A stretch of DNA of 61,470 nt, filler included. It is 7 parts of 7 records of this genome, joined end to end, with 100 filler letters (N's around TTAATTAATTAA, not from the genome) between each part and the next. Parts side by side here need not be neighbours in the genome. Positions count along the whole stretch, not along the records: positions 29,787 to 40,894 come from SRR31156797_41196; 6 more parts are not named here. One strand, 5' to 3'. A model generated the notes under the pieces. That model did not search any database, was not told the origin of the DNA, and saw only the letters and a list, made by a program, of their open reading frames with translations. A program made the translations under genes and the position numbers. Of the stretch, positions 1 to 61,470 are shown in pieces (position 1 is the first letter of the stretch; each line of letters starts with the position of its first letter).

Positions 1-1437
1 AATTTCAACACCATTAATTACAAGGTCGTAGGCATTGGCGCGTACTTTTCCGGGATCGGTTTCCATTAATGCGATATCTTCTTCTTTTGGCGAAGTAAAC
101 GGATGGTGCATGGCATGGTAGCGCTGACTTTCGTCGTCCCACTCCAATAAAGGAAAATCGACAACCCAAAGCGGTTTAAAGGTATTTTTATCGCGAAGAT
201 TAAGTTGGTTACCCATTTCTAAGCGTAGCTCGCCAATGGCGCCCTGAATGTGCTTTTTATCGCCACTCATTACCAGGATCAGGTCGCCGGCTTCGGCTCC
301 AACTTTTTCGGCCCAAACTTTCAGGTCGTCTTGCGAGTAGAACTTATCTACCGACGACTTAAAGCTACCATCTTCGTTACATTTTACGTAAACCAGTCCT
401 TTGGCACCAATTTGCGGACGTTGCACCCACTTGGTTAAACCATCGAGCTGTTTTCGGGTGTAGGTAGCGCATCCTTTTGCACAAATGGCCCCAACGTATT
501 CAGCCGAATCGAAGACCACAAAGTTGTTTCCTTTTACGGTTTCAGTAATATCGTTTATACACATTTCGAAACGGGTGTCGGGTTTGTCCGATCCATATTT
601 CTCCATGGCCTCGCTGTACGGCATCCAAGGGAAATCTTCCACCTCAACGTTTAAGGTTTGCTTAAACATGTGCTTTGTCAAACCTTCGAAAGTGTCGAGC
701 ACATCTTTCTGCTCTACAAACGACATTTCGCAGTCTATTTGCGTAAACTCGGGCTGACGGTCGGCACGCAAATCTTCGTCGCGGAAGCATTTTACAATTT
801 GGTAGTAGCGGTCGAAACCGGCTACCATTAGCAATTGTTTAAACGTTTGTGGCGATTGCGGCAAAGCGTAAAACTGGCCTTCGTTCATGCGCGAAGGCAC
901 CACAAAATCGCGTGCCCCTTCGGGTGTCGATTTAATCAACACCGGTGTTTCGGTTTCAATAAATTCCTGATCGTTTAGATAAGAACGAACGGCATGTGCC
1001 ATTTTTGAACGCAATACCAGGTTTTCGCGCACCGGGTTACGGCGCAAATCGAGGTAACGGTATTTCATTCTTAAATCATCTCCACCATCGGTATTATCTT
1101 CGATGGTAAACGGAGGCAGCTCAGCCGGGCTAAGTACTTTTATTTCGGTTAAGGCAATTTCTACCTCACCTGTTGGTATATTTTTGTTTTTACTCTGACG
1201 TTCGCGGACAATACCTTTTGCCTGAATAACAAATTCGCGTCCCAACTCTTTTAACACGCTTGAAACCGAATCATTTGTTTCTTCATCGGCCACCAATTGG
1301 GTAATTCCATAACGGTCGCGAAGGTCGATAAACGACATGGCGCCTAAATCGCGGATGCGTTGCACCCATCCTGCCAGTATTACTTCGTTGTTTACATTGC
1401 TGATACGAAGTTCGCCACATGTATGAGATCTGTACAT
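1..1437 (-). CDS. aspS: Aspartate--tRNA ligase (3' end runs off window)
   Basis: Manual translation from ATG at 1437: [77 protein letters not shown]. Absent from the ORF track because there is no stop in the window. Confidence 0.97.
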
Positions 1438-1657
1438 TTTATCTTTCTTTTAATTTGCTGCGAAAATAAGGATATTTTAGGAATATTTTCGGAAACTTAT
1501 CACTGCATTTCAATGGAATACTGAATATTGGTTTTATCCATTGTAAGAATTCGTGTGAGCTTAACTAATCCCGTCTTTTAGGTGGGGAATCTTAAAAATT
1601 CTATCTTTCGCAATTAATTTATATCCCCGCATTAAGGTACGGGATAAAACAGATAAA

Positions 1658-2101
1658 ATGATTGAGCCATTTAACGACGAATATTTTATGAAGAAAGCCT
1701 TTGCTGAAGCGGTACTGGCTTTTGACAAAGGAGAGATTCCGGTTGGAGCGATTGTGGTTTCGAAAGGAAAAATAATAGCCCGTGCGCACAACCTTACCGA
1801 AACCTTAAACGATGTAACGGCCCATGCCGAAATGCAGGCCATTACTGCCGCGGCAAATATGCTTGGCGGCAAATACCTTAACGATTGCACCTTGTATGTT
1901 ACCCTGGAGCCTTGTGTAATGTGTGCAGGGGCTTTGGGGTGGTCGCAAATTGGCAAAATTGTTTACGGCGCATCGGATGATAAACGTGGTTTTCGGAAAT
2001 TTGCAGCAAAAGCGCTTCATCCCAAAACGGAAGTGCTTAGTGGTATATTTGAAACCGAATGTGCAGAATTGCTACAAGAGTTCTTTAAGTCGAAACGATA
2101 A
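1658..2101 (+). CDS. tadA: tRNA-specific adenosine deaminase
   Basis: HAE and PCVMC zinc-deaminase motifs; GEIPVGA; 147 aa. Confidence 0.9.
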   Translation: MIEPFNDEYFMKKAFAEAVLAFDKGEIPVGAIVVSKGKIIARAHNLTETLNDVTAHAEMQAITAAANMLGGKYLNDCTLYVTLEPCVMCAGALGWSQIGKIVYGASDDKRGFRKFAAKALHPKTEVLSGIFETECAELLQEFFKSKR

Positions 2102-2231
2102 GTTGCAGGTTTTCCCTTCTGGAAAGGAGAAGTGGCTGCGATACAAGATTAAGCCATTTTAGTTAACACTCGATTACTGACATACGGTAGAACAATTCAC
2201 CACCTCCTGTCAGGAGGAGAAATTAGATCTA

Positions 2232-4796
2232 CTACCTCACTTCCATACTAAAACTGCCCTTACCAGCCGCATCAAATGCCTTTATCCTTACTTTGCCCGA
2301 TACTTCAACGGGGGCTTTATACAAGGTTGATTTTATATCTGGTTCACGACCATCAGTTGTATATCGGATTGTTAATCCCGGGTAAGTTGAATTGGCATGT
2401 AATTTTCCATCTATGATTTTTCCTCCTGGTGTTGGTACACGATAGTTATATCCGCCAAATAACGTTTTATACTTTGGCAGTTCTTCAGCAAGTGTATTGG
2501 CAAAAACATTCCACTCTTTATCCCAACTGGCTTCTCGTTTAGTTTTGTTATCAATACCTTCCCATTCGCGCTCGGGTGCCCAGGCCGTTTCGGCAAAGGC
2601 AGGAAGTTTGGGTAAAATATGTCGCATTAAATCATCTTCACCATCCATTATCGTTTCTGCCCAAAGCTGTGCCTGCACTCCAATAATATTCTTTTTCGCA
2701 TGTGGCTGAATACGCTCCATTCCGGCATATTCTTTTTCCATATCAATTTCAGCTCCCATTGCAGTATGGGTAGTGGTTTTAAACAAGTTGAATGTTGCTA
2801 CCTGCCAGGCATCGCGCACATCTCCCATTCCGCCCCAGTACAAACCAGGTTCGCGCGGATCTTTGTTATAGGCCAAATCAAAATAAAAACTCGAAACATT
2901 ACACATTATAACCGGATACCCGGCATTGGCCAATCGGTAATTCAAATCGGTATTTACACCCAGGTTGTTCCAAACGTAGGGGTAAACATTTTGCCCGGCA
3001 AACTCTGGGTTGGGATTATACCTTCCGTTCTTATCTTTAAGCAAACCAATCTCTTCCCATCCCGCGATTTTCAGCTCTTTTCTATTCAGAATTTCTATTA
3101 TTCTTCGGGTACCGTAGGCCTGCAGGTTTCGGGGATCTTTATATTCCGGATATTTTTTCATTAGTTCGGCACACATTGGCGAGGCACTCCATGACCCCTC
3201 GGGTACTTCATCGCCCCCGGTATGCAGGTAATCCAAAGCCACGCCCGCCTCTTTGTACATTTCAATTACATCATCAATTACAGTTTCGTAAAACTTATAA
3301 GTAGATTCGCGTGCCACATTTACAATATTATCAGAATACCATTGTGCCGACCGGTATTTCGAAGTTTCTTCCGGATCAATTAAACGATACTCATTGGCTT
3401 TTTCTTCATCACCTGCTGCCATGTATTTTTTATATCGTGCCTCCATGGCTTTTATTGCTGCTCGTGCATGCCCCGGAAAACCAATTTCGGGAATGACCTT
3501 AATATGACGGGATTGTGCATACCGTAAAATCTCGATAAACTCTTCGCGCGAATAATAACCACTTCCAAAACTTCCTTCGGCATAAGCTTCCGGCCCCGAT
3601 CCGTACGAAGGATGCAGGGCATTCGCCTCTTTTGTGGTATGCCCCCTATGACTGCCAACGTCGGTTAGTTCAGGTAATTCTTCAATTTCCAGGCGCCAGC
3701 CTTCATCTTCGGTAATATAAAAAAGCAAATGGTTGATTTTGTAAAAAGCCAGGATATCGATAACCTTTTTTACAGTTTCTTTGGTTTGGAAATTTCGGGA
3801 AACATCAAGCTGCATTCCCCTGTACGAAAAACGTGGGGCGTCGTTAAGCTTTATTTCGGTTAATACCACCGGAAGTTCACCACTAATAAATAAATTGGTA
3901 GGGATTAATCCGATTAAACTTTGAATACCATAAAAAACACCTGCGGCATCACCCCCTCTAATTACTATCGACTGGTTATTATTTACCTCCAAAGTATACG
4001 ACTCGGGCAGCCCGCTTTTTTTCCCCAGAAAAATACTATTTGATTTTGGTTCTTTTGCCTCTTGTGCATTAAATGTATCGCCAAACATTTTTTGTAAAAA
4101 CAAGGAAAGATAATTGGCCTCATTCTCTAATCCTTTTTCGTAATACAAGTCAACAGGCCCGTCAAAAATCACCTTATTACCCGATGTTTCAGCAGAAACA
4201 GGTGACGGAATAATAGGAAGTAAATCTTCTCTATCAAGTTTTTTAAGGTTTAGATTCTGGTTATACTGCCATGCCGCTGTGGGAATTGGTTCGGCATCGT
4301 TTTTATGTCGGTTAACATGCTCCGGTTCTGTAAATGGTAAAATGGCATAATCATTTACGGCTACAATATCCGTTTCATTTCCATTTTTATCGTAAAAAAC
4401 AAAATAAGGACCTACTGCGGCATCACTTTCTTTAATATACCAGGCTTCACTTTCGTAAGTAATTTCTTTTGATTCACCTGGCTTTAATTTAAAACCAGTC
4501 TCAGGAGAAATTTTAAACCAATCGCCACTAATGTGTTCAATTTTTGTATGATTATTCGAGCCTAATGGCTGTCGTGGGGCCTGATTATAAAACAGCGCCC
4601 AGTTGCTCTCACTAAACTTAAATTGACTCTTATTCTCAATAATAAACTTTGCTTTTACTTTTGGTATTTCTGCATATTCATTACTTATTATTTGCCACGA
4701 GAGCTTCAGTTCATCAGCTGTTGGGGTATGAGTAGTGCAACCTTGTACCATATATAATAAAATTATACTGAGAATAATTGCGAATGACTTTTTCAT
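2232..4796 (-). CDS. GH20 beta-N-acetylhexosaminidase lipoprotein
   Basis: Lipobox VQGC; DAPRFSYRG..LDVSRNF; catalytic HTGGDEV; C-terminal chitobiase/FN3-associated domain (IRYTTDGREP). Confidence 0.92.
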   Translation of the reverse strand: MKKSFAIILSIILLYMVQGCTTHTPTADELKLSWQIISNEYAEIPKVKAKFIIENKSQFKFSESNWALFYNQAPRQPLGSNNHTKIEHISGDWFKISPETGFKLKPGESKEITYESEAWYIKESDAAVGPYFVFYDKNGNETDIVAVNDYAILPFTEPEHVNRHKNDAEPIPTAAWQYNQNLNLKKLDREDLLPIIPSPVSAETSGNKVIFDGPVDLYYEKGLENEANYLSLFLQKMFGDTFNAQEAKEPKSNSIFLGKKSGLPESYTLEVNNNQSIVIRGGDAAGVFYGIQSLIGLIPTNLFISGELPVVLTEIKLNDAPRFSYRGMQLDVSRNFQTKETVKKVIDILAFYKINHLLFYITEDEGWRLEIEELPELTDVGSHRGHTTKEANALHPSYGSGPEAYAEGSFGSGYYSREEFIEILRYAQSRHIKVIPEIGFPGHARAAIKAMEARYKKYMAAGDEEKANEYRLIDPEETSKYRSAQWYSDNIVNVARESTYKFYETVIDDVIEMYKEAGVALDYLHTGGDEVPEGSWSASPMCAELMKKYPEYKDPRNLQAYGTRRIIEILNRKELKIAGWEEIGLLKDKNGRYNPNPEFAGQNVYPYVWNNLGVNTDLNYRLANAGYPVIMCNVSSFYFDLAYNKDPREPGLYWGGMGDVRDAWQVATFNLFKTTTHTAMGAEIDMEKEYAGMERIQPHAKKNIIGVQAQLWAETIMDGEDDLMRHILPKLPAFAETAWAPEREWEGIDNKTKREASWDKEWNVFANTLAEELPKYKTLFGGYNYRVPTPGGKIIDGKLHANSTYPGLTIRYTTDGREPDIKSTLYKAPVEVSGKVRIKAFDAAGKGSFSMEVR

Positions 4797-4884
4797 GACA
4801 GATAAATTAGCTATGTTTGACTTTTTAATTATTTTAAAAACATTTCAAATATATAGAAATAAATAACGAAAACAAACGTCTGAT

Positions 4885-5979
4885 ATGTCTGAATTTAAAC
4901 GTCTTATTTCGCTCGATGCTTTTCGCGGATTTACCATTGCCGCAATGATAATGGTAAACAATCCGGCCACCTGGAGTCATATATATCCTCCCCTTCGACA
5001 CGCGAAATGGAATGGACTAACACCAACCGATTTAATTTTTCCGTTTTTTATTTTTATTGTAGGTGTTTCCATTGCCCTTGCCTATACAAAACGTTTAAAT
5101 GCGGGTATTGCAAAGGGGCCCATGTATAAGAAGATTATAATCAGGTCGATAAAAATATTTGCGGTAGGAATTTTACTTTGGCTTTTTCCTAAATTTAATT
5201 TCGATCATGTCCGTATAGCAGGAGTTTTACAACGCATTGCCTTGGTATTTCTAGCATGCGCATTTCTTTTTCTAAACACAAAATGGAAAACCCAGGCATT
5301 TGTTGCCGGATTATTATTGGTGCTTTACTGGTTAATTATGTGTTTTATTCCAACTCCCGGTACCGGCAAAGTAATGCTTGATCCCGGAAGCAATGTTGCT
5401 GCCTGGATCGATAATAAATTCCTTCCAGGTTACCTGTGGCAAAAGACCTGGGATCCTGAAGGTTTATTAAGTACTTTTCCTGCCATTGCTACAGGTATTA
5501 CCGGTATGCTTGCCGGCCACCTGGTATTAAGCAAACTTACACCAGAACGTAAAGTTATTTACCTGTTTGCTCTTTCGTTTTTTGCTTTTATTATCGGTTA
5601 TTTCTGGAACTATATCTTTCCTATAAATAAAAGTATATGGACAAGTTCGTTTGTTATGGTTACTTCAGGACTTGCAGGAATGACACTGGCGGTTAGTATT
5701 TTCTTTGTTGATATATTGGGAAGAACAAGGCTTACCAAACCCGGAATTATTTTTGGCTCGAATGCGATTACTGTTTATGTTCTGGCAGATGTATGGCGCT
5801 TACCTTTTTATACCTGGAAAATTGGAGGCCAAAGCCTGAACAATCATTGGCTCGGGCTATTTGAGAACCAGGGTTGGAGCATGGAAATGGGTAGTTTCCT
5901 TTACGCCGCAATGTTTATTGGGTTTAGTTTTATACCCGCCTGGATACTTTACAAGAAAAAAATATTTATAAAACTTTAA
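4885..5979 (+). CDS. HGSNAT/NagX-like membrane acyltransferase
   Basis: RLISLDAFRGFTIAAMIMVN, LRHAKWNG, GVLQRIA, DPEGLLST, PINKSIWTSSF; divergent from the GH20 gene. Confidence 0.85.
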   Translation: MSEFKRLISLDAFRGFTIAAMIMVNNPATWSHIYPPLRHAKWNGLTPTDLIFPFFIFIVGVSIALAYTKRLNAGIAKGPMYKKIIIRSIKIFAVGILLWLFPKFNFDHVRIAGVLQRIALVFLACAFLFLNTKWKTQAFVAGLLLVLYWLIMCFIPTPGTGKVMLDPGSNVAAWIDNKFLPGYLWQKTWDPEGLLSTFPAIATGITGMLAGHLVLSKLTPERKVIYLFALSFFAFIIGYFWNYIFPINKSIWTSSFVMVTSGLAGMTLAVSIFFVDILGRTRLTKPGIIFGSNAITVYVLADVWRLPFYTWKIGGQSLNNHWLGLFENQGWSMEMGSFLYAAMFIGFSFIPAWILYKKKIFIKL

Positions 5980-6057
5980 TGGCTGAAAATACTGATCATG
6001 CAGTTTGCTACAAACTTTTAGTTTCGTTCAATCTGTATGATCAGCTCTGTTTTGGTA

Positions 6058-6442
6058 TTATTCGCTTATTACAACTCCCACTTTCTTTAAATCGTCCCAA
6101 AAACCGGGATAAGATTTGGTTACCACCATCGGATCATCAACTTGCATAAGTAATCCAGCAACGGCCATTGGAGCAAAAGCTAAAGCCATCCGGTGATCAT
6201 GATAGGTGTTTATTGTTGGATTCTCTTCTTTTAGATCTGAATTTACATTACCGTCCCAGGCCAATTCGCCATGCTCAGGCTCCGTTAGTTCTGCCCCAAA
6301 CTTAGCCAGTTCGTTTAGCAAGGCAGCAATCCGGTCTGTTTCCTTAATTTTTAAGGTTTTTAAGCCTGTAAAATGGAAAGGGATTTGTTTGGCCACACAC
6401 AAACAAGCCATCGTTTGTGCCACATCCGGATTTTCAATAAAA
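6058..6442 (-). CDS. aroA: EPSP synthase, C-terminal part (5' cut by contig edge)
   Basis: PDVAQT, LKIKETDRI, TYHDHRMALAFA, VVTKSYPGFW. Confidence 0.93.
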
Positions 6443-6542
6443 NNNNNNNNNNNNNNNNNNNNNNNNNNNNNNNNNNNNNNNNNNNNTTAATTAATTAANN
6501 NNNNNNNNNNNNNNNNNNNNNNNNNNNNNNNNNNNNNNNNNN
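6443..6542. other. Artificial contig spacer
   Basis: 100-nt N run containing TTAATTAATTAA (stops in all frames). Confidence 0.99.
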
Positions 6543-6544
6543 AC

Positions 6545-6850
6545 AGCTTGGTTTTATGTGCGAAAGTTGAGTATTTAAGTGTTATAACTACGCAAACATC
6601 AAAATATATTGCAATGCAAAATCCTTATAATAGTTCAGATGTTCATATACATTATCATGTGCATAATGGATCAAACCACGCACACACTCATACACATAGT
6701 CAAATAAGTATTAGTATCTCAGATTTTTTTATTGATACTAACAATCAAAACAATTTTGGAGATAGCTTAGCAACTCAAGATTATTTTCATACAGCTATTT
6801 TTATCCCAACTCCAATAAAGCAATCTCTCTTTCGCCCACCAATTTTATAG
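6545..6850 (+). CDS. His-rich small protein with C-terminal RPP motif (probably 5'-truncated)
   Basis: Frame open to the contig edge; HIHYHVHNGSNHAHTHTHS; ends PTPIKQSLFRPPIL*. Confidence 0.7.
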   Translation, partial: SLVLCAKVEYLSVITTQTSKYIAMQNPYNSSDVHIHYHVHNGSNHAHTHTHSQISISISDFFIDTNNQNNFGDSLATQDYFHTAIFIPTPIKQSLFRPPIL

Positions 6851-6890
6851 ATCTTGACAAACTTATTTTATAAATTATTAAAGGATATAA

Positions 6891-7673
6891 ATGAAGATAT
6901 TTTTTTCATTAGTAGCTATGCTACTTTTTAGTGGGGTTTTATATGCTCATGGTATAAGTGAAACCGATAAACAAGCTATGCTTGATGGTGGAAACTTACG
7001 ATATATTTGGTTGGGTGCTACCCATATGTTAACAGGATATGACCATTTACTCTTTTTATTTGGTGTTATATTCTTTTTAAACAATACAAGAGATGTTATA
7101 AAATTTGTAACAATTTTTACAATTGGTCACTCTATAACACTTATATTTGCTACTTTTTTAAGTATTCAAGCAAATTACTATTTAATAGACGCAGTTATAG
7201 CACTCAGTGTTATCTACAAAGGTTTTGATAACGTGAAAGGTTTTGAAAACTACTTAGGTGTAAAATCTCCAAATTTAATGTTGATGGTTTTAGCCTTTGG
7301 ACTTATTCATGGGTTTGGACTTTCAACAAGATTACAACAACTCCCTTTAGGAGAAGATAACTCTGAAATTTTGATGAGAATTATTTCATTTAATGTGGGA
7401 GTTGAATTAGGACAGATATTGGCACTCATCGGTATGTTGATAGTTCTTAATATTTTAAGAAAACTTGATGCATTTGAAAGATTAAGTAAAGTTGCCAATC
7501 ATCTATTAATATTCCTTGGATTTATGTTATTATTGATGCAGTTACATGGATATTTACACACTACAAATGAAGAGGAGTTTGGCTTCAATAAAGATGCCCA
7601 TGCACATATACATTTAGAAGAGGAAGCAAAAAAAATAAAGCAATCAAGTGCTTCCCATGAGAGTATATTCTAA
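6891..7673 (+). CDS. HupE/UreJ family (Ni/Co) membrane protein
   Basis: Signal peptide ending YAH; HMLTGYDHLLF, FTIGHSITL, FGLIHGFGL, FNVGVELGQ. Confidence 0.88.
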   Translation: MKIFFSLVAMLLFSGVLYAHGISETDKQAMLDGGNLRYIWLGATHMLTGYDHLLFLFGVIFFLNNTRDVIKFVTIFTIGHSITLIFATFLSIQANYYLIDAVIALSVIYKGFDNVKGFENYLGVKSPNLMLMVLAFGLIHGFGLSTRLQQLPLGEDNSEILMRIISFNVGVELGQILALIGMLIVLNILRKLDAFERLSKVANHLLIFLGFMLLLMQLHGYLHTTNEEEFGFNKDAHAHIHLEEEAKKIKQSSASHESIF

Positions 7674-7684
7674 AAGGAGCAAGA

Positions 7685-7822
7685 GTGATAGATATTAAAA
7701 AACTGTTACGTATAGGATTAATAGGAGTTTTTCTTATTATAATAAGTGGGTGTTCAGATCATGGACACTCTCACGATGAAAATGGTGAACATTCACATAC
7801 AACACATGAAACAATAGGCTAA
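7685..7822 (+). CDS. 45-aa His-rich lipoprotein (not in ORF track)
   Basis: SD AAGGAG at 7674-7679, GTG start; MIDIKKLLRIGLIGVFLIIISGCSDHGHSHDENGEHSHTTHETIG*; lipobox ISGC. Confidence 0.8.
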   Translation: MIDIKKLLRIGLIGVFLIIISGCSDHGHSHDENGEHSHTTHETIG

Positions 7823-7833
7823 AAGGAATTTTT

Positions 7834-8190
7834 ATGAAACGAATTATTAAAACAATAGCATTTGCGCTAACTCTAGCAACTACACCTCTACTGGCAGGTG
7901 CAGGACATGAACATACAGCAGATGGTGGGCATTATCATGCTCCTGTTAATAAAACAGTAGCAATACAAAAAGCTCAAAAGATAGTAAACAATTTCATTAA
8001 AAAAAATGTCATTGATAAAAGCTGGTCAACATCTAACTGGGATACAGCCAAAAAAAAGATCATTAAAGGAAATGAAGAATGGGTTGTAATTTTTATTAAT
8101 GAAAAAATAGAAGATAAAACAAAACAAAAACTTTATGTTTTTCTAACACCAACTGGAAAATATATTGCTGCTAACTATGCTGGTAATTAA
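7834..8190 (+). CDS. His-rich periplasmic protein (DUF6488-like)
   Basis: Signal peptide, GAGHEHTADGGHYH, IDKSW, EWVVIF, LYVFLTPTGKYIAANYAG. Confidence 0.75.
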   Translation: MKRIIKTIAFALTLATTPLLAGAGHEHTADGGHYHAPVNKTVAIQKAQKIVNNFIKKNVIDKSWSTSNWDTAKKKIIKGNEEWVVIFINEKIEDKTKQKLYVFLTPTGKYIAANYAGN

Positions 8191-8201
8191 AACTCTTCTT
8201 T

Positions 8202-8237
8202 AGGATAATAATAGTGTCAGCTTTTATTATCCTGTTT
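8202..8237 (+). terminator. Putative intrinsic terminator
   Basis: AGGATAATAA (8202-8211) / TTATTATCCT (8224-8233) inverted repeat, then GTTT. Confidence 0.55.
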
Positions 8238-8287
8238 AACTTCATTTAACTTCACGTGAATTTTTAGATAACTTCATACTCTATAAT
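8235..8287 (+). promoter_or_regulatory. Direct-repeat regulator site plus -10 box
   Basis: TTTAACTTCA twice in tandem (8235-8254), a third degenerate TAACTTCA copy near 8269, TATAAT at 8282-8287. Confidence 0.55.
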
Positions 8288-8319
8288 TTCTCTATAAAAT
8301 ATAAAGAAGGAACAAATAA

Positions 8320-8781
8320 ATGAAAACTTTAAAAACATTGACAACTTTAACACTAGGTGCTGTACTATCAGTTTCACTTTTCGCACAAGAAAAAACGGCA
8401 GATGATCTACTTAAAACAATGAAAAAAGAGGATATCACTTATGCTCAATTGATGCAAGGGATGGCAATCGCTAAAAATAATATTGATACAGGTGTTATTA
8501 GTATGAATAAAATGCTTGTAGATACAGGGATTCATTTTATTAGAAACCACCCTGCTCCAAAAGCAAAACCTTGGGTAATTATGGGAAAAGATGACCAAGC
8601 AGGGTTTAAATCTATGTTAGTATTCTATGATAAAAAAATGGATGAAGATGTGGATGCTATCGAAAAAGCTGTAATTGAAAAAGACTGGATGAAAGCACTT
8701 GAAGCTTCTGGGGAGCTTAGCAATAGTTGTATCTCTTGTCATACAGCATACAAAGATAAAGTACAATATGTAATGAAATAA
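8320..8781 (+). CDS. Class II (c'-type) periplasmic cytochrome c
   Basis: Signal peptide; helical character; single C-terminal CISCH heme motif. Confidence 0.8.
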   Translation: MKTLKTLTTLTLGAVLSVSLFAQEKTADDLLKTMKKEDITYAQLMQGMAIAKNNIDTGVISMNKMLVDTGIHFIRNHPAPKAKPWVIMGKDDQAGFKSMLVFYDKKMDEDVDAIEKAVIEKDWMKALEASGELSNSCISCHTAYKDKVQYVMK

Positions 8782-8794
8782 AAACTTCCAGCCT

Positions 8795-9736
8795 TTAAGG
8801 TTGGCTAGTTTTATTTAATTCTATTGTAATATGTACAAGCTCTTCATGAACTTGTAACTCTTTTTTAAAATAATCACTATCAATATCTTCATCCACATCT
8901 AAACAAAGAATACAAGAGTATTTCCCTTTTCCAACATGCCATACATGAAAATCAGTAATTTTTGCTTTTACTTTTGAGTTTTCTATAACTTCTACAATCT
9001 CACTAACAACTGGTGCATCCATATTTGCATCAAGTAATACTTTTCCTGATTGTTTAATAAGTCCTAATGCCCAAATAAAAACTAAAACTGAACCAACTAT
9101 CCCCATCACTGGATCAAGCCATGCAGCACCCCAGAGCATCCCTGCAAATAAAGCAATAATAGCAAGAATTGAAGTTAACGCATCCGCCAATACATGTAAA
9201 TAAGCAGCTTTTAAATTCATATCGTGATGATGTGAATGTTCATGCTCATGATGATCATGTCCATGATGGTGATGTGAGTGGTCGTCTTTTAAAAGCCAAG
9301 CACAAACTAAATTTACTATTAATCCTAAAACTGCTACAAATATCACTTCTTTATAAGAGATATCCACTGGATTAAAAAATCGCTCAATAGAATGATACGC
9401 CATAAAGAAAGCTACTACCATAAGTAAAATTGCACTAGTATATGCTCCTAGTATCTCAATTTTATAAGTTCCAAAACTAAATCTGATATCACTTTTATAT
9501 TTTGTTGCCATCACATATGCAAAAAAAGACAAGCCTAATGCCAAAGCGTGTGAACTCATATGCCACCCATCTGCTAATAATGCCATAGAATTAAATATCA
9601 TACCTGCTGTAATCTCTGCAATCATCATTACAAATGTTAAAATTGTTGCATAAAGTGTATTTCTTTTTGCAATACTATTATTATCATCAAAACTATGTGA
9701 ATGTGATAGGTTTTCTAAAATAGCTGTTGTTTGCAT
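8795..9736 (-). CDS. dmeF: CDF Co/Ni efflux transporter DmeF
   Basis: SMALLADGWHMSSHA, His-rich loop, NLKAAYLHVLADALTS. Confidence 0.9.
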   Translation of the reverse strand: MQTTAILENLSHSHSFDDNNSIAKRNTLYATILTFVMMIAEITAGMIFNSMALLADGWHMSSHALALGLSFFAYVMATKYKSDIRFSFGTYKIEILGAYTSAILLMVVAFFMAYHSIERFFNPVDISYKEVIFVAVLGLIVNLVCAWLLKDDHSHHHHGHDHHEHEHSHHHDMNLKAAYLHVLADALTSILAIIALFAGMLWGAAWLDPVMGIVGSVLVFIWALGLIKQSGKVLLDANMDAPVVSEIVEVIENSKVKAKITDFHVWHVGKGKYSCILCLDVDEDIDSDYFKKELQVHEELVHITIELNKTSQP

Positions 9737-9762
9737 TTTATACCTTTTTTAAAATATTTTTG

Positions 9763-9779
9763 ATACTATACCCCAGTAT
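9763..9779. promoter_or_regulatory. CsoR/RcnR/DmeR-type operator
   Basis: ATACT-ATACCCC-AGTAT: inverted repeat flanking a C-tract, between divergent dmeF and the repressor gene. Confidence 0.75.
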
Positions 9780-9806
9780 AACTTATAAAAATTTAAAGGC
9801 TTAAAT

Positions 9807-10079
9807 ATGGCACATACAATCGCTAATAAAGAGAAACTGATTTTAAGAGTAAAGAAAATAAAAGGACAATTAAATAGTATAGAAAAAGCTCTTGAGGATG
9901 AAAAAGATTGTTTTAAAATATTACAGCAAATTAGTGCAAGTCGTGGGGGTATTCAATCGCTTATGAGTGAAGTATTAGATGGACATATAAAAGAACATTT
10001 AGGAAATCATGTGAGTGAAGAGCAAAGAGAGATCGAAATACAAAATCTAGCATCTCTTTTAAAAAGCTACCTTAAATAA
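9807..10079 (+). CDS. dmeR: CsoR/RcnR-family metal-sensing repressor (DmeR-like)
   Basis: MAHT start, RVKKIKGQ, Cys35, LQQISASRG, HIKEH; divergent from dmeF. Confidence 0.85.
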   Translation: MAHTIANKEKLILRVKKIKGQLNSIEKALEDEKDCFKILQQISASRGGIQSLMSEVLDGHIKEHLGNHVSEEQREIEIQNLASLLKSYLK

Positions 10080-10154
10080 TTGTTTACCTTTGTTTGATTT
10101 CATATAGTACACTTTTGCTATAATAATTTAGATGGATATTCTTTTGGAGAAATA

Positions 10155-10814
10155 ATGAAAATACTTTTAGTTGAAGATGATTTAGAATTTGCTGAGCTTA
10201 TAGAGGATTTTTTATCCTCTAGAAGTATTGAGACCCAAGTAGAAGATGATCCATTTAAAGCTTTGGTATTAGACCTTAATAAATTTGATCTAGTACTTTT
10301 AGATTTAGGACTTCCAGGAATTGATGGGATTGAGCTTTGTAAAAAGTTTAGAGAAAAAAGTAAAATACCTATAATCATCTCCAGTGCTAGAAGTAGTGTC
10401 TCGGACAAAGTTATTGGTCTGCAATTAGGAGCAGATGATTATCTTCCAAAACCTTATGATCCAGATGAACTTTATGCAAGGATCGTAAGTCTTATTAGAC
10501 GTACTAAAGATTTTACAGAGCAAAATCAAAAACCTAAAAAAGCCTTTGAAATAGATGAAAATAGTAGAGATGCAACATATCAAGGTACACCTTTATATTT
10601 AACAGAAGCAGAATATGAAGTAATGAGTGAACTTATTAGAAGTTATGGCTCAGTAGTTTCAAAAGATCAACTCATCTATAGCTCCCCTTCCGTTTCAAGT
10701 GATGGTAAAAGTTTAGAAATGATCATAAGTAAAATCAGAAATAAAATCAAACCCTATTCAGACAAAAATCATATAGCAACTCTTAGAGGAAGAGGATATA
10801 GAATTGTTGAATAA
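10155..10814 (+). CDS. OmpR-family response regulator
   Basis: ILLVEDD, LLDLGLPGIDG, GADDYLPKPY, TLRGRGYR. Confidence 0.95.
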   Translation: MKILLVEDDLEFAELIEDFLSSRSIETQVEDDPFKALVLDLNKFDLVLLDLGLPGIDGIELCKKFREKSKIPIIISSARSSVSDKVIGLQLGADDYLPKPYDPDELYARIVSLIRRTKDFTEQNQKPKKAFEIDENSRDATYQGTPLYLTEAEYEVMSELIRSYGSVVSKDQLIYSSPSVSSDGKSLEMIISKIRNKIKPYSDKNHIATLRGRGYRIVE

Positions 10815-12021
10815 AATTAAAAACTCTCTTATTGTTCAAACCTCTTTTTTATTTCTACTTTCAATTACTTTTATAATAGGTCTTTGGACATTTTTTTATT
10901 TAGAACAAAAACATCAAAATGAAGAACATAATATTGCAAGATATTTTAGTGTTGTAAGTTTTCTACAACCTTTATTGATCCAATCACAAAAAATTACAAA
11001 TGATACAGTGCTTTCATTTAATATGAGAGTTTATAATGAAGATATCAAAAATTCTAAAATTATCTTCACAAGAGGAGATGAAAGAAAAGGCTTTAAGCTA
11101 CTTGATGCTTCAGGCAAACGAATACTCTATGCTTACAATCCTGTATCATCTGCTTATCTCTATGATAATCAGCCACAATCAAATCTTTATTTTATCCATT
11201 CTATTTTTTTTATTTTTTTAGTTATCCAGATTTTATTATATATTAGAATCAAAAAAACTCTTAATCCTCTTTCAAAGATTCAAAATAAACTTCAAAATTT
11301 AGAGCATGGTGATCTCTCACATATAGAAGTTGATTCCCACTATGAAGAGATAACTCAAATAGTCTCCTCTTATAATAGCTCTATTTCTAAAATTGATTAT
11401 ATCTTAGAAATGAGAGAGATGTTTAATAAAATCTTTATGCATGAGATGAAAATGCCAATTGCAAAAGGGATGTTTTATTTAAAACAAGAACCCTCAGCTA
11501 AAACACATGAGCAGATACATAAACTTCTAACGAGATTAACCAATGAACTTGATGAGTTTGCTATCTTAGAATCTTTGATTGTCTATAAAAATGAGATACA
11601 ACCTATACCACATAAACTCAAAGAGTTACTAGATATTACAATTGAAAAAGTTGTAATAAACAATAAAGATACTATCTCTATCGATCTATGTGATGATATA
11701 ATTATCTATGGGGATAAAGAACTATGGATATTATGCTTTAAAAATCTTATAGATAATGCTTTAAAATATTCAAGCGATGGGAATATAAATATAAGTTGTA
11801 AACAAGATACTATTATCTTTGAGAATAAAGGAGATGATCTACCTCTTGATATTTCAACAGAAAATAAAAAATGGAAACTAGAAAAAGATAAAAGACATAA
11901 AAGCTCTACGGGATATGGATTTGGTCTTTTTATTATTAAAAATACGATTCTTCTTAATGGATACAATTTAGAGTATCAATACAATAATGAACTGCTTCAA
12001 TTCAAAATAAAAAAGGTCTAA
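10804..12021 (+). CDS. Sensor histidine kinase (ArsS-like)
   Basis: Two TM helices, HAMP, MHEMKMP H-box, NLIDNALKY, GYGFGLFI. Confidence 0.92.
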   Translation: MLNKIKNSLIVQTSFLFLLSITFIIGLWTFFYLEQKHQNEEHNIARYFSVVSFLQPLLIQSQKITNDTVLSFNMRVYNEDIKNSKIIFTRGDERKGFKLLDASGKRILYAYNPVSSAYLYDNQPQSNLYFIHSIFFIFLVIQILLYIRIKKTLNPLSKIQNKLQNLEHGDLSHIEVDSHYEEITQIVSSYNSSISKIDYILEMREMFNKIFMHEMKMPIAKGMFYLKQEPSAKTHEQIHKLLTRLTNELDEFAILESLIVYKNEIQPIPHKLKELLDITIEKVVINNKDTISIDLCDDIIIYGDKELWILCFKNLIDNALKYSSDGNINISCKQDTIIFENKGDDLPLDISTENKKWKLEKDKRHKSSTGYGFGLFIIKNTILLNGYNLEYQYNNELLQFKIKKV

Positions 12022-12041
12022 GGGGATCAACCTTAGACCTT
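12004..12041 (-). terminator. Intrinsic terminator between convergent genes
   Basis: AAGGTCTAAGG (12013-12023) / CCTTAGACCTT (12031-12041) with an A-run on its left (U-tract on the minus strand). Confidence 0.75.
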
Positions 12042-12071
12042 GAAAACAACAGTAACTTACAAATATATTTA

Positions 12072-12782
12072 TTAAGACATAATCTCTTCAACAGTGATAT
12101 AATCACCTACTCTACCAGTCATCTGCTCAACGTCAGTATTTACTGGAAGTGTTTTTTTACCAGGAGTCCATCCTGCTGGGCATACTTCACCAGTTTTTTC
12201 TGCATGTTGCCACGCTCTTACTTGTCTTAAGAACTCATGTACATTTCTTCCTACCATTGGTGCTTGTACCTCTTGAGCTACTACTGTACCTTCTGGGTTG
12301 ATTAAGAATCTTCCTCGTAGAGCAATCCCCTCTTCTTCGATCATTACACCAAAAGCTCTTGAAACTGTTCCAGTTGGATCAGCTCCAATTGTAAGTTTTA
12401 ATCCTTCTAATAAAGGTTCAGTCTCAACAAATCTTTTGTGAGAGAATTTTGTATCGGTAGATACAGCTAAGATCTCAACACCAAGCTCTTGAAATTCATC
12501 ATATTTTGCATTCATTGCCGCGATCTCTGTTGGGCAAACAAAAGTAAAATCTGCTGGATAAAAACAAACTACAGACCATTTCCCTTTATAGTCATCACTT
12601 GATACGCTCTCATAGTGACCTGTTTTTGCGTTATACGCATCCATTTTAAACTCTGGCGCTTTTCTTAAAACTAAACTTGAACTCATATTATTTTCTTCCT
12701 TTTTTATTGTATTTGTATTTTCTTCATTGGAAACCGCAGTTTCAACTTCTTCGATCGGTTTTGAACCTGTATCGCAAGCCAT
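12072..12782 (-). CDS. 2-Cys peroxiredoxin (AhpC/PrxU-like) with N-terminal extension
   Basis: FYPADFTFVCPTE, GEVCPAGW; MACDTG leader; alternative start at MSSS. Confidence 0.9.
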   Translation of the reverse strand: MACDTGSKPIEEVETAVSNEENTNTIKKEENNMSSSLVLRKAPEFKMDAYNAKTGHYESVSSDDYKGKWSVVCFYPADFTFVCPTEIAAMNAKYDEFQELGVEILAVSTDTKFSHKRFVETEPLLEGLKLTIGADPTGTVSRAFGVMIEEEGIALRGRFLINPEGTVVAQEVQAPMVGRNVHEFLRQVRAWQHAEKTGEVCPAGWTPGKKTLPVNTDVEQMTGRVGDYITVEEIMS

Positions 12783-12916
12783 ATTAAACTCCTTGTTGTT
12801 TTGTAAACAGTGAAATCATATCTAAAGGATAACAATTATCCTTTGAAATTTATTATCTATTGTTTAAATTTAAGATTATAATAAGTATTAGTAAAAGTTA
12901 TTTTAAGCTTTATATT

Positions 12917-12994
12917 ATAATTGATACTCATTATTACTATTAAACATAAATTAAGTTCTGTTTATGTATATTTTCAATAATGATTCTCATAATA
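12917..12994. promoter_or_regulatory. Fur-box-like sites
   Basis: AATAATGATTCTCATAATA (12976-12994, 14/19 to GATAATGATAATCATTATC) and ATAATTGATACTCATTATT (12917-12935, 13/19), upstream of an imelysin gene. The AT-rich background lowers specificity. Confidence 0.6.
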
Positions 12995-13005
12995 AGGAAC
13001 AAAAT

Positions 13006-13104
13006 ATGAATAAGTCAATAATAAGCTTTATTGTAAGGGTTTTAAAAAAGTATTCCAAAACAAATGGAATTTACCATTTTCATAAAGTAAAAGGGGTGAA
13101 ATGA
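13006..13104 (+). CDS. Putative 32-aa basic small protein
   Basis: SD AAGGA right after the Fur box; MNKSIISFIVRVLKKYSKTNGIYHFHKVKGVK*. Confidence 0.4.
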   Translation: MNKSIISFIVRVLKKYSKTNGIYHFHKVKGVK

Positions 13105-13139
13105 GTGAATGTGCATAAATAAGTATGTAAACGGTGTAA

Positions 13140-13182
13140 GAAAAAGCTAAAGATGAACTTTTCGACCGACTCATCTTTAGCT
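13140..13182 (-). terminator. Hairpin with U-tract on the minus strand
   Basis: Perfect 12-bp inverted repeat AGCTAAAGATGA (13145-13156) / TCATCTTTAGCT (13171-13182), preceded by an A-run. Confidence 0.6.
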
Positions 13183-13238
13183 CGTGTGTCAATATAAATA
13201 TATTGAAATGAATTATAACATATCAAAGGAAAAATAGA

Positions 13239-13574
13239 ATGAAATTATCGAAAACAAAACTATTATTATCAAGTTTAGGATTAGCAACGGTACTATTAAG
13301 TGGTTGTGCCCATAACAATGCAAATGCAGGAGTAAAATCTCAAAAAGAGTGCACTAAAGCGAAGACAGTACTACAAACATATGCTGATATTGCACTTGAT
13401 AATTATAGTGATGCCCTTGCTAATGCAAAAGAGTTACAAAGTGCAATTGATACATTTACTGCAAATCCAACAGAACTTACATTAGAAAATGCAAAAGCTG
13501 CTTGGCTAAAATCTCGTGAAACTTATGGTGAAACTGAAATTTTTAGACTTTCAAATGGTCCAATTGATGCAGAA
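13239..13574 (+). CDS. Imelysin family iron-regulated lipoprotein (3' truncated)
   Basis: Lipobox LSGC; YADIA..Y, AKAAWLKSRETYGETEIFRLSNGPID. Confidence 0.85.
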
Positions 13575-13674
13575 NNNNNNNNNNNNNNNNNNNNNNNNNN
13601 NNNNNNNNNNNNNNNNNNTTAATTAATTAANNNNNNNNNNNNNNNNNNNNNNNNNNNNNNNNNNNNNNNNNNNN
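13575..13674. other. Artificial contig spacer
   Basis: N run with TTAATTAATTAA. Confidence 0.99.
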
Positions 13675-13930
13675 ATATTTTTTTATCGTTTAGGACAGAT
13701 GTGATACCCACTACGAAAATTCAACAGGTAAAAACAACCGAATATACCCGTGTATTAAATAAGTTTTCATACAAATAAATTTAATCCCTATCGGTTTTTA
13801 TGCCTTATAAAGATATTAATATTTGATGTAGATTGAATTAAACAAAACCATAATTACAAGGAAAATAAATCAAATTGTCATTCCAGCCTTGTTAATATTA
13901 TTGATATTCTGTATAAATGAATGGGGCTTT

Positions 13931-13946
13931 TTGGCATGCTTATTGG
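13931..13946 (+). promoter_or_regulatory. Possible sigma-54 promoter
   Basis: TTGGCATGCTTATTGG: -24 TGGCA with correctly spaced TTG, but TTGG instead of TTGC at -12. Confidence 0.35.
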
Positions 13947-14258
13947 TATAACCAAAATCACACTTACAATCCGTTAAAAATACACATTTTTTATTTATAA
14001 GAACTTTAAATAATATTTGTATTTTCTTAATTTTTAATAAATTAGAGTTTTTGTGGTGTTCAGAATTGGGCTTTTCACATTATCCAATTTTGGTAATATG
14101 CACAGAACATATATTTTAGCACCCAGAAAATTATTAACACTCCCCGGGGGAACCAAAAACAAAAGAACTTATTATTGATTTAGTCCGAGACAATTTGGAT
14201 TGGGGAATCTATTTGTCTTTGCGGAAATACATAATATAAAAGAAAGAAAGGGGAATTT

Positions 14259-17200
14259 ATGAAATCTTTTTACTGTGGTCTTCACAGGTTACTGGCCACC
14301 ATCCTGATATCAGGACTCACCGTCTTGAATTTTAATGCCGCCGCACAATCATTTAAACTTCCGAAAGAATTTGGTGTTGCACAGGCGGATAGCGCAATGC
14401 TGGATTCACTTTTAATCAACAACACAAAAAACTACGGAAGCATACCACCTGGCTGGACGGAACCTTTAAACACAGCAAAGGTTTGCGGCGTAATTATAGC
14501 CCATGAAGCAGACCCCAATATTAATGGCATTCCAATAAACCAAAACGATGTTATCGGCGCTTTTTTTGAGAATGATTTTGGTGAGCTGCAATGTGGAGGA
14601 TTGGCCTACTGGCCTGATACAGCCGGTATTGTAATGAGCGTATTTGGCAACGATCCTGACACTCCGGAAAAAGATGGGTTTGGCCATGGAGAAGCCATCA
14701 CCTACAAATTATTCTCCTGGGAATACATGGGAGAATATGATGTTGATGAAATCGATCTTGAAACCGGTTCCGGCCTTATGAGCGTCAATAAATGGTATCA
14801 GTTGGGATTAATAAGGCTAATTGAAATTTCCTGCTTTGAAGACCTTTGGATTTCAGCATCCGTCAACCAGGACTCACTATGTAACGAAGGTACGGTAGCT
14901 TTTACTGTTGAGATTATCGAAGGTACGGGAAACATTACTTATAACTGGACATCCGATCCCCCGGGGTTTACTTCAACCCTTCAGAATCCTGAATTTTTTG
15001 TTTCAGGGCCCACTACATTTTTTGTTGAAGCTTTTGATGGTGTAAACCAGGCCTTAAGTGCCGGACATGTAAACGTATCGTACGATGCTACTATTGATGC
15101 TGGTGAAGGCATTTCCACCTGTGGTGTAGAAATGCTGGAGTTGAATGGTACAACTGAACATACCTCATCATCGATTTGGGCAACCTCAGGAGATGGAACT
15201 TTTGCAGACCCCAATGCTGCAACCACTACCTATTTCCTGGGCACCAACGATCTGATCAGTGATTCGTTTATACTTACCCTGACCGGCTTCCCAATAGCCC
15301 CTTGTGATCAACCGGTATCAGATAACCTGGTTGTGGAACTTTTCCCCTCTCCAATCATTATTTTCCCAGAAAGTTTTAGTACCTGCCAGACGTCTCCTGT
15401 TCCAATTGATGCAGATTGTTATAATTTATCCGCTGTTGAATGGAGCACCGAAGGAAATGGATTTTTTGTTTATGGAAACACATGTTCACCCATCTATATT
15501 CCCGGATCCTATGCCAATTCGCATTCCAGCGTAACGCTTACCTGCACAGGTCAGGGAATTGATCCATGTAATTATTCGATTGAAGAATCCACTGAACTTA
15601 TCATCAATAAAAATGCTTTTTGCTCCGCCGGAGCTGATGTAACCATATGTGGCGATGAATCCTATGAATTATGCGGAGCTGCAGCTTTTGAGTACACTTC
15701 AACATGGAGCACTGCTGGTGATGGCACTTTTACAAATTTAAATGAGCTAAAACCTCTTTACACTCCTGGTCCGGAAGATATTGCCAACGGCGGAGTTGAA
15801 CTTACACTTACTGTTACCTCCACACCTCCATGCACCGGTAGCCAATCAGATAAAGTGGAACTCTTTATTACACCCCCTCCTACAATTGATGCAGGAAATG
15901 ACATCCCCGCATTCGGAAATCCCGAGGTGGATATAACAGCATCCGGAAGCGACTTTTCATCCGTGTTATGGACAACCACAGGAGATGGATATTTTGAAGA
16001 TAGTAATGCACTGTCAACCACCTATTTTGCAGGAGCCGGTGATCTCCAGTCGGGTGTTGTGGAATTAATTATTCAGGCTGAACCAATAGCACCGTGCACC
16101 CAGCCAACTACTGACAATGTAATGATCATTTTTGAAGGTGGTGCCACTGCTGACGCCGGACCTGACCAGACAATCTGTTCAGATCAGCATGTTTCATTAC
16201 AGGGCAGTGCTACCGATTATGTAAGCGTTTCGTGGTCAACAACAGGAGATGGTACTTTTAACAACCCCAATGAACTTATTACGCAATATTTTCCGGGTAC
16301 AAATGATATTACAGCCGGTGAACTTGTATTAACATTAACGCCATACGGTGAGCCTCCCAATGGCGCAGGCCTCAGCGATGATATGCTCTTAACAATTATA
16401 TCACCCGCCTCCGTTACAACACCCGTAAACAATATGGATATCTGTTCCGGTGATGATGTTCTACTTTCAAGCAATGCTGAAAATTACGGATCACTAATCT
16501 GGACGACTTCTGGCGATGGCTATTTCAGTAATCCAGGTGCACAAAACACACAGTATTTCCCGGGCAATGATGACATTGCCACAGGTGAAGTTTCCTTAAC
16601 TGTAACAGTAACTTCCTCTTTCCCCTGCGCGGGAAATGACAGTGAAATAATAGAGATTGGATTTTTTACTACTCCCGTTGCCAATGCCGGTAACAATGGA
16701 GAAGTTTGCGAAGGGGCTGACTTTGAAGTTAACGGTACAGCCAGTAATTACAGCAATATATCCTGGTCGACATCAGGAGATGGTGCTTTTGACAATCCAG
16801 CACTTTTTCAAACAAATTATACACCCGGCACCCAGGATATCCAACAGGGAAGCGTTTTCCTGACACTCACAGCACAACCTATTTCACCCTGCCAGGTAGC
16901 TGACACCGATCAGTTATATCTGAGCATTGCAACCAATCCAATATGTAATGCAGGTAACAATCTGGTTATTTGTGAAGGTGACCAGGCAGGCCTGGTTGGA
17001 ACAGCCCAAAATTTTGACTATTGCCAATGGACCACTGCAGGTGATGGAACTTTCGGGAACCCTTCCTCTCTCACAACAGATTATTTTCCCGGAAACTCGG
17101 ATATTCAAAACCAATCTGTTGTGCTTACCCTTATGGCTCATCCTGATGAACCTTGCCAGGTAGTTGCCACAGACGATAGAACAATAAATATACAAAACGC

Positions 17201-20200
17201 ACCTGAGGTTAATGCAGGCCCGGATATAACCATTTGCGAAACAAACCTTGTGGAATTAAGTGGATTTGGTCAGAACTTCCAATCCATCCAATGGAATTCC
17301 AGTGGAGATGGTGTTTTTGAGAATCCTACACAGCTAAATACCACATATACACCGGGCACGCTTGATATAACCGGACAGGAAGTAAATATATGCCTGAATG
17401 CGACTGGCACTGCTTTGTGCGGAAATACTTCCAGTTGTGTAAATATAACCATTATAAATACACCTTCAGTTTTTGCAGGCAATGATGGTACAGCACCTGT
17501 AGATATACCGTATGTCACCCAGGGTGCTATGGTTGAAGATTATGAAAGCATTATGTGGACAACGAGTGGCAATGGCACATTTAACGACCCGGAACTTATG
17601 GTTACAACCTACACCCCCAACCTTGATGATCTGGCCCTGGGTGTAGTTACACTAACCCTGACTGCCGAATCCGAAACACCATGCCAGGTTTACAATACCG
17701 ATGGACTTGACCTGAATATCAACTCAGGCTGCAGCAATGCAACGGCCTATGCAGGTTCAGATGTTATGATGTGCATTGATGGCAATCCCGTTTTACTTGA
17801 CGAAGCTACTGTACAGAACGAAGAATCATTAACCTGGACCACCACAGGAGATGGATATTTTAGTGATGAATCAAACTTAAATCCGTTATACTATCCTGGT
17901 CCGGACGACCTTGAAAATGGTTCTGTTGAACTTTGCCTCACTGCTTTTGCACATGGCATTTGTGAGGAAGATAGCGATTGTTTGACCATAGAATTATTGC
18001 CTCCGCCAACTGTTAATATCCTCGAAAATGAAATAACAATTTGCGACAGCGAAACCATCGGGCTGTCAGCAAACATTGATAATGCAGATAGTTACTCCTG
18101 GACTTCAAACGGCGATGGTACTTTTAACGATCATCTTTTACAAAACCCGGTATATTATCCTGGTACTGCAGATATCCAAAATGGCCAGGTGCAACTCTGC
18201 ATATCCGTTACAGGCTATGCAGATTGCGAATCTGTTTCAGATTGTATTGATGTAACCATCTTTGAGTCACCGGTGGCAAATGCAGGTGATGACCAAACCA
18301 TTTGCGAAAGCATAGGTGCAGCAATGAGCGGAGTTGCCCAAAACCATACTTCATTCTATTGGGAAACTTCAGGTGACGGGACTTTCTTAAACGAAGGAAC
18401 GCTTTTCGCTGTTTACAATCCGGGGCCTGGTGATGTTGCATCCGGTAATGTAGAGGTATGTTTGATGGTAAACGGATATAACCCTTGTGAAGCAGTATCA
18501 GACTGCATGATTATCACAGTGGTGGAAGACCCTTATGCTTATGCAGGCAACGACAAAACGGTTTGCAGTGGATCAAACATTCAACTCAACGGTATCGGTG
18601 AAAATAACAGCCAACTTATCTGGTCGTCAGGAGGAGACGGAACTTTTAATGATTATAATGCCACATCTACGGTTTATATGCCCGGCCCTAACGACGAACA
18701 ATATGGCCAGGTTGAGATTTGCCTGACTGCTACAGGGCTATATAATTGCGATGATTATTCTGACTGTCTTGTGCTTTCCATAAATCCCATGCCTGAAATT
18801 AATGTTAGCAATACCCAATTGGTTTGCGAAGGCGAACAGGCACAACTGAATGCAACTGCTACTAACTATGAAACGGTAATCTGGAGTACATCAGGGGATG
18901 GGACTTTCGATGATCAAAATATTTTGAATCCAGCATACACACCGGGCCCAGGCGATATTGCTGCAGGTGGTACAGAACTTTGTCTCAATGCTAACGGCCT
19001 CGATGGTTGTGAAGATGCCACAGAATGCATCGATGTTTCAATTGTACAAAATCCCGTTGTTTCTGTAGGAAATGATTTAAGTGTATGTGAGGGAGAGGTT
19101 GCACAGCTTTCAGGTACAGCCTCAAATTTCACAGCATTGCAGTGGCATACAGAAGGCACTGGAACCTTCAGCCACCCCAATCAACTCAATACTACATACC
19201 AGCCATGTGCAACCGAAATTATAGATGGGTATGCGCACATCTGCCTGACAGCTACTGGTGCTGAAGGCTGCGGCATGGATGAAGAATGTCTTACTGTGAC
19301 CATTCAAAAAGTTCCACGCATTACTCTTGCAGAGGATTTTACCATTTGTGAAGATGAAAATGTTAACCTCCAGGCCAGTGTAATTTTTGCTGAAGGCCAG
19401 TTATGGTCAAGCAGTGGCAACGGTTCTTTTACCAATCCAAACCAATTAAACACAACCTATATTCCTTCAGCCAATGATAAACAAAACGGCAGTATCGATT
19501 TTTGTCTGACCGGTTTTGGCCTGAACGGATGCGTCAATACGGAAGAATGCATTACGGTAACCATTGACCAAATGCCCGTTGCAGAAGCAGGTGCCAACGC
19601 CACCATCTGCGAAAACCAGGCAGCTGTTCTTGCCGGAATTGCAGAAAACCACAACAGCACCCAGTGGCAAACTTCCGGAGACGGTAATTTTGATAACAGC
19701 AATTTGCTGAACACCTCTTATATACCGGGAACAAACGATATTGAAACCGGTGAAGTTAAACTCACCCTTGAAGCAGCAGGCCAAAGTTCTTGCCCGGCAG
19801 CCATCGATTCATTGTTTATATCCATAAATAAATTAGCATTAGCCTTTGCAGGAAATGATTTCACAATGGTTGAACAGGGCACTTTCCAAACCAGTGCTGA
19901 AGCTTTTAATTATGATGCAGTAACCTGGCAAACCTCCGGCACAGGTACATTTGAATACCCGGACTCAGTGAACACGACTTATTATCCAAGTGATTCGGAT
20001 TTCCAGATTGGATCTGTTATTCTGGAAATTCATTCCTCTCCGTTGCAGCCCTGCCTCAACGAAGCGGCAGATGCAATGACTTTGTACTTCGAATTCGATT
20101 GCCTAGATGCCATTGCAGATGCAGGTGATGATGATGCAATATGCGTTGGGTCCAGTTTCCAATTGAACGGATCGGCAATAAATGCCACATCAATACTTTG

Positions 20201-23200
20201 GACGACCCAGGGTGACGGAACCTTCGAAAATCAAAACCTTGAAAACTCCCGGTACTATCCCGGCACATCAGATATAGAGAACGGACAGGTTGAGATTTGT
20301 ATGGAAGCAATTGCCGGCGGCGATTGCCAAAATGGGTTCGACTGTATGACTTTGGTGATTAACAAGCCACCAATTGCTTTTGCAGGTAGCGACAATACAA
20401 TACCAAAATACGAATCCTATTACCTGTCGGAAGCTTATACAGATAATTACCAGATTTTACAGTGGTTTACCACCAATGGTACAGGTAATTTTGACAATTC
20501 AAATATTGCAAATCCAACTTATACACCAGGAACAATCGACTGGATTATCGGGAATATTGATATCAGCCTCACCGCATCTCCGTTAAGCCCTTGCACAGTT
20601 GCCGAAAATAGTTCTTTTAACCTGGCATTTACAGATGGCTGTTTCGATGCTGTTGCCGAAGCAGGCGATGATATAAACCTGTGTGAAGGTGAAACATTAA
20701 CCGAAGTGTCTCTGGATAATGCATATGCTGCTAATTTCTTAACCATCTCCTGGAGCACAAACGGGGATGGATATTTTAGCAATCCGAATATTTTAAAACC
20801 CGTTTATACACTTGGATCTCAGGATATTCTGAATGGGGGCGTTGAGCTAACCCTTCATGTTGATGCATGGAATGATTGTAACGATGCTTCGGATGTACTG
20901 ACCATCGAAACCATTCCTTCACCTACTGCCGGAGCCGGAAGTGATATGACCATTTGCGGAGATAACGGCATAATGCTTTTCGGTTCAGCCCAGGATTATA
21001 ATAGCGTTCAATGGGCAACGACCGGCGATGGAATTTTTGACAATCCAAATACACTTAACCCGATGTATTTCCCGGGTAGTGGAGATATGGCCAATGGGTC
21101 TGTACAATTATGCCTTACAGCAATGAGCGTAGGAAGCTGCCCGGATGACGAGGATTGTATGACGCTTAATCTTATCCCGAACGCAACTGCCAATGCAGGC
21201 AATGACGACAGTGTTTGTAGTGGAAATAGCTACCAGCTGAATGGCAATGCAACAGGTTACGCATCCATTTTATGGACCTCACTGGGCGATGGAACATTCA
21301 GCGAATCCACCACCCTGGACGCCAATTATTTCCCCGGCACCAACGACCTGAATTCTGGCCATGTTACGCTTCAGCTAACTGCCTTTGGATTTGGTGAATG
21401 TGCCGATATCATAAGTGACATGACCCTTGAAATTATAGAAGACCCGGTTGCTTTTGCAGGCGATGATGCCACAATTGATGCCGGACAAACTTACACCCTG
21501 GATGATGCTGTAGCTACAAATCCAGGTTCAATTCTGTGGGAAACCTCAGGAGACGGTACCTTTGATAATAATACACAAACCAAGCCTGTCTACTATCCCG
21601 GAATTAATGATATTTCCATACATGGGGCCACACTGACAATAACCGTTGCTCCAGTTGAACCTTGTACAGTTTCTGATTCGGATGAAATGTTCCTGACCAT
21701 TATGGCAGGCTGCGAAGATGCCATTGCCGATGCAGGTAACGATATCACTACCTGCGATCCTGCAGAAACACCATTAAATGGAAATGCACAAAACCAGGAA
21801 AGTGAACTCTGGCAATCCACAGGAGACGGCACTTTCGACAATCCCTCATCCTTAACCGCAATTTATTTTCCGGGAAATGATGACATTATCAACGGGTCGG
21901 TTGAACTATGCCTCACAGCATTCGCTGAGGGTGATTGTGAAGATGATACAGACTGCATGACGATCTCTTTCTTTGAAGGGCCGACAGTAAATGCAGGTGA
22001 TGACATCAGTACCTGCGACAACGAAAGTTTTGTAAATCTCAATGGTATCGCCGAAAACTATACAACCATAGCATGGAGCACATCAGGAACAGGCTATTTC
22101 TGGCCACAAAACAGCCTCACGCCAAAATATTTCTTTACCACCCTCGATAAGCAAATTGGTGTATTGGAACTCATTTTAACAGTTTCCAATGATAATTGCC
22201 CTCAGGTTAGCGACACATTAATGCTCACCATCAGCACCTCGCCTTTGGCATATGCCGGTGATGACAACACCATATGTGGAAACGAGGAGTTTTACGCGAT
22301 GGATGCATTTGCTGCTGAATATGAAGGGTTAATTTGGGAGACTGACGGGGACGGTACCTTTGATGACGCAAACATGCTAAATGCAACCTATTACCCCGGA
22401 TCAGAGGATGTTCAACAGGGTTCGGTACAGCTTTGCCTGACTGCAGTTGGCATGCCCGGGTGTGATGATGACACGCACTGCCTTATGCTTACCCTCAATC
22501 CTTCGGCCTTTGCAAATGCGGGTGACGATGTTGTAATCTGCGAATCAGATCCTGCCCAGCTAAATGGTACGGCAGCGGATTATGATTATATAATTTGGAA
22601 CACGACCGGAGACGGTACTTTTGATGATAATTCATCACTTACGGCAAATTACATACCAGGAACATCGGATATCGCTGCAGGGCAAACCATTTTGCAGCTT
22701 ACTGCCTATTCATCCACAAGCTGTGGAGATGCTGAAAGCGAAACAACCGTTTTTATTATCAAAAACCCAACTGCCTTTGCAGGAGATGACCAAGCGGTTT
22801 GTGAAACGGATGAGGTTCAGCTGGCCGGTAATGCCGAAAATTATTCCGGAGTGTTCTGGGCTACGTTTGGAGACGGAACTTTTGATGATGAATCTGCATT
22901 GAATACGATCTATACACCAGGACCACAGGATTTTGCCAACGGATCTGTTGATCTGTGCCTGACAGCAATGAGCAATGGCACCTGTGATGATGTTCAGGAT
23001 TGCATGACCCTGGCCATTGAAACTCTGCCGACTGCCTTGGCAGGTGGTGATCAGAATATCTGTGAAGATGAACCCGTAACCCTTGCCGGAACAGCCACAG
23101 AATTCAGCGCCGTTCTTTGGGAAACATCAGGTGACGGAACGTTTGAAAACGAGACGAATTTAAACACAACCTACTTCCCTGGTTCTGGCGACATCAACAA

Positions 23201-23373
23201 CGGAACTGTGGAAATCACACTGAATGCAATTGCTGAATCATTGTGTGATGATGTTTCAGATAAAATGGTGGTTACTATTGAACGGAAGCCTGTCGCAGAA
23301 GCAGGTATCGACCAGTCCGTTTGCGAAACGGAAGAAGTCCAGTTAAACGGAAACGGAGATTATTATTCAGATT
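14259..23373 (+). CDS. Giant secreted Cys-rich Ig/PKD-like tandem repeat protein (3' truncated)
   Basis: Signal peptide; 31 complete ~88-aa repeats counted by the W-x-T-x-G-D-G-x-F motif (AGxDxxIC...YxPGxxDI..GxVxLCLTA...C). Confidence 0.85.
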
Positions 23374-23473
23374 NNNNNNNNNNNNNNNNNNNNNNNNNNN
23401 NNNNNNNNNNNNNNNNNTTAATTAATTAANNNNNNNNNNNNNNNNNNNNNNNNNNNNNNNNNNNNNNNNNNNN
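23374..23473. other. Artificial contig spacer
   Basis: N run with TTAATTAATTAA. Confidence 0.99.
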
Positions 23474-23562
23474 AACAAGGATAAAGACTAATTTAGTGTA
23501 AAGAATGTGCCTTAACGAACATTTAGAAAATCCAAGGCAATAACAAACTTAATATCTACGAC

Positions 23563-23988
23563 ATGCCAAAATTACAAGGAAAGGAAAAAATCTTAATTAT
23601 CGCCAAAGGTATGTTATTAATTTCCATACTCTTGATGATAATAGTAATACCTGGAGTTTATACTAAATCATTAGCAAATGAAAACAATCCAGGTGCTGTA
23701 ATCGGAATATCATTAGCAATTATTATTCGTCTATTAATATTTTTTTGGTACACATCAATAATTAAAAGTATTAGACTTGATGGTAAAAAAAGGAAAACAG
23801 CATGCATTGTAATCGGAATTCTTCTTATTATATTTGGATTAATCTATTCGGATGGTGCTTTTGCATTCCTAAATAATAAGAACATAATTTACGTATCCTA
23901 TTTGATGTTTACAAGTGTTTTTTTCGATATAATTGCTTCGATACTAACTTTCATTTCCCTCATTTTAAAGTCACAAAAAATAAAATAA
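23563..23988 (+). CDS. Hypothetical 4-TM membrane protein
   Basis: Four hydrophobic segments, 141 aa. Confidence 0.65.
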   Translation: MPKLQGKEKILIIAKGMLLISILLMIIVIPGVYTKSLANENNPGAVIGISLAIIIRLLIFFWYTSIIKSIRLDGKKRKTACIVIGILLIIFGLIYSDGAFAFLNNKNIIYVSYLMFTSVFFDIIASILTFISLILKSQKIK

Positions 23989-24049
23989 GTGTGTTAGACA
24001 ATCATAAAACCAAGCCCACACAAAAAGTGGGTTGTGTCGTCTGATTTAA

Positions 24050-24190
24050 AATGGTTCATTAGTAACACGTATTGAAATATTGGATATCAATTGGAGAAAA
24101 ACAATTGATAATGTAGACTATAATTATGGTAGAGTGTTTGAATTAATGAAAAATAGTAATCAAAAGAAACCATTTTGGAAATTATGGTAG
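24050..24190 (+). pseudogene. 3' gene remnant ending KKPFWKLW
   Basis: Start-less 46-codon open frame NGSLVTRIEILDINW...QKKPFWKLW*. Confidence 0.45.
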
Positions 24191-24263
24191 AATCAAATTC
24201 AGCACCTAACAAAAATTAAAGGGCAGTACCCCTTAGCTTTTATATTCACACACATCGTATTTA

Positions 24264-24899
24264 ATGGAAAATATAGATATTAATAAAATAATAAAGCAGC
24301 TTGAAATTAATAATTTTGAAGTGTTTCTGGCTAAAAATATCCAATCAGCTAAAGATATATTTGAAAACAATATACTAAAGCAATTAAAATTTTCAAGTGT
24401 CTCTTTTGGTGATTCTATAACCATGCGTAAGACCGGTATTCTTGATGTGTTGAGAAATAAAGATTCGATAGAATTTATAGACACTTTTGATGAAAGTGAT
24501 AGCTGGAAAGATCAAATCAACAAAAGAAAAAAGGCATTAACAGCAGATTTATTTTTAACAGGAACAAATGCAATTACAAAAAAAGGACAATTAGTTAATC
24601 TTGATATGATAGGTAACCGAGTTGCTCCTTTAGCTTTTGGTCCACGGAATGTTGTTTTATTTATTGGAAAAAATAAAATAGTAAATGACCTGGACGAAGC
24701 CATGAATAGAATAAGAACAATCTCAGCACCATTAAATGCTAAACGTCATGAAGATTTAAAGACACCATGTCAAAAGACAGGTATTTGCTGTGATTGTAAG
24801 AGTCCACAAAGAATTTGTAATACATGGACCATAACAGAAAAATCATATCCTAAGAATCGGGTTAAGATTATATTAATCGACGAAGAACTGGGATATTAA
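24264..24899 (+). CDS. LUD-domain (lactate utilization LutC-like) protein
   Basis: FLTGTNAIT..GQLVNLDMIGNRVA; PCQKTGICCDCKSPQRICN. Confidence 0.85.
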   Translation: MENIDINKIIKQLEINNFEVFLAKNIQSAKDIFENNILKQLKFSSVSFGDSITMRKTGILDVLRNKDSIEFIDTFDESDSWKDQINKRKKALTADLFLTGTNAITKKGQLVNLDMIGNRVAPLAFGPRNVVLFIGKNKIVNDLDEAMNRIRTISAPLNAKRHEDLKTPCQKTGICCDCKSPQRICNTWTITEKSYPKNRVKIILIDEELGY

Positions 24900-25030
24900 G
24901 ATTACGAAAGCTAACAAAAGTAAGCACTGTGCATCCAAAAATAAATTCTAATGGAATCTGTTATCAAACTTATTCATAGAAGAAATTAAAAACTAATTTT
25001 GTCGATAATTTATCTAAAACTTGCGGTAAA

Positions 25031-25909
25031 ATGAAAAGAACAAAAGAAAGAGTCATAACGATCACGTCCAAATTGTTTTTAGGGATCCTACTTTTAAGCC
25101 TACCCGCTTTATTGTTAGCTCAAAACACAAGTAAAGTAGATTCTATCGAGCAGCCACTATACAAACCCTTTATTGAAAGATATATACTTGACGAGATAAA
25201 AATTTTAAGACAGGAAAATCAGAGCTTGAGAGCACAGGTTACCAAACAAATTGCTGAAGCAAAACTAGAGTCATCGGACAGAGCTATTAATTATACCACA
25301 AGTACAATAAACAATATTTTTTACATCATTACTGCGGCAGCTTCATTGTTGGTGCTTTTGGGATGGCGTTCTCTAAATGATATTAAAAATAGTTTAAAGA
25401 GCGATATGGCTAAGAAAATTGAAACTCTTACAGCAGACTATGAGAATCGTCTTCAGCAGATTGAAATAAAAATGACGGAACGTTCTAAAGTCATCATAGA
25501 AACACAACAAGACATAACCAACACCAATTCGATTCACTCTTTATGGATGCGTGCCGGACTAGAAAAAAGTGAAGAAGATAAAATTTCAATCTATGATGAA
25601 ATTTTAAATATTAAACCAAATGACATCGAAGCCATGACCTATAAGGCTGATGCATTATTAGAAATAGGGGAAGTACGCTGGGCATTGAATCTTTCGAATA
25701 CCGCCATTGAACATGACGATGAGTACTCTCTTGCCTACTGGCAGCGTGCTTGTGCTTATGCAAAATTGGATAAACCAAATGAAGCATTAAAAGACCTGGT
25801 AAAAGCACTAGACTTGTCAGATACCTTACAAGACGAACTGCTAAATGAAAAACATTTTGAAAGTTTACATGATAATAAATCATTTAAGTTATTAATCCCC
25901 CACTCCTAA
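25031..25909 (+). CDS. Membrane-anchored TPR protein
   Basis: Signal peptide, coiled coil, TM helix, C-terminal TPRs (AYWQRACAYAKL). Confidence 0.8.
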   Translation: MKRTKERVITITSKLFLGILLLSLPALLLAQNTSKVDSIEQPLYKPFIERYILDEIKILRQENQSLRAQVTKQIAEAKLESSDRAINYTTSTINNIFYIITAAASLLVLLGWRSLNDIKNSLKSDMAKKIETLTADYENRLQQIEIKMTERSKVIIETQQDITNTNSIHSLWMRAGLEKSEEDKISIYDEILNIKPNDIEAMTYKADALLEIGEVRWALNLSNTAIEHDDEYSLAYWQRACAYAKLDKPNEALKDLVKALDLSDTLQDELLNEKHFESLHDNKSFKLLIPHS

Positions 25910-26177
25910 CGATTACAATTTTAGAATGCTTTTATCGATAAAAACAGAAAGTGGCAAGCTCGCAGTATGGCATAAATGTAAAAATGAATAGTGTGAGAAT
26001 TATTATAAGTTGCCTATAAGTAAAATATTATCTCTTATGTATTCTTAAAACTGCTATATTTAAGTTTTTAATAAGCAGTCTGATAACTTTTTAGCTAGGC
26101 TATCATTTATAACACATATAGTAAAGCCCAGCCATAAAAGCAATTTGGATGATAACAGCAACCTAAAATAAATCCGT

Positions 26178-27995
26178 ATGAAATTCAAGCTACTAGCTCT
26201 TTTATCGATAAGTCTTATTCTATCCTGCTCAGAGAAAGCATCCAATTCTGATTCTTTTGATCCTAAAATTTCTGAAGTAGAAAGCAATCTTAGTTCGCCA
26301 GTTTACATTGAAGGAGATTCTACATGGACCATTGAAGCACGAATGAAACATTATGGTGTTCCTGGAGTGAGTATCGCCGTGATAAACGAAGGAGAAATTG
26401 CATGGGTGAAAACTTATGGAATTATGGATAAAGAGAGTAAGGCTCCTGTAACAAAAAACACCTTATTTCAAGCTGCATCCATTAGCAAACCTGTTTCGGC
26501 TTATGCTGCCTTAAGATTAGTAGAGCAAGCTAAAGTTGACTTAAATGCAGATATCAACACTCTATTAAAATCCTGGAAGCTTGCTGATAACAAATTCACA
26601 TCCGAAAAGAAAGTAACTCTTAAAAATCTGCTGAATCATTCGGCAGGTGTTACGGTGCATGGTTTTTTAGGGTATAGCCCGGATTTACCAGTGCCTAGCT
26701 TACTACAAGTATTAGATGGAACACCTCCTGTCAATTCAAGTGCTACGGAAGTGAATAAAGTTCCAGAGGAAAGTTTTCGATATTCTGGTGGAGGATATAA
26801 TATAGTTCAGCAAATGATGATTGATGTGGAAGGCAAGCCATTTCCTGAAATTATGAAAGAACAGGTTTTACAACCCTTAGGTATGCAAAACAGTAGTTTT
26901 AATCAGCCTCTTACTAAAACCCAATTAGGCATGGCAGCAACTGGTTATTTACCAGATGGTAGAATGACCAAAGGAAAACGACATACCTATCCGGAAATGG
27001 CACCTGCAGGACTATGGACTACACCTGAGGATCTTGCCAAGTTTGCCATCACTATTCAAAAAACCCTAAAAGAGCAAAGCAAAGTGGGTTTGTCTAAAGA
27101 TTTAACAAATCAAATGTTAACTCCCTTTGTAGAAGACTTTATAGGCCTTGGCATATTCGTTAATAAGAAGAAGGATCAGGTTTACTTTGGTCATGGCGGC
27201 TGGAATGAAGGTTTTTCGAGCGAAATGATTGCCCATAGAGATAAAGGATACGGAGTGGTAGTCATGATTAATTCCAATCATCCGAAGTTTATTTCCGAAC
27301 TAATTCGTTCTGTTGCTTTAACCTATAAATGGGATGATTTTATACCCAGATATAAAGAGGTAGAAACAAATAGTGACTCATTATCTAAAATTACTGGTAA
27401 ATATTTGGTTGGCGGATATTCTTTTATTGAAGTACTGGACGTCAACAATCAATTGATGTACAGAGATGGTCCGGAAAAAGAACTTACAGAACTAATTCAA
27501 GTATCGGATAGCACTTTCGTTGTAAGAGATTTTGATGCAATCTTTCAATTCAAAGCAAATGCAGAGCAAAATTTCATGGACATACATGTTATCAATTCAA
27601 ATACCATGAAAACCAGGTCTGTTTATAGTCAAATTACAGATGATACAAAGTTACCACTGGAAATGATCATGGATGGAGATTTCGATCAGGCGCTGGCATC
27701 CTACAAAACTTTACTAAAAAAAGATAAAAATGATCCTAACATCAGCGAAAGCAATTTAAACAATTTGGGCTATCGTTTTTTAGGAACGGATAAAATTAAA
27801 GTGGCTAAGGATCTATTCAAGATGAATATGATACTCTACCCTGAAAGCTTTAATGTATATGATAGTTATGCCGAAGCATGCCTAAAAATGGGCGAGAAAA
27901 AACTAGCAATTGAATATTATCAAAAATCATTAAATCTAAATCCTCAGAATGCAAATGCAAAAAAGCAAATTGCAGAATTAGAAAAGAAAAACTAA
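26178..27995 (+). CDS. Beta-lactamase-family serine hydrolase lipoprotein with C-terminal TPR
   Basis: Lipobox ILSC; SISK, YSG and HGG motifs; NVYDSYAEA TPR. Confidence 0.88.
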   Translation: MKFKLLALLSISLILSCSEKASNSDSFDPKISEVESNLSSPVYIEGDSTWTIEARMKHYGVPGVSIAVINEGEIAWVKTYGIMDKESKAPVTKNTLFQAASISKPVSAYAALRLVEQAKVDLNADINTLLKSWKLADNKFTSEKKVTLKNLLNHSAGVTVHGFLGYSPDLPVPSLLQVLDGTPPVNSSATEVNKVPEESFRYSGGGYNIVQQMMIDVEGKPFPEIMKEQVLQPLGMQNSSFNQPLTKTQLGMAATGYLPDGRMTKGKRHTYPEMAPAGLWTTPEDLAKFAITIQKTLKEQSKVGLSKDLTNQMLTPFVEDFIGLGIFVNKKKDQVYFGHGGWNEGFSSEMIAHRDKGYGVVVMINSNHPKFISELIRSVALTYKWDDFIPRYKEVETNSDSLSKITGKYLVGGYSFIEVLDVNNQLMYRDGPEKELTELIQVSDSTFVVRDFDAIFQFKANAEQNFMDIHVINSNTMKTRSVYSQITDDTKLPLEMIMDGDFDQALASYKTLLKKDKNDPNISESNLNNLGYRFLGTDKIKVAKDLFKMNMILYPESFNVYDSYAEACLKMGEKKLAIEYYQKSLNLNPQNANAKKQIAELEKKN

Positions 27996-28167
27996 ATGAT
28001 CATTGGCATTCACGCTCAAGTTAATCGTTTGGTGTAAGTAATCAAAAACAATAAGCCGGGTTATGTAGCTCACCTGCTCTTTTAAAGGATTCAAGAATTT
28101 TAAAATGATCTTGCTCTAAATATAAATAAGTACCTTTGATCTCTTATTTATATACAAAACGAAGGAC

Positions 28168-28491
28168 ATGAAAAAAAACGCAATAAAGCCAACACCAGAA
28201 GCAAAAGCTCTTTCTCTTTTTTTAATGGCTTACAAAACAATAGATCCTATTTACAAAGAAAAATCCAAACGAATTAATAGATTGTGGGATCTTGTGAAGG
28301 CTAGAGAATTAAGCAATAACGACTATATGGAAGAGGTGCAAAATATGTTAGCATCCTATGGTGGCTATTCTGAAGTCATCGAGAAAACAGTTAGGTATTA
28401 CATTGAAAAAACCGGCGAATGGAAATTAGAGGGTGATGACAAATATTGCCAGGACGCGAAGCAAATTGCTGATAAGATATTGAAAAAGTAG
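28168..28491 (+). CDS. Hypothetical protein
   Basis: 107-aa ORF with AAGGA upstream; no recognised motif. Confidence 0.6.
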   Translation: MKKNAIKPTPEAKALSLFLMAYKTIDPIYKEKSKRINRLWDLVKARELSNNDYMEEVQNMLASYGGYSEVIEKTVRYYIEKTGEWKLEGDDKYCQDAKQIADKILKK

Positions 28492-28544
28492 GCACTTTAT
28501 TGCCAACTTAGCCAGTTAACAAATCTTGTTATATAATTTTTATC

Positions 28545-28579
28545 AAATAGGTACATGAAGTCATTCGCGTACCTATTTT
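28545..28579 (+). terminator. Putative intrinsic terminator
   Basis: AAATAGGTAC (28545-28554) / GTACCTATTT (28569-28578). Confidence 0.55.
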
Positions 28580-28742
28580 GCTTATCTATTTATTGTAATA
28601 AGGACACATCTTGAGAAAAGCTAAATTTAAAGAGTATGTATTTACTCTTATTCTTTCGGCTTTTACTTATGGTATCTGGAATATACACATGAGAATAAAG
28701 AATCTATTAAATACTGATACTATTATCAATAACAAGAATTAA

Positions 28743-29345
28743 ATGATTAAAACAGGATTTCTATACCTACTTCTTTTCCTTTTTCCAGGTTACAATATGG
28801 AATGTGACCTTCCTATCAATTCGGCAGATAGAAAATCCATAGATTTTATACGCTTAACTGATATAGGCAAATTTGGTCTTCTAAGAAAAGAGAGACCGGG
28901 TGTTCCTGCTCATTATCATACTGGTATTGATATTAAGAGACCTTCGAACAACTACTATAACGAACCAATTTTTGCAATTTCGGAAGGTAGGGTAATTAGC
29001 ATTCGTAAAGATGGTCCCTATGCACAAGTAATTATTGAGCACGGAGATTCTGATTTTTGGACCGTTTATGAACACACTGCAGGAATACGAGTCGAATTGT
29101 ATCAGCATGTGAATCCAAATACACCAATAGCCAGGTTCATGAATAAGGAAGAGTTACACAAATATGGTTGGCAATTCGATCATTTTCATTTCGAAGTTCT
29201 TAAAAAATCTCCAATTCGAATCAAATTGGATCCTTCTAAACCTCAAAGACTTTTTGCATCTTATAGTTTGATCTGCTATACCAAAGGTGATTTGCAGAAA
29301 TACTTTTACAACCCCATTGATTTCTTAAAAGGTCACCTAAGATAA
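28743..29345 (+). CDS. M23 family metallopeptidase
   Basis: HTGID (HxxxD) and HFH zinc motifs; N-terminal hydrophobic segment. Confidence 0.85.
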   Translation: MIKTGFLYLLLFLFPGYNMECDLPINSADRKSIDFIRLTDIGKFGLLRKERPGVPAHYHTGIDIKRPSNNYYNEPIFAISEGRVISIRKDGPYAQVIIEHGDSDFWTVYEHTAGIRVELYQHVNPNTPIARFMNKEELHKYGWQFDHFHFEVLKKSPIRIKLDPSKPQRLFASYSLICYTKGDLQKYFYNPIDFLKGHLR

Positions 29346-29455
29346 CCTATTGATATTAAATCTAATACTCAACTTACTCTTTAAAAAGCACTACCAATTA
29401 AAATGGCATAACGAAAAATAAAAAACTTCTGACGGGAAATATATTAGGTCTGACA

Positions 29456-29686
29456 GAACATTCGTTGGAGCCAACGGAACATTCGTTAGAGCCAACGGAA
29501 CATTTGTTGGAGCCAACGGAACTTAGGAAAGTGTTTTTTGAGCCTAAAATGTACTCTTTTTACCTTCCGCTAGCTCCAACGGAAGTTCAAAACCTCTGTT
29601 TTAAGCTTCCGTTAGGTACTTTTTACCATCCGTAGAGCATTTCCTAAGTTCCGTAATCTTGTAAATACTTTCCGTAGGCTCTAACT
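29456..29686. repeat. 21-nt periodic palindromic repeat tract
   Basis: Three near-identical GAACATTCGTTGGAGCCAACG units; TCCG recurs in the same 21-nt register at 29566, 29608, 29629, 29650 and 29671; 15-bp inverted repeat at 29516-29530/29640-29654. Confidence 0.85.
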
Positions 29687-29786
29687 NNNNNNNNNNNNNN
29701 NNNNNNNNNNNNNNNNNNNNNNNNNNNNNNTTAATTAATTAANNNNNNNNNNNNNNNNNNNNNNNNNNNNNNNNNNNNNNNNNNNN
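29687..29786. other. Artificial contig spacer
   Basis: N run with TTAATTAATTAA. Confidence 0.99.
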
Positions 29787-32700
29787 CGGGAGCCATTCCG
29801 TTTCCGGTATCCGGGGTTGTCGGGTCGTCGTATTGTCTTGGAAGACCAGCAAGATCCTTCGTAATCAGGACGGAGATTGCAGAGTTATCACCGGCATCGA
29901 TGCAGGGTGAGCCTGGAAGGACGACGAATGAGCCTCCCAGCGGGTTGGCGAAGAGTGGATCGTCATCGATGTTGGTTTCACCGCAGTCACCACTGTCGCA
30001 CGGGAAGTTGGACCAGGTGATGTCGAAGAAAGCGTCGGCTCCCCAGCTGTCCCAGGCATCTCCAAAGAAGCCGGCGGTGTTGCTTCGAAAAACGGTATTG
30101 GCAACGGCCAGGGATGCATGCAGGTTTTCGATTCCACCACCAAAGTAGCCTGCTTCGTTTCCGTAGAACGTGCAGTTGGTGATGCGGTTCTCAAGATCAG
30201 ACACGCCGTAGTTGTATACTCCCCCACCGTCTTCTTCGGCCGTGTTGCGATCGAAGATGCAGTTGTTGATTTCGATGGTGTCGAGTTGTAACCAGGTGTT
30301 GTATCCGTAGATCGCTCCGCCTGATCCGGTCGTGGTATTGTTCCTAAACATACATGCCGTGATTTCCGGGCTGCTGCTGTAGGAGTAGATGGCCCCGCCG
30401 CCCCAGCTCCAGAGCCCACTGGCTTCATTGCTGTCGAAGGTGCATCGTTCGATGAGCGGAGATGCATCGGTGGTGCAGTAGATCGCGCCGGCTGCGTCTT
30501 CGGCAGTGTTGGAATCGAAGAGGCAGTTTGTAATCGTCGGGCTTGATCCAAGGCAAAGGATAGCACCACCATAGGCAAAGCCGTACGAATCTGCCGGGGC
30601 GTAACCACCTGTGATCGTGAATCCGGAGAGCACGGAGCTTGTTGTTTCATCGCTGATGAACTCGAACGCGCGGTGCGGTTGCCCGGGTGATGCCTGGCAA
30701 TCGATGGTCGTGTATCGCGGGCCACTGAGGCTCTGGACGGCAATCGGTTTCCCGTTGAACGTCAGATTTCGATTTCCCGGGCCCGCGTAGCGGCCGTTGC
30801 CACAGAGGACCACATCGCCCGGTCCGGCGGCATCGATTGCAGCCTGGATGGTCGGGTAGTCGCCTGAGCCGTCCGCTGCTACGTGAATGACGCCGTTGAT
30901 GGTCCACTCGATCGTGATGTCGCGCGGATTGTTCGACGCGGCAGGGTCGGAGATCGTGAGGACAGCAAGATGACGACCAACCACCAGCTGGCTTGAGTCT
31001 GCGGCCAGTTGAATGAAAACCGCTTCGCCATCTGATGCACCTGACGCTGGCGTGAGTTCGAGCCAATCGGGATCGCCTTGCGAATAGGTTTCCGTGATGT
31101 CAAACTCCAGCGTGCCTTCGCCCGTGTTGCGGAGTTCGAAGCCGACAACAACGGGCCCCTGTCCCTTGAGCGATGTAAGACGGATGTAGTCGGCTGACAG
31201 TCCAATGGACGAGGCTGCCGGAACGGATTCGTAAAGTCCCATGTCCACCGAGGCACCAGCGATACGCGGGCAGCCCTGTGCATCCGTTGCGGGAATTCCT
31301 GCCAGCGCGTTTGTTCCTGCATCGATGCATGGAGAGCCGTGCATCAGTCGATAGTCGGCGCCATCAAAGGCGAACATCGGGTCGGCATCGATATTGCCCT
31401 GGCCTTCCCAGCTACCCTGGATATTGGAGAATGTGACCAGAGGTGCCTGGTTTGCATTTGTCCTGTAAATCTGCGGACCAGCGATGGCCGCCGTGTTCGA
31501 CCGGAAGATCGAGTTTGTGGCGGTGGACCACGAGGCGCTTCCCGTGAAGAGGCCACCACCGGATCTACCCGATGAATTTCCGGAGAATACGCAGTTGGTC
31601 AGAACGAACTCGTTGCGGTTGCTTAGACCTCCGCCATATTTCTGTGCGAGATTTCCGGCAAACAGCGTATTGACGGCAAAGAAAATCGAGCTTGCATCGA
31701 CCAAGGCGCCCCCGCCGTTGGCGTAGCTCGTATTGCGTTCGATGCGGCAGGTGTCAAAAAATGGCAGCGAACTGTAGGCATGGACGCCGCTTCCGATATT
31801 GTCTTCGATGCGGCAATGCTTGAAGATCGGTGAAGACTGGTAGAGATACACTCCCCCACCGGTTCCATTTGGCGGCGCGATGTAGCCTGTCAGCGGTGCC
31901 GTGTTTCCGCGGATGAAGCAGTTCGCGATCATCGGGCTGGACGCATCGCAGTAGATGCCTGCTCCACCTTCTGCCGTAGAGTAACCGCCTGTGATCGTGA
32001 AACCTTCCAGGACAGAGTCCCGTGTTTCTCCGTTGTGGAAATAGAATCCGCGATGGTTTTCCGATTCATTGCCTGCGCACTCGAGGATGCAGTGATCGGG
32101 ACCACTGACACTACGCAGAGTGATCGGCTTGCCGAGGAAGTCGATGTCGCGGTTTCCGTCGCCGAAATAGATTCCGTCATGGCAGAGAATCAGGTCGTAG
32201 TCCCCTGCCGCGTCGATGGCTGCCTGGATCGTGGGATAGTCGCCAAATCCATCGGCGCGAACATGGATGGGATCGCTACCCAGTAGCAGCTGAACAGTGA
32301 CCTCTATCGTCTCTTGCAGAGCTGCAGCATTTTCGAACGTCAAGACCGCGGTATGGTTGCCCGGGGTGAGTCCATCGGGAAGAACCTCGAATTCGATTTC
32401 TTCGATGCTGACACCTGATTCACCTGACGACGGGTGCACCGAAAGCCATGACGGGTTCTGGGTGATCGACCACTGCAACGTGCCTGAGCCTGCGTTTCGA
32501 ATGTTGATGGTTTGAGGCTGTGGAGCTTCGCCACCGTATGCGATGAACCGCAGCTGCTGGGTATCGATCGCGATTGCAGGGGATGCGAGTGGATTATGCT
32601 CAAGGGCGCCCCGGTCGGGATTCGATCCGATGACGCGAGGCGTTCCTTCCAGGTCCTGAGCCGGGAGAGTCGCATCGGGATTCGCGGAATTGATGCAGGG

Positions 32701-35700
32701 CGACCCTGCGAGCAGATGCGCATCGATCCCATCGAACGCAAGAAGTGGATCTGTATCCATGTTCCCCTCTCCGGTCCACCCTCCTTCAATCGAGGTATGC
32801 TCTATCGTTATTTGTTCGTCACCATCAACACTTGCAATGGCCAGACCAGTCCCTCCCGTGTTCTTCCAGATGATACTGTTGCGGAACACGGGATAGCCTG
32901 ACGTATCGTTGAAGAGTACCGTTGCGTACCGGTCTGCCGAATTTCCGGTGAACGTGCAATTCAGGAAATCGGGCTGGGAAGCATTGACGGAAACGGCTCC
33001 ACCGCGATCGGCATGATTCCCAACAAAGAGGCAGCCTGTCACTGTCGGATTGGATTCAATCCGGGCTGCCAGTCCGCCCCCCGTTCCGGTCGCGGTGTTG
33101 AAGCGGAAGACACAGTTGATGATCCCTGGCGAAGAAAGCGTTCCACAAGAAACGGCAGCACCGACAGACGAGGTATTGTATTCAAAGACGCAATCCGAGA
33201 TCGTTGGAGAGGAGTTCCTGCAACTGATGGCACCACCTTCGTAATGGGCTCCGTTTCGGATTGTGAATCCACGGAGGATCGATTTGCCTGTTTCCCCGTA
33301 GAGGAACGTAAATCCCCTGTGGTATTGTTCAAACGAGCCCTGTGCATCGATGATGGTTGAAGCGGCGCCATTGAGGCTCTGAACGGTGATGGCTTTTCCG
33401 ATGAAGAGAATATCCCTGTTGCCATCCCCGGTGTATGTACCGTCGCCAACGAGTACCGTGTCGCCTGTTCCGGCAAAATTGATGGCGGACTGGATCGCAG
33501 GCAGTGCCTGTTCCCATGATGTACCATCGCCGTTGGTTGATGCATCCTCTGCGACGAACCAGGTAACCTGGCATTCGTCCGGGCGACCGTTGGTGTCGGC
33601 ATCCAGACTGGTGCCGGAGAGGATGTCGAGGAAGTCCGGCACGCCGTTGGTGTTGCAGTCGAACTCGCATTCATCGGGGATCCGGTTGTAGTTCGTATCG
33701 GCGCTGGTTCCTGCAGCAATGTCATCGGAATCGAAGACGCCATTGTTGTTGCAATCGGTCTCGCATTCATCCGGAAGGCCGTTGCTGTTGATGTCCGGGC
33801 TTGTGCCGGCTTCGAGGTCGCAATCATCCGGAATACCGTTTGTATTGCAGTCGAATTCGCATTCGTCGGGAATGCCGTTGCTGTTGCAGTCGAGGCTTGC
33901 CCCGCTGGCGATATCACATTCATCCGGAATCCCATTGGCGTTGCAGCCGGGTTCGCATTCGTCCGGGATGCCGTTGGTGTTGCAGTCGAGGCTGTTTCCG
34001 CTGGCGATGTCGCATTCGTCCGGGATGCCATTTTCATTACAGCCGGGTTCACACTCGTCGGGGACTAGGTTCGTGTTGCAGTCCACGCTTGTACCCAGAT
34101 GGATATCCCATGGATCCGGCGACTCGTTTTCATTGCAGTCGGGTTCGCATTCGTCGGGTACCGCGTTGCCGTTCACGTCGGCACTGAGTCCCATGAAGAG
34201 GTCGTCGTTATCGGGAAGGCCGTTGGTGTTGCAATCCTGCAGGTATTCGAATGCTCCGATGTCTATCACCAGGCCCGTACCTGGTTTCATCGGATTATCC
34301 ACAAGCCGAGGGAAACCAGCCAGATCAATGGAGACGGGCTCGTGCAGAATGCGATCTCCGTCAACATCGGCCAGATCCAGAAGGGCCGCATGGTTCGAGC
34401 CGGCATCCGATGCGGGCGATTCCGGGAGCAGGTGGTAATCCCCATTCAACACATCGACGAACTGAGGCTGCTTCTGAATATTCCCTTCCCCCATGTAGCC
34501 GCCTTCAATGAGACTGTAAGAGATATTCAACGTGCTGCCGAACTGATTGAACAGCTGCGGGTACTGTGACGCATAATTGCCCGAGATGATGGTATTGACG
34601 ATATCGAGGTATCCACCCGTCGAGTTAAAGATACAGCCCCCCTGGCTGGTCGCCTCATTCGTTGCCAGGGTGCAATTCAGGAATTTCGAGACGGAATACT
34701 CATCATTGTAGAGAGCGCCGCCATACTCTGCTTCATTTTGATCCATGAGCGTGTTTACAAAGAGAGGGTTGGAGTAGCCGCTCGTGAAGATGGCACCCCC
34801 TTTTTCCGCATCATTTTCCACAAAGCGGCAGTTGCTGATACGAGGCGAACCATGCCAGGTATACATTGCCCCGCCCTGCTCTGCCGAGCAGTATTGCATT
34901 ACACAGTTCCGGATCAGGGGATGTGCCCACTCGCAATAGATTCCTCCTCCGGATTCGAAAAAGAATTCATCCTGGTCGGAGTTTTCCAGAGGAGCAAAAC
35001 CATTCCGGATGGTAAAACCATCCAGAACCGAATCGATTGTTTCGTTGGTCCGGAACACGAATCCACGATGCGGGCTCATCTGCCCGCCACGGCAATCGAT
35101 AATGCAATTTTCAGGTCCATTGATGCTCCGGAGCGTGATTCGCTTGCCGTCGAACGTGATGTCGCGGTTTCCGCTTCCGGAATAGACGCCATCGGCGACT
35201 TCAATCGTATCCCAATCCTCGGCGGCATTAATGGCGGCCTGGATCGTCGGGTACTGTCCTGTCCCATCGGCCCTGACCGTGTATGTCGATCCGACCGAGA
35301 GCAAGACCGGCAGCTCATAGATTTCCTGCGATGATTCGTCATTGACAAACGTGATGACTGCCTGGTAACTCCCTGCAGACAGGTTTGAGATATCCGCATC
35401 CAGGGAAATGATTTCATCCAGCACACCTGCGATCCCTGTTTCCGGCTGAAGCTGCAACCAGGGCGCATCGGATGTTGCGCTCCACTGGACGGTTTGTGTA
35501 CCTCGATTTTTCAACCGAACTTCGAGTCCATCGAGAATCTCACCTCCATACGCAACCAGATGCGCTTCTGCTGGATACGTTGACAGAATTACCCCTGAAT
35601 CATGAAGAAACTCGTAGACGCCCATGTCGACAATTCCGCCCGAGACTCGAGGATTTCCATCCAGGTCTTCATCGGGGAGACCGCCGTGAACCAGGTGCGT

Positions 35701-36864
35701 TCCGGCTTCTATACATGGGGAACCCGGCAAGAGATGATAATCATCCTGCCAGAAGGTAATCATTGGATCGTCACTGATATTGCCTTCCCCTTGCCAGCCC
35801 CCGGGTAAAGCGGAATACAGAACCGTCGTGTCCGAGTTCTCCGAATAGTAAATCAGATCGTTCGTATCGTTTGGAAAAGGGGCAATGATGCAGTTTGTTA
35901 ACCTGGCATTGGAATATTCCACACTGCGTGTCACCGAACCAGGCTTCACGCTTTCATTTCCGACAAACGTGCAGTTGGCGATTATGGAAGAAGCATTCTG
36001 GTGAGAAAGTGCTCCTCCATCGAGAGACGTGTTCCCGATGAAAAGACAGTTGGTGAACCAGAGTCGGCATAAAAAGCCATTTACCGCACCACCGCTGAAA
36101 TATCCGTAGTTCTTTTTGAAGATGCAGTTGCTGAATTCCGGTAAACAATTCGAAGCCGAATGAACAGCACCTCCCGATTCTCCAATATTGTTTTCAAACA
36201 CGCTGTCAGAAACCTTCGGCGATGATTCGATCAGGTATAACGCTCCGCCCGATACTCCGATGTTGTTGCTGAACAGGCAGTTTTTAACCACTGGCGAAGA
36301 CAGAATGCATGCAAGCGAGCCCCACTCTCCCGTATTGTTGCGAAACACGCAATTATCTACGGTTGGATTCGACTCACTGCAAAAAATACCTGCGCCAGCG
36401 AAACTGAAGTTATTCTCGATGATACAATTGGTAATCGTCAGATCTGAAGAATAACAAGCAATCGCCGAATTGCTCGTAGAGTCAACATTGGTAATGGTAA
36501 ACCCGGAAAGGACCGCGGCGCGCGATTCCCCGACAAAGACGAATCCTCCATGGGGGTCTTCCTGATTGCCCTGGCAATCGATGATGGAATACTCCGGGCC
36601 ATTTTCGCTCAAGAGTTTGATGGTTTTTCCATGGAACTGAATATCCCTGTTGCCCGGTCCCGTATAGGTACCGTCACCAACAAAGACCGTATCCCCTGAA
36701 ACGGAGGCATCGATTCCTGTCTGGATGGTGTCAAATGCCGTCGCCCAGGACGTACCATCCCCGCCTGGTTCAGCATCTACCGACACATACCACGTGCTTC
36801 CAAACCCTGTGGCTGCACAACCGAGGAGCACCAGGGCTGCAAAACAAACTATGCGATTATCCAT
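29787..36864 (-). CDS. Giant secreted protein: five right-handed beta-helix modules, three BACON-like domains, Cys/Asp DCNxNG repeats (3' truncated)
   Basis: Repeated TIQAAI..GxYxGxGNRDI..F.GK.I starts, GGAI/F..N beta-helix rungs, L.PGSPCIDAG/D.G.YE ends, W..PWL...P.SG linkers. Confidence 0.85.
33570..34240 (-). repeat. Intragenic DCNxNGIPDEC repeats (seven ~32-aa units)
   Basis: 14 D/G-C-N-x-N-G-x-P-D-like half-units in the translation; coordinates approximate. Confidence 0.85.
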
Positions 36865-36974
36865 CGATATGAGTCTCCATACTCCCAGCGACGAGCGGTG
36901 CTACTGACTTCAAGCACCATAATTATAGCCACTGGATAAGCGTATTCCAAAAATGGGGGGATGTTTGGGGTTCT

Positions 36975-37691
36975 ATGGATTCAAACGGCTGTTCCTATAC
37001 AATAATGCGCATGAGTTCCGAGCCTACTTTCATCTGTTTTTCGGGTCTGGCGGCTGACCACAGGTTGTACGAACGCCAAATACAGCTTCCGTGGGAAATG
37101 CGGTGCATCGACTTTGTCGATCCGGAAGAGGATGAGCCGCTTCGGGATTATGCATTGCGTTTGATCGGCATGTCGGAGCTTCCGGAGCGGACGATTCTGT
37201 GCGGGATTTCGTTTGGCGGGATGTTAGCAGCCGAGCTGGCTCAGCATCTGAATCCGGAGGCGGTGGTGATGATCGCCAGCACTCCGCAGCCCAAAGGAGT
37301 TTCCTCACTGCTGCGCATGTTTAATGCGATTTCCGGGATCATTCCGGACATGGCTGTTCGCCAGGCGGGGAATTACTCGAAGACTTTTTTGAACCTGTTT
37401 CATAATCTCTCGGATGCGGAACACGAGATGTTCGCGGACATGTTCAGGCAGACTCCGGTCACGCGGGTCAAGCGTCTCGGGAAGATGATCTTCAACTGGG
37501 ATGGCGTGGAGAGCTTTCCGTGTCCGAAGCTGCATGTGCATGGGGAGCGAGACCCGGTGATTCCGGCCCGGAAGATCCGGCAGAAGCCTGATGTGATCAT
37601 TCCCGGAGCACGTCACCTGGTGAACTGGACTCATGCGGACGAGGTGAACGCGGCGATTGAGAAATTCGTCCGAAACCTGCCCTGTAACTAA
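36975..37691 (+). CDS. Alpha/beta hydrolase
   Basis: GISFGG nucleophile, HGERD, GARH triad; real start may be a downstream ATG near 37005-37011. Confidence 0.85.
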   Translation: MDSNGCSYTIMRMSSEPTFICFSGLAADHRLYERQIQLPWEMRCIDFVDPEEDEPLRDYALRLIGMSELPERTILCGISFGGMLAAELAQHLNPEAVVMIASTPQPKGVSSLLRMFNAISGIIPDMAVRQAGNYSKTFLNLFHNLSDAEHEMFADMFRQTPVTRVKRLGKMIFNWDGVESFPCPKLHVHGERDPVIPARKIRQKPDVIIPGARHLVNWTHADEVNAAIEKFVRNLPCN

Positions 37692-37821
37692 TCGCAATTC
37701 ATATGTAAGAACCTGCCAGCCTGCTGCAAATCGTATAGAGATCGTGGTATACTTGTCGCGTCCGGGATCTGGAAACACAGTATAAAACGATGTAGATGGG
37801 CCTTTTTCGAAAGGGGGCAGT

Positions 37822-39363
37822 ATGAGACCTTGTCGGTTGTGGCACGTAACGGTGCTTCTGCTTTGCCTGGCGGGCTATGCCTGGAGCGACCAGGAACCCA
37901 AGCACCTGCTGAAGGGAACGGTTGTAAATGAAGCCGGGGAGCCGGTTGAAGGTGTCCAGGTCGGTGTTGCCCGGGAAGGCGAAGATACAGGCGGATGGGG
38001 GCACATCTCCTACCTGGGACTCGATCAATTCGAGGTGTCCAGTAATCCGGATTACTGGATGGGTATGATGCCTGTCCGAAACACGTACAAAAGTGGACAG
38101 GGAACCACAGATCAGAACGGGCAATTTTTGATCGAACAGCTCAAGGCTGGACCGTACATCCTGCTCGCTGCTCATCCAACCGAAGGTTTGACGACAACCA
38201 AGTTTCAGTATGATCCAGCCGCAACAGATCATCCGACGATCACACTTGAACCGGCAGGGTATATCTACGGGCAGCTGGAAGGTGAACACAACTTTGGATA
38301 TATCAGAGTGTCCTCCAATCAATGTGCTGAGATTAAACCGGATGCAGAGAATCCGTTTTGTCGTTACCCGACGCTGAATCGAATCCACATCTATAAAAGG
38401 ATCGGGAAAAACGGGAAGTACTGCATCGGGCCCCTCCCGACTCCCGGCGAGTACTCGGTTTCGGCTGATTCGTTTATCGTCGATCGAGGTTTCTTTGCCA
38501 CCCTTTTCAATTCATCCGTCTCCCTGAAAAAGGGTGAGACGTTCTGCTGTTCTAAAAAAGACGATGCCTGTATTACAGGTCGTGTGCTGGGGCCGGACGG
38601 AAAACCTCTCCAGCTTGTCAACGTCACCCTGCGGCACCCCGCACTGGACGAAGCGGAAGCAAAACAACCCAAGCGAAACTATTCCTACTTCGGCCCGGGC
38701 CAGAAGCGTCCCACAATTTCGGGGGCAGTTACCAACGAGAAAGGCGAGTACCGCATCCCTGTATATTCAAAAGGGGCAGCGACACTTCATGCACAGCGAT
38801 GGTCAAAACGAACGGGCTTTGGCTGAGGCCCCGGCCCTCAGGATGTTTTTGCCTGGCAGAACATCCAGTTGCCGGTCGGCAACGCGAAACCGCTGGACAT
38901 CAAAATCGACAAGTTCCTGACGCTGGTAAAGGGACAGACAGCACCCGACTTCAAGGGCAAAACGCTTGATGGGAAAGAAATCCGCCTGGCGGACCTGAAG
39001 GGGAAGGTCGTGCTGGTGGACTTCTGGGCGACCTGGTGCGGTCCGTGCATCAAGGAGTTTCCAAACATCAAGAAGGCGTACGACAAGTATGGTGGCGAGA
39101 AGGGCAAGCTGGTGGTCATCGGGATCTGCCTGGATTCGGACAAGGATTCGATCCAGCGGATATTGAAATCCAAGTCGGTGACCTGGCCCCAGATCCCGGG
39201 GAAATCTGCCTCGACTGATCCCATTGCCAAGGCGTATAACGTCGCGGGTGTGCCGGCGACGTTCCTGATCGGTCCGGATGGCAAGCTCCTGGCGACGGAC
39301 CTGAGGGGCAAAGCGTTCGAGAAGGAAATCGGTAAGGCGATCCGCAAGATGCAGGGAAAATAG
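37822..39363 (+). CDS. Secreted carboxypeptidase-regulatory-like beta-sandwich protein fused to TlpA thioredoxin via in-frame TGA (38824-38826); candidate selenoprotein
   Basis: ORFs 37822-38826 and 38869-39363 are in frame, separated only by TGA and 14 sense codons (FG*GPGPQDVFAWQNIQLPVGN); TlpA motif DFWATWCGPC. Confidence 0.65.
38841..38866 (+). promoter_or_regulatory. Candidate SECIS-like hairpin
   Basis: GGAUGUU/AACAUCC stem plus UUGC/GCAG upper stem; loop begins 27 nt after the UGA. Confidence 0.5.
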
Positions 39364-39393
39364 CCCCCTGTGAAACTTCAGGAATTCACACCT

Positions 39394-39430
39394 ACCGCCC
39401 GTGGAACAGGGTTTCTGCACCATGGGCGGT
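39394..39430 (+). terminator. Hairpin after TlpA fusion
   Basis: ACCGCCCGTGG / CCATGGGCGGT inverted repeat. Confidence 0.5.
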
Positions 39431-39646
39431 GTCTTCCTACCTTGCGAAATACTGCATATTGTGGTAGCATTATTCAGTCAAAAGGCACGGCGCGGTTGCC
39501 GTTTTTGACATTTCGGGGTTAGTTTAGATAAACTATTCGATCCTGCGAAAGCGCGGTTACGGACAAGGTCTATCCTGTGCCACACCGGGATCTGAATCGG
39601 GTGAATTGTTGCCCGGTATATAAGATGTAGAAGGATCACAAGCTGT

Positions 39647-40894
39647 ATGTTCCTGAAGCGAATCGACATGAAGGGTTTCAAGAGCTTCGCCGAAAAGGTG
39701 ACGTTCGATTTCGGTCCGGGCGTTACGTGTATCGTCGGGCCTAATGGCTGCGGTAAGAGTAACGTGGTCGATGCCTTCCGGTGGGTGCTGGGCGAGCAGT
39801 CCGCCAAGTCGCTTCGTGGTAAGCAGATGCAGGACATGATCTTCAACGGGTCCGGAGGTCGGAAGGCTGCGGCATTCGCGGAAGTGAATCTTGTCTTCGA
39901 TAACACTGATCGCTCACTCGCGCTGGATACCGACGAGGTTGCTGTCTGCAGACGGCTGTATCGTTCGGGCGAAAGTGAATATTCGCTGTGCGGGCAGACG
40001 TCGCGACTCAAGGATATTCGCGAGCTTTTCCTCGATACGGGTGTGGGTACGGAAGCGTACTCGGTTATCGAGCAGGGCAAGGTGGAGATTCTCCTGCAGG
40101 CGAGTCCGCAGGAACGCCGGATGATCTTTGAAGAGGCCGCGGGAATCAGCAAGTACAAGGTCCGCCGCAAGGAAGCCGAACGCAAGCTGGATCGTACGCA
40201 GCAGAACCTGCTTCGCGTGGAAGATGTGATCGAAGAACTGGGCAAGCGTCTGCGAAGCGTGAAGTACCAGGCCGGCAAAGCCCGCAACTACAAAGAATAC
40301 GAAGAGCGTCTGAAGGAACTCCGAGCGAGCTTCTCCATGGCGGAGTATCACCGTCATACCCAGGCAATCGACAACCAGGTCAAGAAGTGCCAGGAGATCA
40401 GTGACGAAGTGACGGCTCTGCGCACGCGGATCGATGCCAACGAAGCCGAGGCATCCCAGCTCACGACCCGCACGGATGCTTTGACCGAAGAGCTTTCCGG
40501 GGCTGAAAGTGAACTGATTCGCGTCCGGTCGGATATTACCGCGAACCAGGAACGGATTTCTTCGTCCGAGCGTCGCATCGAAGAACAGAAGGCGAATCGG
40601 GATCGGGCACTCGCACAGGTTCGCGATGGCAACGAGCGCGTCGAGCAGATGCAGACGCAGCTGACCACCGCGGAAGAGCAGCACGAACGGCTGACCGGCG
40701 AGATCGAAGAACAGCATCAGAAGGTCGATGAGCTGCATGAGCAGGATCGCAAGCTGGCCCACGAACTCACGCAGGCCAAGGCGATTCTCGAAGATGAGAA
40801 GGCAGGCATTATCGAACTGCTTCGTCGTACGGCTCACCTTCATAACGAAATTGAACAGCTCAACTCGCACCAGGAGAACCTGGTCGGGCAGAAG
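39647..40894 (+). CDS. smc: Chromosome segregation protein SMC (3' truncated)
   Basis: GFKSFA, Walker A GPNGCGKSN, Q-loop YSVIEQG, FEEAAGISKY, long coiled coil. Confidence 0.96.
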
Positions 40895-40994
40895 NNNNNN
40901 NNNNNNNNNNNNNNNNNNNNNNNNNNNNNNNNNNNNNNTTAATTAATTAANNNNNNNNNNNNNNNNNNNNNNNNNNNNNNNNNNNNNNNNNNNN
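40895..40994. other. Artificial contig spacer
   Basis: N run with TTAATTAATTAA. Confidence 0.99.
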
Positions 40995-40995
40995 C

Positions 40996-41478
40996 GTTTT
41001 TCCGGTTGCCTTCATCGTCTTGATCATTCTGGCGGCTGTCGCTTACTTCCTGCTCTACTGGACTCATTTCGGCCGCGGGATCCGTGCGATCGGAAGCAAT
41101 GAACGCGCGGCCCGGCTTGCCGGTGTCCACGTCGATTTCGTCAAGGTGATTGCCTTTGTCATCAGCGGACTGACCTTCGCGATCAGCGGCTTCTTTCTTT
41201 CCGGCCTGCTCTATTCCTCGAGCGGAACGATGGCGACAAATTTTGAGTTGAATGCCATTGCGGCCGTCGTCGTCGGCGGCACTTCGCTTCGCGGCGGTCA
41301 GGCGACGATTGTCGGTACCGTGGGCGGCGCCGTTCTGTTCTCATTGCTTTCGAACGCTCTGAACCTGCTTGGTGTCTCCTCATACTGGCAGTACGTGCTC
41401 ACCGGCGTCGTGCTTGCAACCGCCGTCGCGCTCGGACGATTGCGCCGGTCGGAGCAGGACGTTCGCGGGGCGGACTGA
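40996..41478 (+). CDS. Monosaccharide ABC permease, RbsC family (5' truncated)
   Basis: FGRGIRAIGSNERAARLAG, ELNAIAAVVVGGTSLRGG. Confidence 0.92.
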   Translation, partial: VFPVAFIVLIILAAVAYFLLYWTHFGRGIRAIGSNERAARLAGVHVDFVKVIAFVISGLTFAISGFFLSGLLYSSSGTMATNFELNAIAAVVVGGTSLRGGQATIVGTVGGAVLFSLLSNALNLLGVSSYWQYVLTGVVLATAVALGRLRRSEQDVRGAD

Positions 41479-41535
41479 GGACTTTCGGACAAACAGCAAA
41501 TCGCGCGCCCGATCACGTGGCCCGCCCAAAAGGGA

Positions 41536-42759
41536 GTGAAAAAGATGCTAGAGCATGAAGTGCGAGCTTTAACCCTCAGCGAATTGGCCAAGAACAACGG
41601 TCTGCTCCCGATGAAACCTTGTTGGGTCGCGAGAGAATACCTGCCAGGAGGCAAACGCCTCGGCCTCACCGACCAGGAATACGATGTGGGAGAACGCGGC
41701 AACATCTGCGAACGGTGGATCGTGTCGGAAACCAAGGCCGACAACAAGTACGACACACCGCATGAAGGTCAGTCCTTTGTGAAGACATCGACTGGGGAGC
41801 CGCTCCTGCTTGTTGACGCCCTTGATACATGCCGGGCAGAGCTTTTTGGCGAAGAATATGCCAAGGACCACAGCCAGCTTGATCGACTGTTAAAAATATT
41901 CGACTACAAGACAATGCTTTTCTATCACATCCATCATATGAAGAAGGATGCAGAGAAGGTTGGAATGAACCCGAAGGAGGAGGCGTACTACTTCCTGGAC
42001 GCGGACCTGGGTGCGCATCCCGAGACGTTCTTCGGTGTCCATCCCTATATTGTGCAGGAAGAACGCCAAGAGGAGCTATTCCTCCCCTATCTGGAGCAGT
42101 GGCAAGGCGACTCCATTTTGAAGCACGCCAAAGCATACATGAATGTTCCCGGCGAAGGCTTCCATATTCCTCCCGGAATTCTCCATGCCCCCGGCACGGC
42201 GCTGACTTTGGAGCTGCAGGAATCATCGGACATCATGGCCGTGATGCAGGCGGAAATCGAAGGCATTAAACTGGATAAGAACATGCTCTTCCGTCACATC
42301 CACCCTGACGAAATGGCGGCCAAGAAGGAGGGGGCCGTTCTCGATCTTGTCGACTGGGCTTCGTGCGGCGACCCCTACTTCTACGAGAACCACAGGCTGC
42401 ATCCCATTGCTATCGACGAGTCGCTACCCGCTGGTGTGGTCGAGGAATGGGTCTGGTACAACTCCACGAAGTTCAGTGGCACCCGAGTCACGCTGCATCC
42501 GGGCAAGCAATACCTGAGCAAGGCGGAAGGTGTTCACGGCATCTTCATCTGGAAGGGTCTCGGACTGGTGGACAGCTTTTCGGTGGAAGGGCAAAAGGTT
42601 ACTCTGGAAGATTCCAGAGATGAATTTCTCGTTACGCACGACAAGGCCCTGAAAGGCGTTACCTTCACCAATACAGGTTCCGAGCCGTTGGTCGCGTTCA
42701 AATTCTTCGGGCCAGGTATTAACGATGAGATCGTTCCGCGTATTAAACAGGTCAGTTAA
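41536..42759 (+). CDS. Type I phosphomannose-isomerase-like cupin, substrate unknown
   Basis: FYHIHH, EEAYYF, HIPPGILHAPG, LELQESSD metal-binding cupin pattern. Confidence 0.7.
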   Translation: MKKMLEHEVRALTLSELAKNNGLLPMKPCWVAREYLPGGKRLGLTDQEYDVGERGNICERWIVSETKADNKYDTPHEGQSFVKTSTGEPLLLVDALDTCRAELFGEEYAKDHSQLDRLLKIFDYKTMLFYHIHHMKKDAEKVGMNPKEEAYYFLDADLGAHPETFFGVHPYIVQEERQEELFLPYLEQWQGDSILKHAKAYMNVPGEGFHIPPGILHAPGTALTLELQESSDIMAVMQAEIEGIKLDKNMLFRHIHPDEMAAKKEGAVLDLVDWASCGDPYFYENHRLHPIAIDESLPAGVVEEWVWYNSTKFSGTRVTLHPGKQYLSKAEGVHGIFIWKGLGLVDSFSVEGQKVTLEDSRDEFLVTHDKALKGVTFTNTGSEPLVAFKFFGPGINDEIVPRIKQVS

Positions 42760-42906
42760 TAGGAGTTGAATTGCCGGACGGCCTCCACCGACAAGTCCAG
42801 CCGAGGTTCGATTCCGGTAGATCTTTTAACACACGGCAGCCTATTTAAGGGCCTTCCCGGCAAGAGACTCGGACTTTGTCAGGTGAAGGACGCAGAATCG
42901 TCCGGG

Positions 42907-43059
42907 TGATCTTCCTCCGATGAGTTGGTCCACCGCTATATTAAGGAAAACGGAGGGAGAACGAAGTGGCACAAGTCGGAAGAGGTAGTCACGAAGTTAC
43001 AGCAGGTTGAGGTGCTTGTCGGTCAGGGCATGGCGCGGGTAGATGTGATCCGAGAGGTA
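42907..43059 (+). mobile_element. IS3-family left-end remnant
   Basis: TGATCTTCCTCCGATGAGTTGGTCCACC IRL-like end followed by decayed orfA HKSEEVVTKLQQVEVLVGQGMARVDVIREV. Confidence 0.75.
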
Positions 43060-43281
43060 CCCATAGCCAAGCCCGCCGGTCCGACCTGAGTCTGAACTCG
43101 TAGGCTCGGGGCAGTAGGCCCTCATGAACCGTGGTAGGGTTCGCTATAACGAAGCACGGCTCAGATGATCCTTGGCGACGACGACCGCGGAACGATTGTA
43201 TCCTCGCTATTCGTGAAGCTGGTTGACCACTGATCCGGTGGGTTGAATTTGTTTTGGGTTGTTCGGACGACCGTTCTCCCA

Positions 43282-44262
43282 CTAAAACGCTTCATTTTGT
43301 GGTTCAGGCTCGATGTCCAACAATCTTTCTGCAGTGAATCGGTCGGTGATCAGTACGTCCAGCAATCCTGCCAGCAACGTGCTTCGGATGGCCAGTGTTT
43401 TGTGGTCGCCACCAGCCAGTCCGATCACCCTGTCGATCTTTTTGAGTTCCTCAAGTCCGATTCCCATCACACGGTCATCCAAAGGCGTTTTGACAACCTC
43501 TCCAGTGCTGTTGAGAAATCGCAAGCCGATGTTTCCGACCGCGCCTTCCTGGGACAGCTGGGTCAGCTCCTGCTCGGAAAAGACGTTGCCGCTCCTCGCA
43601 AGCATTTCCGAAGGTTCGACCGCGCCGATACCGACCAGGGCCAGCGTGATTTTTGAGAACTGGTTTGTCGTTTCGCGAACATAGGGATCGCCAAAGAGAA
43701 TAAGCTTGGCTTCCCGTGACGAAACGACGCCTTGGGCGCTCAGCAGAAGCGGCATCGCGCCGGTCAACTGGGCCAGTCGGGTCGTAAGCTGGGTCGCGTG
43801 GGTTTGAACGCTCGGGTTTCCCATCCCGCCAAGGGTCTGGACGACATACTTTGCCTTTACCTGTTTCATGGGATGTATGTTCTCGACCATCTTGAGGATG
43901 GTCTCGCTCCACGAGGAAACACCGATCACTTCGTTGTTTCGCAGGGTGGTTTCCAAAAGGTGGGCCGCCCCCTCTCCGATGCGTGCCATGATCGATTCCG
44001 GACGGTCATCCGAACAATCAACGACGATGGCCTCGGGCAGACCGTACTTCTGCCGCAACCCTTCCTCAAGATCGGCATAGGTTCCCGAAGGCATTCTGAT
44101 TGTGATATGGACGATTTCGTCATCGAGCGCGCGCTTCAGCATGCGCGAAACCGTCGCTTGCGAAAGATGCAAGTGTTTGGCGATTGCGGATTGGCGCTGA
44201 TTCTCCAAATAGTACATATGCGCCACTCTTGCTAAAAATCTAAGTTCATTGACCCGCGCCAT
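43282..44262 (-). CDS. SorC/DeoR-family sugar-binding transcriptional regulator
   Basis: VAHMYY..RQSAIAKHLHLSQATVSRML HTH; IGVSSW; LITD. Confidence 0.92.
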   Translation of the reverse strand: MARVNELRFLARVAHMYYLENQRQSAIAKHLHLSQATVSRMLKRALDDEIVHITIRMPSGTYADLEEGLRQKYGLPEAIVVDCSDDRPESIMARIGEGAAHLLETTLRNNEVIGVSSWSETILKMVENIHPMKQVKAKYVVQTLGGMGNPSVQTHATQLTTRLAQLTGAMPLLLSAQGVVSSREAKLILFGDPYVRETTNQFSKITLALVGIGAVEPSEMLARSGNVFSEQELTQLSQEGAVGNIGLRFLNSTGEVVKTPLDDRVMGIGLEELKKIDRVIGLAGGDHKTLAIRSTLLAGLLDVLITDRFTAERLLDIEPEPQNEAF

Positions 44263-44293
44263 TCACGCACCTCCATTTGGATGTCGCTCCAAA

Positions 44294-45790
44294 TCAGAGG
44301 TTATCAGCCATTTCCGGCCGAATTGGAAGAGTGGCGCGTGCCAATGCATCGTTCCATCCCGCTAGTAGGCGGTCTCGGTCTTCTGTCGTCATCGTCGGGG
44401 TAAGAAATTTGGTTTTCTTCGGTAAGGCGGCCAATTCCCGAACGTCGCGCCACACTCCGCAGGTCAAACCCGCCAGAAACGCGGCGCCCAATGCGGATGA
44501 CTCGGACGATTCGCTTTGCACGACCGGATTGCCGAGAAGTCCGGACACCAGTTCCATGAGAAATCGGTTTTTGCTCGGCCCGCCATCGACGAAAATGCGT
44601 CCAAGCGTATTGGGCGACTGCGCCCGCATGGCGATACAGACATCGTGAACCTGCAAGGCGACGGACTCGGCAACGGCACGGGCCGTCTGCGCCCGGCCCG
44701 AATTGAAACTCAAGCCCGAGAAAAGGCCGCGTGCCGACGAATTCCAATGGGGAGATCCAAGTCCGACCAGTGCCGGAACAAAATACACACCGCCGGAATT
44801 CTCAACCGAATACGCCAAGGACATCAGAGCCTCGACATTACCATCCAGTCCAAGAAGGTCGGCCGCCCACGGCAGAGCCGAAGCACTGACCAGGATGTTT
44901 CCCTCGAATGCGTATGTTGGCGTCCCGTTCATCGACCATGCTATGGTCGTCGTTATGCCATGCTCGGGAAGGATGAATTCGGGAAGCATGGCCATGACGG
45001 AAGAGCCGGTACCGAAGGTGACTTTTCCGTCGCCGGGTTCGAAGGCGCAATGGCCGAAAAGGGCGCCGTGGGAGTCGCCGATGGCCCCCGCGATCGGAAT
45101 GCCGTCGGGAAGACCCGGTACGTCCTGGGTCGTACCGAACCGACTGTTGGAATCCATGGGTGTCGGCAGGCATTCCATCGGAACGCCGAACAGATCGCAA
45201 AGCTCACTGTCCCAAGCCCCATCGCGAATGTTGTACAATTGGGTTCGGGCCGCATTCGAGCAATCGCAGGCGTGCACGTTGCCCCGCGTGAAATTCCAGA
45301 GAAGCCAAGAATCGACGGTTCCGACGCAAATGTCGGACGGATCGACATATTTTGCATGTTCGGCAAGCCATTTGATTTTGGGGGCGGGAAAAAGCGGATC
45401 GAGAGGAATTCCGGTGCGAGAGACTACCATCGGTTCGACGCCATCGTTCCTGAGTTTCTCGCAATCGGCCGCGGTTCGCCGGCATTGCCACGTAATGCAT
45501 GGGCCTAGCGGCTCGCCCGTGGACCGACGCCAGGCTGTAACCGATTCGCGCTGATTCGAGATTCCAATGGCTTCAATCCAGATTTCGCGATCGTTGCCAA
45601 GGCAACCTTGGATTGCCGTGACCACGCTTTGCCAAATCTCCGCCGGATCCTGTTGAACCCAGCCGGATTTCGGGTGTTCAATCGGGACGGATGACGAACC
45701 CCGCGCCAAAATGCCGCCATCCGTGTCGACAAGGATGGCCTTGCTGTTGGTGGTTCCCTGATCAACAGCGAGTATGACGCGTTTTTTCAT
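44294..45790 (-). CDS. aplK: FGGY kinase, apulose kinase-like
   Basis: DQGTTNSKA, ISNQRES, LDPLF, SNAARTQL, IGDSHGAL (GDSH rather than GlpK GDQQ); co-operonic with a split transketolase. Confidence 0.7.
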   Translation of the reverse strand: MKKRVILAVDQGTTNSKAILVDTDGGILARGSSSVPIEHPKSGWVQQDPAEIWQSVVTAIQGCLGNDREIWIEAIGISNQRESVTAWRRSTGEPLGPCITWQCRRTAADCEKLRNDGVEPMVVSRTGIPLDPLFPAPKIKWLAEHAKYVDPSDICVGTVDSWLLWNFTRGNVHACDCSNAARTQLYNIRDGAWDSELCDLFGVPMECLPTPMDSNSRFGTTQDVPGLPDGIPIAGAIGDSHGALFGHCAFEPGDGKVTFGTGSSVMAMLPEFILPEHGITTTIAWSMNGTPTYAFEGNILVSASALPWAADLLGLDGNVEALMSLAYSVENSGGVYFVPALVGLGSPHWNSSARGLFSGLSFNSGRAQTARAVAESVALQVHDVCIAMRAQSPNTLGRIFVDGGPSKNRFLMELVSGLLGNPVVQSESSESSALGAAFLAGLTCGVWRDVRELAALPKKTKFLTPTMTTEDRDRLLAGWNDALARATLPIRPEMADNL

Positions 45791-46749
45791 GGTTTCCGTG
45801 CTTTTTTCTCAACAAGGTCGATGACGGTAGAAGAAATACCTTCGGGCGACATGCCGAACTCATCCAAAAGGAAATTGGCCGAACCCGTCGGTGCGAAAAT
45901 GCCTGGGACACCCAACAATACCATCGGAACGGGATATTTCTGCACAACCACTTCGGCGACGGCACTGCCGAGTCCACCGTATATGGAGTGCTCCTCGCAG
46001 GTCAGGATGGCACCGGTATCCAGCGCTGCTGAGACGATAGCATCTTCGTCGATCGGACGTACCGTCGCCATGTTCAGGACACGGGCATCGATGCCATGGG
46101 CAGAAGACAGGGCGTCGGCCGCGGCCAGCGCACGGTGGGCCATGACACCGTTGGCAATGATCGTGACATCGCTGCCGTCACGCAAATTGACGGCCTTGCC
46201 GAGTTCAAACCGGTGATCATCCGGCATGATGTCCGGTACGCCGACGCGACTGAGGCGAAGAAAGACCGGCCCTTCGTATTCGGCTGCGAAACGAACCGCC
46301 GCCGCCGTCTCCTTCCGATCGGCCGGAGCGACAATCGGGATGTTCGGGATAACCCTGATCCAAGCGAAATCCTCGATCGAATGGTGGGTCGGACCCAATT
46401 CGCCATAGGCCATGCCGGAACTGACGCCGCAGAGCTTGACGTTGCTGTTCGAATAGGCAACATCGGTCTTGATCTGTTCCAACGCCCGTCCGGTCAGAAA
46501 ACAGGAGGCCCCACACACAAAGGGTATCTTCCCGCCGTTGGCCAAGCCGGCGGCGACGCCGACCATGTTCTGTTCGGCGATTCCGACATCGATCAAGCGT
46601 TCGGGCCACCTTCGTTGGAAATCGGCAAGTTTACTTGAATTGACCGAATCGTTGCACACGGCGACGATATTCTCGTCGCCATCGGCGAGGCCCCACAAGG
46701 TCTGCGTGAACGAGTCTCGACAGTCGAACAATTCCACGGTTTTGTTCAT
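45787..46749 (-). CDS. aptB: Transketolase C-terminal subunit (apulose-4-phosphate transketolase B-like)
   Basis: VGIAEQNMVG, RALEQIK, LGPTHHSIED, EEHSIYGGLG. Confidence 0.7.
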   Translation of the reverse strand: MNKTVELFDCRDSFTQTLWGLADGDENIVAVCNDSVNSSKLADFQRRWPERLIDVGIAEQNMVGVAAGLANGGKIPFVCGASCFLTGRALEQIKTDVAYSNSNVKLCGVSSGMAYGELGPTHHSIEDFAWIRVIPNIPIVAPADRKETAAAVRFAAEYEGPVFLRLSRVGVPDIMPDDHRFELGKAVNLRDGSDVTIIANGVMAHRALAAADALSSAHGIDARVLNMATVRPIDEDAIVSAALDTGAILTCEEHSIYGGLGSAVAEVVVQKYPVPMVLLGVPGIFAPTGSANFLLDEFGMSPEGISSTVIDLVEKKARKP

Positions 46750-47567
46750 GAAGCGATCTCCCGCATCTCTTGAAGTGCCAGTTCGTACTGATCTCGGTTT
46801 GGAACCTTATGATGCCATTCGACCCGATCCTTCATGAAGGAAATGCCCTGTCCCTTGTTGGTTCTTGCAACGATGCAGGTCGGCTTTCCCGCAACGATGG
46901 TTTCAGGGGCGAGCGCGCCGGCGATCGCCGATATGTCGTGTCCGTCGATTTCGACAGTCCGCCAGCCGAAAGCGGAGAATCTTGCGGCAATCGGTGAAAG
47001 GTTGTTGGTGACTGCGAGTCGCGCACCTTGTTGCAGTCGGTTGTGATCGACGATCAGAGTAAGATTCCCAAGTTTGAATTGGGCCGCGGCCATTGCGGCT
47101 TCCCAGTTGCTGCCCTCTTGCAGTTCGCCGTCCCCTGTTAGAACGAAGACCCTCCATTGAGCATCGCTCATGCGTGCCGCCTTCGCCATCCCGACCGCAA
47201 CCGGCAAACCATGGCCAAGGGGGCCGGTGTTCGTCTCCACCCCCGGCACCTTGGTGCAATTTGGGTGTCCGTTGAGGTTGGAGTAGGGATTCAGAAACGT
47301 CTTCAGTTCATCCTTTGCGAAATAACCGGCTTCGGCCAACGTGACATAAAGAGCGCAAGCGGCGTGTCCCTTGCTAAGGACAAAGCGATCGCGATCTGGG
47401 CGTTGTGGTTCTTTGGGATCGTAGTTCATCGTATGAAAATAAAGCGTCGTAAGAATGTCGATGGCCGACATTTCGCTGCCAATATGTCCGGCGCCGGCGT
47501 TGAACACCGTCTCCAGGTCTATTAGACGAATACGTCGGGCCACTTCTTTGAGCGTTCGCAAATCCAT
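46746..47567 (-). CDS. aptA: Transketolase N-terminal subunit (apulose-4-phosphate transketolase A-like)
   Basis: GHIGS, RDRFVLSKGH, TGPLGHG, GDGELQEGSNWE ThDP motif; start placed at ATG 47567. Confidence 0.7.
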   Translation of the reverse strand: MDLRTLKEVARRIRLIDLETVFNAGAGHIGSEMSAIDILTTLYFHTMNYDPKEPQRPDRDRFVLSKGHAACALYVTLAEAGYFAKDELKTFLNPYSNLNGHPNCTKVPGVETNTGPLGHGLPVAVGMAKAARMSDAQWRVFVLTGDGELQEGSNWEAAMAAAQFKLGNLTLIVDHNRLQQGARLAVTNNLSPIAARFSAFGWRTVEIDGHDISAIAGALAPETIVAGKPTCIVARTNKGQGISFMKDRVEWHHKVPNRDQYELALQEMREIAS

Positions 47568-47994
47568 GCTGTGAGACCTTATGAAAGAATATTCAACAGC
47601 AAATATAATTACATTTACCTTCACTTTCTGTCAAGGCAGCCTCAGCAACGATGTTGGCTGGTTGGGCAGATGGACAGAAAAATATGTAATTAATTCCGCA
47701 TAATAGGGTGAGTTGGCAGGTTAAATAGAGCCGACAGGAAAGATTTTATCGAGCATGGAAAATTCATCAAAGTTGAATAATTATACGTATTGATGGATTA
47801 AGGGTTAGGCTACGGCGGATGCAAGCGATGCGTTTCCCGAACCCGGAATGATCGCGACGATCGTACGTTGGTCTTCTCATTCCGTCGCCGAAGGGAGCCC
47901 AGAGGCCGTTGAACGGCCTGGTATTTCTTTGCATCGGATTTTCGCTGTCGTCCGAATATTTCCTTTTCGTTCGGAATGCCCTGAACGTGATGGA

Positions 47995-48330
47995 CTAGGA
48001 TCGGGACTCAATTGAGCCACCATACGAGTGTTGCGACAATGAAGACGGCGGACAGGAATGTGTCGGCACGTTTGTCGTAACGTGTTGCTATTCTCCGGAA
48101 ATCTTTGAGGCGACAGAACATGCGTTCGACGACGTTGCGGCCTCGATAAGCGATACGATCGTAGGTGTGCGGGTGCTTTCGCGTCGGGTTCGGAGGGATG
48201 ACGGCCTCACACCCCCGTTCGGCCAGCCAGTCGCGGAGTTTGCGGGCGTCGTAGGCCCGGTCGGCGAGTAGTCGCTTTGGCGTAGGAATGAGCGCCAACA
48301 AGGCGGCCGCGCAGCATCGCCGTGGGACCT
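47995..48330 (-). mobile_element. IS5-family transposase 3' remnant with terminal IR
   Basis: ADRAYD, YRGRNVVERMFCRLKDFRRIATRYDK; end sequence AATTGAGTCCCGATCCTAG; no intact N-terminus. Confidence 0.85.
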
Positions 48331-48653
48331 TTACGGTTCTTCGGTAGGTCGGCGAACTAGATGCCGTTGTCGGTCAAGACCGTGTGGATGCGGTAAGGCA
48401 CCGCCTCGACCAGCGCATCGAGGAAGGCTGAGGCGATTTTGGTGTTGGCCCGCCGGGCAAGCTGGACGAAAGCGAACTTGGAAGTCCTGTCGATCGCCAC
48501 GAAAAGATAGAGCTTTCTTTCGGCAGTCCGCACCTCGGCGATATCGATGTGAAAATAGCCGATCGGGTAGCTCTTGAACTTCTTCTTGGCAGGCTTGCCG
48601 CCCTCTACGTCCGGCAGGCGACTGATGCCGTGACGGCGCAGGCAGCCGATGCA
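48322..48653 (-). mobile_element. IS481-family transposase pseudogene fragment
   Basis: RHGISRLPDVEG..KKKFKSYPIGYFHIDIAEV..LFVAIDRTSKFAF..HTVLTDNGI*FADLPKNR with an internal TAG. Confidence 0.85.
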
Positions 48654-48753
48654 NNNNNNNNNNNNNNNNNNNNNNNNNNNNNNNNNNNNNNNNNNNNTTA
48701 ATTAATTAANNNNNNNNNNNNNNNNNNNNNNNNNNNNNNNNNNNNNNNNNNNN
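48654..48753. other. Artificial contig spacer
   Basis: N run with TTAATTAATTAA. Confidence 0.99.
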
Positions 48754-48858
48754 CTTGTCGACGGGGCACAATTTCCCATTGCCGAAGTCCGTTGCGCGGT
48801 TATATTAAGTTTTTCTAATTAACAAAGGGCCGCAGCGGCAGGTCAAATGGGGGGCAAC

Positions 48859-51756
48859 ATGTCATTGCGGGACCGCCTGTTCGTTTCCGACGATGTCGAG
48901 ACGTCGCCGTCGGTCGGCGACGAAATCAAGCACACGACCTGTTACATGTGTGCCTGCCGGTGCGGCATCCGGGTTTATATGCAGGACGGCAAGGTCCGCT
49001 TCATCCAGGGAAATTCGAACCACCCCGTCAACAAGGGTGTGCTCTGCGCCAAGGGCTCGGCCGGTATCATGCAGCACTATTCGCCGGCGCGCCTGCGCAA
49101 ACCGTTAAAAAGAGTCGGCCCGCGCGGACAGGGCGAATTCGTCGAGATCGAATGGGACGAAGCGCTTGCCACGGCGACCGACTGGCTGTCGAAAATCCGT
49201 AAAAGTGATCCGCGCAAGCTCGCCTTCTTTACCGGCCGCGACCAGAGCCAGGCCCTGACCGGTTGGTGGGCCAGCCAGTACGGCACTCCCAATTATGCCG
49301 CCCATGGCGGTTTTTGTTCGGCCAGCATGGCGGCGGCCGGTCTTTACACCATCGGCGGATCGTTCTGGGAATTCGGCGAACCGGACTGGGACCGGACCAA
49401 ATATTTCATGCTGTTCGGTGTCGCCGAGGATCATGATTCGAATCCGATCAAGGCCGGCATCGCCAAGGTGAAGGAACGCGAAGGCGCCAAGATGGTGTCG
49501 GTCAATCCGATCCGCACCGGCTATTCGGCGGTGGCCGACGAATGGCTGGGAATCCGGCCCGGCACCGACGGCCTGTTCATCATGGCCCTGATCCAGGAAC
49601 TGATCGCCGCCGGCAAGGTCGATTTCGATTTCCTGGTCCGCTACACCAACGCGCCGTGGCTGGTCGTGCAGAACCCGGGCGGGCCGGACGACGGCCTGTT
49701 CGTGCGTAACGACGACGCCCACCCGATGGCCTGGGACAAGAAAAAATGCGCCCCAGTCGATGCCCTGGCGACGAAGATATCGCCGGCTTTGGTTGGCGAA
49801 TTCGAACTGCCGGACGGCCGCAAGGTGGTGCCGGCGTTCCAGCTTCTGGCTGGCCGGGCGTTGGAAAAGCGCTATGCGCCCACCGCCGTCGCCGAAACCA
49901 CCGGCATTCCTGCCGTCACCATCAAACGCATTGCCGCCGAACTGGCCCATGTTGCCTTTGAAGAAGAAATCACAATCAACACCCCGTGGACCGACTGGGC
50001 CGGCCGCCGGCACAAAAAATTCGTCGGGCGTCCCGTCAGCATGCACGCCATGCGTGGCATTTCGGGCCATACCAACGGCTTCCAGACCTGCCGCGCCATT
50101 CATATCCTTCAGATCCTGCTGGGCAGCATCGATTGCCCCGGCGGCTTCCGCTACAAGGCGCCCTATCCGAAACCGGCGCCGCCGCCGTTGAGGCCGTTCG
50201 GCAAGGCCGGTGAAGTCCACCCCGAGACGCCTATGCAAGGCCCGCCGCTGGGTTTCCCCATGGGGCCCGAAGACCTGCTGGTCGAACCGGACGGATCGCC
50301 CCGGCGTATCGACAAGGCCTTTTCCTGGGAACATCCCTTCGGCGTGCACGGCATGATGCACATGGTCATCTCGAATGCCTGGCGCGGCGATCCGTACCCG
50401 ATCGATACGTTGATGATGTTCATGGCCAACATGAGCTGGAATTCGTCCATGAATACGTCCGGCGTCATGGACATGCTGACCGACAAGGATGAAAAGACCG
50501 GCGAATACAAGATCCCGCGCATCATCTATTCGGACGCCTATTTTTCCGAAATGGTCGCTTATGCCGACCTGATCCTGCCCGACACCACCTATCTGGAACG
50601 CCACGACTGCGTCAGCCTGCTCGACCGACCGATCGGCGAAGCCGACGGTGTTGCCGATGCCATCCGCCATCCGGTGGTCGAACCGGACCGCGATGTCCGG
50701 CCTTTCCAAAGCGTGCTGATCGATTTGGGCGCTCGGCTCGGCCTGCCGGACCTCGTCAATGAAGACGGCAGCCCGAAATATCCCGGTGGTTATCCGGACT
50801 ATCTGGTCAACCACGAACGCACGCCGGGCGTCGGCCTGCTGGCCGGGTGGCGCGGCGCCAAGGGCGAAAAGAACGGCAAAGGCGAACCCAATCCGAAACA
50901 GCTGGACGCCTACATCGAAAACGAATGTTTCTGGCACCACGAATTTCCCGAAGAACACCGCTTCTTCAAGATGGCCAACCGCGGCTATCTGGAATGGGCC
51001 GCCAAGTTCGGCCTGATCGGATCGTCCAATCCGGTCATTTTCCAGCTTTACCTGGAACCGCTGCAGAAATTCCGACTGGCCGCCGATGGCCACGGCGATC
51101 TGCAGCCACCGGGCGAGCACCGCGACCGCTTGCGGACCTATTTCGATCCGCTGCCGATCTGGTATGCGCCGTTCGAAGAGGACATGGTCGACACCGACGA
51201 ATTCCCCCTGCATGCGCTGACCCAGCGGCCGATGCAGATGTACCATTCCTGGGGCTCGCAGAATGCTTGGCTGCGCCAGATCCTGGGCCGCAACTACATC
51301 TACATGCATCCCGACACCGCCGCGCGGCACGGCATCGACAACGAAGACTGGATCTGGATCACCAGCCACCTGAACCGGGTTCGTGCCCAGGTGCGCCTGA
51401 TGGACGGCGTCAATCCCGGTGTCATCTGGACCTGGAACGCCATCGGCAAGAAAAAAGGGGCCTGGAACCTGTCGAAAGATGCCGAGGAATCGCGCAAAGG
51501 TTTCCTGCTCAACCACGTGATATCCGAGCTGCTGCCGATCCGCGCCGGCGAGCCGCGCTATTCCAATAGCGATCCGATCACCGGTCAGGCCGCCTGGTTC
51601 GATTTGCGCGTGCGCATCGAAAAAGCGGGCCCCGACGAACAGGGCGAAACCTGGCCGCAATTCGATGCTGCCGCCAAACCGCCGGGCATCGACGATCCGC
51701 CCGACCGGCTGACCTACGGCTGGGATTTCCGAAAAGCGCGGGAGGGCCGGAAATGA
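48859..51756 (+). CDS. soeA: Sulfite:quinone oxidoreductase molybdopterin subunit
   Basis: TTCYMCACRCG, AHGGFCS, HAMRGIS, MYHSWGSQNAWLRQI; no Tat signal; alternative start 48847. Confidence 0.92.
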   Translation: MSLRDRLFVSDDVETSPSVGDEIKHTTCYMCACRCGIRVYMQDGKVRFIQGNSNHPVNKGVLCAKGSAGIMQHYSPARLRKPLKRVGPRGQGEFVEIEWDEALATATDWLSKIRKSDPRKLAFFTGRDQSQALTGWWASQYGTPNYAAHGGFCSASMAAAGLYTIGGSFWEFGEPDWDRTKYFMLFGVAEDHDSNPIKAGIAKVKEREGAKMVSVNPIRTGYSAVADEWLGIRPGTDGLFIMALIQELIAAGKVDFDFLVRYTNAPWLVVQNPGGPDDGLFVRNDDAHPMAWDKKKCAPVDALATKISPALVGEFELPDGRKVVPAFQLLAGRALEKRYAPTAVAETTGIPAVTIKRIAAELAHVAFEEEITINTPWTDWAGRRHKKFVGRPVSMHAMRGISGHTNGFQTCRAIHILQILLGSIDCPGGFRYKAPYPKPAPPPLRPFGKAGEVHPETPMQGPPLGFPMGPEDLLVEPDGSPRRIDKAFSWEHPFGVHGMMHMVISNAWRGDPYPIDTLMMFMANMSWNSSMNTSGVMDMLTDKDEKTGEYKIPRIIYSDAYFSEMVAYADLILPDTTYLERHDCVSLLDRPIGEADGVADAIRHPVVEPDRDVRPFQSVLIDLGARLGLPDLVNEDGSPKYPGGYPDYLVNHERTPGVGLLAGWRGAKGEKNGKGEPNPKQLDAYIENECFWHHEFPEEHRFFKMANRGYLEWAAKFGLIGSSNPVIFQLYLEPLQKFRLAADGHGDLQPPGEHRDRLRTYFDPLPIWYAPFEEDMVDTDEFPLHALTQRPMQMYHSWGSQNAWLRQILGRNYIYMHPDTAARHGIDNEDWIWITSHLNRVRAQVRLMDGVNPGVIWTWNAIGKKKGAWNLSKDAEESRKGFLLNHVISELLPIRAGEPRYSNSDPITGQAAWFDLRVRIEKAGPDEQGETWPQFDAAAKPPGIDDPPDRLTYGWDFRKAREGRK

Positions 51757-52493
51757 CAAGCCTTCCTCCGCCGCCGAAGAAAAAGCTCGGCCTTGTCATC
51801 GATCTCGATACCTGCGTTGGTTGTCACGCCTGCGCCGTCAATTGCAAGGAATGGAATTCGGGCGGTCACATGGCGCCGCTGACCGACCGCGAACCCTACG
51901 GCGAACCGGTCGTCGGCGTCTGGTTCAACCGCATCCACAGCTTCATGGCCGGCGAGGGCGATATCGGACGGACTGTCCATTTCCCGAAATCCTGCCTGCA
52001 TTGCGAAGAAGCGCCCTGCGTCACGGTCTGTCCGACCGGCGCCAGCTTCAAACGCGAAGAGGACGGCATCGTCCTCGTCAACGATCAAAAATGCATCGGT
52101 TGCAGATTGTGCAGCTGGGCCTGCCCCTACGGCGCCCGGGAATACGATTACGACGCCGGCGTCATGAAAAAATGCACGCTTTGCATCGATCGCATCTACA
52201 ACGAGAATCTCGACGAGGTCGACCGGGTGCCGGCTTGCGTTTCCACCTGTCCGGCCAATGCCCGTCATTACGGCGATCTGAACGATCCCAATTCCGATGT
52301 CTCACATCTGGTGCGCGAACGCGGCGGCCAGGACCTGATGCCGGAAATGGGCACGCAGCCGGTCAACAAATATCTGCCGCCACGGCCGCGCAAACGCAAA
52401 GCCGAAGATATCGGTGCGCCCGAACAACTGACGCCGGCCTCGCGGGAAGGGCACCCCTTCCTGCATTGGCTCGACAAGACGTTGTCACGATAG
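51753..52493 (+). CDS. soeB: SoeB iron-sulfur subunit
   Basis: IDLDTCVGCHAC and three further 4Fe-4S motifs; ATGA overlap with soeA. Confidence 0.92.
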   Translation: MTSLPPPPKKKLGLVIDLDTCVGCHACAVNCKEWNSGGHMAPLTDREPYGEPVVGVWFNRIHSFMAGEGDIGRTVHFPKSCLHCEEAPCVTVCPTGASFKREEDGIVLVNDQKCIGCRLCSWACPYGAREYDYDAGVMKKCTLCIDRIYNENLDEVDRVPACVSTCPANARHYGDLNDPNSDVSHLVRERGGQDLMPEMGTQPVNKYLPPRPRKRKAEDIGAPEQLTPASREGHPFLHWLDKTLSR

Positions 52494-52508
52494 GGGAGGG
52501 GAAAAGTC

Positions 52509-53456
52509 ATGCATCCGGCATTTTCGGTCGTTCTTTTCACCACCTCGCATGGTGCCGGTTACGGCATGCTGGCGCTGCTGGGTGTCTTGGGGCCGCTAGG
52601 CTTCGTGCCCATCGATCCCTGGTTCGGGTTGGGCTCCTTCGTGCTGTCGCTGGGCGCGGCGACCCTGGGGCTGATGGCCTCGACCTTCCATCTGGGCCAT
52701 CCGGAACGGGCCTGGCGTGCCTATACGCAATGGCGCTCTTCCTGGCTGTCGCGGGAAGGCGTGCTCGCCACCATCACTTATTTGCCAGCGATCCTGTTCG
52801 GTTTCGGCTGGATCGTTTTGGGCGACGTTTCCGGCATCTGGGGCGCCTTCGGGCTGGCATCTGCGGCGCTGGCCATCGTCACCGTTTTCGCTACCTCGAT
52901 GATTTACCGGTCCCTGGATACCATCCACGCCTGGGCCAACGACTGGGTGCCGCCGATCTATGTCGCCAATGCCATTCTTTCGGGCGCCATCTGGTTCAAC
53001 ATGATGCTGCTGATTTTCGACAAACCCTGGCCCGGCTTTGCTTGGTTCACGTCCGTCGCCATCGCCGTCGGCTGGGGGCTGAAGATCTGCTATTGGCATT
53101 TCATCGATACCACCCGCCATCCCAGCACGCCGGGAACGGCGACTGGGCTGTCGGCCTATGGCACCGTGAAACTGTTCGAAGCTCCGCATACGGGCGAGAA
53201 CTTCCTGCTGAAGGAAATGGGCTACAAGGTCGCCCGCAAGCACGCCCAGAAACTGCGGCTATTCGTACACGCAGCCCTGTTCGGCGTGCCCATCGCGCTA
53301 TGCGCGCTGACCGCATATCTGCCGTCGGTGTGGGGCGCCGCCGTGATGGTTTTCGTCTTTGTGCTCAGCGGCATCGGCATCCTGGTCGAGCGCTGGCTCT
53401 TCCTGGCCGAGGCCAAGCACGTCGTCACGCTTTATTACGGCGCCGAGTCGGCTTGA
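52509..53456 (+). CDS. soeC: SoeC DmsC/NrfD-type membrane anchor
   Basis: MHPAFSV, STFHLGHPERAWRA..QWRSSWLSREG, ERWLFLAEAKHVVTLYYG. Confidence 0.92.
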   Translation: MHPAFSVVLFTTSHGAGYGMLALLGVLGPLGFVPIDPWFGLGSFVLSLGAATLGLMASTFHLGHPERAWRAYTQWRSSWLSREGVLATITYLPAILFGFGWIVLGDVSGIWGAFGLASAALAIVTVFATSMIYRSLDTIHAWANDWVPPIYVANAILSGAIWFNMMLLIFDKPWPGFAWFTSVAIAVGWGLKICYWHFIDTTRHPSTPGTATGLSAYGTVKLFEAPHTGENFLLKEMGYKVARKHAQKLRLFVHAALFGVPIALCALTAYLPSVWGAAVMVFVFVLSGIGILVERWLFLAEAKHVVTLYYGAESA

Positions 53457-53566
53457 TCCCATACGCATGGAAACGAGCTGTTTGGTTATTCTCTGTGCGG
53501 ATGCTATCATGAGTTGATTATTGTGCTGGAAGATATATCGAATTCTCGCCGAATTCAGGAGATGTC

Positions 53567-55555
53567 ATGCCGTCATCTTTAGGCATTGAGGATCACGATA
53601 ACACACCGACTCATCAGCCTTCGCCCACCATGGTCAATGCCTATTTGTTGGCGGCGGCGATCTCGTTTCTTTTCTTTGTCTGGGTTGGATTTCAAGAGCA
53701 TTTCGGGCCTGATGATTGGCTGATATCCGGTTTTGAAGGTTACTTCCTTCTATTGATTTTTGTGCCGATGGTTTTCGTTCGGGGAACCTGGGCTCAACCA
53801 GAAAATGGAGACGGTCCCCCAACCAAAGACCGTGTGTTATTCGGTATCGCGTTTGTCGTGGTTCTGACGGTTGCTTTGGCTTCTCCTGGATTTTCAGGCT
53901 CTTATTCCATTCTGTTGAACGCTGGCGAATCCGGAGATTATCCCGGCATCGAATTCTCACTTCCCATCGCCCTCGCGGCATTGGCGATCGGGGTATCGGC
54001 CTTGGTCCGAAATCGGGATCGCGCGCTAGCCGTTACCGCGATTGTGGTTTTATGTGTCATTTTCGGTCTGTACGCCAACTACCATGAAATGCCCTTACAA
54101 CTGAAAGGGTATGTAAGTCTGGGCGAACTAACTTACCGCACTCTATTTGTCAGCGCTCCACAGGTTCTATTTGGCTCGGTCGTGGCTCTGATTTTTCTTT
54201 CCATCACGCTGGAGAAGACCGAACTCGGTAATCTCTTTATTTCAAGTTTCAAATCTCTATTCGGAACGCTGCGGGCCGGGGCTGCCAAGGCCGCACTTCT
54301 GTTGGTTGTTTTATTGGGAATTCTGACTGGCGATCCGGAGCTTGTTTTTCTTTGGACCTGCGCCATCACAATTCCGGCTATGCGAATGGGAGGGCTGAGC
54401 CGACCAGGAGCAGCGGCGATTCAAGTAACGGCTTGTTCCGGTGCCTTGATAATGCCTTTGGTTGTCGGGAAAGGAGCCTACATTGCGGCGGAATTTCTGG
54501 ATATCACCTACACGGAAGTTCTTGTTTCCGGTGCCCTGATGGCTATGGCATGGGTGTTATCCATATTGCTCGGCATCGATGGTGCCGCTGCCCGATCCCG
54601 GAACGCCGATGAAAACATCCGCGAATTAACTTTCAGAGGACGCTCAATAGGTCGCTGGGGAGGTGTAGCGGTTGTTGTTTTAGGTATCGTCGTGCTGCTT
54701 TATTGCGCCGCGAAACCCGTTCTCGCGATCCTGCTTGCATTTTTATTGTTGATTGCGGATCGCAGAATTGTTGGCGGTGCTGATTTCTTGCCGACGCTTA
54801 AGACCGCAACAGTTCTTGCGGTTGAACGCGTCATATCTGCCGCGCCGATGTTCTTCGTTGTGGGTTTATTTTGGTATGCAGTCGGATTTCTCTTTATGCC
54901 TCTGATTGGCAACGAGCAGATTTCTCGGTTCACATTTGAATTGATCGATGCTCCGGCCACAATCAAGGGATTGTTTATCTCGGCCAGCGCTTATCTTTTT
55001 GGGTGGGGATTTACGTCAAGCGGTGGAACATTGACCATCTTAATGACAAGCATTTTTAGCGGCTTTGTCGGTGCAATGGCATTGATTGCACATTTTTTGT
55101 CGGTTGGCGTTTTCTTCGCCTTTCCGTTCGCAGCAGGAACTATTGCCGCCGCCGCCATCTCCGGCGCTTCCCCTTTGTCGGTTTTCGCCCATGCCATCAA
55201 ATTGGGCACCGTTGTTCTGGTCTTTCCCGTTTTCGCCGTCATTAACCACGATCTGACACCACGGCAATTTGGACCGGATGTGATCCCCATCGGTTTTGCC
55301 GTATTGGCGGCGGTCTTTTGTTGGTCTGTTGGGGCCTATGGGTATCTGTTCGGACTCGGTGATCTGAGGCGGAATGGCCGTATGGAATGGCCGATTCGGC
55401 TGCTGTTCATAGTCGCCGCCTTAGTTCTGCCGCTAACCGGCAGCAACGTGTTCGGTTGGCCGTATGCCGAATTGCCGATTGGTGCCGGTTGTGCCTTATT
55501 GGCTCTGCTGCTGGCGTCCAACACGGGCGAAGCGACAGCCCCGCCGGAAACGTAA
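53567..55555 (+). CDS. Divergent TRAP (TAXI-type fused DctQM-like) permease
   Basis: Many TM helices; AAAIQVTACSGALIMPLVVGKGAYIAAEFLDITY resembles the fused-TRAP motif; more AT-rich than flanks. Confidence 0.65.
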   Translation: MPSSLGIEDHDNTPTHQPSPTMVNAYLLAAAISFLFFVWVGFQEHFGPDDWLISGFEGYFLLLIFVPMVFVRGTWAQPENGDGPPTKDRVLFGIAFVVVLTVALASPGFSGSYSILLNAGESGDYPGIEFSLPIALAALAIGVSALVRNRDRALAVTAIVVLCVIFGLYANYHEMPLQLKGYVSLGELTYRTLFVSAPQVLFGSVVALIFLSITLEKTELGNLFISSFKSLFGTLRAGAAKAALLLVVLLGILTGDPELVFLWTCAITIPAMRMGGLSRPGAAAIQVTACSGALIMPLVVGKGAYIAAEFLDITYTEVLVSGALMAMAWVLSILLGIDGAAARSRNADENIRELTFRGRSIGRWGGVAVVVLGIVVLLYCAAKPVLAILLAFLLLIADRRIVGGADFLPTLKTATVLAVERVISAAPMFFVVGLFWYAVGFLFMPLIGNEQISRFTFELIDAPATIKGLFISASAYLFGWGFTSSGGTLTILMTSIFSGFVGAMALIAHFLSVGVFFAFPFAAGTIAAAAISGASPLSVFAHAIKLGTVVLVFPVFAVINHDLTPRQFGPDVIPIGFAVLAAVFCWSVGAYGYLFGLGDLRRNGRMEWPIRLLFIVAALVLPLTGSNVFGWPYAELPIGAGCALLALLLASNTGEATAPPET

Positions 55556-56015
55556 AAAAGACGGCGTAATTCGTTGTGCCGACCAAAACACACCACTCTT
55601 CCCGTTTCCCGTCGGGAAACGGCGTGCTTCGGTTCAGCTCTAATTCGAGTCGGTTCTTGTTTGAGGTCTTTTTCTAGGGCGCCAGGGAAACCCAGCCGAC
55701 GATTACGATCCACAAGAGCAAAATGGCGGTGGCGCGCATCACAAACGATTGGCGCGCCAGGGATTTTTTGGATTGCATCCTTATCAAACCCACTGTCGTT
55801 GCTGTTGTCGGGCGGTTTTCTTTCGCCCTTTCGCCTTCCAGTCTTCCCAAACGCGGGACCCCCATACCGGAATGCGGCGCGCAATTAACCCTAAACAAAG
55901 TGTGATTTCAAGCCTTGAATTCGGAAAAATTTTTTGGCCGCTTTTCCCGTGAAAAATGGATGCGGTGTTTCTATACTCCGCGCCTTGGTTCCTATTGGTT
56001 TTGGTGGATTTTCGC

Positions 56016-56999
56016 ATGCCCGCAGATATTCAGAAGCTTCTCGATTCCCGTTTGACCGACGCCCACTTTCCCGAACTGCCCAACTTCGAACGCGGCAAGG
56101 TGCGCGATTCCTACGATCTGCCGGATGGCCGTCGCATCATGGTGGCGACCGACCGCCAGTCGGCCTTCGACACCGTGCTGGCTGCCGTTCCCTACAAGGG
56201 CCAGGTGCTGAACCAGACGGCGCGCTTCTGGTTCGAAAAAACGGCCGACATCTGCCCCAACCATGTGGTCGACTATCCCGATCCCAACGTCGTGGTCGGC
56301 ACCAAGCTTTCCATGCTGCCGGTCGAAATGGTGGTGCGGGATTACCTGACGGGCGCCACCGACACCGCCATCTGGACCATGTACAACAGCGGCAAGCGGG
56401 TGGTTTACGGCCACCGCCTGCCGGACGGCATGACCAAGAACCAGAAGCTTCCCGGCACCATCCTGACGCCGACCACCAAGGCCACCGGCCCGGGCGGCCA
56501 CGACGAACCGATCACGGCGGAAGAGATCGTCGAGCAGGGCCTCTTGACCCAGGCACAATGGGACGAACTGGCCCGCACCAGTTTGGAGTTGTTCGCGCGG
56601 GGCCGCGAAATTTCGGCCGCCAACGGCCTTATCCTGGTCGACACCAAGTACGAGTTCGGGGTTAACGAAGAAGGTGTCATCACCCTTGCCGATGAGGTCC
56701 ATACGCCGGATTCAAGCCGCTTCTGGCATCTGGGATCTTACGAATCCCGCCTCGCCGCCGGCCAGGAACCGGAATCGCTTGATAAAGAGTTTTTGCGCCT
56801 GTGGGTAACGGCGCGGTGCGATCCCTATAAGGATCCGATCCCCGAAATTCCGGGCGAAACCATCGTCGAATTCAGCGACAAATACATCCAGTTGTACGAA
56901 ACGGTGACCGGCCAGGACTTCCAGCGCCAGCCATTGGATCAGCCGACACGGGATCGCGTCGAAGCCAACCTGAAGAAGGCCTTTCCCGAGTACTTCTAA
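56016..56999 (+). CDS. purC: SAICAR synthetase
   Basis: GKVRDSY, TDRQSAFD, PVEMVVRDY, LVDTKYEFG, DEVHTPDSSRFW. Confidence 0.96.
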   Translation: MPADIQKLLDSRLTDAHFPELPNFERGKVRDSYDLPDGRRIMVATDRQSAFDTVLAAVPYKGQVLNQTARFWFEKTADICPNHVVDYPDPNVVVGTKLSMLPVEMVVRDYLTGATDTAIWTMYNSGKRVVYGHRLPDGMTKNQKLPGTILTPTTKATGPGGHDEPITAEEIVEQGLLTQAQWDELARTSLELFARGREISAANGLILVDTKYEFGVNEEGVITLADEVHTPDSSRFWHLGSYESRLAAGQEPESLDKEFLRLWVTARCDPYKDPIPEIPGETIVEFSDKYIQLYETVTGQDFQRQPLDQPTRDRVEANLKKAFPEYF

Positions 57000-57008
57000 A
57001 GGGAAACG

Positions 57009-57638
57009 TCAGCTTTTTTCGAAGGCGAGTCGAACTCCGAGCCCGATAAAAACGGCGCCGAGCGTGCGGTTGAGCCAGCGCGCCAATGCCTGGCTTTGGC
57101 GCAGGCGCTGCGTCAGGCGGTTGGCCAGCAGCACCAGTAGCCCTTCCCAAATCAGTGCGATGGCGATGACGATCAGACCGAGCGCAAAGAACTGCGCCGT
57201 TTCGTGGCCGCTGCCGGGCGCCACGAACTGCGGCAGGAAGGCCATGAAGAAGATTGCCGCCTTCGGATTCAGCACGTCGATAATGACGCCTTCGCGGAAG
57301 ATGCGCCAACCGCTGGCCCGGCCCATGGTGCCGGGTTCGATCTCCAAGCCGCCCTTGCTCATCAGTGCGCGTACCCCGAGATAGACCAGATAGGCCGCGC
57401 CCAGATACTTGACCACGGTGAAGGCCACCGCCGAGGTCGCCAGCACCACCGACAGCCCGAAAGCGGCGGCCGCGACATGAACCAGGGCACCCGAGCAGAC
57501 GCCGACGCTGGATAGGAAACCGGCCCGTCTTCCTTGCGCCACTGTCCGCGAAACCACATAGATGACATCGGGGCCGGGGCTGACGTTCAACAGAATCGCC
57601 GCACCCAGGAAGATCAGCATCTCGTTACCCGAAATCAT
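57009..57638 (-). CDS. LysE/RhtB family translocator
   Basis: SPGPD, KYLGAAYLVYLG, LNPKAAIFF. Confidence 0.93.
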   Translation of the reverse strand: MISGNEMLIFLGAAILLNVSPGPDVIYVVSRTVAQGRRAGFLSSVGVCSGALVHVAAAAFGLSVVLATSAVAFTVVKYLGAAYLVYLGVRALMSKGGLEIEPGTMGRASGWRIFREGVIIDVLNPKAAIFFMAFLPQFVAPGSGHETAQFFALGLIVIAIALIWEGLLVLLANRLTQRLRQSQALARWLNRTLGAVFIGLGVRLAFEKS

Positions 57639-57731
57639 CGTCGCCTCGCATAGTTTTCCGCTCGTATGCCGGTCGGGCCACGGTAGATGCCCGGCCCGGC
57701 AGGTTCAATCCGAATCTTGCTGAGCCGCGGT

Positions 57732-58103
57732 TCAGCGCTTGTTGGCGAGAAGGGCGACCTGCATTTCCAGGTGTTTGAGCGCGTGCAGGATGCGGTTGGC
57801 CTGCATCGCCGGCATCAACGAGAGCTTGACCACCAGTGCCGCCAGGATCAGTACGGCGCCGGATATTCCCCAGCGCATCGCTTCCAACGCGTCCACCGTC
57901 GAGAAGAACCGCACCGCCGCATAGAGACCGCCGAAGAATAGCACGATCTGCCAGGCCATCAGGACCCAGTTCGCCCAGCTGCCCTTGCCCCGGAACAGAC
58001 CATAGGCCTGTTCGAAATAACCCTGCTCGCGGTCGATCCTGTCGAGGATTTCTCGGTCCTCGTCATCGAGCGCTTCACTGATCATTTTGTCGAGATTGTC
58101 CAT
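57732..58103 (-). CDS. Two-TM putative anti-sigma factor (DUF6768-like)
   Basis: MDNLDKMISEAL..; overlaps the ECF sigma 3' end; ends LKHLEMQVALL. Confidence 0.7.
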   Translation of the reverse strand: MDNLDKMISEALDDEDREILDRIDREQGYFEQAYGLFRGKGSWANWVLMAWQIVLFFGGLYAAVRFFSTVDALEAMRWGISGAVLILAALVVKLSLMPAMQANRILHALKHLEMQVALLANKR

Positions 58104-58668
58104 GGTCTTCTCCTTCGAGTGCCTCGCGCAGTTTCCGTCGGCCATGCATGAGGCGTGATTTCACGGTTCCTACCGGTATTTCGAGAGCAACAGCCACTTC
58201 GGCGACGCTCATCTCTTCCAGGTAAAAGAGTGCGATCGCGGCACGGTGTTCGGCCGGGAGTTTTGCCAGGGCCTCGCGAACCGGTTTGCGGTCGGTTGCG
58301 TTTTCCATTGCATCCTCGGTCCCGTCGTCCGGCGCCGGTTCAGCCGCAACGGTTTCGTTCGTCTTGCGGGCTTTCTGCAGTCCGGCAATGTGTTTTGCAC
58401 ACCTGCGGGTGATGATGCGAAAGGCCCAGGCGGGAAACGCTTCGGCATCCTTGAGTTTCGGCAAACCGCGCAGAATTTCGATCCATCCGTCCTGAACCGC
58501 ATCTTTTGTCTGATCGGCGTTGCCGAGCAGCCTGAAGGCATGGCGCAGGAACCTTTTCTGATACCGGGTGACGAGTTCATCGCGAGCGGCCCTGTCCCCC
58601 AATTGGGCGCAGGTGACAAGGTAAGCTTCGACGATCTGTCTTGATCTTTGCGCCGCGTCTCTTGCCAT
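58075..58668 (-). CDS. ECF RNA polymerase sigma factor
   Basis: DAVQDGW, FPAWAFRI, MSVAEVAVALEIPVGTVKSRL. Confidence 0.92.
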   Translation of the reverse strand: MARDAAQRSRQIVEAYLVTCAQLGDRAARDELVTRYQKRFLRHAFRLLGNADQTKDAVQDGWIEILRGLPKLKDAEAFPAWAFRIITRRCAKHIAGLQKARKTNETVAAEPAPDDGTEDAMENATDRKPVREALAKLPAEHRAAIALFYLEEMSVAEVAVALEIPVGTVKSRLMHGRRKLREALEGEDHGQSRQNDQ

Positions 58669-58770
58669 CACGAAAGACTCGTCCCCAAAAGGTTTTCGAA
58701 TATAAGGTGGCAGGATTTCGGCATCCGGTTCACTTCGGCACAAAAATTTATGCCGCCTGGTATGGGATAT

Positions 58771-59100
58771 TTACCGCCGCCGCTTCTGCCTTCGGCGCGG
58801 CGTCTTCGGCCAGTCCACATGCTCAGGCGGTTTTTTGCGCACCCAGGCGATGAACCTGGCCATTTCGTCGTGGCGGCGAAGCGTTGCGGCGTTGGCATAA
58901 GACGCGGCCAGTTCGCCGTCCGTAAATAGGCGATGGATCATCCGATGGCAGACCTGATGGACCCAATCCCAGTCCCGGCCGCCTTCGGATTTCGGCACCC
59001 AATGATGCCGATCGAGGCTGGCTCCGGGCACCATGGGGCGCCCGCAAAGGGGGCATTTTTCAAGCGAATCGATAGTCGGTTTCGGAGGGAGCCTGTCCAC
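58771..59100 (-). CDS. Small HNH endonuclease
   Basis: CPLCGR..HHWVPKSEGG..VHQVCHRMIH; GTG start at 59100 with GGAG upstream. Confidence 0.8.
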   Translation of the reverse strand: MDRLPPKPTIDSLEKCPLCGRPMVPGASLDRHHWVPKSEGGRDWDWVHQVCHRMIHRLFTDGELAASYANAATLRRHDEMARFIAWVRKKPPEHVDWPKTPRRRQKRRR

Positions 59101-59260
59101 GATTCTCCACCGTCCGGAAGTTCCACCAAGTGAACTGAAATGTAATTTCACACTATGTGTACAGGTTGAAATTAGCGTTCTTTTTTTTTGATCCAAGCGC
59201 TTTTTGTTGGACGCGACAAATTCGATTCCGGATAATCCGCTCAACAAAAAAACGGTTGCG

Positions 59261-59273
59261 TATCAACAACTTA
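59261..59273 (+). promoter_or_regulatory. IHF consensus site
   Basis: TATCAACAACTTA matches WATCAANNNNTTR with an upstream A-tract. Confidence 0.55.
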
Positions 59274-59597
59274 AGAATTATTCGCAACCAACCGAGTTTA
59301 GGGATCGTGCGACCAAAAGTACGGGGTAGGATCGCCCATTTACCCGTCGGGTCGCCGGGAGAAGTCCGTTGCGGTCCGGGGAAATTTTCCCCGGACCTGT
59401 GCTTTCCAACCGTTGCATGGCGTTGCCTGCAGCCGTCCGCTCGCGCGGCGGCGGAGGCGTCGGTTCGTCCACTCGTTTAACGGGGCGGATCCGGGATCGC
59501 TTTCGTCCGTCGAAGGGCCGGTGCGGGCTGCAAGACGAGTGCGCACCGCAGATCAGGTCGCGGCGGGTACAGCCCGCCGCCGCAACGGAGCCGATGA

Positions 59598-60137
59598 ATG
59601 TTGGATATCGACGTAAAACCGCAGGCCGAATTGGAAGATCAGCCGTTTATCGACGGCGTCATCGCAGAATTTGCCGGCAAGCCCGGCGGGATTTTGAGCA
59701 TTCTCGAACGCGTTCAGGAACGCAACCGGCTCAAATTCCTGTCGTCGGAAGTTCTGAAATACGTCGCCGGGAAAACGGATGTGCCGCTTTCGCGCATCTA
59801 CAGCGTGGCGACCTTCTATTCCTTCTTCAATCTGGAACCGCAGGGCGAGCACACCGTCTGCATCTGTCGCGGGACCGCCTGCCATGCCCGCGGCTCGCGG
59901 GACCTGCTGAACAATTCGAAACTGATGCTCGGCCTGCACGACCAGGATGACGGCGGCGCCGACAAGCTGTCGCTGACCACCGAAGACAAAAAATGGACCG
60001 TACGCACCGTCGCCTGCTTCGGCCAGTGCGCGCTGGCGCCGGTGGTCGAGGTCGATCGCAAAATCTACGGCCGCATGAACGAACGTGAACTGCGCAAAGT
60101 GGTCGAACGCGTCGATCAGGAAGGAACACATTCATGA
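59598..60137 (+). CDS. NuoE/HydC/HoxE-type 2Fe-2S subunit
   Basis: VATFYSFF, CRGTACH, CFGQC. Confidence 0.9.
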   Translation: MLDIDVKPQAELEDQPFIDGVIAEFAGKPGGILSILERVQERNRLKFLSSEVLKYVAGKTDVPLSRIYSVATFYSFFNLEPQGEHTVCICRGTACHARGSRDLLNNSKLMLGLHDQDDGGADKLSLTTEDKKWTVRTVACFGQCALAPVVEVDRKIYGRMNERELRKVVERVDQEGTHS

Positions 60138-61470
60138 AGATCCAGGACCTTGAATCCCTGAACACGGTCCGCCAGCAGGGCCTGGCCAAGTTCAAGCCGG
60201 ATCGGCCGCGCATTGCCGTCGGTCTCGGTACCTGCGGTATCGGCAACGGCGCCGAAGAGGTCTATCAGGCGTTTCTCAGCGCCGTCGAGGCGCGCGGCGT
60301 CGACGCTTTCGTCACCCGCACCGGCTGCTTCGGATTCTGTGCCGACGAACCGCTGGTCAACATCGCCATTCCCGGCAAGCCCCTGGTCGTTCTGAACCGG
60401 GTCAAGCCGCAGGACGCCGATGCCATCGTTGCCGACATCCACACCGGCACGGTCGATCGTGCGCGCGCGCTCTGCCGCATCGAATCCTGGGATCACCTGA
60501 CCGGCGTTGTCGACTACGGCGAAGGCTTTGCCGACATTCCTCTGTGGAACGAGGTCGATTTCTATAAAGGTCAGAAGAAGATTGTTCTTCGCAACTGCGG
60601 CCTGATCGATCCCGAGGACATCGAGGAATATATCGCCGTCGGCGGCTACCGGGCGTTGCTCAAGACCCTTCGCAACGGCGAACCGGAACGTGTCATCGAA
60701 GAACTCAAGACCGCCAAGCTGCGTGGCCGCGGTGGTGCCGGTTTCCTGGTCGGAACCAAGTGGGAGTTCATGCGCAACGCGCCGGACGGCACCAAATACG
60801 TCATCTGCAATGCCGACGAAGGCGATCCCGGCGCCTACATGAACCGCAACGAAATCGAAAGCGATCCCCACAACCTGATCGAAGGTATGATCATCGGCGC
60901 CTATTGCATGGGTGCCACCGACGGCATCGTCTACGTGCGGGCCGAATATCCGCTGGCGGTTCACCGCCTGGAAAAAGCCGTCGCCCAAGCTCAGGCATAC
61001 GGCCTGCTCGGCGACGACATTCTGGGCAGCGGCTTTTCCTTCCATCTGTCGCTGGTCGAAGGCGCCGGCGCCTTCGTTTGCGGCGAAGAAACGGCCCTGA
61101 TCGCCTCGCTTGAAGGCAAGGCCGGGCGTCCGCGCCCGCGTCCGCCCTATCCGGCCGAGAAGGGCCTTTGGGGCAAGCCGACCAACATCAACAATGTCGA
61201 GACCTGGTACAACGTACCGGTCATCGTCCATAACGGCGGCTCCTGGTTCAATCAGACCGGCACCGACCGCAGCCCCGGCACCAAGGTTTTTTCGCTGGTC
61301 GGCAAGATCAAGAACACCGGCCTGGTCGAGGTGCCGCTGGGTACGCCGCTGAAGACCTTCGTCTACGACATCGGCGGCGGAACCGGCAACGGCAAGGCGG
61401 TCAAGGCCCTGCAGACCGGCGGTCCGTCCGGCGGTTGCGTGCCGGTCGACATGTTCGACACGCCGGTCGA
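60134..61470 (+). CDS. NuoF/HydB/HoxF-type NADH-binding flavoprotein (3' runs off window)
   Basis: Manual translation: N-terminal thioredoxin-like domain (GTCG..TGCFGFC), LRGRGGAGF, CNADEGDPGAYMNRNE, GAGAFVCGEETAL, NINNVET; not in ORF track. Confidence 0.93.
   Translation, partial: MKIQDLESLNTVRQQGLAKFKPDRPRIAVGLGTCGIGNGAEEVYQAFLSAVEARGVDAFVTRTGCFGFCADEPLVNIAIPGKPLVVLNRVKPQDADAIVADIHTGTVDRARALCRIESWDHLTGVVDYGEGFADIPLWNEVDFYKGQKKIVLRNCGLIDPEDIEEYIAVGGYRALLKTLRNGEPERVIEELKTAKLRGRGGAGFLVGTKWEFMRNAPDGTKYVICNADEGDPGAYMNRNEIESDPHNLIEGMIIGAYCMGATDGIVYVRAEYPLAVHRLEKAVAQAQAYGLLGDDILGSGFSFHLSLVEGAGAFVCGEETALIASLEGKAGRPRPRPPYPAEKGLWGKPTNINNVETWYNVPVIVHNGGSWFNQTGTDRSPGTKVFSLVGKIKNTGLVEVPLGTPLKTFVYDIGGGTGNGKAVKALQTGGPSGGCVPVDMFDTPV

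Follow-up and report, generated by a model that had tools for sequence, protein, structure and literature searches.

Several envelope redox relays are known in which the catalytic Cys or Sec of one domain is regenerated by a periplasmic thioredoxin-fold CxxC domain, either fused to it or acting as its partner. Examples are the Trx-MsrA-MsrB protein PilB and DsbD, whose immunoglobulin-like N-terminal domain works with thioredoxin-fold partners and carries its redox-active residues on a beta-sandwich. Among selenoproteins, the ResA-like family NF041054 is bacterial, has a TlpA/ResA-type thioredoxin-fold domain (cd02966 class), and carries Sec inside the thioredoxin active site (WAxxUGC). The thiol:disulfide interchange, thiol-disulfide isomerase-like, and redoxin-family selenoproteins (UxxC; PF13098, cd02966, and PF08534) are likewise Sec-bearing thioredoxin-fold redox proteins, many of them exported, and their families are defined by Sec/Cys pairs (PMC13188914, Table 1). 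For the families as given in that table, Sec is always at the N-terminal Cys of CxxC. Lastly, Cys-containing fusions of CarboxypepD_reg modules to TlpA occur in Planctomycetota and relatives (P0148, P0152, and the G404 gene in locus L224).

The DNA analysed here (the window) is a stretch of 61,470 nt, and positions 37822-39363 of its plus strand very probably encode, as a single gene, a 513-residue selenoprotein with a UGA decoded as Sec. The protein is predicted to be exported and to comprise an N-terminal signal peptide, three modules of the beta-sandwich type (CarboxypepD_reg/transthyretin-like), and, at its C-terminus, a TlpA/ResA-type domain. Unlike NF041054, this protein and its relatives keep WC[GSAT]PC intact, and their Sec is on a beta-sandwich loop, 71 residues N-terminal to it. 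The match of NF041054 to the window protein covers the TlpA domain only and scores 35.3 bits (50.2 bits for the relative L125) against a cut-off of 300. Similarly, the scores with ResA (NF002854; 92.1 bits vs 170) and TlpA (NF047696; 59.8 bits vs 230) are below the strict cut-offs. By sequence comparison, the window protein is a superfamily relative and not an ortholog. The UxxC selenoproteins of PMC13188914 (Table 1) differ further in that none is given there with CarboxypepD_reg modules or G-U-G-P-G-P. In contrast, the Cys fusions share with the window protein the architecture, the G-[C/U]-G-x-G-P loop, and the 71-residue spacing to WCxxC, but they have Cys for Sec, lack a hairpin after the codon, and have x-[M/L/I] rather than x-P as the CxxC dipeptide.

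This appears to be an undescribed and widespread family of predicted exported redox proteins. The original prediction did not recognise the architecture as described; in agreement, the 2026 inventory of 119 selenoprotein families does not contain the family, as far as its listed entries go, neither does NCBIfam, and no paper joining "carboxypeptidase regulatory-like" with "selenocysteine" was found in the literature. Table S9 of PMC4807772 holds split "thiol-disulfide isomerase-like thioredoxin" candidates that may be related to the beta-sandwich-TlpA family; as it stands, that table gives no motifs for comparison. Recognition of the family would add to the prokaryotic selenoproteome what is predicted to be a widespread envelope protein of Phycisphaerae-type bacteria.

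The reading frame and position 335 in related genes

The original prediction had read two open reading frames as one frame broken only by a TGA, and the frame was verified: the complete read-through CDS (37822-39363) has 513 codons and a TAG stop at 39361-39363, and its sole interruption is the TGA at 38824-38826, which corresponds to residue 335 in the peptide ...RTGFG-U-GPGPQDVFAWQNIQLPVGN.... The read-through protein can be aligned end to end with 10 further read-through orthologs and nine Cys forms. At the DNA level, the same aligned TGA is present in 16/16 verified genes, which come from eight genomes, six metagenome contigs, and the window, are approximately 30-36% identical to the window's copy, and share the motif G-U-G-[P/L/A]-G-P. 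The aligned codon is TGC or TGT in 10 full-length relatives, where the encoded Cys lies within G-C-G-x-G-P, and fusions farther away also have C-G-x-G. Neither Trp, Arg, Gly, nor Ser was seen at position 335 among the 16 orthologs and the 10 full-length relatives. By comparison, the criterion applied to the Sargasso Sea data was at least two Cys homologs aligned with the UGA (PMC1088965), and here there are 10 close full-length Cys forms in addition to the distant C-G-x-G fusions. The in-frame UGA is therefore both conserved and followed by an intact frame, as in a selenoprotein gene. Along with the covarying hairpin described below, the conserved TGA and the Sec/Cys pairing support the selenoprotein reading first proposed for this locus, and the apparent stop codon is most likely read as selenocysteine.

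The family extends beyond the DNA-verified genes. An exhaustive HMMER search returned 145 matches, among which 32 representatives of 50%-identity clusters stop at ...R[WYH]xxRxxxG, in alignment with query residues 331-334; four of these 32 equal, or differ only slightly from, N-terminal halves already verified from DNA. With the N-terminal 334 residues as query, a word-based search for homologs had given zero matches where the exhaustive search succeeded. A DNA pattern scan for members matched 108 stretches; of the 80 examined, six belonged to the family, and the other 74 had matched by chance in GC-rich DNA. Additionally, the "1 TGA" first scored for G404 proved to be its terminal stop, and the gene is a Cys form. 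One degenerate relative without a CxxC (G629, locus L253) was excluded from all counts.

Protein architecture and the TlpA active site

The N-terminus of the predicted protein (residues 1-22; 37822-37887, plus strand, as for all features below) is a probable signal peptide. AlphaFold2 places a hydrophobic helix at residues 5-17, followed by a low-confidence stretch (18-25), and the N-termini of the orthologs are likewise hydrophobic. On the basis of this helix and of precedent in the TlpA family, the protein is predicted to be exported. Three beta-sandwich modules would follow. The first (residues ~29-141; 37906-38244) is delimited by AlphaFold2 strands, has weak Pfam matches of the CarbopepD_reg_2, NOMO, and Dioxygenase_C type, and contains the invariant residues G32, V34, G100, and F102. 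The second (residues ~146-242; 38257-38547) is likewise modelled as strands, at low confidence between residues 166 and 186, and has a conserved G-P-L-P at 203-206. The N-terminal region had no meaningful match among PDB sequences (best E 0.026).

The third module (residues ~250-350; 38569-38871) belongs to CarboxypepD_reg (PF13620; 57-60 bits against a gathering cut-off of 32.3, residues 251-326), and the orthologs score 60-87 bits with the same profile. The match in the window protein spans only positions 2-56 of the 82 in the profile and is therefore cut off at the TGA. In the AlphaFold2 model, the Sec loop lies between strands 318-327 and 340-350, and the block pLDDT is ~92 for 340-350. 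The model thus bears out the earlier proposal that residues encoded after the TGA complete the last sandwich, with strand 340-350 as the predicted closing strand. The loop between these strands carries the motif R326-x-x-x-R330-x-x-x-G334-U335-G-P-G-P339 (38797-38838). Across an alignment of 20 sequences, R326, G334, and position 335 are invariant, and R330, G336, and G338 are nearly so.

Residues 370-494 (38929-39303) form a TlpA/ResA-type thioredoxin-fold domain. It scores above the Pfam gathering cut-offs for AhpC-TSA (PF00578; 77.2 bits vs 26) and Redoxin (PF08534; 65.8 vs 26.6), and Thioredoxin_8, at 55 bits, is also above cut-off. Foldseek relates it to 4grf, ResA (1su9), and TlpA (1jfu), with E from 1e-8 to 1e-12 and TM of 0.64-0.89 on the target. 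The Pfam domain, CxxC, and fold together identify it as a thiol-disulfide oxidoreductase of the TlpA/ResA type. Its active site, C406-G-P-C409 (39037-39048), is preserved within an intact WCGPC, and W405, C406, and C409 are invariant in the 20-sequence alignment. As originally noted, the Sec is therefore outside the CxxC. It occupies instead a Gly/Pro loop in a module commonly taken to be structural, outside any classical redox motif.

Sec335 would be at the tip of the hairpin loop that links the two final strands of sandwich 3. From there, its selenol may attack an oxidised substrate in the cell envelope, for example a disulfide or a sulfenic acid. The CxPC of the fused TlpA domain would resolve the selenenylsulfide or selenenic acid so formed, and the CxPC would in turn be re-reduced by a membrane electron donor, as in other TlpA-family proteins. 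Two observations suggest such coupling between Sec335 and the TlpA site. The CxxC dipeptide varies with the residue at position 335, being x-P in 15/15 Sec forms and x-[M/L/I] in 9/10 Cys forms, and position 335 is at a fixed distance of 71 residues from the CxxC in 23/25 forms with a TlpA domain. It is inferred from this co-variation, which is a hint at the level of sequence, that the TlpA domain may recycle the selenol. PilB and DsbD serve as a working analogy only, and no sequence or profile relation between them and the window protein was found. In comparison to DsbD, the sandwich has a single Sec/Cys and not a Cys pair, and, unlike PilB, the window protein has no Msr domain in a Pfam search.

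It is also possible, although not probable, that this is a genuine selenoprotein in which Sec335 is not the partner of the TlpA site and instead binds a metal or chalcogen (e.g. copper) or acts on a substrate independently. The sandwich has only one Sec/Cys, with two invariant Arg nearby and without a second conserved Cys. Furthermore, the titles of PDB 4txo and 4txv name the copper chaperone ScoI and CoxB as targets of Bradyrhizobium TlpA, and copper binding by Sec335 would be in line with a role of TlpA in Cu-centre assembly. The U/C-dipeptide co-variation and the fixed 71-residue spacing argue against this alternative. With its Sec next to an intact thioredoxin-fold site whose dipeptide changes with the residue at position 335, the family would offer a natural system for testing how a selenol and a dithiol work together within a single chain outside the cytoplasm.

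Decoding of the UGA

In the proposed mechanism, the UGA at 38824-38826 would be decoded as Sec by SelB and tRNA-Sec, directed by the RNA structure immediately downstream. That structure would comprise a first hairpin (38841-38866; GGAUGUUUUUGCCUGGCAGAACAUCC), possibly together with a second, GGUC-loop hairpin (38868-38883). The first hairpin, a SECIS candidate from folding and ortholog comparison, has 11 pairs, one bulge, and the loop CUG at 38853-38855, 26 nt past the A of the UGA. Considered in the window alone, it is not significant relative to shuffles (p 0.14; z -1.4 to -1.6 for dinucleotide shuffles), and its significance derives instead from the ortholog comparison. A hairpin follows the UGA in 16/16 genes. 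When compared to synonymous-codon shuffles, all 16 Sec genes fold better (median z -2.04; p<0.05 in 11/16), whereas 3/3 Cys forms do not (z +0.23, +0.39, and +0.89). In the stem alignment of the 16 genes, 83% of the cells are paired, as opposed to 27-56% when the alignment is slid. Five of nine stem pairs have changed on both sides, and the covariation score exceeds that of all 500 shuffles. Covariation of the hairpin and its absence from the Cys forms are thus in keeping with the role originally assigned to it.

The published bSECIS model requires a loop of 3-9 nt, a stem of 4-16 bp, a G in the first two loop positions, a spacing of 16-37 nt, and an MFE <= -7.5 (PMC13188914, Fig. 2A legend). 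These constraints were applied with a strict in-house scan for contiguous stems, which is distinct from bSECISearch. The window's hairpin passes all four constraints with a 9-bp stem, an 8-nt loop (UGCCUGGC), a spacing of 23 nt, and -8.5 kcal/mol. The scan was passed by 12/16 Sec forms, the window included, and by 0/3 Cys forms; the first hairpin of the other 4/16 orthologs fails this strict check. An Rfam search of the whole window at gathering thresholds gave no match, and a permissive scan of 38790-38930 gave only noise.

The SECIS loop of E. coli fdhF may be GGUC. The second hairpin found by folding here (GUUGCC-GGUC-GGCAAC; 38868-38883) has a 6-bp stem and a GGUC tetraloop, which is at +51 from the U of the UGA. 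A GGUC-loop hairpin is present at this position in 11/16 genes, with identical CCG-GUC-GG codons. At 47 nt past the UGA, it is beyond the 16-37 nt of the bSECIS rule. The original prediction that the hairpin at 38841-38866 is the 3' SECIS therefore stands as to its presence and distance, but the SECIS may comprise more than this hairpin. A more specific proposal can be made only tentatively, and it is on balance doubtful: that the Sec on the beta-sandwich loop works, within one molecule, as redox partner of a TlpA CxPC that is intact and co-evolves with it, and that it is inserted through a non-canonical two-hairpin SECIS, in which the first hairpin would act as a spacer that pushes a SelB-binding GGUC loop to +51, past the 16-37 nt range. 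SECIS-based gene finders rely on the bacterial SECIS model, whose limits on loop distance could be probed with the two conserved hairpins.

The Sec machinery of relatives is consistent with decoding as Sec. SelA was found in 8/8 genomes with the TGA form, compared to 80/201 in the class sample (the genome G284, flagged as unpublished, enters the class-sample denominators only). In one TGA-form genome (G001), selA, selB, selD, and tRNA-Sec are all present, and selD itself has a Sec-TGA. The check for Sec machinery suggested at the outset was thus positive in relatives. The machinery is not sharply discriminating, because Cys-form genomes may also have SelA (present in G404 and G029, absent from G009). 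No sel genes or tRNA-Sec were found within the 61,470-nt window, and its AspRS has no close relative among the matches listed for 401 class genomes (44-50% identity).

These last observations, namely the AspRS at <=50% identity and the lack of sel genes within the window, leave some room for a different decoding, in which a near-cognate tRNA for Trp, Cys, or Arg reads through the UGA, or in which TGA is reassigned (codes 4/25), without Sec. More generally, 3' hairpins are known to stimulate read-through of stop codons, and this would be compatible with the structure observed here. Such decoding is nevertheless quite improbable. TGA is the ordinary stop of 6/22 supported genes in the window, and therefore there is no code change; genome-wide reassignment was rejected on this ground. 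Moreover, relatives always have Cys, chemically the analogue of Sec, at the aligned position, SelA accompanies every TGA-form genome, and the hairpin agrees with the SECIS model as published. What looked like an in-frame TGA in an "SMC" gene, at 41476, is the normal stop of a different gene past a run of N.

One gene or two

Gene callers split the frame everywhere, and databases accordingly hold a "hypothetical" sandwich protein and a short TlpA. If the split were correct, a secreted sandwich protein with a true TGA stop would be followed by an independent TlpA gene starting at the TTG at 38869. UGA termination surely competes with Sec insertion, such that a 334-residue product may also arise. 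Yet two independent genes are very unlikely, slightly more so than decoding without Sec. A conserved start is lacking: 8/16 DNA-verified genes have no in-frame ATG, GTG, or TTG within 32 codons 3' of the TGA. The annotated-style TTG of the window has no GGAG, GAGG, or AGGA in the 12 nt 5' of it, which upholds the earlier observation that this start has no SD. Additionally, the in-frame G-P-G-P after the TGA is conserved, the last sandwich strand is predicted to form there, the Pfam match to the sandwich is cut at the TGA, and the Cys forms are single proteins. Comparison of the genes thus shows the two halves to be a single continuous protein, not independent genes, since half of the verified genes lack an in-frame start within those 32 codons and the Cys forms are continuous. 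At least 32 clusters (50% identity) are truncated at the Sec codon, and recognising the family corrects their annotation.

A nonsense mutation or sequencing error in a broken CarboxypepD_reg-TlpA copy, with a Cys codon TGY changed to TGA, would take a single base (TGC/TGT to TGA), Cys forms do exist, and the window copy is divergent, but this can be practically discounted given the TGA in 16/16 divergent genes, its implied presence in 32 more clusters, the intact downstream frame, motif, and TlpA domain, the conserved hairpin after the TGA, and letters identical to those of a second assembly that may derive from the same source sample. That assembly, from a public run, covers 38300-39151 with 0 differences; since it is possibly of the source sample, it is not independent. 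The window protein itself is on a long branch and has an unusual composition.

Across eight ortholog loci (65 ORFs), no conserved partner gene was found nearby beyond synteny among three close genomes. The Cys fusions appear in their sources as "TlpA family protein disulfide reductase" or "carboxypeptidase regulatory-like domain-containing protein", and more distant examples are P0082, P0090, and P0068. In a quick tree, the Cys forms fall into one group.

Reading frame and domain architecture

The gene occupies a single 513-codon frame at 37822-39363 (+) that ends at TAG and is interrupted solely by TGA 38824-38826, the codon of residue 335. Under translation table 11, ORF calling breaks it in two, with 334 residues in the first ORF and 164 in the second, which would start from TTG 38869. 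Another assembly, of a public run that is possibly the source sample, shows no differences across 38300-39151. A Pfam CarboxypepD_reg match covers residues 251-326 and breaks off precisely at the TGA, having reached profile position 56 of 82, and a TlpA-type AhpC-TSA/Redoxin domain with an intact WCGPC follows at residues 370-494. A reassigned code is excluded, because TGA terminates 6 of the 22 well-supported genes in the window.

In an AlphaFold2 model of the window protein (mean pLDDT 80.7, pTM 0.76), residues 340-350 form the strand after strand 318-327 and complete the third sandwich, with Sec335 in the loop joining the two strands (block pLDDT about 85); the C-terminal domain matches ResA/TlpA structures. 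Half of the DNA-verified genes (8/16) have no in-frame ATG, GTG or TTG within 32 codons 3' of the TGA, and no SD-like sequence was found before the window's TTG 38869. The sandwich and TlpA halves form one protein, not two genes. The original prediction had described one frame broken only by this TGA, an intact WCGPC, a downstream TTG without an SD, and post-TGA residues that would complete the last sandwich; each was recovered here, the last by modelling the fusion.

The gene lies on the piece at 29787-40894, one of seven in the window, which are separated by N-runs in six pairs (each 44 N, 12 bases and 44 N) at 6443-6542, 13575-13674, 23374-23473, 29687-29786, 40895-40994 and 48654-48753. 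Genes are broken at these runs: an SMC gene halts at 40895, and what follows at 40995 is the C-terminus of an unrelated permease.

Conservation of the site and Sec machinery

When the read-through protein was used in a word-based search, TlpA matches swamped the output, but the search did reveal CarboxypepD_reg-TlpA fusions that exist as continuous proteins, several with Cys opposite the TGA in a first alignment. A genome-contig scan recovered a full-length relative (35% identity) from a Phycisphaerae MAG, with TGA at the same site (KRVGFG-TGA-GPGPLEF). Six-frame searching of 401 genomes of that class located the gene in 8 genomes, as 9 genes that include one tandem pair, all 9 with the TGA within G-U-G-[P/L/A]-G-P. 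Scanning metagenome contigs for a DNA pattern contributed 6 further genes; of the loci fetched (80, from 108 matches), 74 were chance matches. Altogether, TGA stands at the site in 16/16 DNA-verified genes, and the frame and TlpA domain are intact downstream wherever the contig continues.

Some loci depart from the common form. The tandem selenoprotein pair of locus L255 (G198:C19, 7246-10620; L101 and L111) has TGA in both genes, one of which encodes G-U-G-L-G-P in place of G-U-G-P-G-P. Locus L110/L261 (G184:C104; motif V-P-G-U-G-A-G-P) has a longer architecture, with >450 residues after Sec and two AhpC-TSA stretches. A degenerate relative, L253 (G629:C13), retains sandwich modules without CxxC (…FWDAHCDES…) or the G-C-G-x-G loop, and may be a paralog that was inactivated or repurposed.

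Searching 1.84 billion cluster representatives exhaustively by HMMER with query residues 1-367 returned 145 matches. Among these are 32 proteins, roughly 140-780 residues long, that have ...R[WYH]xxRxxxG as their own C-terminus, aligned to query residues 331-334; they are gene calls cut at the same codon, and four are identical or near-identical to DNA-verified N-terminal halves. Eight full-length proteins from the same search carry G-C-G-x-G-[P/A/R] at the site and WCxxC 71-76 residues on. P0160 is a ninth, divergent Cys form, and genome G404 supplies a tenth. Position 335 is always U or C in a 20-sequence alignment, in which G334, R326 and the CxxC cysteines are invariant and R330, G336 and G338 near-invariant. 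The original prediction had looked to codon 335 for conserved TGA or exchange with Cys, and both occur; Trp, Arg, Gly or Ser, which it associated with a simple nonsense mutation, is found at the site in no homolog. The Cys forms are one group (one change, SH-aLRT 80) among Sec and shortened forms in a quick maximum-likelihood tree built from the N-terminal region, with midpoint rooting used only to draw it; the window sequence sits on a long branch.

No tRNA, Rfam match or sel gene was found in the window. The window organism has no close relative among the 401 class genomes, because its AspRS is at most 50% identical among the matches listed. Among the relatives, G001 encodes SelA (473 bits), SelB (367 bits), tRNA-Sec (61.6 bits) and a SelD (363 bits) that has a TGA of its own. 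SelA is present in 8/8 genomes with a TGA form versus 80/201 in the class sample; the G184 SelA match is split into two pieces. The window UGA very probably encodes Sec in its own gene, and the same reading would be somewhat firmer for the family as a whole.

RNA structure downstream of the UGA

The predicted hairpin at 38841-38866 folds in the window sequence; by itself it does not differ significantly from dinucleotide shuffles (z about -1.4 to -1.6). Among the Sec-form genes, no gaps are needed to align the 66 nt that follow the UGA, and stem columns 18-26 with 35-43 are paired in 83% of cells versus 27-56% with the partner columns slid. Changes on both sides occur in 5/9 stem pairs, and each of 500 shuffles falls below the covariation score; a register shifted by 1 nt fits better in some members. 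The region +12..+48 is more stable than its own synonymous-codon shuffles in 16/16 genes (median z -2.04; p<0.05 in 11/16; p 0.14 for the window gene alone), and no such excess is seen in three Cys-form genes (z +0.23, +0.39 and +0.89). A strict scan for the bacterial SECIS constraints quoted in a 2026 review (PMC13188914) was passed by 12/16 Sec forms and 0/3 Cys forms. The window hairpin is among those passing (9-bp stem, loop UGCCUGGC, spacing 23 nt, -8.5 kcal/mol).

A second hairpin, 38868-38883 (+), presents a GGUC loop at +51 and occurs in 11/16 genes with identical CCG-GUC-GG codons. Four genes without it carry GGUC on the first hairpin at +30, L110 carries it on both, and a GGUC apical loop is present somewhere in 15/16. 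The +51 loop falls outside the 16-37 nt rule; a two-hairpin SECIS in the Sec-form genes is possible. The selD of G001 (L098, G001:C4) is a Sec-TGA gene (…CAG-U-AGK…) with a canonical hairpin, GCGCAG-GUG-CUGCGC, its loop starting 31 nt after the UGA.

Relation to known selenoproteins and possible function

Table 1 of the 2026 review covers 119 families and subfamilies of selenoproteins from prokaryotes, and in the part considered none of the entries has a CarboxypepD_reg domain or a G-U-G-P-G-P-type motif. The TlpA/redoxin-type entries there all place Sec in the active site (UxxC or UGC), whereas the window family has it on a beta-sandwich loop. The family also differs from 'UGC-containing TlpA' (NCBIfam NF041054, WAxxUGC), as its proteins reach 35-50 bits where the cut-off is 300. 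No NCBIfam model matches the N-terminal half, and no literature joining 'carboxypeptidase regulatory-like' with 'selenocysteine' was found among the papers searched. Nothing similar is mentioned in passages from the deep-Sep, BSepDB and Haft papers. One caveat on novelty is that split 'thiol-disulfide isomerase-like thioredoxin' candidates appear in Table S9 of PMC4807772, which gives no details of their motifs. The architecture, which the first reading had not recognised as described, represents a genuine selenoprotein family, apparently undescribed, of which the window gene is a divergent member. The recoding is classical; the unusual features are Sec on a beta-sandwich loop beside an intact, co-varying thioredoxin-fold site, and the possible two-hairpin SECIS.

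The Sec335 loop carries an invariant R-x3-R-x3-G-U-G-P-G-P. The TlpA active site is C-x-P-C (C-[GSAT]-P-C) in 15/15 Sec forms and C-x-[M/L/I]-C in 9/10 Cys forms (C-G-M-C, C-G-L-C, C-S-L-C, C-A-I-C), the dipeptide switching with the Sec/Cys state; for function, this pattern is suggestive. The site lies 71 residues from WCxxC in 23/25 forms with a TlpA domain, the three more divergent members excepted. Because the change is coupled between both sites of one polypeptide, the two are argued to work together, and the preferred mechanism is therefore one in which the Sec335 selenol would attack an oxidised envelope substrate and would then be regenerated by the fused TlpA dithiol. That Sec335 instead binds a metal or chalcogen is a live alternative. 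Ortholog neighbourhoods (8 loci, 65 ORFs) yielded no partner gene that is conserved.

Elsewhere in the window, 12072-12782 (-), on another piece, encodes a complete 1-Cys peroxiredoxin (AhpC-TSA + 1-cysPrx_C) without an in-frame TGA. ORF 29731-36864 (-; 2377 residues) contains repeated beta-helix-like units with many D-C-N-x-N-G-x-P-D-E-C-E modules, and 14259-23429 (+) is a giant ORF of 3056 residues. A Psr/Dms-type operon at 48847-53456 (+) encodes a molybdopterin oxidoreductase, a 4Fe-4S subunit and a DmsC-like anchor; an overlapping second frame, 51713-53509 (+), is open for ~599 codons across the final two of these genes, an oddity at 47.5% GC.
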